Assembly (NCBI RefSeq): GCF_965247905.1
Contig: NZ_OZ252047.1
Location: 196,938 to 260,937 of the forward strand
Length of the DNA: 64,000 nt
Origin: Candidatus Spongiihabitans sp.
GTDB taxonomy: Bacteria; Pseudomonadota; Gammaproteobacteria; Arenicellales; Poriferihabitantaceae
Direction: 5' to 3'
Part shown: piece by piece, positions 1 to 64,000 of the stretch
Position numbering within the stretch: the first letter of the stretch is position 1
How the letters are laid out: every line of letters begins with the position of its first letter
Position numbers and translations under genes: made by a program
Notes under the pieces: model-generated
What the model saw: only the letters and a program-made list of their open reading frames with translations
What the model was told of the DNA's origin: nothing
The model's database searches: none

Positions 1-47
1 TAATCCTAATCTATCTTTGGCGTTTTGTCAACTCTTTAATCAAATTC

Positions 48-1398
48 TGTTAGGAGTAAATTATCTGTCCTAATAATTAACACGTGAACTGTCCGGATTT
101 ATTCTATCCTATTTGGGGGTGGCAAATGAACCGGACAGCCTTTGTTGAGGAATTAAAACAGATGAGATTTGAAGAGGCCTATGAAGGATATCAATGCAAA
201 CGATTAAGCCAAGAGGAGGCAGCCAGTTTGTTAGGAGTCTGCAGTCGTAGTTTTCGCAGGTATATCAACCGTTATGAAGAGTCAGGGCTAGAAGGCTTGT
301 GTGACAAAAGACTGCACGCCCTATCAGTACGGTGCGCTCCGGTTGATGAGGTGATGGCATTAACTGATTTATATTCCAGTCGATATAATGGCTGGAATGT
401 CAGGCATTTTCATCGTTGGCGTCAACGAAAACACCAGGGGTCACGTAGCTATAGCTGGGTTAAAAACCAACTTCAAACAGCTAATTTGGTGGCCAAAGGT
501 CAATCACCTGGACCTCATCGCATTAGACGGCTCCCCAGTGCATTGCCCGGCATGATGATCCATCAAGATGGCAGCGCCCATTTATGGGTGCCCGGGGTGT
601 ATTGGGATTTAATTGTGACTATGGATGATGCCACTAACGAGCATTATTCCATGCGCTTTGTTGAACAGGAAGGCACGGTCAGTTCGTTGCTGGGTGTCAA
701 AGATGTACTCAAGGCTAAAGGTATTTTCTGTACTTTCTATTCCGACCGGGGCAGCCATTACTGGCATACACCAGAGGTGGGCGGCAAGGTGGATAAAAAC
801 AATCCGACTCAATTTGGCATTGCCCTTAAACGCTTAGGCATTGATATGATTGCCGCCTATTCGCCTGAGGCTCGCGGGCGATCTGAACGTGCCTTTGCTA
901 CTCACCAAGGGCGCTTGCCTCAAGAATTGGCTCTCAACGGCATCACCGATATAAAAGCCGCTAATGCATACCTTAACCATCATTACATGCCGGCCTTCAA
1001 TGAGGAGTTTGCCCGTCCTGCAAGAGAACAAGGCAATGCGTTTGTCCGGCTTGCCGGTGTTAATCTGGATGATTGCCTTTGTCAGCGTTATGAGCACCGG
1101 GTGAGGAAAGACAATTGCGTGCAATTTAACAACCTCAATTTACAGCTGCCGAAAGACAAACATCGCTATCATTACATCAAAGCCAAAGTAAAGGTTGTGA
1201 TCCATTTAGATGGCTTGATTTCAATTTTTCATGGTCCTAGACGACTGGGACGATATTCAAAAGATGGCTGTTTATTGAATGAGGAACAAATACAGGCTGA
1301 CGTTGCGTAAATCCGCTTCACAATGTCATGAGTATAAACCAATTAAAAGCGGACAGATGTCGTGTTAATTATTAGGACAGTTCTATTTACTCCTAACA
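48..1398 (+). mobile_element. Complete IS element (ISNCY / IS1202-group-like) with terminal inverted repeats and a 16-bp flanking direct repeat
   Basis: IRL 48-84 (TGTTAGGAGTAAATTATCTGTCCTAATAATTAACACG) is the near-perfect reverse complement of IRR 1361-1398. The identical 16-mer CTCTTTAATCAAATTC lies just outside both ends (32-47 and 1399-1414). Confidence 0.8.
126..1310 (+). CDS. IS transposase (N-terminal HTH plus integrase-core/DDE-type domain)
   Basis: Single long ORF inside the IRs. N-terminal HTH-like segment (LSQEEAASLLGVCSRSFRRYINRYEESGLEGL) is followed by an rve-like core. ATG at 126 is preferred over the track start at 84 because 84 lies inside IRL. Confidence 0.8.
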   Translation: MNRTAFVEELKQMRFEEAYEGYQCKRLSQEEAASLLGVCSRSFRRYINRYEESGLEGLCDKRLHALSVRCAPVDEVMALTDLYSSRYNGWNVRHFHRWRQRKHQGSRSYSWVKNQLQTANLVAKGQSPGPHRIRRLPSALPGMMIHQDGSAHLWVPGVYWDLIVTMDDATNEHYSMRFVEQEGTVSSLLGVKDVLKAKGIFCTFYSDRGSHYWHTPEVGGKVDKNNPTQFGIALKRLGIDMIAAYSPEARGRSERAFATHQGRLPQELALNGITDIKAANAYLNHHYMPAFNEEFARPAREQGNAFVRLAGVNLDDCLCQRYEHRVRKDNCVQFNNLNLQLPKDKHRYHYIKAKVKVVIHLDGLISIFHGPRRLGRYSKDGCLLNEEQIQADVA

Positions 1399-1414
1399 CT
1401 CTTTAATCAAATTC

Positions 1415-1645
1415 CTTTCGATTTTGTCAACTTTCCTTGATAGTTCCCTTTTTTATTTACATGGATGTAAGGGCAAATAATTGCTCCTGCATTATTTGCA
1501 CTCCCGCCATCCGTGGCGGTCGTATGCCGATTTTGCAGGAGCAAAAAATCGGCGATTGACATGGATGTAAGGGCAAATAATTGCTCCTCGGCAATTGCTC
1601 CTGCATTGCTCTAATAAGTTACGTCCATGTAACGATGCATTATTT
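1415..1645. repeat. REP-like palindromic repeat region
   Basis: Direct repeat CATGGATGTAAGGGCAAATAATTGCTCCT occurs at about 1459 and about 1560. Hairpin GCAAATAAT-N9-ATTATTTGC is present. It also contains a lone copy of the MITE-B terminal repeat (TTGTCAACTTTCCTTGATAGTTCCC, about 1425-1449). Confidence 0.5.
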
Positions 1646-1698
1646 GGTTCAAGATACTTTAAGGTATAGTGAAATGGTCATAACTAATTGTTCTATAA

Positions 1699-2670
1699 AT
1701 GAAAAACAAGCATGTCATTCGTTGCCGAATTTCGGAGAATAAATTCAGGGCGATTCCACGGCTGTTTTGCCTTGATATCGAGGCTTGCAAAGTCGCTCGA
1801 ATCACAGGCATCTCTGGCTCGGCGACCAGCCGATTGTATGCTCAAATCAGACAACGCATGGCCGGGCAATGCGAGCGTATGTGTTCACTAATTCATCGCC
1901 CGTTTTGTTCCTTTCCGGCGGTGCTTTAGCACCGCCCTCTCAGCCGTCATTCTCGCCGGCAGGCGGAAAAAACCGCCCTCCCTGCCGTCATTCTCGCCGA
2001 AGGCGGGAATCCAGTTAAATATCTGTCACGCGTAGCGTGACTCTTTTTGGCATCCGGCTTTGCCAGACACAAACCGGCGGCATCAAAGCAAAGGAGTCCG
2101 GCTACGCCGGACGGCATACTCCACTGGATTGCCCGGCCAATAATAATATGGGCCGGGCAATGACGCCCCTTATTTGTCATTCTCGCCGGCAGGCGGGGAT
2201 CCAGAGTGGCGTAGCCGCCGGGACGCGCGCATACATTAGCGGCAAGCAACAAGCACCATCGCCTTGCCGTCATTCTCGCATCGAACGGCGCGGCATCAAA
2301 GCAAAGGAGTTCGGCTACGCCGAACGGCATATTCCACTGGATTGCCCGGAACAAGCCGGGCAATGACGAGTTGGGATACAATGGTGAATTGAGAGGACAA
2401 AGGCGCGTTGAGACGCCAAAGCACACGAGAGAAAATGTCCGGCTACGCCAGAGCACGTTTTAGTGTCACGCTTTGCGTGACACTTATTTACCATTGTCTT
2501 CTCAAAAGAACTCATCGCCTTCCGATTCACCATTGTCCCCCCAGCCCGTCATTCTCGCCGCAGGCCGGACTCCTTTGAAAGAGTGTGAGTTTCGCTTCAA
2601 TATGCGCCACGAAAACAGGTGTCAATATCTGCTGAAATCTATCCGAAATCGACCGCTTAAAGTATCTTGA
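1699..2670 (+). pseudogene. IS1595-family transposase remnant: only N-terminal (about 57 aa) and C-terminal (about 35 aa) coding parts remain
   Basis: The N-terminus MKNKHVIRCRISENKFRAIPRLFCLDIEACKVARITGIS...LYAQIRQRM and the C-terminus LKECEFRFNMRHENRCQYLL are typical ends of IS1016-group transposases. The middle is replaced by repeats. Confidence 0.6.
1935..2560. repeat. Nest of REP/MITE-like short palindromic repeats
   Basis: At least 5 copies of CGTCATTCTCGCCG-N-AGGCGG(G/A)ATCC-like units. Two copies of an approximately 90-bp unit (GGCATCAAAGCAAAGGAGTYCGGCTACGCCGRACGGCATAYTCCACTGGATTGCCCGG...GGGCAATGACG). Hairpins GTCACGC-N3-4-GCGTGAC at about 2026 and about 2465. Confidence 0.6.
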
Positions 2671-2763
2671 ACCCATTATTTTCACTCCCGCCATATTTCC
2701 CGGCTAATCCAAAACGACACTAAAGCATCGGTTGCTGTGACCTGCTGCGATTAGACTCGTGGT

Positions 2764-5229
2764 ATGATTAGCGACTATTCATGGATGAAATTAAAAGGAT
2801 TGCCTATGAGGATTGATCGTGGCGTTCGGTTGCCGGCTTCAATATATTTACTTGCCTTTTCCAGTGGCGTAATCGGCCATCGTTTTCTCGATGCGTTAAT
2901 CCCGCTATGGGTAACCTTGGTCGCCTTGCTGTTTTGTGCGCTTGTGGCGTATTGGAAGAACGCGGCGCGGTGGGTGTTTGTATTTGCCCTCGGTGTGGCC
3001 TGGACAAATTTCACTGCTACAAACTTGTTGCATACCACGATTGATAGCGCATTGGAAAAGCAGGATGTGGTGGTGAGCGGAAAAATAGTCGGCGTGCCGG
3101 TGCAAACGCCGCGCTATTCGCGATTTGATTTTGTCGTCGACACCCTGACCTGGCAAGGCAAAGCCTATGATTCGCCCGGCAAGATAAGATTAAAAGCCTA
3201 CCACAACGCCGATGTATTCAAGGCGAATCAGGCTTGGCGGTTCACCGTGCGCCTGAAGCAAGCGCGCGGCTATCAAAATCCAGGCAGTCGATTCAACTAT
3301 GAAACCTATTTGTTTGAACACCGCATTCGTGCGACCGGGTATGTTCGCAACGAAGCGTCCAATCGGCTGCTTAACCCAAGCCTGAATAAATATTCCATTT
3401 CAAAATTCCGCGAGCGCATCAGCACATTTATCCAAATCCATATGCGGGACGCCCCTCGCCACGGCATATTGACCGCCCTGATCGTTGGCGTAAGGGGCGC
3501 GATGAGCGATGCCGACTGGCGTATTTTGCAAAATACCGGAACCATCCACCTGGTCGCGATTTCCGGGCTGCATATCGGTTTGGTTTCCGGGTTGGTAATG
3601 TGGGTGGCGGCACGGGTTTGGCGCTTGACCGGGCAACTGCAAACCCGAATACCGGCGCAAAATGTTGCGGTGATTTCAGGGTTGGTCGCAGGATGTTGTT
3701 ACGCCTTGCTGGCGGGGATGACAATCCCCACCCGGCGCGCGGTTGTTATGTTATCCGTAGTCGCGATATCGATGTTGTTAAAAAGAAAGCCGGTGCCGTT
3801 TGAGTTGTTGATTCTGGCGCTGAGTGTCGTTTTGCTGGTCGATCCACTGACTCCGCTGGCTACCGGATTCTGGCTGTCTTTCTGTGCGGTGGCGGTGATC
3901 ATTTGTTGCGTGACAAAACTCAATCAAAATACCCGCCACGAAAACACTCGCCACATAAATACTCGACCCGGCAACAAGTACTCGCTTCCCGAAAAAACCA
4001 AAGGGTGGCTGTCCATCCAACTGGGCTTGAGTTTTGGAATGGCGCCGCTGTTATTGCTGCTGTTCCATCAACTGTCGTTAATCGCGCCGCTGGCGAATTT
4101 GGTCGCCATTCCCGTGATTGGCTTCGTCGCGGTGCCGGCGGCATTGTTCGGTTTGTGCTTGTTTGCTTTGGGGTTTCCCGAATTGGCTTTGGTGGTATTT
4201 GAGTATGTGCTGATTGCCATCGATCATGTTTGGTCGGTTTTGCAGTTCCTGGCCGCCGCCAACTGGTCGGTCTGGCAACCCCCGTCCGCGCCCATTTGGG
4301 CTTTGATGCTGGCTGCTGTTGGCGCCGCTTTGCTGTTTTTCCGCCCGCCGTTTCCGGCAAGATTCACAGCGGTTTTATGGTTTTTACCGCTGCTCTTTTT
4401 CCAGCCTGAAAAGCTCGGTCACGGCGCATTCAAATACACCATGCTCGAGGTCGGTCATGGCTTGGCCAGCGTAGTGGAAACCCAAAACCATACCCTGGTT
4501 TACGATACCGGACCGAAATTCAATGGTGGCATGGATGCGGGCAAGACGGTGGTCGTGCCTTATCTAAAGTCCCGTGGTATCCGCAATATCGATAAATTGA
4601 TAATCAGCCATGAACACAGTGATCATGCCGGCGGTTATCGAGCCATCAATAGCGTATTTAATATCGATCATTTTCTTGCTGGAGTGCCCGATAAAATTGA
4701 TGGCGCACCATTACTTGCGGAAAAATGTCTGGGTGGGCAGAAATGGCTCTGGGATGGGGTTCGCTTCGAAATACTGTGGCCGCTGAACCACGACTTTGCG
4801 AAAGGCAATAATGCGTCATGCGTGCTTAAAATTAGCTCCAGATTCGGCTCGTTGCTTCTGACCGGCGATATAGAAGGTCCAGCGGAAAGAATGATGGTGG
4901 CGAGGCACGGCGAGCGGCTCGCTGCCGATATACTGCAGGTGCCGCATCAGGGAAGCAAGACCTCATCAACGACAACATTTTTGAGCCGGGTCAAGCCGAA
5001 ATTGGCGCTATTGAGCAGCGGATACCTCAATCAATTCGGTCACCCCCATCAAGTCATTTCTGAGCGATATGCGTTGCGACAAATTCCCCTGATCGATACC
5101 GCTCACAGCGGTGCGCTGACTATAAATTTCGACCACACTCAACAACAGCTAAACCATCGGCCAAACTATCGAGACGGCCTGAACGGATACTGGTTTGAGC
5201 CGAAGGGTGCGACAAACAATACGCTATAA
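2764..5229 (+). CDS. comEC: DNA internalization-related competence protein ComEC/Rec2
   Basis: Polytopic membrane competence domain followed by a C-terminal metallo-beta-lactamase motif (ISHEHSDHAGG). The start may be the internal Met at about 2806. Confidence 0.9.
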   Translation: MISDYSWMKLKGLPMRIDRGVRLPASIYLLAFSSGVIGHRFLDALIPLWVTLVALLFCALVAYWKNAARWVFVFALGVAWTNFTATNLLHTTIDSALEKQDVVVSGKIVGVPVQTPRYSRFDFVVDTLTWQGKAYDSPGKIRLKAYHNADVFKANQAWRFTVRLKQARGYQNPGSRFNYETYLFEHRIRATGYVRNEASNRLLNPSLNKYSISKFRERISTFIQIHMRDAPRHGILTALIVGVRGAMSDADWRILQNTGTIHLVAISGLHIGLVSGLVMWVAARVWRLTGQLQTRIPAQNVAVISGLVAGCCYALLAGMTIPTRRAVVMLSVVAISMLLKRKPVPFELLILALSVVLLVDPLTPLATGFWLSFCAVAVIICCVTKLNQNTRHENTRHINTRPGNKYSLPEKTKGWLSIQLGLSFGMAPLLLLLFHQLSLIAPLANLVAIPVIGFVAVPAALFGLCLFALGFPELALVVFEYVLIAIDHVWSVLQFLAAANWSVWQPPSAPIWALMLAAVGAALLFFRPPFPARFTAVLWFLPLLFFQPEKLGHGAFKYTMLEVGHGLASVVETQNHTLVYDTGPKFNGGMDAGKTVVVPYLKSRGIRNIDKLIISHEHSDHAGGYRAINSVFNIDHFLAGVPDKIDGAPLLAEKCLGGQKWLWDGVRFEILWPLNHDFAKGNNASCVLKISSRFGSLLLTGDIEGPAERMMVARHGERLAADILQVPHQGSKTSSTTTFLSRVKPKLALLSSGYLNQFGHPHQVISERYALRQIPLIDTAHSGALTINFDHTQQQLNHRPNYRDGLNGYWFEPKGATNNTL

Positions 5230-5352
5230 CGCACCGGCGCTGATAAAATTTAAGTTCCTCAAATAACTATCGGCAACTACCGGCAATCTATTTGCGCTTA
5301 ATCGTGCATGTGGATATAATGAACTCCCTTTTATCTCAGAAGTGAGGATGGT

Positions 5353-6723
5353 ATGGAGTATTTAAATAATCTAATCAGTCAAATCAACGCCTTCGTCTGG
5401 GGGCCTCCGATGCTCGGTATGTTGGGTGTTACCGGATTGCTATTGACGCTTGGCCTGGTTTTTATGCCGTGGCGCAAGGTCGCTTACGGGTTTCGGCTGC
5501 TGTTCGCCAAAGACGATGGCAGCGGCGAGGGTGAAGTCAAGCCATTTAATGCGCTGATGACCGCGTTATCGGCGACCGTCGGCACCGGTAATATCGCTGG
5601 CGTGGCAACTGCCATCGCTCTCGGCGGACCCGGCGCAATTTTTTATATGTGGGTCATCGCCCTGTTCGGGATGGCGACCAAATACGCCGAGGCGGTGTGT
5701 GCGGTAACCTATCGTGAAGTCGATTCAACCGGTAAATACGTCGGCGGGCCGATGTATTATTTGAGCCGTGGGGTCGGCGAGTTCGCGCCCGGGCTCGGTA
5801 AAAGCCTGGGCTTTTTGTTTGCCTTGTTTGGCGCCATCGCCGCTTTCGGTATCGGTAACGCAGTGCAGGTTAATTCCATGGCGGCGGTGTTGAATGATAG
5901 TTTCAACGTTCCCACTTATGCGACCGGCATCGTTGTCGCCGCGCTGGTGGGGTTTGTGATTTTGGGCGGAATCAAGCGTATCGGTGATGTCGCCGGTAAG
6001 TTGGTGCCGGCGATGATCGTTTTATATGTCGGTGCGTCGCTGGTTATCATCCTGATAAACATTGCTGAAGTGCCGGCCGCAATAGGGTTGATTTTCAAAT
6101 ACGCCTTTGAACCGGCCGCCGCCGCGGGTGGATTTGCGGGTGCTGCTGTGGCTGCTGCCATTCGTTTCGGTGTGGCGCGTGGTGTATTTTCCAATGAAGC
6201 TGGCCTCGGTTCTGCGGCTATCGCCCATGCTGCTGCCAAAACCGACAACCCGGTGCGTCAGGGAATCATCGCCATGCTCGGTACGTTCATTGACACCCTC
6301 GTTGTGTGCACCATGACGGCATTGGTGATTTTAACCTCTGGCGCGTGGACTAGCGGACTAAATGGTGCGGTGTTGACCTCAACCGCCTTTTCCAACTCCA
6401 TCGGCGGTGGGCAATATATCGTTACCATCGCACTGGCGGTTTTCGCGTTCACCACCATTTTGGGCTGGTCGTACTACGGCGAGCGTTGTTGGCAGTACCT
6501 GTTTAAAGAAAAAACGGTGATAATTTACCGTGGTTTGTGGGTGCTGGCGGCATTGGGCTTCGCCAATGTCAAGGTGGATTTCGTATGGAATCTAGCCGAC
6601 ACGCTCAACGGGCTGATGGCAGTGCCGAACCTGGTTGGTCTGTTACTGTTGGCGCCGATGGTGTTTAAGGTGACCAGCGACTATTTCGATAAAGAAAAGA
6701 AGTTAGCCGACCGCGACGGATGA
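5353..6723 (+). CDS. Alanine/glycine:cation symporter (AGCS family)
   Basis: 456-aa polytopic protein with AGCS hallmarks (FNALMTALSATVGTGNIAGVATAI, GGPGAIFYMW, FSNEAGLGSAAIAHAAA). Confidence 0.9.
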   Translation: MEYLNNLISQINAFVWGPPMLGMLGVTGLLLTLGLVFMPWRKVAYGFRLLFAKDDGSGEGEVKPFNALMTALSATVGTGNIAGVATAIALGGPGAIFYMWVIALFGMATKYAEAVCAVTYREVDSTGKYVGGPMYYLSRGVGEFAPGLGKSLGFLFALFGAIAAFGIGNAVQVNSMAAVLNDSFNVPTYATGIVVAALVGFVILGGIKRIGDVAGKLVPAMIVLYVGASLVIILINIAEVPAAIGLIFKYAFEPAAAAGGFAGAAVAAAIRFGVARGVFSNEAGLGSAAIAHAAAKTDNPVRQGIIAMLGTFIDTLVVCTMTALVILTSGAWTSGLNGAVLTSTAFSNSIGGGQYIVTIALAVFAFTTILGWSYYGERCWQYLFKEKTVIIYRGLWVLAALGFANVKVDFVWNLADTLNGLMAVPNLVGLLLLAPMVFKVTSDYFDKEKKLADRDG

Positions 6724-6901
6724 CGGCGGTGGCGGCAACGCCATCGCTGTCGCCATCGTCACCAGCACGGTGATCACCGCGACCGTCGCCGTTCGCGTGA
6801 CATCGGCGGCGGGCATTGCGCGTATCACGGATGATGCGCGCAAATCCGCCCCGCGGTTGACCGTCGCCGCGCGTGTCCGTAGCATTTCCTGAGCATTCAT
6901 T

Positions 6902-7900
6902 TTGAGCAATCACGTTCTGGTCACCGGCGGCGCGGGCTACATCGGCTCGCACACCGCATGGCATCTGGTCGCGGCCGGGCACGAAGTCGCGGTGCTGGAT
7001 AACCTGTATTCCGGGCATCGCTGGGCGGTGCCCGGCGGCGCGGCGTTTTACCAAGGCGACATCCACGACCGCGCGTTGCTCGACGAAATAATCCGCGCGC
7101 GCGGCATCGACGCGGTGATGCACTTCGCCGGTCACATCATCGTGCCCGAGTCGCTGGAAAATCCCGCCAAGTATTACCGCAACAACGTGGTCGGCTCGCT
7201 CAACTTGATCGACGCCTGCATCGCCAACCGCGTCCGCCATTTCATATTTTCATCCAGCGCGGCGGTGTATGGCGCGCCGGAGTTTTGCCCGGTCAGCGAA
7301 GCCGCCGCGCCGCGCCCAATCAACCCTTATGGCGCGACCAAGTTAATCACCGAATGGACGCTGCGCGATTTATCGGCGGCGTCGCGGTCGTTCAATTATG
7401 TCGCGTTGCGCTACTTCAACGTCGCCGGCGCGCACGCCGACGGTGCCCTCGGGCAAGCCACGCCCGAGGCCACCCATCTAATCAAAGTCGCGTGCCAAGT
7501 CTCGACCGGCGCGCGCCCGCGCATGACGATTTTCGGCGATGACTACCCGACGCCCGACGGCACTTGTGTGCGCGATTACATTCATGTGGATGACTTGGCA
7601 TCCGCGCATCTCGACGCGCTCGACTACCTCGCGCGTGGCGGCGGCGACAGCGTCGTGCTGAACTGCGGCTACGGTCGCGGGTTCAGCGTGCGCGAAGTGA
7701 TTGATTGCGTCAAGACCGTGAGCGATGTGGACTTCGCAGTGAAGACCGCGCCGCGCCGCGCCGGCGATCCGCCGGAGTTGGTCGCCGACAATGAAAAAAT
7801 CAAGCGCGTCTTAAACTGGCAGCCGCGCCACGACGACCTCGCGACCATCTGCCGTTCTGCTTACCTGTGGGAGAAAAAACTCGCGGCGGAAAAAAGTTGA
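6902..7900 (+). CDS. galE: UDP-glucose 4-epimerase
   Basis: N-terminal Rossmann motif VLVTGGAGYIGSH, catalytic YGATK, and GalE-typical length (332 aa). TTG start. Confidence 0.9.
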   Translation: MSNHVLVTGGAGYIGSHTAWHLVAAGHEVAVLDNLYSGHRWAVPGGAAFYQGDIHDRALLDEIIRARGIDAVMHFAGHIIVPESLENPAKYYRNNVVGSLNLIDACIANRVRHFIFSSSAAVYGAPEFCPVSEAAAPRPINPYGATKLITEWTLRDLSAASRSFNYVALRYFNVAGAHADGALGQATPEATHLIKVACQVSTGARPRMTIFGDDYPTPDGTCVRDYIHVDDLASAHLDALDYLARGGGDSVVLNCGYGRGFSVREVIDCVKTVSDVDFAVKTAPRRAGDPPELVADNEKIKRVLNWQPRHDDLATICRSAYLWEKKLAAEKS

Positions 7901-7920
7901 CTGCCGCCGGGCAAAATTTG

Positions 7921-9531
7921 ATGACGCGGTTGTGGCAAAAAGACCTGTCCCTGTGGCACCAAGCCGAAGTGGACGGCGGTTGCAGTTCGGATTCCATCGC
8001 CAACCGCCTGGGTTGGCTGGATGCGGTTGAATGGATGGAGGAGCATGTCGGCACGCTCGGCGACTGGGCGCGACAGGTCGCCGAGTCCGGCCAATTCGAC
8101 CAGGTTATTTTATTGGGCATGGGCGGTTCCAGCCTTGCCGCCGAGGTGTTTTCGGCGGTGTTTGGCAGTCAATCAGGCTACCTGCGACTGCAGGTTGTGG
8201 ACACCACATCGCCGGCGCAAATCAATGCGCTTGATGTCGATCTTGGGCGCTCTTTGATTATGGTCGCCAGCAAATCCGGCGGCACGGTGGAGACCGCGGA
8301 TTTATTCGCCTACTTTCATTCCAGATTGCAAGCGCAGGTGAATCGCCCCGGCGACCATCTGGTCGCCATTACCGATCAAGATTCGCGGCTTCATCGGCAA
8401 GCCATTGACATGAATTTCACGCGTGTTTTTGTTAACCCGTCCGACATCGGCGGGCGCTATGCCGCGTTGAGCTATTTTGGCTTGGCGCCGGCCGCGTTGA
8501 TGGGCGTTGACCTGAACCGGTTACTGGCGCAAACCCGGGCGTTTAGTGCGAGTTGTCGATCAGACGATGCCAGCAATCCAGTGCTTCAGTTGGCGAGATT
8601 GATGGGCAATGGAGCAATCGCGGGCAAACCTGTTTTGGAACTGCGGCTGGCTCGGCCGTTGCAATCCTTGGCGGTTTGGATTGAGCAACTGGTTGCGGAA
8701 AGCACCGGCAAAGATGCGCAGGGCATCCTGCCGGTGTACGATGAGCCGGGAATCGATGCGCTTGAGCACGGATATAATCGCTCCGAGCATCGCTCCGAGC
8801 ATCGAGCCAGCGTGTATGTCGGGCTTGGCGACGCGTCGCAAGAGGGGCAAACCACCGCCGATATGCAGTGGCAACTGGGTGATCGATACGACCTTGGGAG
8901 GGAGTTTCTGCGCTGGGAAATGGCCACCGCGCTTGCGGCAAGCATCATGGGAATCAACCCATTCGACCAACCCGATGTGGAACAAGCGAAGCAGCAGACG
9001 CGCGCATTTGTGGCCGGTCGGGAAGCGCACGCGTTCAGCAGATTATTTGAAAACCAGCACTACGCGGTGTATGCCGATTGCGCGGACGACCATGCCGCCA
9101 CCGCGGCGGCGGTGTTCGACCATTTCCGCGACGCCGCCGATGGCGCGTGGTATTTGGCGGTGCTGGCGTATCTGCCGAATTTCGACGCGGTCAACGACCG
9201 ACTGCAAGCGCTGCGCCGCGGGTTGGCGCAACGCTTTGCATTGACCACGACATTGGGTTACGGCCCGCGTTATTTGCACTCCACCGGGCAGTTGCACAAA
9301 GGCGGACCAGCGGGCGGATGCTTCATCCAGATCACCGAGCAGGATATGGATGACATCGCCATCCCCGGGCGCGAATATGGTTTCGCTGATTTGCACCGCG
9401 CGCAAGCCGACGGCGATTACGCCGTGTTGCAGCGCAAAGGTCGTCCGCTAATGCGGATAACATTAAAAGGCGATAGACTGGGGGCTTTGGACAAACTGGC
9501 GACGCACTTGACCGCCAAACGCGGCACATAA
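7921..9531 (+). CDS. Glucose-6-phosphate isomerase-like SIS-domain protein (PGI domain of the transaldolase/PGI type)
   Basis: SIS motifs [10 protein letters not shown] and [10 protein letters not shown]. The ATG at 7921 ([12 protein letters not shown]) is preferred because the track start at 7867 overlaps the galE end. Confidence 0.7.
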
Positions 9532-9532
9532 T

Positions 9533-10471
9533 ATGGTTACATTTCAACAGCTTATAATGACATTGCAGCAATACTGGGCCGATCAAGGCTGTGTCATTCT
9601 GCAACCCTATGATATGCAGATGGGTGCGGGAACATTTCATCCGGCAACGTTTTTGGGCGCCATAGGCCCGGAACCGATGCGCGCCGCTTATGTGCAGCCG
9701 TCGCGTCGCCCCACAGACGGTCGCTATGGTGAAAACCCCAATCGTTTGCAACACTATTTCCAGTTTCAGGTGGTACTGAAACCATCCCCGGAAAATTTCC
9801 AGGACTTGTATCTTGGCTCCCTGTCCAGCCTTGGGCTGGATATGTTGAAGGACGACGTGCGATTTGTAGAAGATGATTGGGAGTCACCGACTTTGGGTGC
9901 CTGGGGTCTGGGATGGGAAATCTGGATAAACGGCATGGAGGTTTCTCAATTTACTTATTTCCAACAAGTGGGTGGTTTGGATTGCAAGCCCGTTACCGGT
10001 GAAATCACCTATGGTCTGGAGCGCATCGCCATGTATTTACAAGGTGTGGATTCGTTGTTTGATTTAGTTTGGCGCGAGGGTTCAAATAGCGCCACAGCCG
10101 GATACAGTTATGGCGATCTTTACTTGCAAAATGAAGTGCAGCAGTCGGTTTATAATTTTGAATGTTCAGGTATCCCGCAGCTTTTTGATCAATTCAATGC
10201 GACGGAAGCCATGGCGCTAAAATTATTGGAAAAGGAATTGCCCTTACCCGCCTATGAACAAATGCTGACCGCTTCCCATGCCTTTAATTTACTGGATGCT
10301 CGACATGCCATCGGTGTGACCGAGCGCGCCCGATATATTGGGCGGGTGCGTCAGTTGGCAAAGGGCGTGGCGCAACGCTATTACGATAGCCGGGAAAAAC
10401 TCGGCTTTCCCGGCTGCGTCAAAACCGCGCCGCGGCGGCCGCGACGGCGAGCGAAAGCGGGGACGCGATGA
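9533..10471 (+). CDS. glyQ: Glycine--tRNA ligase alpha subunit
   Basis: Highly conserved GlyQ sequence ([17 protein letters not shown]...[26 protein letters not shown]). Confidence 0.95.
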
Positions 10472-12660
10472 TGGCGCAAGTGAGCAAGGCGGCGAGAAAA
10501 TCGCCAAGAAAATTTGCGGGCCGGCGGAAAAACCTGTTAATTGAACTAGGCACCGAAGAACTGCCACCGAAGGTGCTAAAAAATCTGGCGCAGTCATTCG
10601 CGCAAAATTTCTTCGATGGCTTGGTCGCATCTGGCGTGGCCGAGAATAAACCGAATCAGTACAAATACTATGCTACACCCCGAAGGCTTGCGGTATGGGT
10701 CAAAGGCGTTTCCCCAAAACAGCCTGACCAGATTGAACAGCGAACAGGTCCGGCCGTAGCGGCGGCATTTGACCATCGGGGCAATCCGACTGCCGCTGCG
10801 CAAGGGTTCGCAAAATCCTGTGATGTGCCTGTTTCGAGATTGAAAAAACGGGTTTCCGATAAAGGGTCGTGGCTGGTTTTTGAAAACAAGGTAAAAGGTA
10901 AAAACTTAAATGTGCTGGTTACGCAATGTTTAAATGACAGCATAAAAGCGTTGCCCATTCCCAAACGAATGCGCTGGGGAAATAGCGATGTGGAGTTTGT
11001 CAGGCCGGTACATTGGTTGCTGGCACTGTACGGCAGTGATTTGATTCGAACCGAAGTGTTAGGACTAAAAGCCAATCGTTTCACCAGAGGGCATCGGTTT
11101 CATTGCCCTGGAACATTAAGGATACCTTCGGCAGATCGGTATCTTAATACATTAAAGTTGAATGGATTCGTGATCGCCGACTACCAGACTCGTCAATTGA
11201 TGATCGTTAAGCAGACCACTCGCCTGGCAAAAAAAGCCGATGCCCAAGCGGTAATCGGTCAAAATTTACTTGACGAGGTTACCGGTTTGGTTGAATGGCC
11301 GATGGCATCTTTGGGAGAATTTGAGCAGAAATATTTAAAATTGCCCAAGGAAGTTTTGATCTCAACGATGGTCGATCATCAAAAGTATTTTCATATTACC
11401 AATCAGAAAGGAAAGCTGGTGCCGTTGTTTGTTTCGGTCGGCAATATCAAAAGCAAGACGCCAAAACGGGTACGCCAGGGTAATGAGCGCGTACTCCGTG
11501 CCCGGTTGTCTGATGCCGAATTTTTCTGGAAGACCGACCAGAAAGTCAAGCTGCATGATCGTGTCGATTCGTTGAAAGGCGTTTTGTTTCATAATCAACT
11601 TGGCTCAATTTACGACAAAACAATCCGTGTAGGAAGGTTAGCGGGCGTGATTGCAACAAAACTCAACATCGACAAGAAAGGCGTACAGCGTGCTGCCAGG
11701 CTGTGCAAGGCCGACCTGGTGACCGACCTGGTGGGTGAATTTCCTCAGTTGCAAGGCACCATTGGCAAGTATTATGCGACCAAACAAGGCGAGGACAGAG
11801 ACGTTGCCGATGCCATTGAGGGTCACTACAAGCCGAGGTACGCGAACGACAAATTGCCGTCGACCCCTTTGGCGCAATGTGTCGCGCTGGCAGACCGGAT
11901 TGATTCGCTGGTGGGTATATTTGCGACTGCCGAAGTGCCAACCGGAGACAAAGATCCGTTTGCCCTGCGCCGCGCTGCGTTGGGCGTGTTGCGAATAATC
12001 ATCGAAAGAAAACTTGACCTGGATTTATTTGAATTGCTTTCTCGGGCAATGAAGCAGTATGTCAATTCAGGTCTAAAAAATATTGATACCCGTAACCCGG
12101 TAATTGACCAGGTATTTGAATTCACCAATGAGCGACTGAAAGGATATTTTCAGTCTCAAGGTTTCAGTGCGGAGCAAATCTCTTCGGTGCAATCTTGCAA
12201 ACCTGCTAAACCTCTCGACTTCGCAAATCGCTTGCAGGCAGTGAGTCGTTTTTTCAGCAAGCGGCGTGCTGCCGCTGAATCTTTGGCTTCGGCTAATAAA
12301 CGAATCGCAAATATTTTAACCCAGGCTAATATTCATCTTGATCCCGGTCATAATATTGATGGCGATGGCGGCAATATCAAGTTCAACAACAAACTAATGA
12401 CAGACCATGCGGAAAGACAATTAGCGAAGGGTGTCGAAACAATCAGCAAGGAAGTTAAGGGATACTTTATTACCGCTCAATACGAGAAAGGCTTCGACAA
12501 GTTGTCTGCGTTAAAAGCCCCGGTCGATCAATTTTTTGATGAGGTAATGGTGATGCACGATGACCCGGCGATTAGAAATAATAGATTGGCATTGCTGATC
12601 AAAATTCGCCAATTATTTTTGGGCGTAGCCGATATTTCCCGTATTCGGATTGACAAATGA
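10468..12660 (+). CDS. glyS: Glycine--tRNA ligase beta subunit
   Basis: 730-aa ORF overlapping the glyQ stop by 4 nt. GlyS motifs are present ([18 protein letters not shown]). Confidence 0.95.
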
Positions 12661-12741
12661 AGCAGGATTCCAATGATTCTTTTGAGGCAATGATTGCCAA
12701 AGCGAAAATAACAGCATCGGAAATATTCAGGCGGATTAAGA

Positions 12742-13311
12742 ATGGAGAATAGCAAATTAATTATTCTGGATCGGGATGGGGTAATCAATCACAATTCGGA
12801 TGATCATATAAAGTCCCCGGAACAATGGGTTGCGATTCCCGGAAGTTTGGAAGCGATCTCCCGACTTTGCCGGGAAGATTATCGAGTAGTGGTAATTACC
12901 AACCAATCCGGGATTTCCAGAGGTCTGTTCACGATCAATACGTTGAATAAAATTCACCAAAAAATGCTCGACGAATTGCACCATAGCGGCGGGGAAATCA
13001 GCGCAATATTTTTCTGTCCGCATAGTGCAGACGATCAGTGCGAATGCAGGAAACCTAAACCGGGAATGTTTCTTGAAGTATCAAAACGGCTGAAATACAG
13101 CCTGAAGGATGTTTATGCGGTGGGTGATTCGGTGCGCGATTTACAGGCCGCCGCCACCGCCGGAGCGATGCCGGTACTGGTCGAAACCGGGAACGGGTTA
13201 AGCAGTATCGAAGAGATTTCGAAGCATGATTATGAACCCGCCATTGCCACTGTACCGAAGTTTAAGGATTTGAGTCGCTTTGTCGATAATTTGTTAAGCG
13301 CGCAGTGTTGA
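12742..13311 (+). CDS. gmhB: D-glycero-beta-D-manno-heptose-1,7-bisphosphate 7-phosphatase
   Basis: HAD motif ILDRDGVIN plus the Zn-binding CPH...C.CRKPKPGM signature. Confidence 0.85.
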   Translation: MENSKLIILDRDGVINHNSDDHIKSPEQWVAIPGSLEAISRLCREDYRVVVITNQSGISRGLFTINTLNKIHQKMLDELHHSGGEISAIFFCPHSADDQCECRKPKPGMFLEVSKRLKYSLKDVYAVGDSVRDLQAAATAGAMPVLVETGNGLSSIEEISKHDYEPAIATVPKFKDLSRFVDNLLSAQC

Positions 13312-13332
13312 TTATTGCTGCGGTAATTCTTT

Positions 13333-14082
13333 ATGCTGTATTTGCGTTCACTGCTGTATCTCACTGGCCAGATCATAACCACTATGATTGTCAGTCTGAT
13401 CGCTATTTGTTGTTTCTTTTTGCCGTCGTTGACTCGCGCAAAAGTAATTTCGATTTGGGCGCGCTTTAACATCTGGACCTTGAGAATGTTGTGCGGCATC
13501 AGTTACCGGGTAACCGGTGCGGAAAACATCCCCCGCCAACCGTCCATCGTCATCTCAAACCATCAGTCTGCATGGGAAACGCTTTGCTTCCAACTCATTT
13601 TCCCGGCCCAGTCCTATTTGATAAAAAGGGAATTGCTGTGGCTGCCATTTTTTGGATGGGGATTGGCAATGAATCGACCTATCGCTATCGATCGTTCAAA
13701 AAAAACCAAGGCGTTGGAGCATTTAATCAAACAGGGAATAATTCGTTTAAACGAAGGACGCTGGCTGGTTATTTTTCCGGAAGGCACGCGAATGGCGCCT
13801 GGAAAACCAGGTGAATTTCAGGTTGGCGGTGCGATGATTGCCGCCAAATCCGGGCATCCGATTGTTCCTGTAGCCCATAATGCCGGGTTATTTTGGTCCA
13901 AGAATGGCTTCCTGAAATACCCCGGAGTGGTGGATGTGATTATCGGGCCGGTGATAGAAACTCGTGGCAGAAAAACCCGGGAAATTAACCGGGAGGTTGA
14001 AGCCTGGATTTACGCAAATCTGGAGAAATTACCAGATAGTCGGCCAAGCAGTCGGTCAGGTAGTCGGCCAGGCAGTCGGTAA
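13333..14082 (+). CDS. plsC: 1-acyl-sn-glycerol-3-phosphate acyltransferase
   Basis: Acyltransferase motifs NHQSAWE and FPEGTR. The C-terminus carries a 12-bp x 3.5 tandem repeat (SRPSSRSGSRPGSR). Confidence 0.85.
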   Translation: MLYLRSLLYLTGQIITTMIVSLIAICCFFLPSLTRAKVISIWARFNIWTLRMLCGISYRVTGAENIPRQPSIVISNHQSAWETLCFQLIFPAQSYLIKRELLWLPFFGWGLAMNRPIAIDRSKKTKALEHLIKQGIIRLNEGRWLVIFPEGTRMAPGKPGEFQVGGAMIAAKSGHPIVPVAHNAGLFWSKNGFLKYPGVVDVIIGPVIETRGRKTREINREVEAWIYANLEKLPDSRPSSRSGSRPGSR

Positions 14083-14085
14083 TCT

Positions 14086-14934
14086 TCAGGCATTGGATAA
14101 CTGGATAAATTGATTCACTGTTAAATTTTCGGCGCGCCTGGAAGAATCAACCCGCGCATTTTTAAATTGTTGCGCTGAAATTATTGATTGCAAAGAATTC
14201 CGCAATGTTTTTCTGCGTTGGGAGAATGCGAGTTTGACAATTTCGTTAAGTCGGATGCGATCGCGGACATGACGAGATGCCGCCCTAGAGAGTGGTGTGG
14301 GGGTCAGGCGAATTACCGTTGACTCGACTTCTGGCGGCGGATCAAAGGCCTGGGGCGGAACATCAAACAAGCATTGACAGTCCAACTCCAGCGCCGCCAT
14401 TACCGATAACCGACCATAGATTTTGCTTCCAGGTGCGGCGCTTAATCTTTGTGCAACCTCTTTTTGCAACATGAATAGCATATCCTGAATGTGCTCGACG
14501 GATTTGAGCAAATGAAATAAAAGGGGCGTGGAAATATTGTAGGGAAGGTTGCCGATTATCCGAACCTTGTTACTTGTTTCGTTCTTTAAATCATCCGAGA
14601 TGACAGGCGGCACGTTACCGGTCAGTTCGGAACAATTAAACACAGAAGCGATTTCAAAGTTTAATATATCGGACTGAAACAGGGTTAGCCGATCTGAGTC
14701 GTACTTTTCGCTGAGTGTGGCGGCCAGATCCCGGTCAAGTTCGACCACTGTGAGATGGCCAATACGATCTAATAAACGTTCTGTAAGCGCACCGCTACCG
14801 GGCCCGATTTCCAATACTAATTCGTTATCCGCTGGATGGAACACATTTACGATTCTTTCCAGAACATTTTCATCTGTGAGAAAATGCTGTCCGAAACGCT
14901 TGCGCGGTGTCATTCCATGTATCATGCGACTCAA
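14086..14934 (-). CDS. rsmA: 16S rRNA (adenine1518/1519-N6)-dimethyltransferase
   Basis: KRFGQHFL N-terminal motif, SAM-binding LEIGPGSGALT, and NLPYNIS. Adjacent to pdxA as in the classic pdxA-ksgA arrangement. Confidence 0.9.
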   Translation of the reverse strand: MSRMIHGMTPRKRFGQHFLTDENVLERIVNVFHPADNELVLEIGPGSGALTERLLDRIGHLTVVELDRDLAATLSEKYDSDRLTLFQSDILNFEIASVFNCSELTGNVPPVISDDLKNETSNKVRIIGNLPYNISTPLLFHLLKSVEHIQDMLFMLQKEVAQRLSAAPGSKIYGRLSVMAALELDCQCLFDVPPQAFDPPPEVESTVIRLTPTPLSRAASRHVRDRIRLNEIVKLAFSQRRKTLRNSLQSIISAQQFKNARVDSSRRAENLTVNQFIQLSNA

Positions 14935-14942
14935 AGTATTTT

Positions 14943-15971
14943 TTACCGATTGCCCGCAAATTCGATTGCCAGATTGATGGCGGCGACTAAACTCGATTCC
15001 GTTGCCAGGCCGCTACCCGCGAGCTCCAATGCCGTACCGTGATCTACTGAGGTTCGTATTATCGGAAGTCCAAGAGTAACATTGACCACTTCTCCGAATC
15101 CGCTGTGCTTAATAACCGGCAGCCCTTGATCGTGGTACATCGCCAGGACGCCATCAAGCTGGCTCAATTGGGTTTGGGTGAATGCCGTATCGGCCGGTAA
15201 CGGGCCAATCAGATTGAACCCTTGTTGCTGCATTGCTGAAATTGCCGGCCCAATAATTTCAATTTCTTCTTTGCCGAGATGGCCGCCTTCGCCGGCATGG
15301 GGGTTCAGCCCGCATATTCCAATTTTGGGATTATCGATGCCATAAAGCGCGGTGATATCTCTGGCCATAACCTTAAGTACGGATTGAATGCGGTCACCAG
15401 TAATATGATCCGCCACTTCTCTTAAAGGCAGGTGGGTGGTAACCAGGCAAACACGGGTAGTGCCGTTGGCAAGCATCATCACCGGTTGGTTGGCCCCGGT
15501 GCGCTTGGCTATCCATTCGGTATGGCCTAAAAAAGGTATCCCGGCATCATTGATTATTCCTTTATGCACTGGCGCCGTGACCATGGCATCGAATTCCCCG
15601 GATAGGCACAAATCTACGGCGGTATCGATACAGCGAGTGACATACCGGCTGTTTTTTTGGTCCAGTTTGCCCGGCGTAACCGGAGTGGAAACTTCTAAAG
15701 GAATAACCGAGACTCGCCCTGAGCGGCCCTCTGGGTGGCCTCCTGAGTGACCTGGGTTGGATTTATCGGTTGACTCATATTCATTAAAATCCAACGCCAT
15801 GCCAAGCAGCTCGGCGCGATCTCTAAGTAAATTTAGACCGCCGACTACCGCCAAGGCGGCATCAAACCCTTGCTGGGCGGCTTTAATCACAATATCCGGG
15901 CCGATGCCTGCGGGTTCGCCGCTACAAATTATAATTTTTGGTAGTGCCATGATCATTTTACCTGAGTTCAT
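14943..15971 (-). CDS. pdxA: 4-hydroxythreonine-4-phosphate dehydrogenase
   Basis: PdxA motifs (GEPAGIGPD, HLGHTE-like FLGHTEW, GLNPHAGEGG, RTSVDHGTA). The start may be the Met at 15950. Confidence 0.9.
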   Translation of the reverse strand: MNSGKMIMALPKIIICSGEPAGIGPDIVIKAAQQGFDAALAVVGGLNLLRDRAELLGMALDFNEYESTDKSNPGHSGGHPEGRSGRVSVIPLEVSTPVTPGKLDQKNSRYVTRCIDTAVDLCLSGEFDAMVTAPVHKGIINDAGIPFLGHTEWIAKRTGANQPVMMLANGTTRVCLVTTHLPLREVADHITGDRIQSVLKVMARDITALYGIDNPKIGICGLNPHAGEGGHLGKEEIEIIGPAISAMQQQGFNLIGPLPADTAFTQTQLSQLDGVLAMYHDQGLPVIKHSGFGEVVNVTLGLPIIRTSVDHGTALELAGSGLATESSLVAAINLAIEFAGNR

Positions 15972-16105
15972 TTTGCCTGAGTGAAGGACACTAATGTTGG
16001 GTGAAACAAGCCATCAATGCACGATAATTGTTTATGGATTGTAGCGATCAGCAATGGGCTGTATTGTATGCGCCCCGTACCCGCACCAGACAAATTTCCC
16101 CATCT

Positions 16106-16558
16106 TTACTTGTCCGTTGATTTTTGAGGGGTCAAGTCTTCCTGTTTTCCACTGGGCTGTGGCTCCTCAGCTTGCGGTTGGTCAGACGGCCACGCGTCAG
16201 AATGCGGCAAGTCTTCGGGCCAGTTTTCTGCCCCGCCTTCGGACATGGGCGGTATTTCAGCCGTCCGCCATCCAAATTCATCAAAACTCACACGGCCTTT
16301 TTGATCGAATATAACGCCCTCGTCGATAAGTTTCTGTCTTTGCCGTTGATCACTGCTACCTTGTTTGCGCGCGCTGATTTCCCCCTTGCTATTGATCACT
16401 CGGTGCCACGGAATGGCTTGATCGTCTGGCGTGGCCGCCATGGCATAGCCGACCTGCCGGGCGTTGCAATTCACCATACGGGCGATACGCCCGTAACTGG
16501 TTACCGTTGCAACCGGGATGCGCCTAACAATATCGTAAATGTCCTGATAGAGACTCAT
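16106..16558 (-). CDS. Alkyltransferase-like (ATL) protein: MGMT DNA-binding domain lacking the acceptor Cys
   Basis: The MGMT-fold segment VYDIVRRIPVATVTSYGRIARMV has IPWHRVI where true methyltransferases have PCHRV (Trp replaces Cys). An acidic/Pro-rich C-terminal tail of about 50 aa follows. Confidence 0.75.
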   Translation of the reverse strand: MSLYQDIYDIVRRIPVATVTSYGRIARMVNCNARQVGYAMAATPDDQAIPWHRVINSKGEISARKQGSSDQRQRQKLIDEGVIFDQKGRVSFDEFGWRTAEIPPMSEGGAENWPEDLPHSDAWPSDQPQAEEPQPSGKQEDLTPQKSTDK

Positions 16559-16823
16559 GAGATCAGGGTCAGAGTAGAAATTATTGGGGCTTGGGACCAG
16601 GTTTTTCTGGCTTCACTCTTCGTTGATAAAGTTGTTCAACTTGCTCCTTAAACCTTGCACTCCCAAATGCCATACAGCTATTTGTTGCATTTCTCAAATC
16701 ATCAACTAGTTCAACGTTAAAAATATCTTCAAACAAATCCCGATACTATACAAACATTACATTTTCAACGAATCAATTTGCTTAATTTTCTTAACAAATA
16801 ATTTCTACTCTGACCCTGATCTC
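16559..16823. mobile_element. MITE-A copy 1 (about 265 bp, about 25-bp terminal inverted repeats)
   Basis: GAGATCAGGGTCAGAGTAGAAATTATT ... AATAATTTCTACTCTGACCCTGATCTC. A near-identical copy lies at 26319-26598. No ORF. It abuts the ATL start codon. Confidence 0.75.
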
Positions 16824-16835
16824 TCTGGTCTCTCA

Positions 16836-17073
16836 CCGGCAATAACGCGGTGATGACGCAAGTCTGGATCGCGCTGTGCGTGTATTTACTCTTGGCGTTC
16901 ATCAAATTCCAGTCGTGGCTGGGCAAAAGCATGCGACAAATGCTCCGCCTGTTGCATCCTGACTTGTTCGACAAGCGCGACTTGATGGCGCTCTTGCGTG
17001 GCCACCCGCCCCCCAGGCCCGGCTTCAATCGCAATCAATCCTCGTTGCTGTGAAAGTTAATGGGACAGCAGTG
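16836..17073 (+). pseudogene. IS4-family transposase 3' remnant plus IS terminus (copy 1)
   Basis: Encodes NNAVMTQVWIALCVYLLLAFIKFQS...GFNRNQSSLL. It is near-identical to 25620-25866. The shared terminus ...CTGTGAAAGTTAATGGGACAGCAGTG ends at 17073. Confidence 0.75.
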
Positions 17074-17295
17074 ATATGGATTACAATGCGTTCTTGTCCA
17101 GCTTAATTCACCATAACATTTATTCTCCAGCCTGGAGATAATCTTTCTTTTTCCCGAAAGACACGCGATGTCGGGGCGGCCGTAATGCGGACCAATCTTA
17201 AACGTTGTCTTTACCCTTTCCTTGGAACGCTCTTCTCTTTCTTCTTCGCGATAACGAGTAACACCTTCACACTTTTTTTTCAGATACTTGTACAT
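17035..17295 (-). CDS. Small Cys-containing hypothetical protein, last gene of the kinase operon; 3' end apparently truncated by the IS4 terminus
   Basis: The ATG at 17295 lies 4 nt downstream of the kinase stop. The last 12-13 codons are encoded by the IS4 end sequence. No recognisable family. Confidence 0.3.
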   Translation of the reverse strand: MYKYLKKKCEGVTRYREEEREERSKERVKTTFKIGPHYGRPDIACLSGKRKIISRLENKCYGELSWTRTHCNPYHCCPINFHSNED

Positions 17296-17299
17296 TGCT

Positions 17300-19705
17300 T
17301 CAGTCCTTACCGCCGTTTCTTTTAAGCAGTTTTTCCACTGTAGTACTCCCTGTTTGCTTCGCGAAATGCAACGGTGTTTCGCCATAATCATTTGTCGCGT
17401 TTATATCCGCACCGTTTTGAATCAGTAGTGCGGCGACTTTGCCCGCATCTTTCAACGCGGCATGATGCAACGGCGTGTAGCCTTTGTTATTTTTCGCGTT
17501 TATATCCGCACCTTTTTGAATCAGTAGTGCGGCGACTTTGTCCGCATCCTTCCACGCGGCAACATGCAACGGTGTGTCGCCATCATCACGTTTCGCGTTT
17601 ATATCCGCACCTTTTTGAATCAGTAGTGCGGCGACTTTGTCCGCATCCTCCACAGCGGCATAATGCAACGGTGTTGCGCCAGAACCATTTTTCGCGTTTA
17701 TATCCGCACCTTTTTGAATCAGTAGTGCGGCGACTTTGCCCGCATCCAGCCACGCGGTAAAATGCAACGGTGTTGCGCCATCATCACGTTTCGCGTTTAT
17801 ATCCGCACCTTTTTGAATCAGTAGTGCGGCGACTTTGTCCGCATCCTCCACAGCGGCATAATGCAACGGTGTTGCGCCAGAACCATTTTTCGCGTTTATA
17901 TCCGCACCTTTTTGAATCAGTAGTGCGGCGACTTTGCCCGCATCCAGCCACGCGGTAAGATGCAACGGTGTTGCGCCATCATCATTTTTCGCGTTTATAT
18001 CCGCACCTTTTTGAATCAGTAGTGCGGCGACTTTGCCCGCATCATCCCGCGCGGCACCATGCAACGGCGTTTCGCCATATTTATTTTTCGCGTTTATATC
18101 CGCACTCTTTTTAATCAATAGTGCGGCGACTTTGCCCGCATCATTCCACGCGGTAAAATGCAACGGTGTGTCGCCAGGACCATTTTTCGCGTTTATATCC
18201 GCACCTTTTTGAATCAGTAGTGTGGCGATTTTGTCCGCATCATTCGCCGCGGCATAATGCAACGGTGTGTCGCCATCCCTATGCCAGCCATCATAATTCC
18301 TCCCGAACAAGCGCGGTGTTGTCTTCAATCCATCTGTCATGAGTTTGTTATCGGATTTTAATTTGGCATCCACCTTGGCGCCGGATTGCAACAGATGCTC
18401 CGCCAGCGTTGTGAAGTTCAACGTGGCAGCGTAGTGCAAGTCAGTCCAGTCGTTAGCATCCTTCGCCGTCGGCGAAGGCGGACGCCCGACCTTTGCCATA
18501 AATTGGGCAGTTTCATCGGCGAGGCGGGCGGCTTGTTCAGCAGCGATTCGTTGTTTTTCTTCCTCGGCGGCGATTCGTTGTTTTTCTTCATCGGCAGCAA
18601 TACGCTGTTGTTCTTGTTCAGCAACGATTCGTTGTTGTTCCTGCCATTTTTGATAGTGATTGCCGCCAAAAAACAACGCAGTAAACAGCAACAAAACGGC
18701 TATTATCACCAGCGGTTTTTTATGCGACGGGCGGGCTTCCGGTTTGGGGTTTTGCGGTGACGGAGGTGTGGCGTCGGGGGCTGTGCTAGGCACGGGGGCG
18801 GTGTCGACCGAAGGGCTTTCACCACCAAGCATCCGCAACCATTGCCCGACATCCTGCGGACGGTCTTTGGCATTTATCGATAAAGCGGATTCTATCGCCG
18901 CGATAAATTCGCCGCTGTAGCCTTCCGCCGACAATCGCGTCATCGGGTCCGGATTGCCAGTCGCCACTTCGGTGATACGCCAACTGCCTTCGGGCGGAGG
19001 GTGCCCGCTGATGGCGCGATACAACACCGCAGCCAGCGCGTATATGTCCGTGTATGCGCCCTGTCCGCCGCGCGTGGAATACTGCTCTGGCGGCGAATAA
19101 CCGGCTTTGACTATCGCGCTGATGCTGCGGCTACGTATCCCTATGGCTTGCCGCGCGGCACCAAAATCCAACAGCACCGGGCTGCCATCGGCACGGATGA
19201 TGATGTTGTCCGGCGAGATGTCGCGGTGCAATAATCCATCGGCATGCATGTGCTTGAGGGCATCCAGCAACGGGGCGATTATCGCGCCCAATGCGGGTTC
19301 GGATGGCGGTTGCGACAACGATTGCAGGTGCGCTTCGAAGCTCAAGCCGTCTTCGTAATCCAGCACCATATACGCGGTGTTATTGTCCTCAAAAATTTGA
19401 TGTACGCGCACGATGTTGGCGTGTCGAAATTTGGCGAGGTTGCGCGCTTCTTCCAAAAATCGGTCCAAGCCCCAGCGGTAATCTTCTTCATTACCGGCCG
19501 ATTTTGGATGCACGGTAACCCCCTCGCGCATCGCGAACTCGTTCGGCAGGTATTCCTTGACGGCAAAGCACGCGTGCAGGTCGGTGTCTTCCGCCAAATA
19601 GGTGACGCCGAAACCGCCTACGCCTAATACCGACAAGATTTCATATTGCCGCAACCGAGTTTCGGGCGGCAGTGCGGCTTTGTGTTCGGGGTCGGAGTGT
19701 TGCAT
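17300..19705 (-). CDS. Ser/Thr protein kinase - TM - coiled-coil - 11x ankyrin repeat protein
   Basis: Hanks kinase motifs (GVGGFGVTY, AVKEY, HRDISPDNII, DFGAAR, SPPE). Pro-rich linker. One TM helix (KKPLVIIAVLLLFTALFFGG). EQQRIAA 9-aa repeats. Then 11 ANK repeats (G.TPLH.AA....KVAALLIQKGADINAKN). Confidence 0.9.
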   Translation of the reverse strand: MQHSDPEHKAALPPETRLRQYEILSVLGVGGFGVTYLAEDTDLHACFAVKEYLPNEFAMREGVTVHPKSAGNEEDYRWGLDRFLEEARNLAKFRHANIVRVHQIFEDNNTAYMVLDYEDGLSFEAHLQSLSQPPSEPALGAIIAPLLDALKHMHADGLLHRDISPDNIIIRADGSPVLLDFGAARQAIGIRSRSISAIVKAGYSPPEQYSTRGGQGAYTDIYALAAVLYRAISGHPPPEGSWRITEVATGNPDPMTRLSAEGYSGEFIAAIESALSINAKDRPQDVGQWLRMLGGESPSVDTAPVPSTAPDATPPSPQNPKPEARPSHKKPLVIIAVLLLFTALFFGGNHYQKWQEQQRIVAEQEQQRIAADEEKQRIAAEEEKQRIAAEQAARLADETAQFMAKVGRPPSPTAKDANDWTDLHYAATLNFTTLAEHLLQSGAKVDAKLKSDNKLMTDGLKTTPRLFGRNYDGWHRDGDTPLHYAAANDADKIATLLIQKGADINAKNGPGDTPLHFTAWNDAGKVAALLIKKSADINAKNKYGETPLHGAARDDAGKVAALLIQKGADINAKNDDGATPLHLTAWLDAGKVAALLIQKGADINAKNGSGATPLHYAAVEDADKVAALLIQKGADINAKRDDGATPLHFTAWLDAGKVAALLIQKGADINAKNGSGATPLHYAAVEDADKVAALLIQKGADINAKRDDGDTPLHVAAWKDADKVAALLIQKGADINAKNNKGYTPLHHAALKDAGKVAALLIQNGADINATNDYGETPLHFAKQTGSTTVEKLLKRNGGKD
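17380..18260. repeat. 99-bp-period tandem DNA repeats encoding ankyrin repeats, including a near-perfect 198-bp duplication
   Basis: Units at about 17563-17760 and 17761-17958 are almost identical. The antisense track ORFs 17374-17760 and 17770-17958 end in identical 55-aa strings. Confidence 0.85.
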
Positions 19706-19719
19706 GGGGGAATTATAGT

Positions 19720-20553
19720 TTATGGTGCGGCAAAAACGCCCAGCAAAATTGGCGCAACCAAAGAGCTTTGTGTTTCCGTATATCGCCCTTTTCCGGCATC
19801 TTTGAGTTGCCGCAAAAACCGCTTGACCTCATCACCATCACCATCGCTGGTATTGACGGTGGTCACCGATCTTTTATCAATCGCCGAAAAACGCCGCGCG
19901 CCCGAAAGAATCGCGTTCTCCGTTCCGGGGTGCGGAACATCATCGGTTACCACCACAATCGTTTGTATTTCTGATTCGGTTCGCCACGGCGATTTCAGCG
20001 CCAGCTCAAAACCGCCCCCCAAATTCTCACCATCAGTGTCGTTATTGCCGTCGCCGCCACCAGCAGTAATCAGCACCAGGGCAGATTGTAAAGTTTTCAA
20101 TGAACTATCGGATGCGCTGATTTTTTGCAGTCGGAAGTAGGTATATCGCGCCGGATTTATGCCCTTGTCGTTAAAACCGATGATGCCAATCGCGACTGAC
20201 GGGGCGAGTTTTTCCAGCACTTCCGCCAAGTTACCCAACTCTTGTTTTAACGCGGCTATCTCTTCGCTCATGCTGCCGGTGGTATCCAACACAATCACCA
20301 CGTCCAAAGGTGGCAGTTGATGTTTTGGGGATTTCTTCAATTCACTAATCTGTGCGGCTTGCTGCGCTATGGTTTGCTCTTTTTGGTAGAGTTCGGTTTT
20401 GAGGGCGGCGAGTTCCTGGCGCAAATCAGGGACTTCTTTTTTATAGTATGGCAGGGCGATGACCGCAATAAGAATAAACGCCCCCATTGCCGATGCGAAC
20501 AAATCCAACGCCGACATGCTGAATATTTCCAGCCCTTTGCTGCGGCTTCTCAC
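19720..20553 (-). CDS. Membrane-anchored coiled-coil von Willebrand factor A (vWA) protein with an ExbD/TolR-like N-terminal anchor
   Basis: N-terminus RSRSKGLEIFSMSALDLFASAMGAFILIAVIALP is one TM helix with an Asp at its start. It is followed by a coiled coil (LRQELAALKTELYQKEQTIAQQAAQISELK) and a vWA domain with MIDAS-like VIVLDTTGSMSEE and VVVTDD. The GTG start overlaps the PP2C stop (GTGA). Confidence 0.8.
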   Translation of the reverse strand: MRSRSKGLEIFSMSALDLFASAMGAFILIAVIALPYYKKEVPDLRQELAALKTELYQKEQTIAQQAAQISELKKSPKHQLPPLDVVIVLDTTGSMSEEIAALKQELGNLAEVLEKLAPSVAIGIIGFNDKGINPARYTYFRLQKISASDSSLKTLQSALVLITAGGGDGNNDTDGENLGGGFELALKSPWRTESEIQTIVVVTDDVPHPGTENAILSGARRFSAIDKRSVTTVNTSDGDGDEVKRFLRQLKDAGKGRYTETQSSLVAPILLGVFAAP

Positions 20554-21347
20554 GGGCTGGGGGGCGGTTTTATTGCAAGCACAGTAACATTATCCTGATG
20601 TGGCGCACCCCGGGATTCTGTTTTTGCTACCAATGCGGCGGTGATATCGCTTGCGGTTTGTTGGCGCATGGAGTGCAGACAATCGGCGATTTCATCCTGC
20701 GTTAATGTGAGCAACCCATCGCTGGCCACCACAATTATCGGCGGAGCGGCACCATCCCATGCAATGCTGTTTTCGTCAACCAGCGCAATATCTTCACCCA
20801 TTAAAGCGGAACGCAAGGCATGCCGTTGTGAGTTTATTTTCGCATCTTCGCTCGATATTTTGCCTTCCATCACCGCTTGGTCCAACAACCCCCCCAGAGA
20901 ATGGTCGGCATTAATCTTTTGTAGCTGTTCGTCCATAAATATATATAAAAGCGAGTCACCAACGCTAATCCAGTGCAATGTGTCGTTATGGAGTAGTGTC
21001 GCAATCAATGTGCAGCCCATGCCGGTTAGTGAATTGTCTTCGCGTATTTTTGCGGCTAATGCACAGTTTGCCGCATGTAGCATATCCGTGGAAAGTTGTG
21101 GAATAGTACTTTCATCACATGACGCAGAAAAAGAAGAAATAAACTCTTTTACGGAAATTTCAGCAGCATCCGCGCCGCCCGCATGTCCACCCATGCCGTC
21201 TGCCAGCACCGCCAGCGTAGTGTTGGCATTGACCGGAAAGAATGCGTAAAAATCCTCCTGGCGCTCACGTTTCCCCTGTGCCGCACAACCTGAAAAATCT
21301 TTTTCTCTTTTCAGGACAGGTCTTCCCAATCGAAATCTGCGCCGCAA
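20550..21347 (-). CDS. PP2C-family Ser/Thr protein phosphatase
   Basis: PP2C motifs RERQEDF, VLADGMGGHAGG, VGDS, VVASDGL. The exact start is uncertain because the TTG at 21347 overlaps the upstream FHA gene by 37 nt. Confidence 0.9.
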   Translation of the reverse strand: MRRRFRLGRPVLKREKDFSGCAAQGKRERQEDFYAFFPVNANTTLAVLADGMGGHAGGADAAEISVKEFISSFSASCDESTIPQLSTDMLHAANCALAAKIREDNSLTGMGCTLIATLLHNDTLHWISVGDSLLYIFMDEQLQKINADHSLGGLLDQAVMEGKISSEDAKINSQRHALRSALMGEDIALVDENSIAWDGAAPPIIVVASDGLLTLTQDEIADCLHSMRQQTASDITAALVAKTESRGAPHQDNVTVLAIKPPPSP

Positions 21348-21784
21348 AACGGCACGAGTTGCAATACGGTTTTCCCCATTTTAATTTCATCGCCATGCTT
21401 GATTTCTCGCGGCTCTAACACAGGATCCTCGTTCAAGTAGGTGAGATTTTTTCCGTGACCGTGGCGTAGGTAAAACTTTCTGCCACGACCGTCATAAATC
21501 ACTTCGGCTTGATTTTCGCGTGCGATTTCGCTGTCGTTCACATCCAAGCAAACTGCGCAGTCCGCCGCCCGACCAATAATATTGACACCGTAGTGCAACG
21601 GAAAACTTTTTCCTCTTCGAGAACCGGAAACAGCCACCAACCAGCCGGTAACCGGCTCCAAATCTTCACTTTCGTTGCTTTCAGAAGGTGGTCGGTAAAC
21701 GGTGGTTTTCGGAGCGTCTGGGTTTTTCTTTTCGGGAGCGCTGCGGCGCAACATCCGCGTGGTATTTTCGGGATTGTCGGTCAT
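21311..21784 (-). CDS. FHA-domain protein (disordered Pro/Glu/Thr-rich N-terminus plus FHA)
   Basis: FHA core: GWLVAVSG...GKSFPLHYGVNIIGRAADCAVCLD...SEIARENQAEVIYD...FYLRHG...NLTYLN...GDEIKMGKTVLQLVPF. Confidence 0.85.
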   Translation of the reverse strand: MTDNPENTTRMLRRSAPEKKNPDAPKTTVYRPPSESNESEDLEPVTGWLVAVSGSRRGKSFPLHYGVNIIGRAADCAVCLDVNDSEIARENQAEVIYDGRGRKFYLRHGHGKNLTYLNEDPVLEPREIKHGDEIKMGKTVLQLVPFCGADFDWEDLS

Positions 21785-21796
21785 GAGTTTTACCTA

Positions 21797-22624
21797 TTAG
21801 TTCTTGTAAAGCCGATTGACAAGATTGTCAAGACAATACTGTACGCAGGTATTGAGCACGCTTTCTTCTTCGCCTTGCACGGCATGAAAAAAGAACACTA
21901 AAATCGACGCTTGAATCAACGCCAGCAAAGTAGTGTTAAACGCGACCGCCATTTTATTGGTGAGCTGTGACACGAAGTTGACACATTCGGGAACGCCCTC
22001 GCCACCGGCATATGCCAACGCATATGCGATGCCGAACACCGTGCCGATAAATCCGAGCGTGGGAATGAGCCACATGACATAGCGCAAAAAGTTATAACGT
22101 AGATCCAATTCATGTAAAAACAACTCGGCACTGGAGTTAAGCAGGCTGTTGGCTTGGTCAACCGCTCGCGAAGATTGAAACTGCAAAATGACACGCTTCG
22201 CCATACGTGGCAAAAAAGAAACGGCGGGGCGTGCGGTTAGCGTGCGATATATCTCGGGTAGCTGGGCGGCGGTCAGCACTGTTTCATCGTCCTCCGGCAA
22301 CAACCCTCTGTCGCATTCGGCGCGGTCATTTTTCGCCGAACGCAGACGCTTTGTTAATTCTCCCAAGCCGCCAAAAAATAAAATCCACATTAAATTTTGC
22401 AATGAGATTGGATAAAATTGAAATTCCCGGTCAATCAGCAATGCACCGATAAGCGACTCTTTCTGGTCGCCCAATAAAGGACTTTCAACGACACATTCCG
22501 GCGGCAACTCTCCGGTGGATATATTTTTATTTTCAAGCGGCAACCAGAAATGCAGCAATATCACGAACAACAATCCGATAACACCACCTCCGGCAAATCC
22601 AACAATTGTTTGGGCTGGACGCAC
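21797..22624 (-). CDS. MotA/TolQ/ExbB-family proton-channel-like membrane protein
   Basis: The C-terminal signature LRYVMWLIPTLGFIGTVFGIAYA...MAVAFNTTLLALIQASILVFFFH matches the conserved MotA_ExbB TM pair (..P.LGLLGTV.G....AL.TT..GL..A). An N-terminal TM helix is present. Confidence 0.8.
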   Translation of the reverse strand: MRPAQTIVGFAGGGVIGLLFVILLHFWLPLENKNISTGELPPECVVESPLLGDQKESLIGALLIDREFQFYPISLQNLMWILFFGGLGELTKRLRSAKNDRAECDRGLLPEDDETVLTAAQLPEIYRTLTARPAVSFLPRMAKRVILQFQSSRAVDQANSLLNSSAELFLHELDLRYNFLRYVMWLIPTLGFIGTVFGIAYALAYAGGEGVPECVNFVSQLTNKMAVAFNTTLLALIQASILVFFFHAVQGEEESVLNTCVQYCLDNLVNRLYKN

Positions 22625-22626
22625 GT

Positions 22627-23016
22627 TTATTTTTTTATAATCTCGCCGGTGATCGGGTCGCGTTTAACTGTGGCGGATGAGTTTATTGGATCGGCTGTTT
22701 GATTTTGTGGCGGAGGCGATACTTGCGAAAGAACTGCCATCGCTTCGGTCGAACCCGCCAACAACTGATGAACGACGACGACATATTCGCCCAACATCAT
22801 CATCGTTTTCGGGGTGATTGGATGCGGTCCGTGAACCGGTTGCCATTGCCCGTCAACGCGAATTTTGGTTCCGTTCGCGCTGTTATCATCCGAAACAAAC
22901 ATCTGATCCCGCGAATACAGGGTAATAGTGCAGTGCAATCGGCTGACCGTGCTATTGGAGACACGAACCAAACAACTCTCGGCACGCCCGACAGTCACTA
23001 CGATGGGTTCATTCAT
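22627..23016 (-). CDS. Small FHA-domain protein, first gene of the operon
   Basis: FHA core VTVGRAESCLVRVSNSTVSRLHCTITLYSRDQMFVSDDNSANGTKI. Its stop lies 2 nt before the MotA-like start. Confidence 0.85.
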   Translation of the reverse strand: MNEPIVVTVGRAESCLVRVSNSTVSRLHCTITLYSRDQMFVSDDNSANGTKIRVDGQWQPVHGPHPITPKTMMMLGEYVVVVHQLLAGSTEAMAVLSQVSPPPQNQTADPINSSATVKRDPITGEIIKK

Positions 23017-23139
23017 AGCTGTAGCCTCCCCCTAAAATTTTTTGCCGTAGGTTGCTCGCACAGATCATGAATTTACGCGGTGCGGTGAATATAGATTTTT
23101 CGCCATCTTACTCTGTGATGGCACCTATCGCAAGTGCAA

Positions 23140-23367
23140 CCAAAGCGCGCGCATGCACAAAAAAACCATCCAAGCAAATTGTGTGGACGCTCCGAAACGA
23201 GAATCTCTTTTTGGTTTAAGGATGTGATCCAGCCCCAGGTTCCCTTGAGGCTACCTTGTTACGACTTCACCCCAGTCATGACATACCGTGGTAATCGTCC
23301 TCCCGAAGATTAGACTAACTACTTCTGGTACTCCCATGGTGTGACGAGCCATGGTGTGGTGGGCGGG
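23140..23367 (-). pseudogene. Orphan decayed fragment of a 16S rRNA gene 3' end (about 150 nt) plus the beginning of the 16S-23S ITS
   Basis: 23217-23367 reads TAAGGATGTGATCCAGCCCCAGGTTCCCTTGAGGCTACCTTGTTACGACTTCACCCCAGTCATGA...CTCCCATGGTGTGACG. This is the reverse complement of the universal 16S 3' end (1492R site intact). The anti-SD is mutated (GGATG for GGAGG) and there is an 8-nt deletion. Below 23217 is ITS-like GTCCACACAATTTGCTTGGAT (minus strand). Confidence 0.75.
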
Positions 23368-23918
23368 AATGGTTTGACCCGCCCATAATAAAACGCCGCC
23401 GGCCTGACCTGCTTCAAGCGCACCAGCCGGGCCAGGATGCGCCCAACCGTGCTGATGCTGAGAAGCAGACCCTGATCCCTGGACAACACCTTCCAGAGCT
23501 TGCGTTTGCCCCACAAGGGATAACGCCTGCGCAAGTGCAGCACTTGTTGCTCCTGCCGCGCTGTCCATTGTCGACCGCGCACGCGCTTTGGGCGACGGCT
23601 TTGATCTTCTAAGCCGTTCCAGCCATGCTGTTGATAACGCTCTAGCCAACGGTAGTAGGTCGCCTTCGGCCAGCCGATGGTTTTCAGGCATACGTCGTGC
23701 AGCCTGCTGATTTGAGCTCGGCATAGAGTTCCAGTTTCTTTATTCGGGCGATGGCGGGTTCACTGGCGGTGTCGGCAATCGCCCAACTGCGGCATGATTT
23801 GATACGCAGGCTTTTGATCTGCATCGGGTAGTCTCCTGTGATTTAAGTGAATTGATTTCACCTTAGACTACCCGATTTTCTTAACTAATAAAGTCTCATT
23901 TGTGTCTGAGCCCGGACA
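23368..23918 (-). mobile_element. IS481-family element, truncated copy (left end plus about the first third of the transposase)
   Basis: About 95% identical by eye to 31730-32275, including the terminal GTCTCATTTGTGTCTGAGCC(C/T)GGACA. Homology stops at about 23370, where the rRNA fragment begins. Confidence 0.75.
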
Positions 23919-23955
23919 TGATTTGAGAGTATTTAGATTTTTTTGTGAATGATGC

Positions 23956-23985
23956 TTGACAGCAGAGTGGTGAATAAAGTAAACT
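23956..23985 (+). promoter_or_regulatory. Candidate sigma70 promoter for the HTH-ParA gene
   Basis: TTGACA (23956-23961), an 18-nt spacer, then TAAACT (23980-23985), about 40 nt upstream of the ATG at 24023. The palindrome TTTGCAAA lies just downstream. Confidence 0.3.
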
Positions 23986-24022
23986 GAAACTGTTTGCAAA
24001 GTTCACATATCGACATCACAGC

Positions 24023-25063
24023 ATGACTAACAAACTGGAATACGATCTGGTAGGGATTGCGGAAATTGCTGAAATTGCAGGAATTTCCCGGCAGGCCGTG
24101 GTTAATTGGCGCGCCAGATTCCCAAATTTTCCTGTTCCAGCTGTTGAACTTAAATCCGGGCCGGTTTTCCGGCGATCACAAATCCGTGCATGGCTACACG
24201 CCAGGAGGTTTCCAATGGCACATATAATTTCAACTATTAATCTTAAAGGCGGGGTTGGAAAGACCCACACCACTGTGGCATTAGCCGAGGTGTATTCGGC
24301 ATCGTTTAATAAAAAGGTGTTGGTTATTGATTTGGACCCGCAGACCAACGCCACTATAATGCTCATCGGCGAAGAGCGATGGAGTGAGTTGAACGAGAAT
24401 GGTTATACCTTGGCGAGGTTATTCAAAGATGCATTGAACCCCGACACCGCTACTTTCGACATTGAGAAGACCCTACAAAAACGCGTGTCTGATGTGCGGG
24501 CGGCTAACTCGATAGATCTCTTGCCCTCCAGTTTGGATTTGATAGATGTGCAGGATCGATTAGCCACCGTGCCATCGGGTAAATTTTATGCAGTTAATCC
24601 AATTGAGCTTTTGAGTAGGGCTGTGAAACCTATTGTTGACGATTACGACATTGTGCTAATTGATTGTCCTCCGAATCTCGGGATTATCACCTTGAACGGT
24701 TTGCGTATATCCAGTGGTTACATTATCCCCACTATTCCAGACATCCTTTCGACATATGGTATTCCGCAAATCATAAAACGGGTGAAGGAGTTCTCCAAAC
24801 AAATAGCCGAGCCCATTGATCCGTTAGGTATAGTGATTTCCAAGTATCGCGAACAATCGAATGTACATCGGAACACTGTAAAGCGGCTAGGTGACAATTT
24901 TGATGCACCGCTGTTTCATACCATTATTAAAGAGAGTAATGATCTTGCGAGTGCTGCGGAATACGGCTCTACTAACACCTTGAAGCAAAAGTATAGTTAC
25001 CATGGGCTGGTAGAAGTATACGAATCTTTGGCAACAGAAATTTTGGGAGCGTTGGGAGAATGA
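24023..25063 (+). CDS. HTH-fused ParA/Soj-family ATPase
   Basis: N-terminal excisionase/MerR-like HTH (IAEIAGISRQAVVNWRARFPNFP...FRRSQIRAWL). This is followed by the deviant Walker A NLKGGVGKTHT, DLDPQ, and Walker B VLIDCPP. Confidence 0.85.
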   Translation: MTNKLEYDLVGIAEIAEIAGISRQAVVNWRARFPNFPVPAVELKSGPVFRRSQIRAWLHARRFPMAHIISTINLKGGVGKTHTTVALAEVYSASFNKKVLVIDLDPQTNATIMLIGEERWSELNENGYTLARLFKDALNPDTATFDIEKTLQKRVSDVRAANSIDLLPSSLDLIDVQDRLATVPSGKFYAVNPIELLSRAVKPIVDDYDIVLIDCPPNLGIITLNGLRISSGYIIPTIPDILSTYGIPQIIKRVKEFSKQIAEPIDPLGIVISKYREQSNVHRNTVKRLGDNFDAPLFHTIIKESNDLASAAEYGSTNTLKQKYSYHGLVEVYESLATEILGALGE

Positions 25064-25437
25064 ATATCACAAAACCGCTAAAATCTTTTATGAAGGTCAT
25101 CGTCGATGAGGTCGGACAGAATCCTGAATTTGCCAAAAAAATTGCTATGGCTCTTGGGTTGGGTGAAGCCAAACGATACTCCGAACAGCAAGCAAAAAGG
25201 CGTAGTGGGAGGCGCACTCCAGCAGTGTTGGACCCGGTGGTATTGGTCAGCGAAGGAAGCGGAGAATTGCGAAAGAAACTTGATTCATTGGGTCTTGAGC
25301 AATTGCGAGATATCGTGGCTGAGTGTGGTATGGATCCGGGGAAACTTGTCATGAAATGGAAAAACAAAGAGCGAGTCATTGACCATATCGTTGAAGTGGC
25401 GAGTGCTCGATCTAAAAAGGGTGAGGCGTTCCGGTGA
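25060..25437 (+). CDS. Small basic partner protein with a C-terminal HeH/Rho_N-like motif (possible ParB-analog adaptor)
   Basis: ATGA overlap with the parA-like stop. Basic stretch KRRSGRRTP. C-terminal LEQLRDIVAECGMDPGKLVMKWKNKERVIDHIV resembles SAP/HeH nucleic-acid-binding helices. Confidence 0.55.
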   Translation: MNITKPLKSFMKVIVDEVGQNPEFAKKIAMALGLGEAKRYSEQQAKRRSGRRTPAVLDPVVLVSEGSGELRKKLDSLGLEQLRDIVAECGMDPGKLVMKWKNKERVIDHIVEVASARSKKGEAFR

Positions 25438-25439
25438 AA

Positions 25440-25866
25440 AGTAATCACTATTTCTCATGAAGCAACACTTTAAGCACTTGCTCGCGCAAGCGGTGGACGA
25501 GTTGTGTCGGCAGGGCGTGTTGGAGCAGGGCGCGGATGCGGTTGCCGACCTTTATCAAGCGCGTTGGCAGGTGGAATTGTTCTTTAAGTGGATCAAGCAA
25601 AACCTGAAGATAAAGTCCTTCATCGGCGCCGGCAATAACGCGGTGATGACGCAAGTCTGGGTCGCGCTGTGCGTGTGTTTACTCTTGGCGTTCATCAAAT
25701 TCCAGTCGCGGCTGGGCAAAAGCATGCGACAAATGCTCCGCCTGTTGCATCTTGACTTGTTCGACAAGCGCGACTTGATGGCGCTCTTGCGTGGCGACCC
25801 GCCCCCCAGGCCCGGCTTCAATCGCAATCAATCCTCGTTGCTGTGAAAGTTAATGGGACAGCAGTG
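25440..25866 (+). pseudogene. IS4-family transposase 3' remnant plus IS terminus (copy 2)
   Basis: Contains the DDE C-terminal Y-2-R-3-E-6-K signature (LYQARWQVELFFKWIKQNLKIKSF). It ends with the same terminus as copy 1. Confidence 0.8.
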
Positions 25867-26071
25867 GTTGAGCAACTGCTCGCCGTCCTCCTAATCCGAG
25901 ACGAGAAGTACAGAAGAATAAAAGCTTTTTTACAGTCAAAATACTTGCTTACGGTACGGAAATAACTTTCAGAATGGAGTAGCCTTCAGCAAATAATCGC
26001 CGCTCACATCCAATTATTTATTCTGTATTGAGGTAACCCTCATTGGCACGCAAAAATGCGATTGCAAGTTC

Positions 26072-26318
26072 ATGAACAAACTTGATGACACACTCGATGA
26101 AATCATCTATCTGGCGCGGGAATATGGTTTAGTTCTGCGTGGCGTATTTTGCGTCAATGAAGATGACAATGTGCCAGAAATCGCCGAGGGCGTTCACGCA
26201 TCAACGCTGATTTTATTTGGTAATGCGGGTTCTTCGTTTTGGGAATGTTTTTCAGGCTCGAGAGAGGTTGCTGATGGTCAGGCCGACCCATTGAACCGGT
26301 GGAGTCAAAGAGTGGGCG
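26072..26318 (+). pseudogene. 5' fragment of a hypothetical gene truncated by MITE-A copy 2
   Basis: The ORF reads MNKLDDTLDEIIYLAREYGL...DPLNRWSQRVG and then runs into the MITE terminal repeat. Confidence 0.4.
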
Positions 26319-26598
26319 CAGATCAGGGTCAGAGCGCAGATCAGGATCAGAGTAGAAATTATTGGGGCTTGGGAGCAGGTTTTTCTGGCTTCACTCTTCG
26401 TTGATAAAGTTGTTCAACTTGTTCCTTAAACCTTGCACTCCCAAATGCCATACAGCTATTTGTTGCATTTCTCAAATCATCAACTAGTTCAACGTTCAAA
26501 ATATCTTCAAACAAATCCCGATACTATACAAGCATTACATTTTCAACGAATCAATTTGCTTAACAAATACAAATAATTTCTACTCTGACCCTGATCTC
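26319..26598. mobile_element. MITE-A copy 2 (left terminal repeat partially duplicated)
   Basis: Near-identical to 16559-16823. The left end shows CAGATCAGGGTCAGAG followed by CGCAGATCAGGATCAGAGTAGAAATT. The right end is AATAATTTCTACTCTGACCCTGATCTC. Confidence 0.75.
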
Positions 26599-26795
26599 TG
26601 CCGCAAGCCGACCCCGACATTATCATTTCCGGACGCGGCGACGTGTCTATGTGGAAAAAATGGACTTCGCTGAGCGCGGTGGCGCACGATGGATTTATAT
26701 TCATCGACGGCAATGTGATGCACCGCCACACCGCACGCATGATTCTCGGCATCCGCGGACTGTGCGAACAGATCGACCGGGTGCGAAATTGAAAG

Positions 26796-26875
26796 GAGTC
26801 CGGCTACGCCGGACGGCATATTCCACTGGATTGCCCGGCCAATAATAATATGGGCCGGGCAATGACGAGTTGGGG
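26796..26875. repeat. Third copy of the approximately 90-bp REP-like unit seen at about 2078 and about 2292
   Basis: GGAGTCCGGCTACGCCGGACGGCATATTCCACTGGATTGCCCGGCCAATAATAATATGGGCCGGGCAATGACGAGTTGGGG, with the hairpin TGCCCGGCC-N11-GGCCGGGCA. Confidence 0.6.
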
Positions 26876-27211
26876 CGACAATGGCGAATCGAACGGGAAT
26901 GATTTTTTTGAGACGCCAAAAGTAAACTAGAAAAAAGTCCGGTTTCACCAGACTCATTAATTACGAACAAACATTGTGCGCCGCATATTTTTCGTCAGGC
27001 AAGGCGCGCAAGGAGCGAGGGAGTGAGCAATACATTAAGTATGTGAGCGACCGAGTGACGACGCGCAACACTATACGGCGTAATAAACCATGGCGACGAA
27101 AAAATCGCCGGGGAGCGCCATGAATTGATTGGCGCGAGCGAAGCGAGCCCGAAGGGCGCGTATCAAGGATGATACGCGCAAAAGGCAAGCGCAAAATAGG
27201 CAAGCGTGGAA

Positions 27212-29089
27212 TCAGCCCTTGCCGCGCCAGGGAATGGAGCGATGGATAATGCGCCGCATGACCAAATCAAACATTAAGCCAAGCAGGCCCAGAAGCAAAA
27301 TGGTCATCCAGATGATTTCGTAGTCGGATTGTTTGCGTGCGACATTTTCTACGAAGCCGATGCCGGTTGTGCCGGCCAGCATTTCCGCCGCAACCAGCGT
27401 GCCCCAGCACACGCCGATGGCGATGCGGATGCCGGTTAAAATTTCCGGCAGGGAGTTGGGCAGGATGACTTGCCAGACGATTTGTTTTTTGCTGGCACCC
27501 AGCGAATGTGCCGCGTGTATTTTGGATAGTTGCGTGCCGGTGGCGCCGGTGCGCGCGGAAATTACCATGATGGCGAACGCCACCATGAACAACAGAAATA
27601 TTTTGCCGTCGTCCTGAATGCCGAATATGGTCAGCACCAGCGGCGCCCAGGCGAGCGGCGGGATGGGTCGGTAGAGTTCGATGAGCGGGTCGAAATAGCC
27701 TTTGGCAAAACGCGAAAGCCCCATGAATAATCCCAGCGGCACGCCCAAAATAATTCCGAAGAACAAGCCGGCCAATACCCGCAAAATGGAATCCCAGATG
27801 TGACCGGTCGGAATCGGCAACGACGGCGATGCGTAATTGCCGGTGACCACGTTATACACCGCGCCTTTGAAATTATTGGAAATGTTTCCGGCAACATCGT
27901 GGCGCGGATACTCGCCGGGAATCAGGTCGGCGAGCCAATCGGGTAGCAAAAAGCCAAGCATCTCCGAGACCGGTTTCATTTTATACCACAGCAACGGAAT
28001 GCCCTTGTAACCGACATCCGGGTCGGCCAGGCGCACGAAAGTTCGAAGCGTGTCCGAAGGTTTTGGCAGCCAGCGTCCCGAACCTTGCTCGGAACACGCA
28101 CGATTGCCGGCCAGGATTTCGCCGCCGGGCATTGCTAGTGCGTTGATGTAGCGAAGGCTACCTTGCAGACGCTTCTGCTCATGATCCAGCGCAATTAATG
28201 CTTGCTCGACGGTGTATGTCATCTGCGGCGGAAAAATTCTGCCGTCATCAATGCGCTTGTAGATTCTGTCGATTTGTTTCAGTAATTGTTTGCGTTGCGC
28301 ATCGTTGTTGTCTGTGCTCTGGAAATTTTTGTAACGCGTTTTGATGGCTTCAAGTTGCGCGGTAATCGTCGCACCATCGTTGCGAATGGCGACGAAGTCA
28401 TCGGAAATTTCCACCAGCATCCGACTGGCGGCATCAAACACGCGACCGCGCTCGGTGCGCGATAGCGGCGGCAACTCCACGCTGGTCTCGCCCCAGGCCG
28501 GTTGCGCCTGCGCTTTGGCATTCTCGGCTTCATCCACCGCGCCCGGATAGCCGTCCGTGCTCATGTCAATGGTCAACTGGCGGATGCGCACGGCGATGTC
28601 GTCGAACCGCCCGGCCAATGACGGCTCGCTCATTTGGGGATTTGACTGCGCCGCCAACGCATCGCGCATAGCAGAAATAATAGACTGCAATTCGACTCGG
28701 TCGGCGTCATTGAAATCAATTTGCGCCAATTGTTTTTCCAACGATGTGATTTGCGCGTAATCGCGTTGCAACAATTTGGTGCCGCTTAACAAACGATCAT
28801 CGAGCGGGAAGGCCGAGCGAATCGGATTAATCGCACGATTGAGTTTAGCAACCTGACATAATTCATTTCCGGCGAGGGGAAAATAAGAGCGCGCCGCGTC
28901 CCAGGAGAAATAAAACCAGACGAGCAGAATGGTCGATACGCCGGCGATAATCCAGTGCCATCCGCCCAACGCACGGCTCGGGTTGCCGAACACCGCATCG
29001 GTTTTTTCGGTGCGGATGAGGCGTCGCCCATACACGATTGACCCGATCAAAAGGGCGATTAAGACGATGAATAGTATGCCGACGATCAT
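27212..29089 (-). CDS. ABC transporter permease (NitT/TauT-type) with an N-terminal extension of about 370 aa
   Basis: The C-terminal roughly 250 aa is a BPD-type permease (LRVLAGLFFGIILGVPLGL..., AHSLGASKKQIVWQVILPNSLPEILTG). The N-terminal part has 2 TM helices and a long helical soluble region. Confidence 0.8.
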   Translation of the reverse strand: MIVGILFIVLIALLIGSIVYGRRLIRTEKTDAVFGNPSRALGGWHWIIAGVSTILLVWFYFSWDAARSYFPLAGNELCQVAKLNRAINPIRSAFPLDDRLLSGTKLLQRDYAQITSLEKQLAQIDFNDADRVELQSIISAMRDALAAQSNPQMSEPSLAGRFDDIAVRIRQLTIDMSTDGYPGAVDEAENAKAQAQPAWGETSVELPPLSRTERGRVFDAASRMLVEISDDFVAIRNDGATITAQLEAIKTRYKNFQSTDNNDAQRKQLLKQIDRIYKRIDDGRIFPPQMTYTVEQALIALDHEQKRLQGSLRYINALAMPGGEILAGNRACSEQGSGRWLPKPSDTLRTFVRLADPDVGYKGIPLLWYKMKPVSEMLGFLLPDWLADLIPGEYPRHDVAGNISNNFKGAVYNVVTGNYASPSLPIPTGHIWDSILRVLAGLFFGIILGVPLGLFMGLSRFAKGYFDPLIELYRPIPPLAWAPLVLTIFGIQDDGKIFLLFMVAFAIMVISARTGATGTQLSKIHAAHSLGASKKQIVWQVILPNSLPEILTGIRIAIGVCWGTLVAAEMLAGTTGIGFVENVARKQSDYEIIWMTILLLGLLGLMFDLVMRRIIHRSIPWRGKG

Positions 29090-29172
29090 GTGGTCGTTAG
29101 GTTGTCGTTCGATTGAGAGCGAGAATGACGGCGGCGTTGTTTTTAATTATTCTCATCATCCGGTCGCCCGGC

Positions 29173-29979
29173 TCACGCTATTTCCGCTTTGCCCATAATC
29201 TCTTCTTCCATATCCCAAATCATGGTCAAAATTTCTTCGCGGGTTTCGACAAACTGTTTGCTGTTTTTAATCTCACGCGGGTCTTCGCTCAACCCGCGTT
29301 TGGCAAACGGCAAGTGGTATTGTTTATGCAACCGCCCGGGTCGGGGTGCCATGACAAACAATCGTTCGCCAAGCAACAGTGCCTCTTCCACCGAGTGCGT
29401 GATGATCATGATGGTCTTGCCGGTTTCCTTCCAGATTTTCAGCACCAGCGCCTGCATCTTTTCACGCGTCAGCGCATCCAGCGCGCCCAACGGTTCGTCC
29501 ATCAAAATCAAGTCCGGGTCGTTAATCAAGCATCGTGCCAGAGCCACGCGCTGCTGCATACCACCGGACAACTGATAGGTCGGCGTGTCGCCAAACCCCT
29601 GCAAGCCAACGATGTCCAACCATTCTTCCACTTTATTCGCGGTTTCCACCGGGTCGGCATTTTTCATGCGCAAACCGAAGTCGACGTTTTCGGCAACGGT
29701 CAGCCATTCAAACAACGCGCCTTGTTGAAACACCATGCCGCGGTCAACACCCGGACCCGCGATTTCGCCATCGTTCAGCACAAACTTTCCATCGGTCGGG
29801 CGAAGGAAGCCGGCGATGAGATTCAGCAAAGTGGTTTTGCCGCAACCGGAAGGTCCCAACACCGAGAGGAGTTCACTTTGCTTCAAAGTGAAACTGACAT
29901 CCTTGAGCGCGTGCACGTCCTCGCCATCGCCCATGTCGAAGACCATGCTGACTTTGTCGGCGACTAAATCACCCATCAT
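29173..29979 (-). CDS. ABC transporter ATP-binding protein (NitT/TauT family)
   Basis: Walker A GPSGCGKTT, signature LSGGMQQRVALAR, Walker B LILMDEP. Confidence 0.9.
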   Translation of the reverse strand: MMGDLVADKVSMVFDMGDGEDVHALKDVSFTLKQSELLSVLGPSGCGKTTLLNLIAGFLRPTDGKFVLNDGEIAGPGVDRGMVFQQGALFEWLTVAENVDFGLRMKNADPVETANKVEEWLDIVGLQGFGDTPTYQLSGGMQQRVALARCLINDPDLILMDEPLGALDALTREKMQALVLKIWKETGKTIMIITHSVEEALLLGERLFVMAPRPGRLHKQYHLPFAKRGLSEDPREIKNSKQFVETREEILTMIWDMEEEIMGKAEIA

Positions 29980-30005
29980 CGCGCTTGGCTAATTTGTGCG
30001 GGGGT

Positions 30006-30040
30006 AAAAAAAAGGTGACAGGCTCTCATAACCTGTCACC
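30006..30040 (-). terminator. Rho-independent terminator/attenuator between the SBP and ATPase genes
   Basis: On the minus strand, GGTGACAGG-TTATGAGAG-CCTGTCACC is followed by T8. It lies 23 nt after the SBP stop. Confidence 0.6.
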
Positions 30041-30062
30041 AGTAACCGCAACCGCGATCCGA

Positions 30063-31034
30063 TTACTTCAGGAATGAAGTATCGATGACCGCACTGTAGT
30101 CTTTTAGCGCGGGATTTTCCGGCGTTGCGAACGCCGAGCCGACAAAGTTAATCGCGGTGTCGGCCACCCCGCCCTTGTTGAAATAGTCGTCCAACTGTTG
30201 TTGAGGCGTTGGAAAGCCGAAAGACGCCATCTGGTTGCGCGCGTCTTCAACCGACATACCGGCATCTTTGGCGATGACACCGATCTTTGATTGGTCTTTG
30301 GCGAAAGCGGCGTTGGCTTCGTGGGTCACTGCCAGGAAAGTGCGCAACTGCTCCGGGTTTTCCTGAAGGAATTTCTCGGTGACGGAAACCACATCAAAAC
30401 TTACGATGTCCACCGCGGCTTTTTCTTCATTGGTCATCAAAACTTTGCCGTGTTCTTTGGCTTTTTTGGTGGAGTTGCCGCCGAAGATGCAAGCCATGAC
30501 GACATTGCCATCGGCCAGTGAAGTTACCGCGGCCTCCGGCTCCTGGTCGACCACTTTGATTTTGGAAACATCCACGTTTAACGCTTTCATCATCCCGCGA
30601 AAACTGTAATCGGCCATGGTATTGAGCGGCACCGCCACGGCCTGACCTTCCAGTTCGTTGGCGTTCTCTTTGCTGATGCCGGAACCGTCTCGCACCACGC
30701 AGTCGTTTGCCGGATAGCGCATGGCAATCGCAACCAGTTTGATCGGCGCGCTGGCATTGACCGCGTTGATGAACGGCGCAAGACCCTGACTGTAGGAAAT
30801 GTCAATGTCGCCGGCCAGCATCGCTTCGGTCATGGCGGTGCCGGTGTCAAAGTTGGTCCAGTTGACATCAACGCCCAGAGCGTCGTCGTAAGCCTTTTCA
30901 ACTTTGGGTATCTGGTTGGGCGTCGCCCACTCCAGGAAGAATGCCACGTTGACATCGGCCAGAGTGGCGGAGGCCAAGGTGGCGGCAACCGCCGCAGCGG
31001 CAACGCGAGTGGAGATTTTTGTTACGAATTTCAT
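30063..31034 (-). CDS. ABC transporter periplasmic substrate-binding protein (NMT1/TauA-like)
   Basis: Signal peptide MKFVTKISTRVAAAAVAATLASATLA, then a TauA/SsuA-like fold pattern (W..F.TG......AGDIDISYSQG). The Met at 31034 is preferred to the track start at 31106. Confidence 0.8.
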   Translation of the reverse strand: MKFVTKISTRVAAAAVAATLASATLADVNVAFFLEWATPNQIPKVEKAYDDALGVDVNWTNFDTGTAMTEAMLAGDIDISYSQGLAPFINAVNASAPIKLVAIAMRYPANDCVVRDGSGISKENANELEGQAVAVPLNTMADYSFRGMMKALNVDVSKIKVVDQEPEAAVTSLADGNVVMACIFGGNSTKKAKEHGKVLMTNEEKAAVDIVSFDVVSVTEKFLQENPEQLRTFLAVTHEANAAFAKDQSKIGVIAKDAGMSVEDARNQMASFGFPTPQQQLDDYFNKGGVADTAINFVGSAFATPENPALKDYSAVIDTSFLK

Positions 31035-31148
31035 GAATGATTCCTCGTGATGATGGATGAAATGATTAACTGGAATGGCCGCTACTATTAACATCAAGCG
31101 GCTCAATTTTGCCGAGTATAGGGAATTGTCCGCCCGATGGCAATATGA

Positions 31149-32275
31149 TGTCCGGGTTCACCACCTATGAGACAAAATCAGGCAACCAAGGCAGGTTGCT
31201 GATAGTACGCCATCGGCGTCATTAAATCCAAACTATCGTGTGGCCGGTAATGATTATAGGTCCATTGGTAATGAACCAGTTCCTGGTTGATCGCGGCTGC
31301 CGTCAACGCTCCTTCATACAGCGGGCAGAACTCATAACGGCTGGTGCCATTGGCTCGCTCAACGCAACCATTCCATTCCGGCTTTTTAGGCGGCAACGCA
31401 ATAGAGGCAGGTCCAAGGCCTCGCAGGCTTGCTCAAACTCATCCCGAAACTCACTGCCGCCATCGACCTGTATCGAGCGGATTTTGAACGGCGCTTGTTC
31501 GATAAGGCAGATCAAAAAGTCTTTGGCGTTCCTGCTGGTCGCGCGGCTATAGGCTTTTAAGGCAACAAATCCGGCAGCCGGACAGGCTGCCTTGAACTCT
31601 TTGATGCTAAAGCCCGCTGGTAGTCCTACGCTCATGTGGTCAATCTGCACCCGCTCGCCTGGCCGCCTGGCGCGCATCCCATATGTCCAGCGCTTGGCGT
31701 GGTGCTTGAACTGGCAGCGGCATTTCGGCTTGACCCGCCCATAATAAAATGCCGCCGGCTTGACCCGCTTCAAGCGCACCAGCCGGTCCAGGATGCGCCC
31801 AACCGTGCTGATGCTGAGAAGCAGACCCCGATCCCTGAACAACACCTTCCAGAGCTTGCGTTTGCCCCACAACGGATAACGCTTGCGCAAGTGCAACACT
31901 TGTTGCTCCTGCTGCGCTGTCCATTGTCGACCGCGCACACGCTTCGGACGACGGCTTTGGCTTGCCAAGCCACGCCAGCCGTGCCGCCGGTAACGCCCTA
32001 GCCAACGGTAGTAGGTCGCCTTCGACCAGCCGATGGTTTTCAGGCATACGTCGTGCAACCTGCTGATTTGAGCTCGGCATAGAGTTCCAGTTTCTTTATT
32101 CGGGCGATGGCGGGTTCACTGGCGGTGTCGGCAATCGCCTGACTGCGGTATGATTTGATACGCAGGCTTTTTATCTGCATCGGGTAGTCTCCTGTGATTT
32201 AAGTGAATTGATTTCACCTTAGACTACCCGATTTTCTTAACTAATGAAGTCTCATTTGTGTCTGAGCCTGGACAC
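31149..32275 (-). mobile_element. IS481-family element, full length
   Basis: Imperfect TIRs: TGTCCGGGTTCACCACCTATGAGAC (31149...) versus the reverse complement of GTCTCATTTGTGTCTGAGCCTGGACA (...32275). A DDE integrase-type transposase lies inside. Confidence 0.8.
31178..32058 (-). pseudogene. IS481-family transposase, frameshifted
   Basis: The coding sequence is split between the 251-aa ORF (31303-32058) and the 72-aa ORF (31178-31396, ...NGCVERANGTSRYEF...YNHYRPHDSL) in different frames. Confidence 0.7.
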
Positions 32276-32488
32276 GCCTGTTTGGGTTATCAATCCGGAT
32301 CGTTCTGTTTGCTTCTAGCATTTGCAGTCGGTGCGACGGCCAGATTGGTCGGGGATCGGCAACTGGCACTCATCACGGTGGACCGGGTTTCCAGTGCGTC
32401 ATAACCAGCCAACTGAATCCGGTCGTGGTCAATGGTCTCCGTCGGAATATCAAAAGGCGGCGAAATCCTTTAGTGAGACCACCATTCG

Positions 32489-33487
32489 TCAGTCCAGTTC
32501 TGTCAGGTTCACAGTGCGCCTTTGCTGCAACGACAACAACGCGGCTTCAGCAAGCATCAATGCCCGCAGGCCATCGTCCAGGCCTGGCAGCGTTACCGCT
32601 TCGCCCATCAAGCAGCGCACAAAACCATCCAGTTCAGCCCGGTAGGCGGCTGCGTAGCGTTCGCGAAAAGAAGACAATGTCTTGGCGCTGCGGACGCCAG
32701 ACTGGTTATACGCCACGACTGTATTTTCATTGACATTTTGCGCGACCAGCATGCCGTCGGAGCCATGCACCTCAATGCGTTGGTCGTAGCCAAAACTGGC
32801 GCGTCGGCTGTTTGAAATCTGCACCAGTTTTCCGCTCGCGCTAGTCATCGTGATGACCGCAGTATCCACATCGCCCGCTTCGCCGATCGCCGCATCCACC
32901 TGACAGGCGGCCTGGGCGCTGACGCTTATCATTTCCTCGGCTAACAGGAATCGAGCCATATCGAAATCGTGGATGGTCATGTCGCGGAACAGGCCTCCAG
33001 ACGTTTTAATGTACTCCACCGATGGCGGCGCCGGATCCTTGGAAATGATGCTCACCAGTTCCACCGCGCCGACGCCACCGGCCTCAACCCGTTGCTGCAA
33101 AGCCTGGAAGTCAGGATCAAAACGACGATTAAAGGCAACCATGATTTTACAGTTGCTTTGCGAAACGCGTTGCACACACTGCCGCGCTCGTTGCAGCGAC
33201 AGGTCGATGGGCTTTTCGCAAAACACATGCTTGCCCGCTGCGACCGCCTGCTCGATCAAATCGGCATGGGTATCGGCAGTGGAACAAATCAGAACCGCGT
33301 GAATGTCGTCGCGGGCAAAAATCTGTTGCGGCGTCATCTGTTCGCAGCCGAGTTCGCCGGCAAGCCGGTCTGCATTGACCTGCAAGGGATCGTAAAGCGC
33401 CGCTATCCGCGCATGACCGTTTTTGGCCACATTGCCGCCGTGGATCGAACCGATGCGGCCAGCGCCCAATAAAGCCATATTGATCAT
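32489..33487 (-). CDS. iolG: Inositol 2-dehydrogenase
   Basis: Gfo/Idh/MocA fold (LLGAGRIGSIHG, FCEKP). Located in an iol operon. Confidence 0.85.
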   Translation of the reverse strand: MINMALLGAGRIGSIHGGNVAKNGHARIAALYDPLQVNADRLAGELGCEQMTPQQIFARDDIHAVLICSTADTHADLIEQAVAAGKHVFCEKPIDLSLQRARQCVQRVSQSNCKIMVAFNRRFDPDFQALQQRVEAGGVGAVELVSIISKDPAPPSVEYIKTSGGLFRDMTIHDFDMARFLLAEEMISVSAQAACQVDAAIGEAGDVDTAVITMTSASGKLVQISNSRRASFGYDQRIEVHGSDGMLVAQNVNENTVVAYNQSGVRSAKTLSSFRERYAAAYRAELDGFVRCLMGEAVTLPGLDDGLRALMLAEAALLSLQQRRTVNLTELD

Positions 33488-33495
33488 AAATGCGC

Positions 33496-34395
33496 CTAGT
33501 CAACTATGGCATAACCGGCGGTTAATGCGACCTGCTTAAGCGCTTGGTAGCCGATGCAGGCGTATTCGTAAGGGTCGGCTTTTGCAGGATCCTGCTCGGC
33601 CTCGACGATGATCCAACCCTGGTATTTAATGTCAGCCAGCGCCTGCAACACCCGGTTATAGTCGATAATGCCGTCCCCAGGCACCGTAAAAACTCCCCTC
33701 AGCACGCAATCCAGAAAAGAGTCCTGCTCCCGGTCGACCGCTTTGAGCACTTCCGCACGAATGTCTTTGGCATGCACATGGTTGATGCGATGCCCGTAAC
33801 GTTCGATGACAGCAAGAATGTCGCCGCCGGCAAATAACAAATGCCCGGTATCAATCAACAGCCCCAGAGCATCTCCGGTATGGGCCATGGTCAGATCCAG
33901 CTCGCGTTCGGTTTCCACGCCGCTGCCCATATGGTGATGAAAAGCCAGCGCAACGCCCTGGCTGGCACAATACTCCGCTAGCCCGGTGAGTCGTTCCCCA
34001 TAGGCCGCAAACTCGGAATCCGGCAACACCGGCTTATTGACTAATGGCTCATTCTGGCGGTTCTGTACGGTGGCATAAGTTTCACCATAAACCAGCACCG
34101 GGGCTGCCAGAGCCGCATACAACTCGAGCTGCGGCGTGACCCGCTCCAGCTCATTCTTTAGCGTATTGTTAAGCAAAAGACCCGCATACCATCCGGACAC
34201 CAGCTTGAGATCGTGTTCGCTCAGCACCTTTTCGAGGGCTGCCTGGTCCTTGGGAAACTTGCCGCCAAGCTCGGTGCCGGTATACCCGGCCTGGCGAGTC
34301 TCTCGCAGACAGGTTTCAAGGGAAGTCTCGCCGCCCAATTGAGGCAGATCATCGTTAGACCATGAAATTGGAGACATGCCCAGTTTCAGCTGCAT
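33496..34395 (-). CDS. iolE: Myo-inosose-2 dehydratase
   Basis: The N-terminus LGMSPISWSNDDLPQLGG is the typical IolE signature. Xylose-isomerase-like TIM barrel. Confidence 0.9.
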   Translation of the reverse strand: MQLKLGMSPISWSNDDLPQLGGETSLETCLRETRQAGYTGTELGGKFPKDQAALEKVLSEHDLKLVSGWYAGLLLNNTLKNELERVTPQLELYAALAAPVLVYGETYATVQNRQNEPLVNKPVLPDSEFAAYGERLTGLAEYCASQGVALAFHHHMGSGVETERELDLTMAHTGDALGLLIDTGHLLFAGGDILAVIERYGHRINHVHAKDIRAEVLKAVDREQDSFLDCVLRGVFTVPGDGIIDYNRVLQALADIKYQGWIIVEAEQDPAKADPYEYACIGYQALKQVALTAGYAIVD

Positions 34396-34399
34396 CTTT

Positions 34400-35251
34400 T
34401 CACTGCGCTTTATTTAACAGCCATTCATGCGCCGGGTCATTGGCAAAACGCCATGCGCGAACCGGTCCGGCCATGACGTTAAGATAGTAGCTGGTATAGC
34501 CATGCGGCACGCCTACCGGGTGGTAGCCTTGCGGCACCAGCACGACATCCCGGTCCTCCGCGCTAACGGTTTCATCCAGACTGCGATTATCCGTATATAC
34601 CCGCTGATGGACATAACCGCTTGAGGGATTTAGGCGATGATAATAGGTTTCCTCGAGTTGGCTTTCCTCAGGCAGGGCATTTCTATCGTGCTTATGCGGC
34701 GGATAGGAAGACCAGTTCCCCGCAGGCGTGATCACCTCTACCACCAACAGACTATCGGCCGGTTGGCTTTCCGGCAGGATGTTGCGCACGTAGCGGGTGT
34801 TGGAACCTTGGCCGCGAACCTCCTGAGACATCATGGCTTCATCAATTATTCGCGCTGGTCCGCTATTACCCTGATTATTACTCTGGCCATTATTCCGGTC
34901 GTTATTCCGGTCGTTATTCTGGCCGGGAGCGCTGCACACCGCTAATTCCACCGCCGTATCGGCCAACACCTCGGCACTGGCGCCCGCAGGCACATAAACA
35001 ACGCCCGGAGCCTGTTCATCAAACACAGTGCTGCGACCACCCACGCCATTCCAGCGTTGTTCGCCCACCTTAACGCTGGCGCTGCCCGAGAGCACGACCA
35101 GACAGAGTTCGCGACCGGCCTGCTGCAGGCTCAGAGGCTGTCCCGCTTGAACATCATAAAGCTCAAATCCGACGTATTTCCAGCCAGCATTTTGCGGCGT
35201 AATCTGGTGCACTCGCTGTGCTTTGGCGGGCTTTATCAATAACCGACTCAT
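34400..35251 (-). CDS. iolB: 5-deoxy-glucuronate isomerase
   Basis: IolB signature NWSSYPPHKHD...LPEESQLEETYYH...GYHPVGVPHGYTSYYLNVMAG. The ATG at 35251 overlaps the iolD stop. Contains a low-complexity insert NNDRNNDRNNGQSNNQGNSG. Confidence 0.85.
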   Translation of the reverse strand: MSRLLIKPAKAQRVHQITPQNAGWKYVGFELYDVQAGQPLSLQQAGRELCLVVLSGSASVKVGEQRWNGVGGRSTVFDEQAPGVVYVPAGASAEVLADTAVELAVCSAPGQNNDRNNDRNNGQSNNQGNSGPARIIDEAMMSQEVRGQGSNTRYVRNILPESQPADSLLVVEVITPAGNWSSYPPHKHDRNALPEESQLEETYYHRLNPSSGYVHQRVYTDNRSLDETVSAEDRDVVLVPQGYHPVGVPHGYTSYYLNVMAGPVRAWRFANDPAHEWLLNKAQ

Positions 35252-37089
35252 TAGTAACCTCTTTCCTGTTGACGACTGACCACGGCTGATTTGTGCTTTT
35301 CCAATACTTCGTTGCGCACTGAAACTTCCGGAACTTCCACCTCCCACCAGCAACCCCCCGGTGAAGCCGGCAGCGGGTCAGTATCGATAACCACCACACT
35401 GACGCCAGCGCGCTTCGAAGCCGCGCTGACTGCGGCCTTGAGCGCTCCGATATTAGCCGCTTTTTCGGCATGAGCGCCCATCGCAGCGGCATGTGCGGCA
35501 AAATCGATTTCGGCCAGACCCTTATTATGCGTATCACACAGCAGATTGTTAAAATTGGCCCCGCCAGTGGCCATCTGCAACCGATTGATACTGCTATAGC
35601 CGCGGTTATCCAGAATGACAATCGTAATCTGCAGGCCCAGGCTCACCGCCGTGGCGACATCGGAATTCATCATCAGGTAAGAGCCGTCTCCGACCATCAC
35701 CACAACGTCACGCTCAGGTTCAGCCAGCTTCACGCCAACGCCGGCGGCGATCTCGTATCCCATGCACGAGTAACCGTATTCCAAATGGTATCCGCCCACT
35801 GCGACACTGTTCCAGTGCTTGTGCAGTTCAGCCGGCAAACTCCCCGCGGCCGCCACCACCACGGCATTGTCAGCGACGCTCTGGTTAACCGCGGCCACAA
35901 CCTGCGCGTCACTCGGGATGCTCGTGTCATTCGCGGCTGAGACAAGATTCTGCTGAATCCCGATCCATTCCGACCTGAGCTGATTCGCATGTGCAAGCCA
36001 GTCAGCGCTTGCGCGGTAGCCATCCAGATTTTCAGCTAGTGATTGCAATCCCAGTTTGGCATCGGCAACGCAAGGCATGGCGCGGTATTTGGCGGTGTCC
36101 ATGGGTTGCACGTTAAGTTGAACCACTTGGCACTTAAACAAACTGTTAGAGCCGGAAATGAAATCCTGCAAGCGGGTGCCGACCGCGAGCACCAGATCGG
36201 CTTCGCGTGCCAGCGTGTTGGCGCAGGCCACGCCGGTCACGCCAACCGCGCCGAAATTGAGGGGATGTTCAGCCGGCAAGGATGATTTGCCGGCCTGGGT
36301 TTCGATAACCGGTATCTGGTGGGTCATGGCAAAAACCTGCAATTCGGCCTCGGCACGAGAATAGCGCACTCCACCTCCGGCAACGATAACCGGTTTGCGA
36401 GCGGCCTTGATGGCGGCCAGTGTTTGTGCCAACTCGTAACGGTCGGGCGATTGTCGACGCAATGCCCATATTCTCTTTTCAAACAGGGCTTCAGGATAAT
36501 TGAAGGCTTGGCATTGCACATCCTGACAGATACTGATAGTGGCAGGACCGCACAGTGCGGGATCGGTCAGTACTACCATCGCTTTTGGCAGCGCCTGAAT
36601 TAACTGCTCGGGCCGAGTAATACGATGGAAATACCGACTCACCGGGCGGAAAACATCATTGACGGTAACACTGCCGTCGCTAAAGTCTTCGATCTGCTGC
36701 AAAACCGGATCCGGCAACCCCGATGCGAACACATCGCCGGGAATCAGCAAAACCGGAATTCGGTTTACGTGGGCCGAGGCGGCCGCGGTCACCATGTTGG
36801 TCGCCCCCGGACCGATTGAGGAAGTCGCCACCATCACCTGTTGACGCCGACGCGCCTTCGCAAACGCGATGGCGGCATGGGCCATGCCCTGTTCATTGTG
36901 GCCACGATAGGTCGGCAACTGATCCCGTGCCTGAAATAATGCCTCGCCAATGCCGGCCACGTTGCCATGGCCGAAGATCGCCCAGACACCGGCGAATAAA
37001 GGCGGCTCAGCGCCATCGTCGAGGCGCACAAATTGCTGGGTTAAAAATCGCAACAGGGATTGTGCGGCGGTAAGACGAATGGTTTTCAT
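35251..37089 (-). CDS. iolD: 3D-(3,5/4)-trihydroxycyclohexane-1,2-dione acylhydrolase (ThDP enzyme)
   Basis: 612-aa ThDP-dependent fold. The N-terminus RLTAAQSLLRFL...FGHGNVAGIGEAL is typical of IolD. Confidence 0.9.
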   Translation of the reverse strand: MKTIRLTAAQSLLRFLTQQFVRLDDGAEPPLFAGVWAIFGHGNVAGIGEALFQARDQLPTYRGHNEQGMAHAAIAFAKARRRQQVMVATSSIGPGATNMVTAAASAHVNRIPVLLIPGDVFASGLPDPVLQQIEDFSDGSVTVNDVFRPVSRYFHRITRPEQLIQALPKAMVVLTDPALCGPATISICQDVQCQAFNYPEALFEKRIWALRRQSPDRYELAQTLAAIKAARKPVIVAGGGVRYSRAEAELQVFAMTHQIPVIETQAGKSSLPAEHPLNFGAVGVTGVACANTLAREADLVLAVGTRLQDFISGSNSLFKCQVVQLNVQPMDTAKYRAMPCVADAKLGLQSLAENLDGYRASADWLAHANQLRSEWIGIQQNLVSAANDTSIPSDAQVVAAVNQSVADNAVVVAAAGSLPAELHKHWNSVAVGGYHLEYGYSCMGYEIAAGVGVKLAEPERDVVVMVGDGSYLMMNSDVATAVSLGLQITIVILDNRGYSSINRLQMATGGANFNNLLCDTHNKGLAEIDFAAHAAAMGAHAEKAANIGALKAAVSAASKRAGVSVVVIDTDPLPASPGGCWWEVEVPEVSVRNEVLEKHKSAVVSRQQERGY

Positions 37090-39041
37090 GCCGATTTACG
37101 CTTTGGTTGATTTTGCGGGCCGGGATTGATTTTGCCGGCGGCGGCACAGGCCCTGTCCCAAGCCTCAATCATGCTGCGGTAATTAGCGCGCATCGCCGCG
37201 ACCGCGGTGGCATCATCAATGGTTTCGGCGAGCCAGTCCCTGGCCGGCTGGGCAAACAAAGTTCGACCCACCGCAAACCCTTTCACCCGCGGCTGACCGG
37301 CCGCAACCTTGAAAGACTCGCTAATCGATTCGATCGAGCCGTCCAGACCTAAGACGATAATGCCCTGGCACCAGGGATCATGCTCATCGATCACCTGTCC
37401 TGCGGCATTCCAATAGGCTTCATTCATGCCCGGCTCGAGTTTCCACCAATCCGGCCTTATGCCCAGTTCATAAAAGCGCCTCATGATCGTCGCGACGCTG
37501 TCAAATTCAGGTTCGTTGGGGTTCCGAGCGGTAATAATTTCGAGCAGCCATTCATGCCCCGTGTGCCGACAGGCGCGATCCAGGCTTTGGATTATACGTT
37601 CATGGCCGGCGCGAATTTCCGGTTCATCATCCAGTCGATACGGACACAATATCTTAACCGTCTGGGTGAGCGGCCAGTTCGCCAGATGCTCGGTGATGTC
37701 TCCTTGCGCCTCGAGCGCCAGCGGGAACCGTCCGGCGGCTTCGATCGGCCGCCCGACCCAGGCGCCTGACCAGGTCGCTGCCCGCAGGGTGGCGCGCGCC
37801 GATCGATCATCGACTAAAACGCCGAAGCCGGGGTCGCTGCCCGCTTCGGCCTCGGCCGCTTTCCAGACCAACTGCTTAAATTGACCAACCGCCGCGCTAT
37901 CGCGTCCATACTCATGCGCCCAGGCATCAAACTGACGCCGATGATCAAAGGCGAACGCCACTACGCGGCTGTAGTCCTTTCGCCGATTGGTCGCGCGATG
38001 AATATGATTGAGATGCGGATCAAACCGCAAGGCCGTGTAATCGCTGCCGTTTTTGATGAAATCCTGCAACTCCACATCCGACGGCAACGCCGGCGCACAG
38101 CCATGACGCGACACCGCGAAAGCGCCGCAGGCGTTAGCGTAGGCGCAGGTTGTCCGCCAGTCTTCGCCCCTTAACCAGCCGCGCAACAGGCCGGCCATAA
38201 AGGCATCGCCGGCCCCTAAAACATTAAACACCTCGACTTTGTAGCCCGCTGCGGCGATGCCTGACTGCCAGCCATCAACGACCGCCTCAAACACTGTGCA
38301 GCCCATGGCGCCGCGTTTGCAGATTAGAATGGCATCGGTTAGTTCACGCACTTTGCGCAGCGCCGATAAAGTGTCATCGGTGCCGCCCGCAATATGAAAC
38401 TCTTCCTCGGTGCCGACAATCATGTCACAGTCAGCGAGATATTTTTGCAGTTGCAGACTCACGTCCTGATTAGCAATAAAACGGGCCGCGCCATCGCCAT
38501 GACCGGCCAGGCTCCACAGGTTGGGCCGATAATCGATATCCAGCACCACCCTGGAACCCTGCGAGCGCGCTAGTTTCATGGCCTTGTGGCTGGCCGCGGC
38601 CACGCTGGCCGTGCTCAAATGCGTGCCGGACACCAATACCGCCCGCGCTTGCGCGATGAAGTCGGTCTCCACATCATCCGCGCACAACGCCATATCAGCG
38701 CAATTCTCCCGATAGAAGATGAGCGGGAAATGATGCTCGTCCTGGATGCCTAGAATCGCCAGGGCAGTCAGGCGATCGGGGTCGGTGACAACCCGCTGTG
38801 TATCCACCCCTTCAGCGACCATGGTCTCACGGATAAAGCGTCCCATATGTTCATCGCCAACGCGGGTGAGCAGGGCTGATTTGAGGCCCAGGCGAGCCGT
38901 GCCGATAGCGATATTAGCCGGACTTCCGCCAACATACTTGGCGAAGCTGCGCATGTCCTCAAGACGGCCGCCAACCTGCTCGCCATACAGGTCCACGCCG
39001 GCGCGACCGATACAGATGATATCCAGAACCGTTTGTTTCAT
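37086..39041 (-). CDS. iolC: 5-dehydro-2-deoxygluconokinase fused to a DUF2090/aldolase-like C-terminal domain
   Basis: N-terminal PfkB kinase (DIICIGRAGVDLY..., GAGDAF) plus a C-terminal domain of about 300 aa, as in proteobacterial long IolC proteins. Confidence 0.85.
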   Translation of the reverse strand: MKQTVLDIICIGRAGVDLYGEQVGGRLEDMRSFAKYVGGSPANIAIGTARLGLKSALLTRVGDEHMGRFIRETMVAEGVDTQRVVTDPDRLTALAILGIQDEHHFPLIFYRENCADMALCADDVETDFIAQARAVLVSGTHLSTASVAAASHKAMKLARSQGSRVVLDIDYRPNLWSLAGHGDGAARFIANQDVSLQLQKYLADCDMIVGTEEEFHIAGGTDDTLSALRKVRELTDAILICKRGAMGCTVFEAVVDGWQSGIAAAGYKVEVFNVLGAGDAFMAGLLRGWLRGEDWRTTCAYANACGAFAVSRHGCAPALPSDVELQDFIKNGSDYTALRFDPHLNHIHRATNRRKDYSRVVAFAFDHRRQFDAWAHEYGRDSAAVGQFKQLVWKAAEAEAGSDPGFGVLVDDRSARATLRAATWSGAWVGRPIEAAGRFPLALEAQGDITEHLANWPLTQTVKILCPYRLDDEPEIRAGHERIIQSLDRACRHTGHEWLLEIITARNPNEPEFDSVATIMRRFYELGIRPDWWKLEPGMNEAYWNAAGQVIDEHDPWCQGIIVLGLDGSIESISESFKVAAGQPRVKGFAVGRTLFAQPARDWLAETIDDATAVAAMRANYRSMIEAWDRACAAAGKINPGPQNQPKRKSA

Positions 39042-39105
39042 TATCCTGATATGCCGAAATAGGTGTTGTGCAACGCGGTATGGTTGCCCGTGACGCCACT
39101 AAATC

Positions 39106-39969
39106 TTAGTCTTTTTGCGAGCAGCGCTTGCCGGTTTCCAGCACCAGACACAAAGCCAGGCACATGGTCGCCGATAAACCGCGAAAGCCGCCCACTTCCT
39201 GTTCGGGCACTTCAAGGTGCAAGACATCGGCTCTGGCAATCGGGCTTAAGGTGGAATCGGTCAAAGCCACCACCGCAACCTGCCGCGCCAGACAGATATC
39301 CACCAACTCGCACGTATTGGCGGTATACGGGTTGAAGCTAACCGCAACCAGCGCTTCGTCTCGGTGAATCAGGCTGGCCTTATCGGCCATCAAACTGGCC
39401 AGGCCGTCCAGCAACACGGCCGGCAAACCCATCTTCACAAACATATAATGCAGGTAAGTGGTCACCGGCGCGGCGCGTCCCTGCCCGGCAAGATAGATGC
39501 AACGGGCGGTCGCCAGCCGCTTGCTGGCCTGCAATATGGTCGCTTCATCCACCTGTTGTTCCAGCTTGTTGATAGAAACGCTGGCCGCCCGACTGAACCG
39601 GTGCAATACCGTTTGCTCAAGTTGCTCAGGTTGCTCAGGTTGCTCATGTTGCTTTTGGTCGTCCAGATGATGGATGCGCTGAACATAAGGCAAAGGCATG
39701 TGGCGCATGCTTCCCTGAAACACCGACTGCATGTCGGAAAAGCCGCGGTAACCGATGGCCTTGGCGAAACGCACCAGGGCTGATGGGGTTACTCGGGCTC
39801 GGTCGCTAATCACCGCAATGGTATTCAGCGCAACAACATCCGGATTATGCACTACAAATTCCGCAACCCGCTGCAAGCGTTTGGGCAAGGAAACATAGCG
39901 CTTTTGCAGCCACGGTCTTATCTCGCTGAATACCCTGGGCGGTTTTTGGCTTATCGCATTAGACATCAC
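39106..39969 (-). CDS. RpiR/MurR-family transcriptional regulator (likely iol regulator)
   Basis: N-terminal HTH_6 plus a C-terminal SIS domain. Divergent from the sugar ABC operon. Contains a 9-bp x 5 tandem repeat (EQPEQPEQLEQ). Confidence 0.85.
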   Translation of the reverse strand: MMSNAISQKPPRVFSEIRPWLQKRYVSLPKRLQRVAEFVVHNPDVVALNTIAVISDRARVTPSALVRFAKAIGYRGFSDMQSVFQGSMRHMPLPYVQRIHHLDDQKQHEQPEQPEQLEQTVLHRFSRAASVSINKLEQQVDEATILQASKRLATARCIYLAGQGRAAPVTTYLHYMFVKMGLPAVLLDGLASLMADKASLIHRDEALVAVSFNPYTANTCELVDICLARQVAVVALTDSTLSPIARADVLHLEVPEQEVGGFRGLSATMCLALCLVLETGKRCSQKD

Positions 39970-40075
39970 AGTCCCGAATCATAAATAAGTCATAAACAAG
40001 GTTGCTCGAAACAAATAATCGTTAGGCGTTGCGCCCCGCATGGGCAGCGAAGTATACACAATCCGAAGTCTATTT

Positions 40076-40122
40076 GGAATAAATATTCTATTTTAAATAT
40101 AGTTGCAATTTAAATTCTATTA
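40076..40122. promoter_or_regulatory. AT-rich candidate operator pair in the rpiR/ABC divergent intergenic region
   Basis: GGAATAAATATTCTATTTT (40076-40094) and TTGCAATTTAAATTCTATTA (40103-40122). A closely related pair in the same order recurs at 59489-59536. Confidence 0.3.
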
Positions 40123-40207
40123 AGGTATGTTAGGGTATTATGCGCTGAAGAATATTATTTAGCCCTGAATATTTTATTTTACAACCAACTTCCTCATGGG
40201 GGGATAT

Positions 40208-41164
40208 ATGAAACCACTTAATTTATTTGCGTCCGCGGCATTGTTCATGGCAATGGCTGCGCCGCTGGCGATGACGAGCACGAGCGTCGCGGCGGAAGGC
40301 GAGAGATATGTTCTGATCAGCCATGCGCCGGATTCCGACAGCTGGTGGAACACCGTCAAGAACGGCATTGCCCTGGCCGGTTCACAGATGGGCGTCGAGG
40401 TTGAATACCGCAACCCGCCGACCGGTGATCTGGCCGACATGGCTCGCATCATCGAGCAAGCGGCGGCTTCTAATCCGAACGGCATCATCACCACCTTGGC
40501 GGATTACGACGTTCTGTCCGGCGCGATCAGAAACGCGGTCGATCAGGGCATCAACGTGATCATCATGAACTCGGGATCGCCAGAGCAGGCGCGCGAAGTC
40601 GGGGCGCTGATGTATATTGGCCAGCCCGAGTATGACGCTGGCCATGCGGCCGGCCTGCGCGCCAAAGGCGACGGCATTGGCTCTTTCCTCTGTGTCAACC
40701 ACTATATCTCCAATCCGTCCTCGACCCAGCGCTGCCAGGGTTTCGCGGATGGTCTGGGGGTGGAGCTCGGCAATCAGATGATTGATTCCGGCCAGGATCC
40801 TTCCGAGATTAAAAACAAGGTGCTGGCCTATCTTTCGGCCAACCCAGGCACTGACTCAATCCTGACTCTGGGGCCAACCTCGGCCGACCCGACCATTGCC
40901 GCGCTGCAAGAAAACGGCATGGCCGGCGACCTCTATTTCGGCACCTTCGATCTCGGCACCGAGATCGTGAAAGGCATCAAGGCGGGCATCATCAACTGGG
41001 GAATCGATCAACAACCCTTCCTGCAAGCCTACCTGCCCGTTATTGTCCTGACCAACTATGACCGTTATGGCGTGCTGCCCGGCAACAACATCAACTCCGG
41101 CCCGGGCTTCGTCACCAAGGATGGCCTGACCCTGGTCGAAAAGTACGCTGGCGAATACCGCTAG
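40208..41164 (+). CDS. Sugar (inositol-type) ABC transporter periplasmic binding protein
   Basis: Signal peptide MKPLNLFASAALFMAMAAPLAMT. Peripla_BP type I pattern. Located in an iol context. Confidence 0.85.
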   Translation: MKPLNLFASAALFMAMAAPLAMTSTSVAAEGERYVLISHAPDSDSWWNTVKNGIALAGSQMGVEVEYRNPPTGDLADMARIIEQAAASNPNGIITTLADYDVLSGAIRNAVDQGINVIIMNSGSPEQAREVGALMYIGQPEYDAGHAAGLRAKGDGIGSFLCVNHYISNPSSTQRCQGFADGLGVELGNQMIDSGQDPSEIKNKVLAYLSANPGTDSILTLGPTSADPTIAALQENGMAGDLYFGTFDLGTEIVKGIKAGIINWGIDQQPFLQAYLPVIVLTNYDRYGVLPGNNINSGPGFVTKDGLTLVEKYAGEYR

Positions 41165-41258
41165 CGCATAACATGACCACGACATGAGCATGCCATGAAT
41201 AAGCGGCCGCGAAACCTGCGGCCGCCCTGTTCATATCCAACGATACGAGGCGCCCAAG

Positions 41259-42377
41259 ATGCCGCAGACCACACCGCCGACAACTGACGAGCGCGTCAAG
41301 GAGATATCGGGCTTTCGCAAAGCCCTGATCCGACCCGAACTGGGCAGCATTTGCGGCGTCATTCTGGTATTTGTCTTCTTTTTTCTCACGGCGCGCGACT
41401 CGGGCATGTTTTCGCCCGCGGGCGTGATGAACTGGTCGATAGTCTCGGCGCAGTTCATCATTATCGCCGTAGGCGCCTGCCTGCTGATGATTGCCGGCGA
41501 GTTCGACCTGTCGGTCGGCTCGATGATCGGTTTTTCCGGCATGTCAATTGCCCTGCTGTCGGTCAGCTTTGGCTGGCCGGTATGGCTGGCGATCATCGTC
41601 ACCTTTGTCCTGTGCGTGGCAATAGGCGCATTCAATGGCTGGCTGGTGATCAAGACCGGGTTGCCGAGCTTCATCGTGACCCTGGCATTCCTGTTTATTC
41701 TGCGCGGCCTGACCATCTTTGCCGCCATCGCCACTACCCGAAAAACCATTATTGGCGGTGTGCGCGAAGTCGCTGAAGGCGACTGGCTGGCGGCAATCTT
41801 CGGCGGCAAGGTCCTGACCGGACTGTTCCAGTGGATGGGCGATCAGGGCTGGATCGAAACATTCGTGCGCGGCACCCGGGAAGGGCAGCCGGTGGTTGAT
41901 GGCATCCCGATGTTGATGGTCTGGGCTTTGATTCTGGTTATTTTCGGCCACTGGCTGCTGACCAAAACCAAATTCGGCAACTGGATCTTCGCCGCCGGCG
42001 GCGATGCGCAGGCGGCCCGCTATGTGGGCGTGCCGGTGAACCGCGTCAAAATCATGATGTTCATGTTCACCGCCTTCTGCGCCTGCGTTTTTGCCACCGC
42101 CCAGGTGATGGAGTTCGGTTCGGCCGGGGCCGATCGCGGGCTGTTGAAGGAATTCGAGGCGATTATATCCGTTGTCATCGGCGGCGCTTTGCTGACCGGC
42201 GGATACGGTTCGGTCATCGGCGCGGCGCTGGGGGCGATTGTCTTTGGCGTGGTGCAGCAGGGGCTGTTCTTTGCCGGGGTGGAAAGCTCGCTGTTCAGGG
42301 TGTTCCTCGGGGTGATCCTGCTGCTCGCGGTGATCCTGAATACCTATATCCGGCGCATGATTACCGGGGAGAAGTAA
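41259..42377 (+). CDS. Sugar ABC transporter permease (BPD_transp_2 / RbsC-like)
   Basis: 372-aa polytopic protein with an RbsC-like pattern (GEFDLSVGS, GGYGSVIGAALGA). Confidence 0.85.
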   Translation: MPQTTPPTTDERVKEISGFRKALIRPELGSICGVILVFVFFFLTARDSGMFSPAGVMNWSIVSAQFIIIAVGACLLMIAGEFDLSVGSMIGFSGMSIALLSVSFGWPVWLAIIVTFVLCVAIGAFNGWLVIKTGLPSFIVTLAFLFILRGLTIFAAIATTRKTIIGGVREVAEGDWLAAIFGGKVLTGLFQWMGDQGWIETFVRGTREGQPVVDGIPMLMVWALILVIFGHWLLTKTKFGNWIFAAGGDAQAARYVGVPVNRVKIMMFMFTAFCACVFATAQVMEFGSAGADRGLLKEFEAIISVVIGGALLTGGYGSVIGAALGAIVFGVVQQGLFFAGVESSLFRVFLGVILLLAVILNTYIRRMITGEK

Positions 42378-42378
42378 G

Positions 42379-43185
42379 ATGGCTAAACCGCTAATCGAAA
42401 TGCAGAATGTCGAGACGATGATTGAAATGAAGGACATCGAGAAACACTTCGGCTCGGTCATCGCCTTGTCCGGCGTGTCGCTCGATTTGATGGCCGGTGA
42501 ATGTCACTGTTTGCTGGGCGACAACGGCGCCGGCAAGTCAACCTTTATAAAAACCATGTCCGGCGTGCACAAACCCTCAGCCGGCGAAATTTTTTTCGAA
42601 GGCAAGCCGCTGAGTTTCGCGCGTCCACGCGATGCCATCGTCGCCGGAATCGCCACCGTGTATCAGGACCTGGCGATGATCCCGCTGATGTCGGTGACGC
42701 GAAATTTTTTCATGGGCAACGAGCCGACCAAGAAAATCGCTGGCATCAGTTTCTTCGATCACCAGCTCGCCAATGACGTGACCATGGAGGAAATGAAGAA
42801 AATGGGTATCAACCTGCGCTCTCCGGATCAGGCGGTGGGTACGCTTTCAGGCGGCGAACGCCAGACGGTGGCGATTGCCCGGGCGGTCCATTTCGGCGCC
42901 AAGGTGCTGATTTTGGACGAGCCAACCTCGGCCCTCGGCGTACGCCAGACCGCCAATGTTCTGGCCACGGTTGACCGGGTGCGCAATCAGGGTATCGGCG
43001 TGGTGTTCATCACCCACAATGTGCGCCATGCGATGGCCGTGGGCGACCGCTTTACCGTGCTCGACCGCGGCAAAACGCTGGGCACCGCGAAACGCGGTGA
43101 AATTACCCCCGAGGAATTGCAAAACATGATGGCCGGCGGCCAAAAACTGGCGACGCTGGAAGGCTCGCTGGGCGGCACGGTTTAG
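42379..43185 (+). CDS. Sugar ABC transporter ATP-binding protein (single NBD)
   Basis: Walker A GDNGAGKST, signature LSGGERQTVAIAR, Walker B LILDEPT. Confidence 0.85.
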   Translation: MAKPLIEMQNVETMIEMKDIEKHFGSVIALSGVSLDLMAGECHCLLGDNGAGKSTFIKTMSGVHKPSAGEIFFEGKPLSFARPRDAIVAGIATVYQDLAMIPLMSVTRNFFMGNEPTKKIAGISFFDHQLANDVTMEEMKKMGINLRSPDQAVGTLSGGERQTVAIARAVHFGAKVLILDEPTSALGVRQTANVLATVDRVRNQGIGVVFITHNVRHAMAVGDRFTVLDRGKTLGTAKRGEITPEELQNMMAGGQKLATLEGSLGGTV

Positions 43186-43317
43186 CGGCTGCGGTTGGCC
43201 GGCCGAATTATTCCCTACATATGATGTCCGCGGCTACGATGACCGCGGCTAGCGCCCAAACCAACTCCCCGGAGTTGCCCGGACAAACTGAATTAATGGT
43301 TTATAAGCGATAGTGGC

Positions 43318-44442
43318 ATGAAAGAAATAGGTGTCGGTGTCATCGGCACCGCTTTTATGGGCAAAGCCCATTCACTCGCTTACGCTATAGCCGGGACTGC
43401 ATTTGGCGATGGCCTGAGACCGCGCCTGGAAGTGTTGTGCGATATTAACGCACAGCGGGGCCAGGCCAAACGGCAGGAAATGGGCTTTGCCCGCTCGACA
43501 ACCCAATACATGGACGTGATAAACGACCCTAAGGTGGAACTCATTTCGATATGCGTCCCCAATGTCGTCCACAAGGAAATTGCTGTGGCCGCGCTCAGGG
43601 CTGGCAAGCATGTCTGGTGCGAAAAGCCAATGGCGACTAATGTGGCCGAGGCGGAGGAAATGCTGGCCGCGGCGCGCGCTTCAGACCGCCAGACCATTCT
43701 GGGTTATAATTATACTCAGAACCCATTAGTTCATGCGGCGCGCCAACTGATTGAGGAGGGCGCCATAGGACGCGTCATCGGCTTCCACGGCATCTACGAT
43801 GTGGACAATGAAGCCGATCCAGACCGCCCTCATAGCTGGAGAATGAATCGGGAAGCGTCGGGTTGCGGCGCCAACGCGGATCTAATGTGCCATCTGGTAA
43901 GCATGGCCCACTTCATGACCGGCAGCGAAGTTGCCCGTTTGGTTGGAGACTACGACACGGTGCACCAGCAACGCAGCGACCCCAAGAATCAGGGTCGGAC
44001 GCTTGCGGTGGATAATGACGATGTTTGCACCGCGCTGGCGCATTTCGCCAGTGGCATCAAGGGCACTCTTCGCGTCAGCCGCGTTGCTTGGGGGCGCAAA
44101 TGCGGTTTGCGCTGGGAAATCCACGGCTCCCAAGGCATGATTTGTCACGATCAGGAACGTCTCAACGAAATCAAACTATATGCTCGCAACGAAGATCCCC
44201 GTCAGCAGGGATTCCGAACCATTCTATCCGGGCCCTGCCATCAACCCTATGATGCGTTCCTGCCCAATGCCGGCCATGCGCTCGGGTTCATCGATGTCAA
44301 GGCTTGCGAACTGCACAAGTTACTGACCGCGATTACAACGGGCGAACCCGCCTGGCCCAGCTTTGAAGACGGCATCAAAATTGAGCGAGTCATGGATGCC
44401 ATCGACCGTTCGGTCCTGTCAGGCCAGTGGCTGGATGTCTAA
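43318..44442 (+). CDS. Gfo/Idh/MocA-family oxidoreductase
   Basis: N-terminal Rossmann motif GVGVIGTAFMGKAH and the WCEKP motif. Confidence 0.85.
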   Translation: MKEIGVGVIGTAFMGKAHSLAYAIAGTAFGDGLRPRLEVLCDINAQRGQAKRQEMGFARSTTQYMDVINDPKVELISICVPNVVHKEIAVAALRAGKHVWCEKPMATNVAEAEEMLAAARASDRQTILGYNYTQNPLVHAARQLIEEGAIGRVIGFHGIYDVDNEADPDRPHSWRMNREASGCGANADLMCHLVSMAHFMTGSEVARLVGDYDTVHQQRSDPKNQGRTLAVDNDDVCTALAHFASGIKGTLRVSRVAWGRKCGLRWEIHGSQGMICHDQERLNEIKLYARNEDPRQQGFRTILSGPCHQPYDAFLPNAGHALGFIDVKACELHKLLTAITTGEPAWPSFEDGIKIERVMDAIDRSVLSGQWLDV

Positions 44443-44811
44443 CGCCGCTTGCGGCTTGACGATAGCACTCACCCATGCACTGATTGGCAACGATGACGAG
44501 TTTGCCGCGCTATGCGATAACCTTGCCAGATAGAGCACAACGGCACGATCAGGTAATGATACTCAAGCGCGCAACGAATCCTTTACGCACGCAAGGCTCA
44601 TTCAGGCCATGCGGTGCGGGGGACGCTGTTCTCGTTAACCTGCCAGTCCACTGCATGAACACGGGTAACTGGCTCGAAGCCGTGGAGGCCGGTGGTGCAG
44701 CTGCCGCCCTGGTGGCATCGCAACGCGGTTGTGCCGCAGGCCCGCTTCCGATCAACTTAAATTCCTGCAGCAAAAGCAACCCATGAATCCTGCCGCCAAC
44801 TGGAGCTGACC

Positions 44812-44894
44812 TTGCATATTCCACACCACGACAACCAGAACCAGCCGATCGTAAACCGCAACGACAGCAGGGCTCCACTGTGTTTCTTTAACAT
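44812..44894 (+). pseudogene. 5' fragment (27 codons) of a second iolB paralog, split by the IS30 composite transposon
   Basis: GGAG followed by a TTG start at 44812. It reads (M)HIPHHDNQNQPIVNRNDSRAPLCFFN and joins in frame to 52905 onward (IVKLKKRETF...) once the transposon and one CAT copy are removed. Confidence 0.6.
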
Positions 44895-45955
44895 GGTGGT
44901 TTCTAGTTTCTATTGCAACAATTCATTAAAAGCCTCAAAAGGCGTTTTCCAGTTTAACGCGTTACGCGGTCGTCCATTTAATCGGTCTTGAGCCTTGCGC
45001 GCTTGATAAGCGCTGACTTGATTAAAGTCAGCGCCTTTCGGAAAGCGCCGCCTGATCAAGCCGTTGGCGTTCTCATTGGCGCCTCGTTCCCATGGACTGC
45101 GTGGAGGGGCAAAACAGACCGGCATGCGGGTCTCTTTCGTGAACAATCGATGCGCTGGCATCTCTTTGCCCTGATCATGGGTCAGGGTTGGTTTCATCTG
45201 TTTCGGTGTCGTTCGTGATTTGCGCGCAAACGCCTTGCGCGCCGTTTCGGCGTCCGGTCTCTTCAAGCGAACCAGCAACACCGTCCGGGTGGCGCGCTCA
45301 CCTAGCGCGCCAAGAGCGGATTGATGGCGTGCGCCCAGGATCAAGTCGCCTTCCCAATGACCGGGCACAGCGCGCTCAGCCACTTGCGCAGGCCGCTCTT
45401 CAATACTGATCATCTCCGGGATACGACCCCGACGGTCATTGCCCCGGCTCCGTGGCCGCCGCGCTGGTCGATGCTGCCGTAAACAACGCAACAGGGATTG
45501 ACGCAGACTCCCCCGAGGCAATACATACAAATACGTATAGAGGGTTTCGGCGCACACGCGCATCCGTTCATCCCCAGGATAATCTATCTTGAGCTTGGCG
45601 CTGATTTGAGCCGGCGACCACTGCTTGCGAAGTCCGTTGATGACGAGCCGACGCAAACCCGGGTCTTGAACCAACTTGCCCAAACGACGATAACACCGCC
45701 GCCGCGCCTTGTTGTCAGCGGTGACCGCCAAGTAATAAAATCCGCGCTTGTTACGGTTGATTTCACGACTGATGGTTGATGGGCTTCGATAGAGTGGACC
45801 GGCGATTGCACGGATGCCCGCACCACAATGACACAATACGCCGATGGCCTCTCGCTCCACCAAGCATAGACGACGATAAGCCTTCATTATTCAACGCCTC
45901 GCTTGATATTGTTGTACTCATACTATAGGTGTTGCGTTAGAATTTAGAGACCACC
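44895..45955 (-). mobile_element. IS30-family element, copy A
   Basis: Imperfect TIRs: GGTGGTTTCTAGTTTCTATTGCAACA... and ...TGTTGCGTTAGAATTTAGAGACCACC. 1061 bp. Confidence 0.85.
44910..45887 (-). CDS. IS30-family transposase
   Basis: 325 aa. HTH N-terminus plus a DDE core (HWEGDLI..., THDQGKEM, ANENANGLIRRRFPKG). Confidence 0.9.
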   Translation of the reverse strand: MKAYRRLCLVEREAIGVLCHCGAGIRAIAGPLYRSPSTISREINRNKRGFYYLAVTADNKARRRCYRRLGKLVQDPGLRRLVINGLRKQWSPAQISAKLKIDYPGDERMRVCAETLYTYLYVLPRGSLRQSLLRCLRQHRPARRPRSRGNDRRGRIPEMISIEERPAQVAERAVPGHWEGDLILGARHQSALGALGERATRTVLLVRLKRPDAETARKAFARKSRTTPKQMKPTLTHDQGKEMPAHRLFTKETRMPVCFAPPRSPWERGANENANGLIRRRFPKGADFNQVSAYQARKAQDRLNGRPRNALNWKTPFEAFNELLQ

Positions 45956-46031
45956 TTATTAAAAACCGTAACATCGATAATATAAACAGTTACTGAGGAA
46001 TCCCCAATTTCAGTGCCAATGCCATTGAGAA

Positions 46032-49000
46032 TTATTTACTGTCATTATCTTCCTCCCCAAACACACGAAACTGCTGCGACGTGGTGGCCGCATCCAATGA
46101 AATCTCTACAGATGAAGCGACCGCTTCAAGTTGACTCAGGGGATTATTAAGCACCTTTAACTCGTACTCTACGGTCTCGGTATCGATGGGTGTGAATCTG
46201 TATATGTAATATTTGTTCTTCCACTTGGCTGCCGTATTGACCTCGTTGATAGTCAATTTTACACGACCACCTGACCGTTTTTCCTTAGCCTCAATCACCC
46301 GCTCTATCAAAGCCGAACTCTGATCATCACCGGATTCGAATAAAGCCCTGTCTTCGGCACTGCGAAAACTAAGTAGGTCAGCGGTAATTGTTTCATAACC
46401 TGTTATATGGCCAATATATAAAGGGAATCTTCCTTGCTTCTCTTCAAATAGCTTCGCTAGGTCCTCGCCAGCTTTCCCGTCAGACGTTGCAGTAGAACCT
46501 GCTACCGCTCCGCCTAAGCCCGAGCCGCCACCTGATACGCGTACTCCTACACGGGCACCAGGTTTCTCGGTCACATGTTCTACTGGTTCGACGCCAATAG
46601 CCGAAGGCACATCCCAACCAGTCGTGGCTGGCTCAGGTTCAGCCGCAACGGATTGTACTGTGGGTTTTAAAGGAGGAGTTGGAGGAGGAACATTAGGCGA
46701 CGCCCCTTGAACAGGCCCTATGATCACCGAAGGTTCAGGCATCACTTGTTCTGCAGCCCCTTCGATCAAAGTCTGCAACATTGAATCTAAATCATCGTCA
46801 AGGTTATCCCCTAACATTTTACTCAGTAACTCAGGGCGTATTGACGCATCACATTGATAAATTTTCGAGAATGAGTCACCGTCGATAAGCCCAAAGATAG
46901 AAGCGATGGCATCACCGATCGTATTTGCCAACAATGGATTGTATGGGTCACCTGCATTTACGGGATTACAACAGACATAAAGATAACCGTCTTGAATTGA
47001 GTAAGACCAATGTGGCAAAGGATTATCCAATGTTTCTTGCTTAAAGGTAATTTGACTTTGTGCCTGCTCGCAAACCACAAGTTCTAACCCTTCAAATATA
47101 TTTCGACCTGGCGCTTTAGCAAAGTGACTGTGACGATAGATTTCTATGTACTTTTTAGCCGATTGGAAATGTTGATTGGCCAGCTCGGTACAAGCGGCAA
47201 CGCGGTGGCCAATAACTTTCTCATTGACCGCCTCTTTATCCAAAACATTGACCCTGAATAGACGCCGGACCTTATCAGCTCCACGCTTTTTGAGCAAACA
47301 GGCAACAGGAAGTGATTTCAGTAACTCTTGGGGAAAACCTTCCACGTCGACGTGGTAAGTCTCATTAACTGGGAAGTAGCCTTGCTCATCGCCGTGCTTA
47401 GCATAAATTCTACCTTCCTCAGCGAAGGCTTCGTAGTTAGCTCCGGTTTCATCTAGTTCAAAATCGACTGTTTTGATTAGAAAATTGTACAACTTTTTCG
47501 CCAAATCACCAGAGGTATCCTTTTCTGGTAGTTCAGCTAACAAGGCATAGATTTCCTCGGAGTCGAGATCGTCAACACTCTCTCTGACTCCCGCATTTAT
47601 CCAAGCATGTTTCAGCAGGCTTTGAGACAAGCTTAATTCCTCCATGCTTACTATTGTTGGCATTATCGGTCTGGGAAATAAACCCGCGACGGCTGCATCA
47701 TTCACCATACAATCAATAGGTGCCAGCGGCTTAAGCTTATTAGCCCTTAGCCATGGGCTGTATTTGACTTTCCAACGAATATACGATGGCAGTTCGCCTT
47801 GATAAATTCGAGCATACCGTGCCCTTGAAGGATAAAAACTCAACGTGCCATGTTGCTCGGAACCTTTTAACCAGGAAACAGCTCGAGGGTCATTGGCCAA
47901 CCAAGCTAAGATAGCGTCGCTCTCGCTAGAAAGAATCACATCAATATCATCAAGCGACTTTACAAACTGGAATTTGCTATTAGTAGGTAGCTTTTTTACA
48001 GAGTCGAAAACGTGTATAGCATTTTCTCCAAATATAGCGGGGTATTTTAGCCTTTGCTTTGCGTAATCAAGAAATTCCGACTCGACCTGCATATTGTCAC
48101 TTAGCCTTGGCCATTCAGCCACGCCTAACCAAGCTAGAAATGTAGGTAGCGAGGCTCGCTCGATTCCCATTGATTCGTAAACTGATGACTCAGCTGCTAA
48201 TTTTCTTGGCGCAGATTGATACAGCCGACTAACGATATCTCCCGCAGCGGTATAGCCTGCACCAATGTAGAGTTGACTGGCACCCACCCACTCTGAGTTC
48301 TGGTTTAAAAGAATAGCATTCAATCGTTTAGGGAATTCTGGACGATCTTCCTCATTGCTATAAGAACTAAACAGCGTAAAGAGCGAATGCAATAATGCAG
48401 AACGGACTTGATCCTCATCCAGCTCATTGACTGCGACATTGGCTGACGAGACTAGACCTGCAATCATATTACCTAAGGAATATTCATGCACATCGAAAAC
48501 AGCTAAGTCTCGGGCGCTATCTCTTACCTTATTCCCCCGAAGCAACCCCCAGAGCCGTTCATTGAGTATTTTAACTTTTGCCCATTCAGGAAACACCAAC
48601 CCATCAGTTAAACTACTGCCAGGTAAATACACACCATCATCTTCGGATAGCTCATCACCCTGAGTATCTAACAACAGTCCCTTATAGCAGTAATCACTCC
48701 CCAAACGTTGATTGATTATCCCTAAAGCCACTGCTGCCCGCTGCTCCAGAGTTATATCGCTAGCCGCTTGCAATTGCGCGACAAACTGCTCACCCTTTAT
48801 GTGCTCAACACCCAGTCGATCAAACAGCTGCTTCTCCGTGGCGTTTCTAGCCATAACAATAGAGGGGAATATAGTTGCTGGTAACCATTCCAAAGCATTA
48901 ACACCCTTAGGGGAAGCAAACACTTCTGCTGCCGTGAGCATATCGCCAGACAGTACAGGAAGGATATTCCGTGTTTTAATCGCGTCGATTAAGGCCCCCT

Positions 49001-50195
49001 GTAAAGATTTAATATCCGACTGGTAGTCTTGCTGTAGCGAAGCAGGGTCAAGTAAATCTAGAGCACGATAGACATCACCGGACGCATCGACCTGCCGTTC
49101 AAAGATATCAGCCAAGAAAAGTGCTAAGCACTCCAGCACATAATCATTCGCCTCGCCTTCCCGCAAATGTTTACGATTTTGTTCCAACTCTAAGCTTGCA
49201 TGACATAAAGCGTGGAGAGGAAGCGGTATGGAAGTGGGGAAAAAGGAATACAAGTTCGCTGGCTCAGCCAATCCTTCATCGTTTAAAGCAACTATTAGTT
49301 GATAACTATCGGGGTCATCACTATCGCGCAGGAGGTCGTTTGGAATTTCACCTGTATCACTGAATAGCCTCCATCGCTTGCAGGTTTCGATATCACTATT
49401 AGGATCAAGCTCAGTAAGGTCAACCAAGTGTTCAGAAACAACCTCCGAACTCCATTCTTTAACCCAAGTCTCGTCCTCATGTTCACCAACTACTGAAACC
49501 GACAACGACTCAATGGAATCAGAAAACAGTAAAAATTCAGGGCGCAATAAGCTTAACTGATTAAGTGCATTATCATAGCTGTGAGCGCTGCCAAATGGCA
49601 TACCGACAACTGTCTCAAAACCAGTTTCAATCAACGATTCACAATTCTTGAACAAATCCGCATCAACGACAAAATGGCGCAGCTCAACTTTCGACAAATC
49701 GACCGGGAATGGTAATAAGGGTACTGGGTCAGTAGCCTCCCCCTGGTATTTCGCTAACTCTTCGCCTACAATGCTATATTGGCTTTTTAATTCATCTACT
49801 AAGCCATGAGCATAACGACTGCTAAAGGCCAGTTGTAACGCGCCACTAATAATCATCGGGTGGCGGGACCAATTGAGCACTGAACGAAAGCCCAAGCCTT
49901 TGCTGCCGATCAGCTGGCTATTTTTCGCGCGCTTGGGGCTTAAGTCAGCCGTTTGCAGCGAACTGACCCCACCTGTGGTAAAACCTAGTCCTGTATTCGC
50001 AACAATCAAGCCTTGGGGAGTGAGTTCAATCCGAATACGACTGCGTTGACCTGCTTTCCTAGCTGCATCCGCAGCGTTCTGTAACAGCTCAAGAATTTCG
50101 CGGCCTTTGTAGTCCCGAGAAATACCCTCTTCGCGTCGCTGATCAGCAACTAACTGGGAGGGTTTAATTCGGGAACTATCAAGGAAAGTTGACAA
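46032..50195 (-). CDS. Giant GHKL (sacsin/MORC-like) ATPase with a C-terminal DUF3883 restriction-endonuclease-like domain; 5' end displaced by a MITE insertion
   Basis: Bergerat motifs ILELLQNAADA, VANTGLGF, IGSKGLGFRSVLNW near the N-terminus. The C-terminal roughly 120 aa has a (D)...E-x-K pattern (ITADLLSF...IERVIEAKEK...LTINEVNTAAKWKNKYYIYRF) typical of DUF3883. The annotated TTG start lies inside the MITE terminal repeat. Confidence 0.8.
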   Translation of the reverse strand: MSTFLDSSRIKPSQLVADQRREEGISRDYKGREILELLQNAADAARKAGQRSRIRIELTPQGLIVANTGLGFTTGGVSSLQTADLSPKRAKNSQLIGSKGLGFRSVLNWSRHPMIISGALQLAFSSRYAHGLVDELKSQYSIVGEELAKYQGEATDPVPLLPFPVDLSKVELRHFVVDADLFKNCESLIETGFETVVGMPFGSAHSYDNALNQLSLLRPEFLLFSDSIESLSVSVVGEHEDETWVKEWSSEVVSEHLVDLTELDPNSDIETCKRWRLFSDTGEIPNDLLRDSDDPDSYQLIVALNDEGLAEPANLYSFFPTSIPLPLHALCHASLELEQNRKHLREGEANDYVLECLALFLADIFERQVDASGDVYRALDLLDPASLQQDYQSDIKSLQGALIDAIKTRNILPVLSGDMLTAAEVFASPKGVNALEWLPATIFPSIVMARNATEKQLFDRLGVEHIKGEQFVAQLQAASDITLEQRAAVALGIINQRLGSDYCYKGLLLDTQGDELSEDDGVYLPGSSLTDGLVFPEWAKVKILNERLWGLLRGNKVRDSARDLAVFDVHEYSLGNMIAGLVSSANVAVNELDEDQVRSALLHSLFTLFSSYSNEEDRPEFPKRLNAILLNQNSEWVGASQLYIGAGYTAAGDIVSRLYQSAPRKLAAESSVYESMGIERASLPTFLAWLGVAEWPRLSDNMQVESEFLDYAKQRLKYPAIFGENAIHVFDSVKKLPTNSKFQFVKSLDDIDVILSSESDAILAWLANDPRAVSWLKGSEQHGTLSFYPSRARYARIYQGELPSYIRWKVKYSPWLRANKLKPLAPIDCMVNDAAVAGLFPRPIMPTIVSMEELSLSQSLLKHAWINAGVRESVDDLDSEEIYALLAELPEKDTSGDLAKKLYNFLIKTVDFELDETGANYEAFAEEGRIYAKHGDEQGYFPVNETYHVDVEGFPQELLKSLPVACLLKKRGADKVRRLFRVNVLDKEAVNEKVIGHRVAACTELANQHFQSAKKYIEIYRHSHFAKAPGRNIFEGLELVVCEQAQSQITFKQETLDNPLPHWSYSIQDGYLYVCCNPVNAGDPYNPLLANTIGDAIASIFGLIDGDSFSKIYQCDASIRPELLSKMLGDNLDDDLDSMLQTLIEGAAEQVMPEPSVIIGPVQGASPNVPPPTPPLKPTVQSVAAEPEPATTGWDVPSAIGVEPVEHVTEKPGARVGVRVSGGGSGLGGAVAGSTATSDGKAGEDLAKLFEEKQGRFPLYIGHITGYETITADLLSFRSAEDRALFESGDDQSSALIERVIEAKEKRSGGRVKLTINEVNTAAKWKNKYYIYRFTPIDTETVEYELKVLNNPLSQLEAVASSVEISLDAATTSQQFRVFGEEDNDSK

Positions 50196-50386
50196 GCCCC
50201 GGATTCACTTGACTTCCCGCATAACTAGCTTACCGCCGACAACAACGAGTTTAAAGTGACGTTTGAGGTCTGATTTTTTAACAAGAGGCACCTTACCACG
50301 AGGTTTCGGCATAGCTAACAAAGCGCGGGTGGATTTATCTGTTTGTTTCATTCTTGGCGTTTTGTCAACTTTCCTTGATAGTTCCC
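50171..50386. mobile_element. MITE-B (216 bp) with perfect 25-bp terminal inverted repeats and an 8-bp TSD
   Basis: GGGAACTATCAAGGAAAGTTGACAA (50171-50195) and its exact reverse complement (50362-50386). They are flanked by TTTAATTC at 50163-50170 and 50387-50394. Confidence 0.85.
50205..50351 (-). CDS. 48-aa basic ORF inside MITE-B (speculative)
   Basis: ATG at 50351. Encodes MKQTDKSTRALLAMPKPRGKVPLVKKSDLKRHFKLVVVGGKLVMREVK. Below the track length cutoff and with no family signal. Confidence 0.2.
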   Translation of the reverse strand: MKQTDKSTRALLAMPKPRGKVPLVKKSDLKRHFKLVVVGGKLVMREVK

Positions 50387-50530
50387 TTTAATTCCGTAAA
50401 CCTGAAGAGCAATGTCCTGCTGCTCCGCCAGCCAAATGCTCCATTCGACGGCACTGCCTAGAGCAAGACCCTCTGTGGACATTTCACGCTCGGGTGTAAT
50501 GACGACAGGGTTTAGCGGCTCTTGGGCCAT
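50387..50530 (-). pseudogene. Original first 48 codons of the giant GHKL/DUF3883 gene, separated by MITE-B
   Basis: MAQEPLNPVVITPEREMSTEGLALGSAVEWSIWLAEQQDIALQVYGIK joins in frame to PSQLVADQRREEGISRDYKGREILELLQNAADA when the MITE and one TSD copy are removed. Confidence 0.7.
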
Positions 50531-50739
50531 GGCTTAAACAAATCCTTGTGGGCTAGTCATTCTTAGTCACCTATATATTGGTATCAGATCAGGCAGCATA
50601 CATCTCGCCAACAAGCTGATCGACCGAATGAATTAGATCAATATCTGACACTGAAAAATTTTTTTAGTTTTCCTCTTCTGGCAGTTCTTTTAGGGCTTCA
50701 TTTAATCCTCTGTAAGGCGCAAAAGCCTCTCGGATAATC

Positions 50740-51198
50740 CAGATTATTGCATGGCTCTCCTTCTGGATCGGAGTGCCAAAGGTATCTGAGCTTATACACC
50801 TGTTTATCGCGGCCTATGACGCCAAATACCCGAAGGCGACGCTGTGCTTACAGAAAGACCGGGAGGAGCTGATGGCATTCTACGACTTTCCCGCCATGCA
50901 CTGGCAGAGCATCCGCACCAGCAACCAGATTAATCGACCTTCGGCACCATCCGGCACCGAACCATCCGGCACCGAACCAAGCGCTCAAAGGGCTACCTCT
51001 CCAGAGATGGCATGCTACACATGATGTTCAAGCTGGGCATGTGTGCGGAGAAAAAATGGCATCGCCTGCGCGGGTTTAACTACTTGGCGAAGGTGATCAC
51101 GGGAATAGAATTTAAAGATGGAATCGAGGTAAAAGAAATTGACCGGGTCGCCGCTTGAATCAGGTGCTGAAACACCACTTTTGACAATAACTCTGTCC
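50740..51198 (+). pseudogene. IS256-family transposase 3' remnant (5'-truncated, frameshifted, 15-bp internal duplication) with IS terminus
   Basis: Encodes ...YPKATLCLQKDREELMAFYDFPAMHWQSIRTSN, then after a frameshift STFGTIRHRTIRHRTKRSKGYLSRDGMLHMMFKLGMCAEKKWHRL. The end ...CTTTTGACAATAACTCTGTCC is IS256-like. Confidence 0.75.
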
Positions 51199-51404
51199 TA
51201 TAGTTCATTTTCTTTGATTTCTGCAATACGCATCAATGCTTTTTGGAGTCCTGTCTTCAGGTCTTTATTTCCATGGACTGGAACCGAAATACGTTCTCTT
51301 CTTCCATCCATGATAAATATATGGTGACTGCTTGAGATTCTTTTCAATTCCCAGCCTTTTCGTTCCAAAAGTTTACACAATTCTTTGCCGGAGACGGTTT
51401 TCAT
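51198..51404 (-). CDS. hicA: HicA-family mRNA interferase toxin
   Basis: 68 aa. SGKELCKLLERKGWELKRISSSHHIF...ISVPVHGNKDLKTGLQKALMR is the HicA dsRBD-like signature, including the catalytic His. Confidence 0.85.
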   Translation of the reverse strand: MKTVSGKELCKLLERKGWELKRISSSHHIFIMDGRRERISVPVHGNKDLKTGLQKALMRIAEIKENEL

Positions 51405-51604
51405 ACCGCTAACTCTATAACTTCAGCTTCTTCATCGACTTCCGGCTCCTCGATATCAATGGATAAACAGCCAAGAATTGCATCTTCGATATTTATTTTT
51501 ATTTCTTTCATTGTATCACCTTGTGACACACATCCGGGTATTGAGGGCACTTCAGCCCAAAAGCCACCTTCTTCTGCTTTGTGAACTACAACTTTAATTT
51601 TCAT
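51401..51604 (-). CDS. hicB: HicB-like (UPF0150) antitoxin, short form
   Basis: 67 aa. VVVHKAEEGGFWAEVPSIPGCVSQGDTMKE...NIEDAI is the HicB N-terminal RNase-H-like partial fold. 4-nt overlap with hicA. Confidence 0.8.
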   Translation of the reverse strand: MKIKVVVHKAEEGGFWAEVPSIPGCVSQGDTMKEIKINIEDAILGCLSIDIEEPEVDEEAEVIELAV

Positions 51605-51840
51605 AGGAACAACATACCTGCATAGCGTTAATTTTTCAATTCATAAATAGAACGTCGAAGTTACTCATTTTAATTTAATTAGCTCTTAATGTTCTGTAAA
51701 ATGGTATGCTCCAGTGTTCCATTCGTATTACAGACTATCCAACGCTTACTAACATTACTTTCGAATGCCTCAAAATGAGCCTAATAGTTGCTCTTGTTTG
51801 ATTCTCTCCAACTTCAACTACCATAATATTCATTTTCATT

Positions 51841-52901
51841 GGTGGTCTCTAGTTTCTATTGCAACAATTCATTAAAAGCCTCAAAAGGCGCTTTCCAGTT
51901 TAACACGTTACGCGGTCGTCCATTTAATCGGTCTTGAGCCTTGCGCGCTTGATAAGCGCTGACTTGATTAAAGTCAGCGCCTTTCGGAAAGCGCCGCCTG
52001 ATCAAGCCGTTGGCGTTCTCATTGGCGCCTCGTTCCCATGGACTGCGTGGAGGGGCAAAACAGACCGGCATGCGGGTCTCTTTCGTGAACAATCGATGCG
52101 CTGGCATCTCTTTGCCCTGATCATGGGTCAGGGTTGGTTTCATCTGTTTCGGTGTCGTTCGTGATTTGCGCGCAAACGCCTTGCGCGCCGTTTCGGCGTC
52201 CGGTCTCTTCAAGCGAACCAGCAACACCGTCCGGGTGGCGCGCTCACCTAGCGCGCCAAGAGCGGATTGATGGCGTGCGCCCAGGATCAAGTCGCCTTCC
52301 CAATGACCGGGCACAGCGCGCTCAGCCACTTGCGCAGGCCGCTCTTCAATACTGATCATCTCCGGGATACGACCCCGACGGTCATTGCCCCGGCTCCGTG
52401 GCCGCCGCGCTGGTCGATGCTGCCGTAAACAACGCAACAGGGATTGACGCAGACTCCCCCGAGGCAATACATACAAATACGTATAGAGGGTTTCGGCGCA
52501 CACGCGCATCCGTTCATCCCCAGGATAATCTATCTTGAGCTTGGCGCTGATTTGAGCCGGCGACCACTGCTTGCGAAGTCCGTTGATGACGAGCCGACGC
52601 AAACCCGGGTCTTGAACCAACTTGCCCAAACGACGATAACACCGCCGCCGCGCCTTGTTGTCAGCGGTGACCGCCAAGTAATAAAATCCGCGCTTGTTAC
52701 GGTTGATTTCACGACTGATGGTTGATGGGCTTCGATAGAGTGGACCGGCGATTGCACGGATGCCCGCACCACAATGACACAATACGCCGATGGCCTCTCG
52801 CTCCACCAAGCATAGACGACGATAAGCCTTCATTATTCAACGCCTCGCTTGATATTGTTGTACTCATACTATAGGTGTTGCGTTAGAATTTAGAGACCGC
52901 C
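51841..52901 (-). mobile_element. IS30-family element, copy B
   Basis: Same sequence as copy A apart from a few substitutions. The ends are GGTGGTCTCT... and ...GAGACCGCC. Confidence 0.85.
51856..52833 (-). CDS. IS30-family transposase
   Basis: 325 aa. Differs from copy A at 2 residues near the C-terminus (NVLNWKAPF versus NALNWKTPF). Confidence 0.9.
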   Translation of the reverse strand: MKAYRRLCLVEREAIGVLCHCGAGIRAIAGPLYRSPSTISREINRNKRGFYYLAVTADNKARRRCYRRLGKLVQDPGLRRLVINGLRKQWSPAQISAKLKIDYPGDERMRVCAETLYTYLYVLPRGSLRQSLLRCLRQHRPARRPRSRGNDRRGRIPEMISIEERPAQVAERAVPGHWEGDLILGARHQSALGALGERATRTVLLVRLKRPDAETARKAFARKSRTTPKQMKPTLTHDQGKEMPAHRLFTKETRMPVCFAPPRSPWERGANENANGLIRRRFPKGADFNQVSAYQARKAQDRLNGRPRNVLNWKAPFEAFNELLQ

Positions 52902-53661
52902 CATCGTAAAACTAAAAAAGAGGGAAACCTTCCGCTCACAAGTTGAAGGCTACGAAACCTGTATCGTGCCGACTACCGGCAGTATTGATGTCATTGTACC
53001 GGGCGCATCTTACCAGAAGGTGGGAAAGCGCAGGCATATCTGGGAAGGCGATCCAGAAGGCGTCTATATCCCCACGGGTGTTGAGGCCAATCTTAACTGC
53101 GTGAGTGATGCGGCGGAAGTTTTCATCGCCGGCGCTCGACACGACGAAGTATATGAACCCTTCGTCGTGCGTGAGAGCGACATCGACCCGGTACAGTATG
53201 GCTCCGATGACACTAAAACCCACCGCAAGATCAAACACATTCTAGGCAAGAGTCCGGCAGGAAAAGTCGGCCGGCTGCTGGTAAGCGAGCTGTTTACAGT
53301 GGGCGCCGGCGGCTGGTCCGGATTTCCGCCACACAAGCATGATACCGATCATCTGCCCGAGGAAACCCGTCACGACGAGGTGTATCACTTTCGTTTCAAT
53401 CCATCTCATGGATTCGGAGCCCAGTTTCTCACTCAGGCAGGAGAAGATTACGGCGATGTCTGCCACATCCGAAACAGGTCCACTATCCTCATCGACCAGG
53501 GCTACCACCCCTGTGTCGCTGCTCCCGGATACGAAATGTACTACTTTACGGTGCTCGCAGGCCTGTCGCAGAGACCCTTGCACCAGCGCTTCCATCCGCA
53601 ACACGCTTACCAACTGGACACCATCCCCGGCATCAAAGACATGATCAACAAGTTCAAGTAG
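52902..53661 (+). pseudogene. 3' portion (about 252 codons) of the second iolB paralog (5-deoxy-glucuronate isomerase family)
   Basis: IolB signatures GWSGFPPHKHD...LPEETRHDEVYHFRF and GYHPCVAAPGYEMYYFTVLAG. The reading frame is open right up to the IS30 end. Confidence 0.75.
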
Positions 53662-53724
53662 CGCATTACACTTGCTTGAACCTGTTCAGATTCTTCTGAC
53701 GCTGCCCTGCCCGCGCCGCTCGCT

Positions 53725-54642
53725 TTATAAAGGCGCCGTCGGGTCATCGAGATCCATATCGATCCACACCGGTTGGTGGTCCGAAGCATCGGCCGCGCCG
53801 TCGATATGGATGCTACGCACCCGATCCGCCAGATTGGCCGTGACGAAGCAATAATCCAAACAAGTATCGGTATCCGCGCCTCCTTCGGCGGCATTAGCCA
53901 CGGCTGGAGAAGTCACCCTGTCGTTCTCTCCATGGCCGGCCACCACCCAGGCGTCGAGAAAGCCGTCGCGCCGAACAAGCCGACCATGGCGCGGCGACAA
54001 GGGGCCTGCGATCAAGTCATATTGAGTGGAGCCTGGAACGAAATTCAAGTCACCCATTAACATGGCCGGGCGCGGCATTGGCGGCTCTTCGCCTTCGGTC
54101 CACCCGGCATCAGGGTTCGGATGACCGCCGCACCAGGCGCCGCCTTCGGTCGGCGCCTGATCGATGATGTTGAGTAACGCCTCAATTTGGGGGCCGCGGG
54201 TTTCCGCCGACAAGTGGCTGAGATGGGCGGAATAGACGCGCACCGGCCCGGCCGGCATATCAATTACCGCTTCCAGCAGGGACTGCTGGATGCTGTGCTG
54301 GGTTAGCGTTCCATATTTCGGAAGCGGAAAACCGCGGCTCGAGATGATCGGCAAGCGCGACATCAGCATGATGCCGAACTGGCGGCGGCGGTTGATCAGG
54401 CGATTGTGTTCGTTGCGGTAACTCGCATCCATGTCCAAACCGGGTGCGTAGACCCAATGAAAATCAGGCAGGAGCTCGGCCAAAACGGCGACCTCGTCAA
54501 CGTTTCCTGAGCGTTTCCAAAACCGTTCAACCTCTTGCAGGGCAATAACGTCCCCGCCCTCGACCGCCTTGGCGGTGCGCTTCAAATCGTATTGCCCGTC
54601 CCGACCCAGCCCGTATTGGATGTTGTAGGTGACTATCTTCAC
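53725..54642 (-). CDS. Endonuclease/exonuclease/phosphatase (EEP) family hydrolase
   Basis: The N-terminus KIVTYNIQYG, LQEV, GDLNF and the C-terminal SDHQPV are the EEP catalytic motifs. Confidence 0.8.
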   Translation of the reverse strand: MKIVTYNIQYGLGRDGQYDLKRTAKAVEGGDVIALQEVERFWKRSGNVDEVAVLAELLPDFHWVYAPGLDMDASYRNEHNRLINRRRQFGIMLMSRLPIISSRGFPLPKYGTLTQHSIQQSLLEAVIDMPAGPVRVYSAHLSHLSAETRGPQIEALLNIIDQAPTEGGAWCGGHPNPDAGWTEGEEPPMPRPAMLMGDLNFVPGSTQYDLIAGPLSPRHGRLVRRDGFLDAWVVAGHGENDRVTSPAVANAAEGGADTDTCLDYCFVTANLADRVRSIHIDGAADASDHQPVWIDMDLDDPTAPL

Positions 54643-54701
54643 TTCGCAATTTCCTCAATTCGAGTTTGATGCCCATTGCCGACGGTTGCAACCCCGGAAA
54701 G

Positions 54702-55760
54702 CTATATCCTGTCCCCGTGCTCGTCAAAGAAGAACACGGCATTGACATCTATGCCCCAATGAATTTGATCGCCGAGCTTGCAGGTTTGTTCGCCGCTTTG
54801 AATCGAGCGGAAGATTTGTCCGCCGCCGAGCTTGAGGTCGTAGAGAATTTCTCGGCCCTGGCTTTCAACAAAGGTGACTTCACCTTCAATAGCGGTTGCG
54901 AAATCCGGCTGCAGGCATTCGGGGCGGACGCCAATGGCGATTTTTTGTCCGGCCGACACCGACGCCCCCTTGATCTGAGCCGGTAATTCAAAGCTCAGTC
55001 CATGGGCGACAAAACGGCCGTCTTCAACCAAGCCATCGGCAAACGATATCGGCGGGTTGCCGATGAAGCCGGCGATAAATTTGTTCTTGGGTTGGTGGTA
55101 CATTTCATCAGGCGTTCCGATTTGCTGAATCTTGCCCTTGTGCATCAAGGCAATGCGATCGCACATGCTCATTGCTTCGACCTGATCGTGGGTAACTAGA
55201 ATGGACGTGCAGCCGGATTCCCGCTGAATTCGGCGGATTTCGCTACGCATATCGAGCCGCAGCCCCGCGTCGAGATTGGCCAACGGCTCATCCATCAACA
55301 AAACGTCCGGCCTGCGCACCAGGGCTCGGGCCAAGGCGACTCGCTGCTGCTGGCCGCCCGAAAGTTGGCCGGGCCGGCGACCCAGAAGCTCTTCTATGTG
55401 CAGGGTGTTGGCGATATCCTTAACCTTGCGCTCAATATCGGCATTGCTCTCTTTGCGAATTCGCAACGGAAAAGCGATGTTCTCGTAAACGCTGAGGTGC
55501 GGGTACAGGGCGAATGACTGGAACACGACGCCGGCTTTCCGCTGCTGAGGCGCTAACTGGGTGACCTCGCGATCGCCGAACCAAATCCGCCCGGCGCTTA
55601 CCCGGTGCAGCCCGCAGATGGCGTACAGCGTTGTTGTCTTGCCGCACCCCGACGGCCCCAACAGGGCGATCATTTCGCAATCGCCGATGGCCAGGTCCAG
55701 ATCCTCAATCACCTTGACCGGGCCGAATGATTTCGAGAATTTTTCCAATCTGATTTCCAT
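54702..55760 (-). CDS. Sugar ABC transporter ATP-binding protein (MalK/UgpC type)
   Basis: Walker A GPSGCGKTT, LSGGQQQRVALARAL, LLMDEPL, plus a C-terminal TOBE-like regulatory domain. Confidence 0.9.
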   Translation of the reverse strand: MEIRLEKFSKSFGPVKVIEDLDLAIGDCEMIALLGPSGCGKTTTLYAICGLHRVSAGRIWFGDREVTQLAPQQRKAGVVFQSFALYPHLSVYENIAFPLRIRKESNADIERKVKDIANTLHIEELLGRRPGQLSGGQQQRVALARALVRRPDVLLMDEPLANLDAGLRLDMRSEIRRIQRESGCTSILVTHDQVEAMSMCDRIALMHKGKIQQIGTPDEMYHQPKNKFIAGFIGNPPISFADGLVEDGRFVAHGLSFELPAQIKGASVSAGQKIAIGVRPECLQPDFATAIEGEVTFVESQGREILYDLKLGGGQIFRSIQSGEQTCKLGDQIHWGIDVNAVFFFDEHGDRI

Positions 55761-56584
55761 TAGCCTTTGCTCCCCCCGCCATAGATATTCATTAGTTTGT
55801 CCTGGGTAAAGAGGTAAAAAATCATGACCGGAATGACATAAAACAGTCCGACCGCTTTAAAGAGCCCGAAATCGGACAGGTAATCGTCGATCAGAAGGCC
55901 GGCCAGATAGACCGACAACAGCCGGGCCTCCGAGCTCGGCGCAAGGATCAGCGGCAGCACGAATTCGCTCCATCCGGCCATGAATGAGAATATCGCCAGC
56001 GCGGCGATTCCGGGCATGACTTGGGGCAGGATGAGTTTGTGCCAAACCTGGAAACGACTGGCGCCGTCCTGCAGTCCCGCCATCTCGATCTCCCAAGGCA
56101 CCGTGTCATAAAAGCCCTTCATTATCCATATGCCAAACGGAAGTTCGAGGGCGGACTTGACCAGGATGACGCCGATTAGCGTGTCGAACAGGCCGACTAA
56201 TTGCAGCATGAGAAAAATCGATATGATCAAAGTGACGCTGGGGAAGGAATGGAGCACCAATACCACGCCAAGAAACTGGGCGCGGAACGGGAACTTCAAG
56301 CGCGATAGCGCATAGCCCGCGGTGGACGACAGGACCACGACAATGGTGACGACGCTGGTTGCAAAAAGGGTGGTGTTGAGCGTCGCGGTCCAAACACTGC
56401 CGTGACCGGGGATCTCCTCGGTCAGGAAGCGCCAGTTTCTAAGCGTGAACTTTTCCGGCCAGATGCTCTCAATATTGATTTCGGACACTGAATCGATGAA
56501 CAGCCAAACGTACATGATCAAGATCGGTGCCGAGATGATCAGCAAAAATAGGGTCAGAGGCCAATTGATTTTACGATCATCCAT
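55760..56584 (-). CDS. Carbohydrate ABC transporter permease (MalG-like)
   Basis: Start taken at the ATG at 56584 (MDDRKINWPLTLFLL...), 2 nt after the upstream permease stop. The EAA-loop region is present (EMAGLQDGASRFQVWHKLILP). Confidence 0.85.
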   Translation of the reverse strand: MDDRKINWPLTLFLLIISAPILIMYVWLFIDSVSEINIESIWPEKFTLRNWRFLTEEIPGHGSVWTATLNTTLFATSVVTIVVVLSSTAGYALSRLKFPFRAQFLGVVLVLHSFPSVTLIISIFLMLQLVGLFDTLIGVILVKSALELPFGIWIMKGFYDTVPWEIEMAGLQDGASRFQVWHKLILPQVMPGIAALAIFSFMAGWSEFVLPLILAPSSEARLLSVYLAGLLIDDYLSDFGLFKAVGLFYVIPVMIFYLFTQDKLMNIYGGGSKG

Positions 56585-56586
56585 GG

Positions 56587-57957
56587 TCAGTTCTCTATAG
56601 GCGGGTCGGCGACCAGCTTCTTGAAATCGAATAGCCGAAGGTAAAACAGCGATAGCGCGATGCCGACAACCACCAGCACGACGGCCAGCGTTGCGCCCAT
56701 GCCGTAGCGCAAGTTGCCGAAGTAGTTCGACAGCGCCGTGTGATAGGCGTTCAGCGCCCAGGTCTCGGTGGTGTAGAACCCAGGCCCGCCATCGGTCAGC
56801 AAAAGAATGTATTCGAACGAGGTCAACAGGCTCAGGGTCTGGTAGCTGGTGATAAACAGGATCGGCCAAGCCATCAACGGCAGTATGATACGCCGTACTT
56901 GTTGCCAGGCATAGGCGCCGTCAACTTCGGCCGCACGCAATACGTCCGCGGGGATCGCCAGCACGGCGCTGGCAAATATGATCATGCCCATGCTGGCGCC
57001 GACAAACCCATTGGCGATAATCACAAAGGTCCATGGAAATTCATTCAGCCAGTTTTCGGGCTGCACGCCGAACATTCCGAGGAAGTGGCTCATGAAGCCG
57101 CTGTCGAAGGTAAACCACTTCCACAGCATCACGTAGATAACCGACGGGCTGATACGCGGGATCAGCCATATAGCACGGAAAAACCTTGACTGCCCGGGCG
57201 GCATGTAGAATGTGGCGAGCGCCAGCAAAAGCGCAAACCCGACGTTGAAAAAAAGAGTGAGAAAGACATAGAATGCGGTGTTGGCCATGACCTTCACGGT
57301 AAATTCACTGGCCATTAACTCGACGTAGTTGTCAGCGGTCCATCGCCAACTGGTGTTGGTCAATTCGAGCAAGCGAGCAAACGTGGCGTCGTCGACTTTA
57401 ATGCCCAATGAGACGAGGCCGGCGCGGAATGCTTTTGCTGTGGTAAATTCGCGGTTGGCGACGGTGCTGACCACCGATTTGGATATGTCCTTGCGATCCT
57501 TAAACTTGCGCGGGCGGTGGTTCAGCCGCTTCAGGGCGGCAAAGAGCGCCTGCTCGGACGCAAACGCCTGGCCCGCCAGCGTCTCCTCTATCTCCTGCAT
57601 CACCGGCGGTTCCAGACCGATTTTCCTGACCTTGGCCAGGCCCGCCGCGTCCAACGCGAACACCCTGGCGCCCAACTGCTTGACCAGGGCGGCATCAACG
57701 CCCGCATCGGTCATGTCCCGAATTGATGATTCGGTGACGACGTACCGATTGCCGAGAATCCCGGTGTCGGAAGTCATTGAGGTGAAACTGAACACGACGG
57801 TCATTAACACCGGAACGACGAAGAACAGGGTTACCGCAATTGAAGCGGGCAACATGAACCAGACCGGGAAGAGCGAGCGGCGCATGCGCATCGGCTTGTT
57901 TTGCTCTCTGTGTTTAGCCTGGATTAGTGATTCGGATTGACTAATCCTGATATTCAC
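56587..57957 (-). CDS. Carbohydrate ABC transporter permease (MalF-like) with a long periplasmic loop
   Basis: 456 aa. A loop of about 170 aa follows TM1. EAA loop AAEVDGAYAWQQVRRIILP. The start may be the Met at 57891. Confidence 0.85.
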   Translation of the reverse strand: MNIRISQSESLIQAKHREQNKPMRMRRSLFPVWFMLPASIAVTLFFVVPVLMTVVFSFTSMTSDTGILGNRYVVTESSIRDMTDAGVDAALVKQLGARVFALDAAGLAKVRKIGLEPPVMQEIEETLAGQAFASEQALFAALKRLNHRPRKFKDRKDISKSVVSTVANREFTTAKAFRAGLVSLGIKVDDATFARLLELTNTSWRWTADNYVELMASEFTVKVMANTAFYVFLTLFFNVGFALLLALATFYMPPGQSRFFRAIWLIPRISPSVIYVMLWKWFTFDSGFMSHFLGMFGVQPENWLNEFPWTFVIIANGFVGASMGMIIFASAVLAIPADVLRAAEVDGAYAWQQVRRIILPLMAWPILFITSYQTLSLLTSFEYILLLTDGGPGFYTTETWALNAYHTALSNYFGNLRYGMGATLAVVLVVVGIALSLFYLRLFDFKKLVADPPIEN

Positions 57958-57969
57958 GCTTCAATGCCT

Positions 57970-57997
57970 CCGGTCCGGCAACCGCCTGCCGAACCGG
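57970..57997 (-). promoter_or_regulatory. Intercistronic GC-rich hairpin between the SBP and permease genes
   Basis: On the minus strand, CCGGTTCGGCA-GGCGGT-TGCCGGACCGG forms an 11-bp stem (one G-U pair). There is no T-run, so it is more likely an mRNA stabiliser or attenuator than a full terminator. Confidence 0.3.
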
Positions 57998-58032
57998 AAT
58001 AATGTCCCGAAGCGCGAATAGTATTGCTGGCG

Positions 58033-59394
58033 TTAGCGGATAACCACTTTATTCCCCATCGTGGCTTGCATCTCCCTGACCACCGTATCGACCGCTTGCT
58101 CCGGGGTGAGGTCGCCGCTCCAGGTCGCGGTCAGGCCCTTCCAGACGAGCGTGTCGTATTGTCCAAAATTGACATTGTTGGGTAGCGCGAAAGCGCTTTT
58201 CAACAGTTCCGTGGCTTCCGCCGTCCAGCGATCGTCGGAATATTGCGTGACCTTGGTCTGAGCCGTGGTGATGCCGAGATGGGCCGAGGCTATGGCATGG
58301 AGCGTATTGAGCCTGGGCTCGGAGACTATGGTGATGAGCCGCCCCGCGATTTCCAGTTCATCCCCGCTTGCCTGCTTCGAAATCAGATAGGTCAGCGGAT
58401 GCGTGAGCGTGGTCGCCTTGCCGCCCGAACCGCCAGACGGGATCAGCGAAAACATGACCGTGCCAAAGAAGTCCTTGAGGCCTTCGCGACGGGTATAGCG
58501 GGCATAGTGCCAGGTGCCGCCGTGCCACAGTCCGGCCTTGCCGTTGGCCACCTCGTTGTACCATTGGTCCCACTCCATCCCCAGATGATTCTTCTTGGTC
58601 ACTCCGTGCTTGAACACCGCGTCGTGGAAGAACTGGTAATATCCGAGCAGGGCGCCCTTGTCCAGGAGCAGCTTGCCGCTCTTGGCGTCGATCATGTCGC
58701 CACCCTTCTGGACCGCGTAGAACTGCCAGTAGTCACCGCCTTTGGTGGCGCGGGGATAAAATCCGTAGCCCTTCTCCACCAGGCCCTTATCCTGAATTTT
58801 CTTGGCATCCTCGAGAACGTTTTGCAACGTGTACTGACCGCTTTTGACTTTCGCGGGCAGCGCCGCGATGTCGGCATCCGAATAACCAATCGCCTTTAAG
58901 TGAGGATTCCAGGCGAAGAAAGGCCTGGATTCGGCATCCTGAGGCGCGCCCCAGACCTGCCCATTCCATGACATGATTGGCCACAGGCTGGGAAAAACAT
59001 CTGAGAAAGGCCAAGCCTCAAGATCGACGATGTCCTCGATCGGTATGATCAAGCCGGCGCTCCCCCACACCGGGATGTCCTCATGGCCGCCAACGATAAT
59101 GTGCGGTCCTTTACCGGCCTCGACGGCTAGCGAGAAACCCTGTTTCAGTTGCTGCCAGGTCTGTGAACCGGCGAATGATCGCGCTGACACTTTGACCTGG
59201 ATATCGCGACCCTCGATCTCCAGTTCCTCGTTGAGAACGTTGGCGGCTAGCGCGACGGCTTTGAAGCGGTAGCGTTCGTTCTGGTCGGCTGGCGCCCAAA
59301 CCACGATCTCCATTTCTTTGGCCTGAGCAGGTGGTAACACAAACAAAATGGCGAAAATCGCCATGAGATAAGATTTTCTAAATAAAGATGTCAC
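58033..59394 (-). CDS. Extracellular solute-binding protein (family 1) of the sugar ABC transporter
   Basis: Signal peptide (MTSLFRKSYLMAIFAILFVLPPAQA). 453 aa. First gene of the ABC operon. Confidence 0.85.
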   Translation of the reverse strand: MTSLFRKSYLMAIFAILFVLPPAQAKEMEIVVWAPADQNERYRFKAVALAANVLNEELEIEGRDIQVKVSARSFAGSQTWQQLKQGFSLAVEAGKGPHIIVGGHEDIPVWGSAGLIIPIEDIVDLEAWPFSDVFPSLWPIMSWNGQVWGAPQDAESRPFFAWNPHLKAIGYSDADIAALPAKVKSGQYTLQNVLEDAKKIQDKGLVEKGYGFYPRATKGGDYWQFYAVQKGGDMIDAKSGKLLLDKGALLGYYQFFHDAVFKHGVTKKNHLGMEWDQWYNEVANGKAGLWHGGTWHYARYTRREGLKDFFGTVMFSLIPSGGSGGKATTLTHPLTYLISKQASGDELEIAGRLITIVSEPRLNTLHAIASAHLGITTAQTKVTQYSDDRWTAEATELLKSAFALPNNVNFGQYDTLVWKGLTATWSGDLTPEQAVDTVVREMQATMGNKVVIR

Positions 59395-59488
59395 TTTTTG
59401 CCTCCGGTTTTGAATTTATTCGAGCCTGTATCTGGGCTTATTCATTGGTCAATATCACCAATTCAAGTCTGCAAAACAGAATTATAAT

Positions 59489-59536
59489 AGAAAATTTATT
59501 CTATGTTCAATTATTTTGCAATATAAATTCCATTTT
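59489..59536. promoter_or_regulatory. AT-rich candidate operator pair upstream of the second sugar ABC operon
   Basis: AGAAAATTTATTCTATGTT (59489-59507) and TTGCAATATAAATTCCATTTT (59516-59536). They match the pair at 40076-40122 in order and spacing. Confidence 0.3.
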
Positions 59537-59678
59537 ATATTAGGGGCCGGTTATGTCAAGGGTTTTGTTAATGCCAAGCAAACGGTCCGGATTTGCAACC
59601 CGTGAGGCATCCGAATTTATAGCGGCTGGTTTTGGCGGCTGCCCTGGGTTGAGCGAGTCGCGGCAGCGCGCGCGCCAT

Positions 59679-60524
59679 CTACAAACTGAATGAATCCGCG
59701 GGGCGTTTTTCCCTGAGTATGGCCGCAACCAAGGCGCCCGCCAATAACACCAACCAGCACAGGTATATCCATAGAAAAAAGATGGGAATGGTTGCCAAAG
59801 CGCCGTAAATACGCTGGTATGAGTTGAAGTTCAGGAGATAGATTCCAAACCCCAGCTTCAAGGCTTCAAATAAAACCGTGGCCACAACACCGCCCACAAA
59901 AGAGTCGCGCACCCTGATCTCCAGGTTGGGTATGGCTTGGTAAAACAACATAAACGCACACAACTCGAATAGTATGGGCAAGTACTTCAACAGCAGCTGG
60001 GTAAAACCGACGACCACGGGCTGCTCTGAAAACACCGACATGGAAAGCAGCGCCGAGCTCATGGAAAGGCTGATCGCAATCAACACAGGTCCGAGGGTTA
60101 ATACCGACCAATAAACGATTAAGCGCAGGAACCAGTCGCGTCCTTTCCTGATTTTCCAGATCTCATTGAACGCATCCTCAATGGTTGCTAACAGGAACAA
60201 ACTGCTCAGGAGCAAAAAGACCAGCCCGACCGCGGTCAGCTTGCCAGCCTTATCCGAGAATTCCAGGATGTAGCCCTTAACCGTTTCACTGGCTGCGGGC
60301 ATAAAATTTTCGAATAAAAACGTCTCAATATCACTCGACCACTCTCCAAATACCGGAAACAGGGAGAGCATGGAAAAAATGACCGTAACCAGCGGCACCA
60401 GCGCCAAGAGCGTGGTGAAAGACAGCGCTGCCGCGGTGCTAAAACAGCAATCCTGATTGAATCGGCGAAACACCTCGCCTGAGAATGATTTTAGCTGGTT
60501 GAGCGGTTGCTCCAATTTCCACAT
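59679..60524 (-). CDS. YihY/BrkB-family membrane protein
   Basis: 281-aa polytopic protein with a typical YihY N-terminus (FRRFNQDCCFSTAAALSFTTLLALVPL). Confidence 0.85.
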   Translation of the reverse strand: MWKLEQPLNQLKSFSGEVFRRFNQDCCFSTAAALSFTTLLALVPLVTVIFSMLSLFPVFGEWSSDIETFLFENFMPAASETVKGYILEFSDKAGKLTAVGLVFLLLSSLFLLATIEDAFNEIWKIRKGRDWFLRLIVYWSVLTLGPVLIAISLSMSSALLSMSVFSEQPVVVGFTQLLLKYLPILFELCAFMLFYQAIPNLEIRVRDSFVGGVVATVLFEALKLGFGIYLLNFNSYQRIYGALATIPIFFLWIYLCWLVLLAGALVAAILREKRPADSFSL

Positions 60525-60592
60525 TTTATCGCTTGCCTCGCCCGGCGAAAGGGATATTATTGGAAATTATAGCATTTCAACTATTCAGCATT

Positions 60593-61150
60593 ATGAAAAC
60601 AGTCGCATTTGCGCACATGGCGGACGGCACCGCCGCGGACTACGCCCTGCTTGCCGAGCAAGAAAAGCGGTTTACCGCCGCCCTGCCTGCGCGCCTGATG
60701 CGCGCGCTTGAAGCGTTGGAACATTCATTTTCCGGCTACCGCGTCAGCCGGCTGGAACATTCGTTGCAATCCGCAACCCGCGCCCATGATGCCGGCGAGG
60801 AGGATGGCATGGTGGCCGCGGCATTGTTGCATGATATCGGCGATGCGCTGGCGCCGGTCTGCCATAGCGAGATGGCCGCGGCGATTCTGCGACCGTATGT
60901 GTCCGAGCGAATCTATTGGATCGTCAAACACCACGGGCTGTTTCAACTGTATTACTACGCCCACTATTTCGGCCAGGACCGCAATGCCCGAGACCGATAC
61001 AAGAATCACCGCTGGTATCAGGACACGGTGGATTTTTGTGAAAACTATGACCAGAACTGTTTTGACCCGGATTTCAAGTCAAAGCCGCTGGCGTTTTTTA
61101 AACCGATGGTTGAGCGCGTTTTCGCCGAGCCTTTGCGGCATTTTGTTTAG
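60593..61150 (+). CDS. HD-domain metal-dependent phosphohydrolase/oxygenase-like protein
   Basis: Contains LEHSLQSATRA...AALLHDIGD...H.E....L...V...I..H. The ATG at 60593 is preferred to the track start at 60533. Confidence 0.75.
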   Translation: MKTVAFAHMADGTAADYALLAEQEKRFTAALPARLMRALEALEHSFSGYRVSRLEHSLQSATRAHDAGEEDGMVAAALLHDIGDALAPVCHSEMAAAILRPYVSERIYWIVKHHGLFQLYYYAHYFGQDRNARDRYKNHRWYQDTVDFCENYDQNCFDPDFKSKPLAFFKPMVERVFAEPLRHFV

Positions 61151-61182
61151 CCTATTGCCTAGCCTATTGCCCGGCCCGGCGA

Positions 61183-63630
<2,448 letters not shown>

Positions 63631-64000
63631 TTATTGCCTGAATAAAATCAGTGATTTTAACCTATTTTACGTTGAAAAGGGTTAATTCTTGTTTATCGTA
63701 TTATCTGTTTTTTCTTTATTAATCAAGGAGTTGCAGGTTCTAAAATCGCTTGTCCATCGGCGCTGTCTTGCTGTTGGCAATGGGCTTAAAATAACGCTGC
63801 TGGTCGCGCGGCGCGACTTTGCGACTTGGCTTTTAACGGCCGCTCAGGCGCGCTGTAAAAACGCGGTAGAACTCGAAAACCGCCCGCGGTGACTGATTGC
63901 GATATGTTCAAGTGTTGCCCTCTTATCTTTATGCGTCCTATGCGTAACCAGTGGCCTTTTATGGGTTTGTTTTAATTGGTCTGCTGACCTGCTCTTGAAT

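Follow-up and report, generated by a model that had tools for sequence, protein, structure and literature searches.

The window, a stretch of 64,000 nucleotides from the chromosome of the sponge symbiont Candidatus Spongiihabitans, carries an 8-kb unit bounded by two IS30-family insertion sequences in direct orientation (44895–45955 and 51841–52901, both on the minus strand). The left copy encodes a transposase of 325 aa (44910–45887) with HTH_38 and rve domains, which NCBI also names IS30 family transposase. The copies have imperfect terminal repeats of ~26 bp and form two direct 1059-bp repeats (99.7% identical) around a giant gene, identified below as tmtA, and a toxin–antitoxin pair. The latter (51198–51604, minus strand, 38.8% GC) consists of hicB (51401–51604) and hicA (51198–51404), which overlap by 4 nt, exceed the Pfam cut-offs (HicB_lk_antitox 9.7e-8, HicA_toxin 2.9e-18) and bear the same names at NCBI. 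Between hicA and tmtA lies the remnant of an IS256-family (Mutator-type) transposase (50773–51024, plus strand) whose match to Pfam Transposase_mut (5.3e-7) spans profile positions 294–340 of 379 only. Because this debris separates hicBA from tmtA, their linkage is a juxtaposition and not an operon; the linkage to HicBA noted in an earlier sequence-only reading stands in the sense that the pair resides inside the unit. The cargo has a GC content of 45% compared to 57% in the flanks, and tmtA itself has 46.2% compared to 56.6% on either side, in agreement with that reading's impression by eye of an AT-richer region carried on a composite transposon.

The trinucleotide CAT at both outer ends of the unit (44892–44894 and 52902–52904, no strand assigned) is a possible 3-bp target duplication, whereas the two flanks of each single IS30 copy do not match. 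As a 3-bp flank match occurs by chance with a frequency of 1/64, we regard it as weak evidence for en-bloc transposition of the 8-kb unit. It is the sole backing for en-bloc movement, and synteny with a related genome stops at 44446, already about 450 bp outside the left IS30 copy. The IS copies may have inserted separately on either side of an older island, in which hicBA would stabilise decaying IS30-bounded DNA and tmtA would be a passenger without a present role. We consider selfish maintenance of this kind possible, if on the doubtful side: both toxin–antitoxin genes are intact and exceed the Pfam thresholds, and the IS256-type remnant and the MITE within the cargo are signs of repeated insertions of mobile DNA, but the combination of CAT/CAT outer flanks and mismatched inner flanks is what en-bloc transposition predicts, and the near-identity of the two IS copies suggests that they were active recently. 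Selfish maintenance is moreover compatible with, rather than exclusive of, the explanation that we prefer, namely a defence gene broken by a MITE and carried as foreign cargo.

The giant gene is split in two on the minus strand. Its 5′ part (50387–50530) comprises codons 1–48 (M1–K48) and includes one copy of an 8-bp target duplication, while its 3′ part (46032–50162) comprises codons 49–1424 and the stop. Between them sits a MITE of 216 bp (50171–50386, no strand assigned) with perfect 25-bp terminal inverted repeats (GGGAACTATCAAGGAAAGTTGACAA; 50171–50195 and 50362–50386), flanked by the 8-bp direct duplication (TTTAATTC on the plus strand; 50163–50170 and 50387–50394); the MITE repeat occurs three times in the window compared to zero occurrences expected from shuffles. 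In the present sequence, the 5′ frame enters the MITE and then stops, giving an ORF of 60 aa (50348–50530), and the remainder is read as an ORF of 1387 aa (46032–50195) starting at a TTG inside the insert. Removing the MITE and one copy of the duplication in silico yields a single unbroken ORF of exactly 1,424 codons, the length that had been proposed for a restored single polypeptide. There are no stops in the downstream 1376 codons, and the restored protein retains 191 of the 194 positions with a conservation of at least 90% in the family alignment; judged from its sequence, the ORF looks undamaged aside from the MITE. Since the 224-bp insertion shifts the frame, full-length TmtA cannot be made at present, and the locus is most likely a defence gene that was recently inactivated by insertion after codon 48.

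Partial function, which we consider unlikely, would require the MITE itself to provide a translation path to a TmtA lacking residues 1–48. Such a path would run through a 48-aa ORF of the MITE (no match in a Pfam search), whose start codon shares an ATGA with the stop that ends the 60-aa fragment, and then through the TTG in the terminal repeat, in frame with tmtA. The MITE ORF and the 1387-aa ORF indeed share one frame with a single TGA between them, but a shared frame has 1-in-3 odds of being an accident. Likewise, the stop-free downstream codons and the nearly complete set of conserved residues are equally predicted by a recent insertion. Residues 1–48 are the least conserved portion of TmtA, yet the segment that would be lost includes W30, W33, L34 and Y45, each conserved in at least 90% of the family. 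No promoter-like signal rises above background. Finally, TmtA of this locus is missing from a collection of 15 billion proteins that does include products of its neighbours on the contig, which suggests that annotators treated the gene as a pseudogene.

Sequence comparison identifies the giant gene as tmtA, which by itself constitutes the Tiamat system of anti-phage defence. The best PADLOC model for the restored protein is PDLC03964 (TmtA; E = 6e-233), which covers aa 27–1180, and its last 230 aa align to the end of this model (E = 8.9e-8), so that the PADLOC search suggested with the original proposal of a candidate defence gene bears it out. TmtA is annotated as “Hsp90, DUF3684, DUF3883” and the system of Bacillus cereus FORC_005 is marked as verified (Millman et al, 2022). 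The N-terminal 399 aa of the B. cereus TmtA also have PDLC03964 as best match (1.4e-138) and are 29% identical to the restored TmtA over the first ~420 aa (E = 9e-38), a comparison that covers the N-terminus alone because the supplement sequence comprises the first 400 aa. Each of the two is one giant polypeptide in which an Hsp90-like ATPase, a long middle and a C-terminal DUF3883 domain follow one another, and they agree in their N-box and G2-box motifs and in the Asn of “IAN(N/T)G”. In contrast to the B. cereus protein (1590 aa), the copy in the window is ~165 aa shorter, resides in a gammaproteobacterial sponge symbiont, is interrupted by a MITE and shows no DUF3684 detectable by Pfam. An Enterobacter TmtA candidate gave no defence and is marked “x” (Millman et al, 2022), so that activity in a heterologous host does not extend to every homolog.

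From N- to C-terminus, TmtA comprises an Hsp90/sacsin-type GHKL ATPase body, a conserved alpha/beta region, a Pro/Gly-rich flexible linker and a DUF3883 PD-(D/E)xK domain, and the predicted catalytic residues are in place in the ATPase as well as in the nuclease module. The ATPase domain (49521–50123, minus strand; ~aa 62–262) matches NCBIfam NF047352 (“sacsin N-terminal ATP-binding-like”) with 67.6 bits (9.9e-19; cut-off 50 bits) and Pfam SACS with 3e-4. Its GHKL residues (E73, N77, D80, N104-x-G106-x-G108, G134-x-K136-G137-L-G139-F140, T232) are invariant in the family alignment, and the motifs quoted by the sequence-only reading are found in the restored protein at aa 73–81 (ELLQNAADA), 104–109 (NTGLGF) and 134–142 (GSKGLGFRS). 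When aligned to the N-domain of yeast Hsp82 by hhalign, ELLQNAADA pairs with ELISNASDA and IGSKGLGF with IGQFGVGF. Profile and model comparisons indicate that the ATPase is Hsp90/sacsin-like and not MORC-like, retaining the sacsin half of the assignment originally made and discarding the other. Where the order of motifs predicts the Asp of the GHKL “DxGxG”, all family members carry an Asn instead (N104), and this stretch is not resolved in the Hsp82 alignment; ATP binding by TmtA is thus not assured.

The AlphaFold2 model of TmtA (pLDDT 86.5) is matched by Foldseek to full-length Hsp90B, TRAP1, GRP94 and HtpG over 700–750 aligned columns (E about 5e-8, probability 1.00). Much of the middle, which had been described as roughly 1100 aa of uncharacterised sequence without recognisable motif, is therefore probably the remainder of an Hsp90-like body (47937–49520, minus strand; ~aa 263–790, distal boundary approximate) with a beta-rich domain and with helical and alpha/beta modules. 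The extent of this body is uncertain because the overall superpositions are poor (rmsd 13–16 Å). Within it, a loop (L374-R378-H380) precedes a long helix, and the family-invariant R378 is a candidate catalytic-loop arginine according to the model. The earlier description still applies to the conserved alpha/beta region that follows (46758–47936, minus strand; ~aa 791–1183; block pLDDT mostly 80–95), which has no Pfam or PDB sequence match and no internal repeat by hhalign. TmtA shares with the sacsin repeat region and Hsp90 chaperones the ExxxNxxD and GxxGxGF motifs and an arrangement of beta-strand, Arg loop and long helix that resembles the catalytic loop described in PMC9880540, but is fused to a nuclease-fold domain, lacks DnaJ, HEPN and Ubl modules and belongs to a bacterial defence context.

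The Pro/Ala/Gly-rich linker (46482–46757, minus strand; ~aa 1184–1275) is poorly conserved, forming a conservation minimum with gaps and variable length in the family alignment, and starts with a pLDDT below 50 (model residues 1136–1147, corresponding to aa 1184–1195). Behind it, the DUF3883/NOV_C domain with predicted PD-(D/E)xK nuclease fold (46107–46481, minus strand; ~aa 1276–1400) contains E1288, D1310, E1339-x-K1341, N1354-E1355 and Y1369-R1370, and the motifs ADLLSF, IEAKEK and KYYIYRF lie at aa 1309–1371. D1310 and K1341 are invariant and E1339 is near-invariant in the family, all three being kept in the window protein. On its own, this protein stays below the PF13020 cut-off of 22.1 bits, with 17.4 bits at full length and 21.9 bits (0.2 bits short) for the isolated domain, whereas 25 of 25 family C-termini match PF13020 at E ≤ 0.01 (best 1.2e-12). 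The domain model shows PD-(D/E)xK topology and has Foldseek matches to Hjc resolvases, the SPARDA nuclease and a tRNA-splicing endonuclease, albeit with weak E-values (0.05–0.4). Family profiles and fold model thus support a C-terminal DUF3883 domain, described as a novel REase domain (PMC3710099), as had been read from the motifs. It shares the E…D…ExK core and the “NE…A…YYxYR” tail with known examples, among them the SNF2 helicase fusions of R-M-like operons; in TmtA, an Hsp90-like body takes the place of the helicase and is joined to the domain through a disordered linker of ~90 aa.

Among full-length relatives with genomic context, the closest (56–59% identity) lie between pglX and pglZ of BREX operons; close relatives also adjoin Eco29kI R-M, FRG and GmrSD genes or reside in an IS-rich island with IS66, AbiEii and reverse transcriptase. 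Neighbours of relatives match Mokosh, Septu, MADS, type I R-M and integrase models. The context of close relatives is that of variable defence islands and not housekeeping, which settles in favour of the former the choice that the sequence-only reading had posed. Unlike the accessory genes in BREX operons, tmtA of the window lies outside BREX, with hicBA between IS30 copies. A conserved ankyrin protein of ~906 aa flanks some relatives and is absent here, and a partner requirement is accordingly possible. That TmtA is instead a chaperone of the sacsin/Hsp90 kind, or an enzyme of repair or recombination akin to MutL, caught in the transposon by chance, is highly improbable: its top structural matches are chaperones, chaperone ATPase function is reported for sacsin repeats (PMC9880540) and GHKL plus endonuclease is the MutL layout too, but the strongest sequence match is to Tiamat models including one fitting a verified system, relatives are patchily distributed from haloarchaea to Bacteroidota within BREX, R-M and abortive-infection islands, the composition is foreign, and the host tolerates the disruption.

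We therefore conclude with good confidence that the locus is a MITE-broken tmtA (Tiamat), an AT-rich foreign cargo accompanied by hicBA and transposase debris between direct IS30 copies, in an 8-kb composite-transposon-like unit. How an intact TmtA might work can be proposed by analogy only, as the searched literature contained no account of the Tiamat mechanism. The Hsp90-like module would act as an ATP-driven conformational clamp, whose closure or dimerisation would depend on nucleotide, as in Hsp90, MutL and MORC, and would be coupled to sensing of an infection cue. The analogy to MutL and MORC/paraMORC is purely functional, in that a Bergerat-fold ATPase cycle could gate a C-terminal endonuclease, whereas the top structural and sequence matches of TmtA are Hsp90 and sacsin. 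Closure of the clamp would then license the tethered PD-(D/E)xK domain to cut DNA, either that of the phage or, as abortive infection, DNA in general. To the family already named Tiamat, the locus adds one currently disrupted member.

The giant gene picked out by the sequence-only reading, tmtA, occupies 46032-50530 on the minus strand and is split into two open reading frames, a downstream one of 1387 aa with a TTG start (46032..50195) and an upstream one of 60 aa (50348..50530). Between them lies a 216-bp element (50171-50386) that ends in 25-bp perfect terminal inverted repeats (GGGAACTATCAAGGAAAGTTGACAA), with one copy of an 8-bp direct duplication on either side (TTTAATTC on the plus strand; 50163-50170 and 50387-50394). 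The window contains three copies of the terminal repeat; 100 shuffles gave none. Being short, flanked by terminal inverted repeats and a duplication, and represented by a further terminal-repeat copy, the element behaves as a MITE; it contains no transposase, and its sole ORF (48 aa, beginning MKQTDKSTRALLAMPKPRGK...) has no Pfam match. Excising the MITE and one copy of the duplication restores one uninterrupted ORF, exactly 1,424 codons long, and the coordinates, motifs and length first read from the sequence were all correct. Because the MITE and the duplication together add 224 bp after codon 48, the tmtA frame is shifted. The ATG of the 48-aa ORF overlaps the stop of the 60-aa fragment (ATGA), and this ORF shares its frame with the downstream part of tmtA, with one TGA before the TTG. 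The downstream part has no stop across 1376 codons. Across 115 full-length relatives, 194 positions reach a conservation of 90% or more, and the protein keeps 191 of them; such a stop-free, well-conserved ORF fits a recent MITE insertion. We found no recorded protein with the tmtA sequence of the window, although neighbouring genes of the same contig have records, and the gene is most likely off in this Candidatus Spongiihabitans genome.

At 1424-1448, a solo copy of this terminal repeat of the MITE abuts a separate IS (both within window 1-1448). This IS carries a 408-aa transposase ORF (84..1310, plus strand) and is bracketed by a direct repeat of about 16 nt (CTCTTTAATCAAATTC, 32-47 and 1398-1413); window 17-33 holds a 17-nt match to subterminal sequence of the MITE.

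By profile and sequence comparison, the restored protein is assigned to TmtA, the one protein of the anti-phage system Tiamat. Its best PADLOC model was TmtA PDLC03964 (E=6e-233; aa 27-1180 against positions 6-1139 of 1538 in the profile), and its last 230 aa matched the closing part of that profile (positions 1440-1535, E=8.9e-8), in keeping with the defence role that had been proposed. In the supplement of Millman et al. 2022, Tiamat appears as one gene with the domains 'Hsp90, DUF3684, DUF3883'; in that study the system of Bacillus cereus FORC_005 was verified and an Enterobacter candidate failed. PDLC03964 is also the best PADLOC model for the N-terminal 399 aa of the verified B. cereus TmtA (1.4e-138), and the failed Enterobacter candidate falls in a different TmtA cluster, PDLC03968. 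The window protein shares 29% identity with the verified TmtA across the N-terminal 420 aa (E=9e-38) and, like Tiamat, is a single giant polypeptide with an N-terminal Hsp90-like ATPase and a C-terminal DUF3883 domain; DUF3684, named for Tiamat, was absent from it in a Pfam search at E<=1. Since the frame is interrupted by the MITE, we count the locus as a disrupted copy of Tiamat, and since this family was named already and has been catalogued since 2022, the locus contributes another member, not another kind. Reviews and surveys still give the mechanism of Tiamat as unknown, one survey placing it among the PD-(D/E)xK systems of a single gene.

At the N-terminus, the NCBIfam model NF047352 (sacsin N-terminal ATP-binding-like) scored 67.6 bits over aa 69-152 (cut-off 50); Pfam SACS and HATPase_c were both sub-threshold. 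The N-box E73/N77/D80 (ExxxNxxD) and the G2 box G134-K-G137-L-G139-F140 are invariant or kept by at least 90% of the family; in hhalign, their counterparts in yeast Hsp82 are E33/N37/D40 and G118-F124, respectively. The G1 box of GHKL proteins, 'DxGxG', normally carries the adenine-binding Asp. The G1 position of TmtA reads N104-T-G-L-G (N104 at window ~49995-49997, minus strand), with Asn, not Asp, invariant across the TmtA family, and the verified B. cereus TmtA has Asn at this position as well (IANNGNPF). As hhalign, with a probability of only 45%, took another path through the stretch of N104 and Hsp90 D79, we infer the equivalence of the two residues from motif order. With Asn at G1, ATP binding by the TmtA clade may depart from the canonical mode.

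An AlphaFold model of aa 49-1195 (61-sequence alignment, mean pLDDT 86.5) matched full-length Hsp90 paralogs in a Foldseek search of the PDB, namely HSP90B, TRAP1, GRP94, Hsc82 and HtpG (E 5e-8 to 1e-5, probability 1.00, 700-750 columns aligned), with poor global superpositions (rmsd 13-16 Å), as expected with a multi-domain protein. Because the matches are to Hsp90 in full length, much of the TmtA middle is probably the remainder of an Hsp90/sacsin-like body, its reach being uncertain. The same matches, together with NF047352, support the predicted Bergerat-fold ATPase noted in the sequence-only reading as one of the Hsp90/sacsin type and do not support the MORC-like label attached to it. In the model, a beta-strand is followed by a loop with the invariant R378 and then by a long helix, an order like that of the catalytic loop of Hsp90 and sacsin, in which the catalytic-loop arginine is R380 and R474, respectively (PMC9880540); by this analogy, R378 is a candidate catalytic-loop arginine.

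The description of the middle as uncharacterised, which much of the probable Hsp90/sacsin-like body no longer deserves, still applies to aa 791-1183, which are conserved, folded with confidence in the model and without a match in Pfam or PDB sequences. Searches of all PDB sequences with phmmer and the family profile gave no significant match. An internal duplication of the long middle was rejected by hhalign among five segments (best probability 3%). A variable Pro/Ala/Gly-rich linker follows (aa 1184-1275), the modelled portion of which (aa 1184-1195) has a pLDDT below 50. The C-terminal domain alone scored 21.9 bits against PF13020, short of the threshold of 22.1, but all 25 relatives tested match this family at E<=0.01 (best 1.2e-12), and the DUF3883 assignment made earlier is supported. 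D1310 and K1341 do not vary in the family, E1339 is kept by at least 90% of relatives, and N1354-E1355, Y1369-R1370 and E1288 are conserved. The AlphaFold topology of the domain is consistent with a PD-(D/E)xK fold, and Foldseek returned, with weak E-values, Hjc resolvases (probability 0.98), the SPARDA nuclease and tRNA-splicing (EndA-type) endonucleases. DUF3883 has been described as a novel REase domain (PMC3710099), and the TmtA C-terminus is a predicted PD-(D/E)xK nuclease of the DUF3883 branch.

The gene is carried in an IS30 unit, a stretch of about 8 kb between two direct IS30-family copies. These direct repeats (44894-45952 and 51840-52898) are 1059 bp long with three differences (99.7% identical), and each contains a 325-aa transposase with HTH_38 + rve domains, assigned to the IS30 family by its NCBI name; the complete elements, with imperfect terminal repeats of ~26 bp, extend over 44895-45955 and 51841-52901. 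Outside the pair, the flanking bases read CAT/CAT, and the inner flanks differ, as predicted for en-bloc transposition with a 3-bp duplication, for which a 3-bp match is weak evidence. The cargo has a GC content of 45% (tmtA 46%, hicBA 39%) compared with 57% on both sides and 55.5% in the IS copies, which agrees with the impression, formed by eye, of a region AT-richer than its surroundings. Besides tmtA, it comprises a remnant of an IS256-type transposase (50773-51024) and an intact hicB-hicA pair (51604-51198), overlapping by 4 nt, which is identified by its Pfam matches as a HicAB type II toxin-antitoxin pair (HicA_toxin 66.1 bits, HicB_lk_antitox 32.6 bits, cut-off 27 for each). Because the IS256-type debris lies between hicBA and tmtA, hicBA is a neighbour and not an operon partner, and the proposed link between the two holds only as shared cargo. 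Scanning the cargo for promoters and terminators gave no enrichment over shuffles.

The host (Gammaproteobacteria, Arenicellales, Ca. Poriferihabitaceae) carries the locus on a 3.03-Mb contig, where the IS30 unit is flanked by inositol-catabolism-type genes (ABC transporter, Gfo/Idh/MocA oxidoreductase, KduI/IolB-family gene). Synteny with GCA_001543005 (89-90% nucleotide identity, from 32570) runs to 44446 and stops after the Gfo/Idh/MocA gene, ~450 bp before the left IS30 copy (window 44447-44894; compared locus L083, 11126 onward). After the break, GCA_001543005 continues with bipA/typA and the window, beyond the transposon, with a second KduI/IolB-type gene, and these differing genes place the IS30 unit at a rearrangement boundary. 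Elsewhere, the window contains a tandem array of ~99-nt units with a mutual identity of 87-90% in self-BLAST (17364-18277) and dispersed repeats of 549 bp (23371-23918 and 31727-32274, 93.6% identity), ~240-265 bp (16560-17073 and 25629-26599, 95-98%) and 76 bp (2090-2165 and 26792-26867, 98.7%); the dispersed repeats may be further mobile or repetitive elements of the symbiont genome.

A plasmid origin was rejected by megablast of 44500-53300 against 72,556 plasmids (zero matches), and a phage origin by tblastn against 50,697 phage records (no match). At the protein level, only five plasmids carry distant relatives (28-31% identity), and 2.9 M viral contigs yielded only ten. A word index returned 283 relatives, the top one from Undibacterium parvum (66% identity), and 209 tmtA loci were found in species-representative genomes, among them haloarchaea, Verrucomicrobia, Bacteroidota, Vibrio and Shewanella. 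The distribution of the family is wide and patchy, with almost no members on plasmids, phages or viral contigs. An intact allele was sought in the species-representative genomes, where none of the best 80 of the 209 relatives exceeded 34% identity.

The relatives occupy variable, defence-island surroundings. In U. parvum, tmtA is surrounded by three IS66 copies, AbiEii, an integrase fragment and a 1229-aa reverse-transcriptase protein. Relatives of 56-59% identity are embedded in type-1 BREX operons between pglX and pglZ (8001-12293 in loci L084 and L085, 8001-12275 in L086 and 165-4439 in L087, in coordinates internal to each), with the tmtA start abutting or overlapping the pglX stop; the downstream genes in L084 and L085 include an OLD-like TOPRIM gene and an integrase. 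A 62% relative adjoins Eco29kI R-M, FRG and GmrSD genes, and HerA-like and kinase genes precede tmtA in a Vibrio relative. Among 87 neighbours at 22 loci (nearest ORFs, up to two per side; raw counts), the commonest families according to PADLOC/Pfam include Mokosh MkoA, Septu PtuA/B, MADS and type I R-M subunits as well as ResIII, ankyrin, kinases and phage integrases. A preponderance of conserved housekeeping contexts had been named beforehand as counting against a defence gene; what was found are BREX, R-M and IS66/AbiEii surroundings.

In five of 82 loci, tmtA adjoins the gene of a ~906-aa ankyrin-repeat protein (38-39% identity over the full length) that matches the PADLOC model 'Ankyrin' PDLC02908 (L081 6897-9626, L006 14333-17053, L009 14349-17069, L010 14332-17052, L041 14338-17058). 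It lies upstream of tmtA in Undibacterium and downstream in Rheinheimera, Alkalimonas and Shewanella. The protein, absent from the window by tblastn, could be a partner of TmtA. Seven Bacteroidota loci (L048, L051, L055, L057, L065, L069, L075) encode TmtA-like proteins of ~1520-1640 aa with 24-25% identity, preceded by co-oriented genes of ~700 and ~430 aa and followed by one of ~1090 aa, a layout that suggests insertion of the TmtA-like gene within type I R-M operons.

The modules of TmtA and their conserved residues can be read directly from the alignments and the model; how they act together can be worded only conditionally. By analogy with Hsp90, MutL and MORC, the Hsp90-like body would serve as an ATP-driven clamp or sensor, the conformational cycle of which would license the tethered PD-(D/E)xK domain to cut DNA, whether in direct restriction or in abortive infection. 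A more specific proposal, which we consider rather unlikely, is that Tiamat is a 'chaperone-type' immune sensor. Here, an Hsp90-like body complete with ATPase, middle domain (bearing a catalytic-loop arginine) and distal domains would recognise a client, which would be a phage protein or a proteostasis disturbance, and would then unleash the DUF3883 nuclease through the flexible tether. If true, chaperone-type sensing would depart from the nucleic-acid-sensing GHKL systems (MORC, MutL), and this clade, in which some relatives lie in BREX operons and an ankyrin partner turns up occasionally, would offer a tractable way in.

At the locus itself, and as part of the same rather unlikely reading, the MITE could be a reversible off-switch of a costly defence gene on an IS30 composite transposon. 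The reading of raw sequence picked out a genuine defence gene, and the locus offers, from an uncultivated sponge symbiont, a snapshot of the gain and loss of an immunity gene, in which Tiamat may have come as cargo of an IS30 unit together with a toxin-antitoxin pair and was then most likely knocked out by a MITE. For Tiamat generally, whose mechanism and structure are unpublished, the confident model orders the protein into a ~700-residue Hsp90-like body, a conserved unknown region, a flexible linker and a PD-(D/E)xK domain, and its candidate catalytic residues supply concrete mutants. The BREX embedding and ankyrin pairing of the closest relatives are leads on how Tiamat is deployed, and such mechanistic leads on the family are worth somewhat more than the locus itself.
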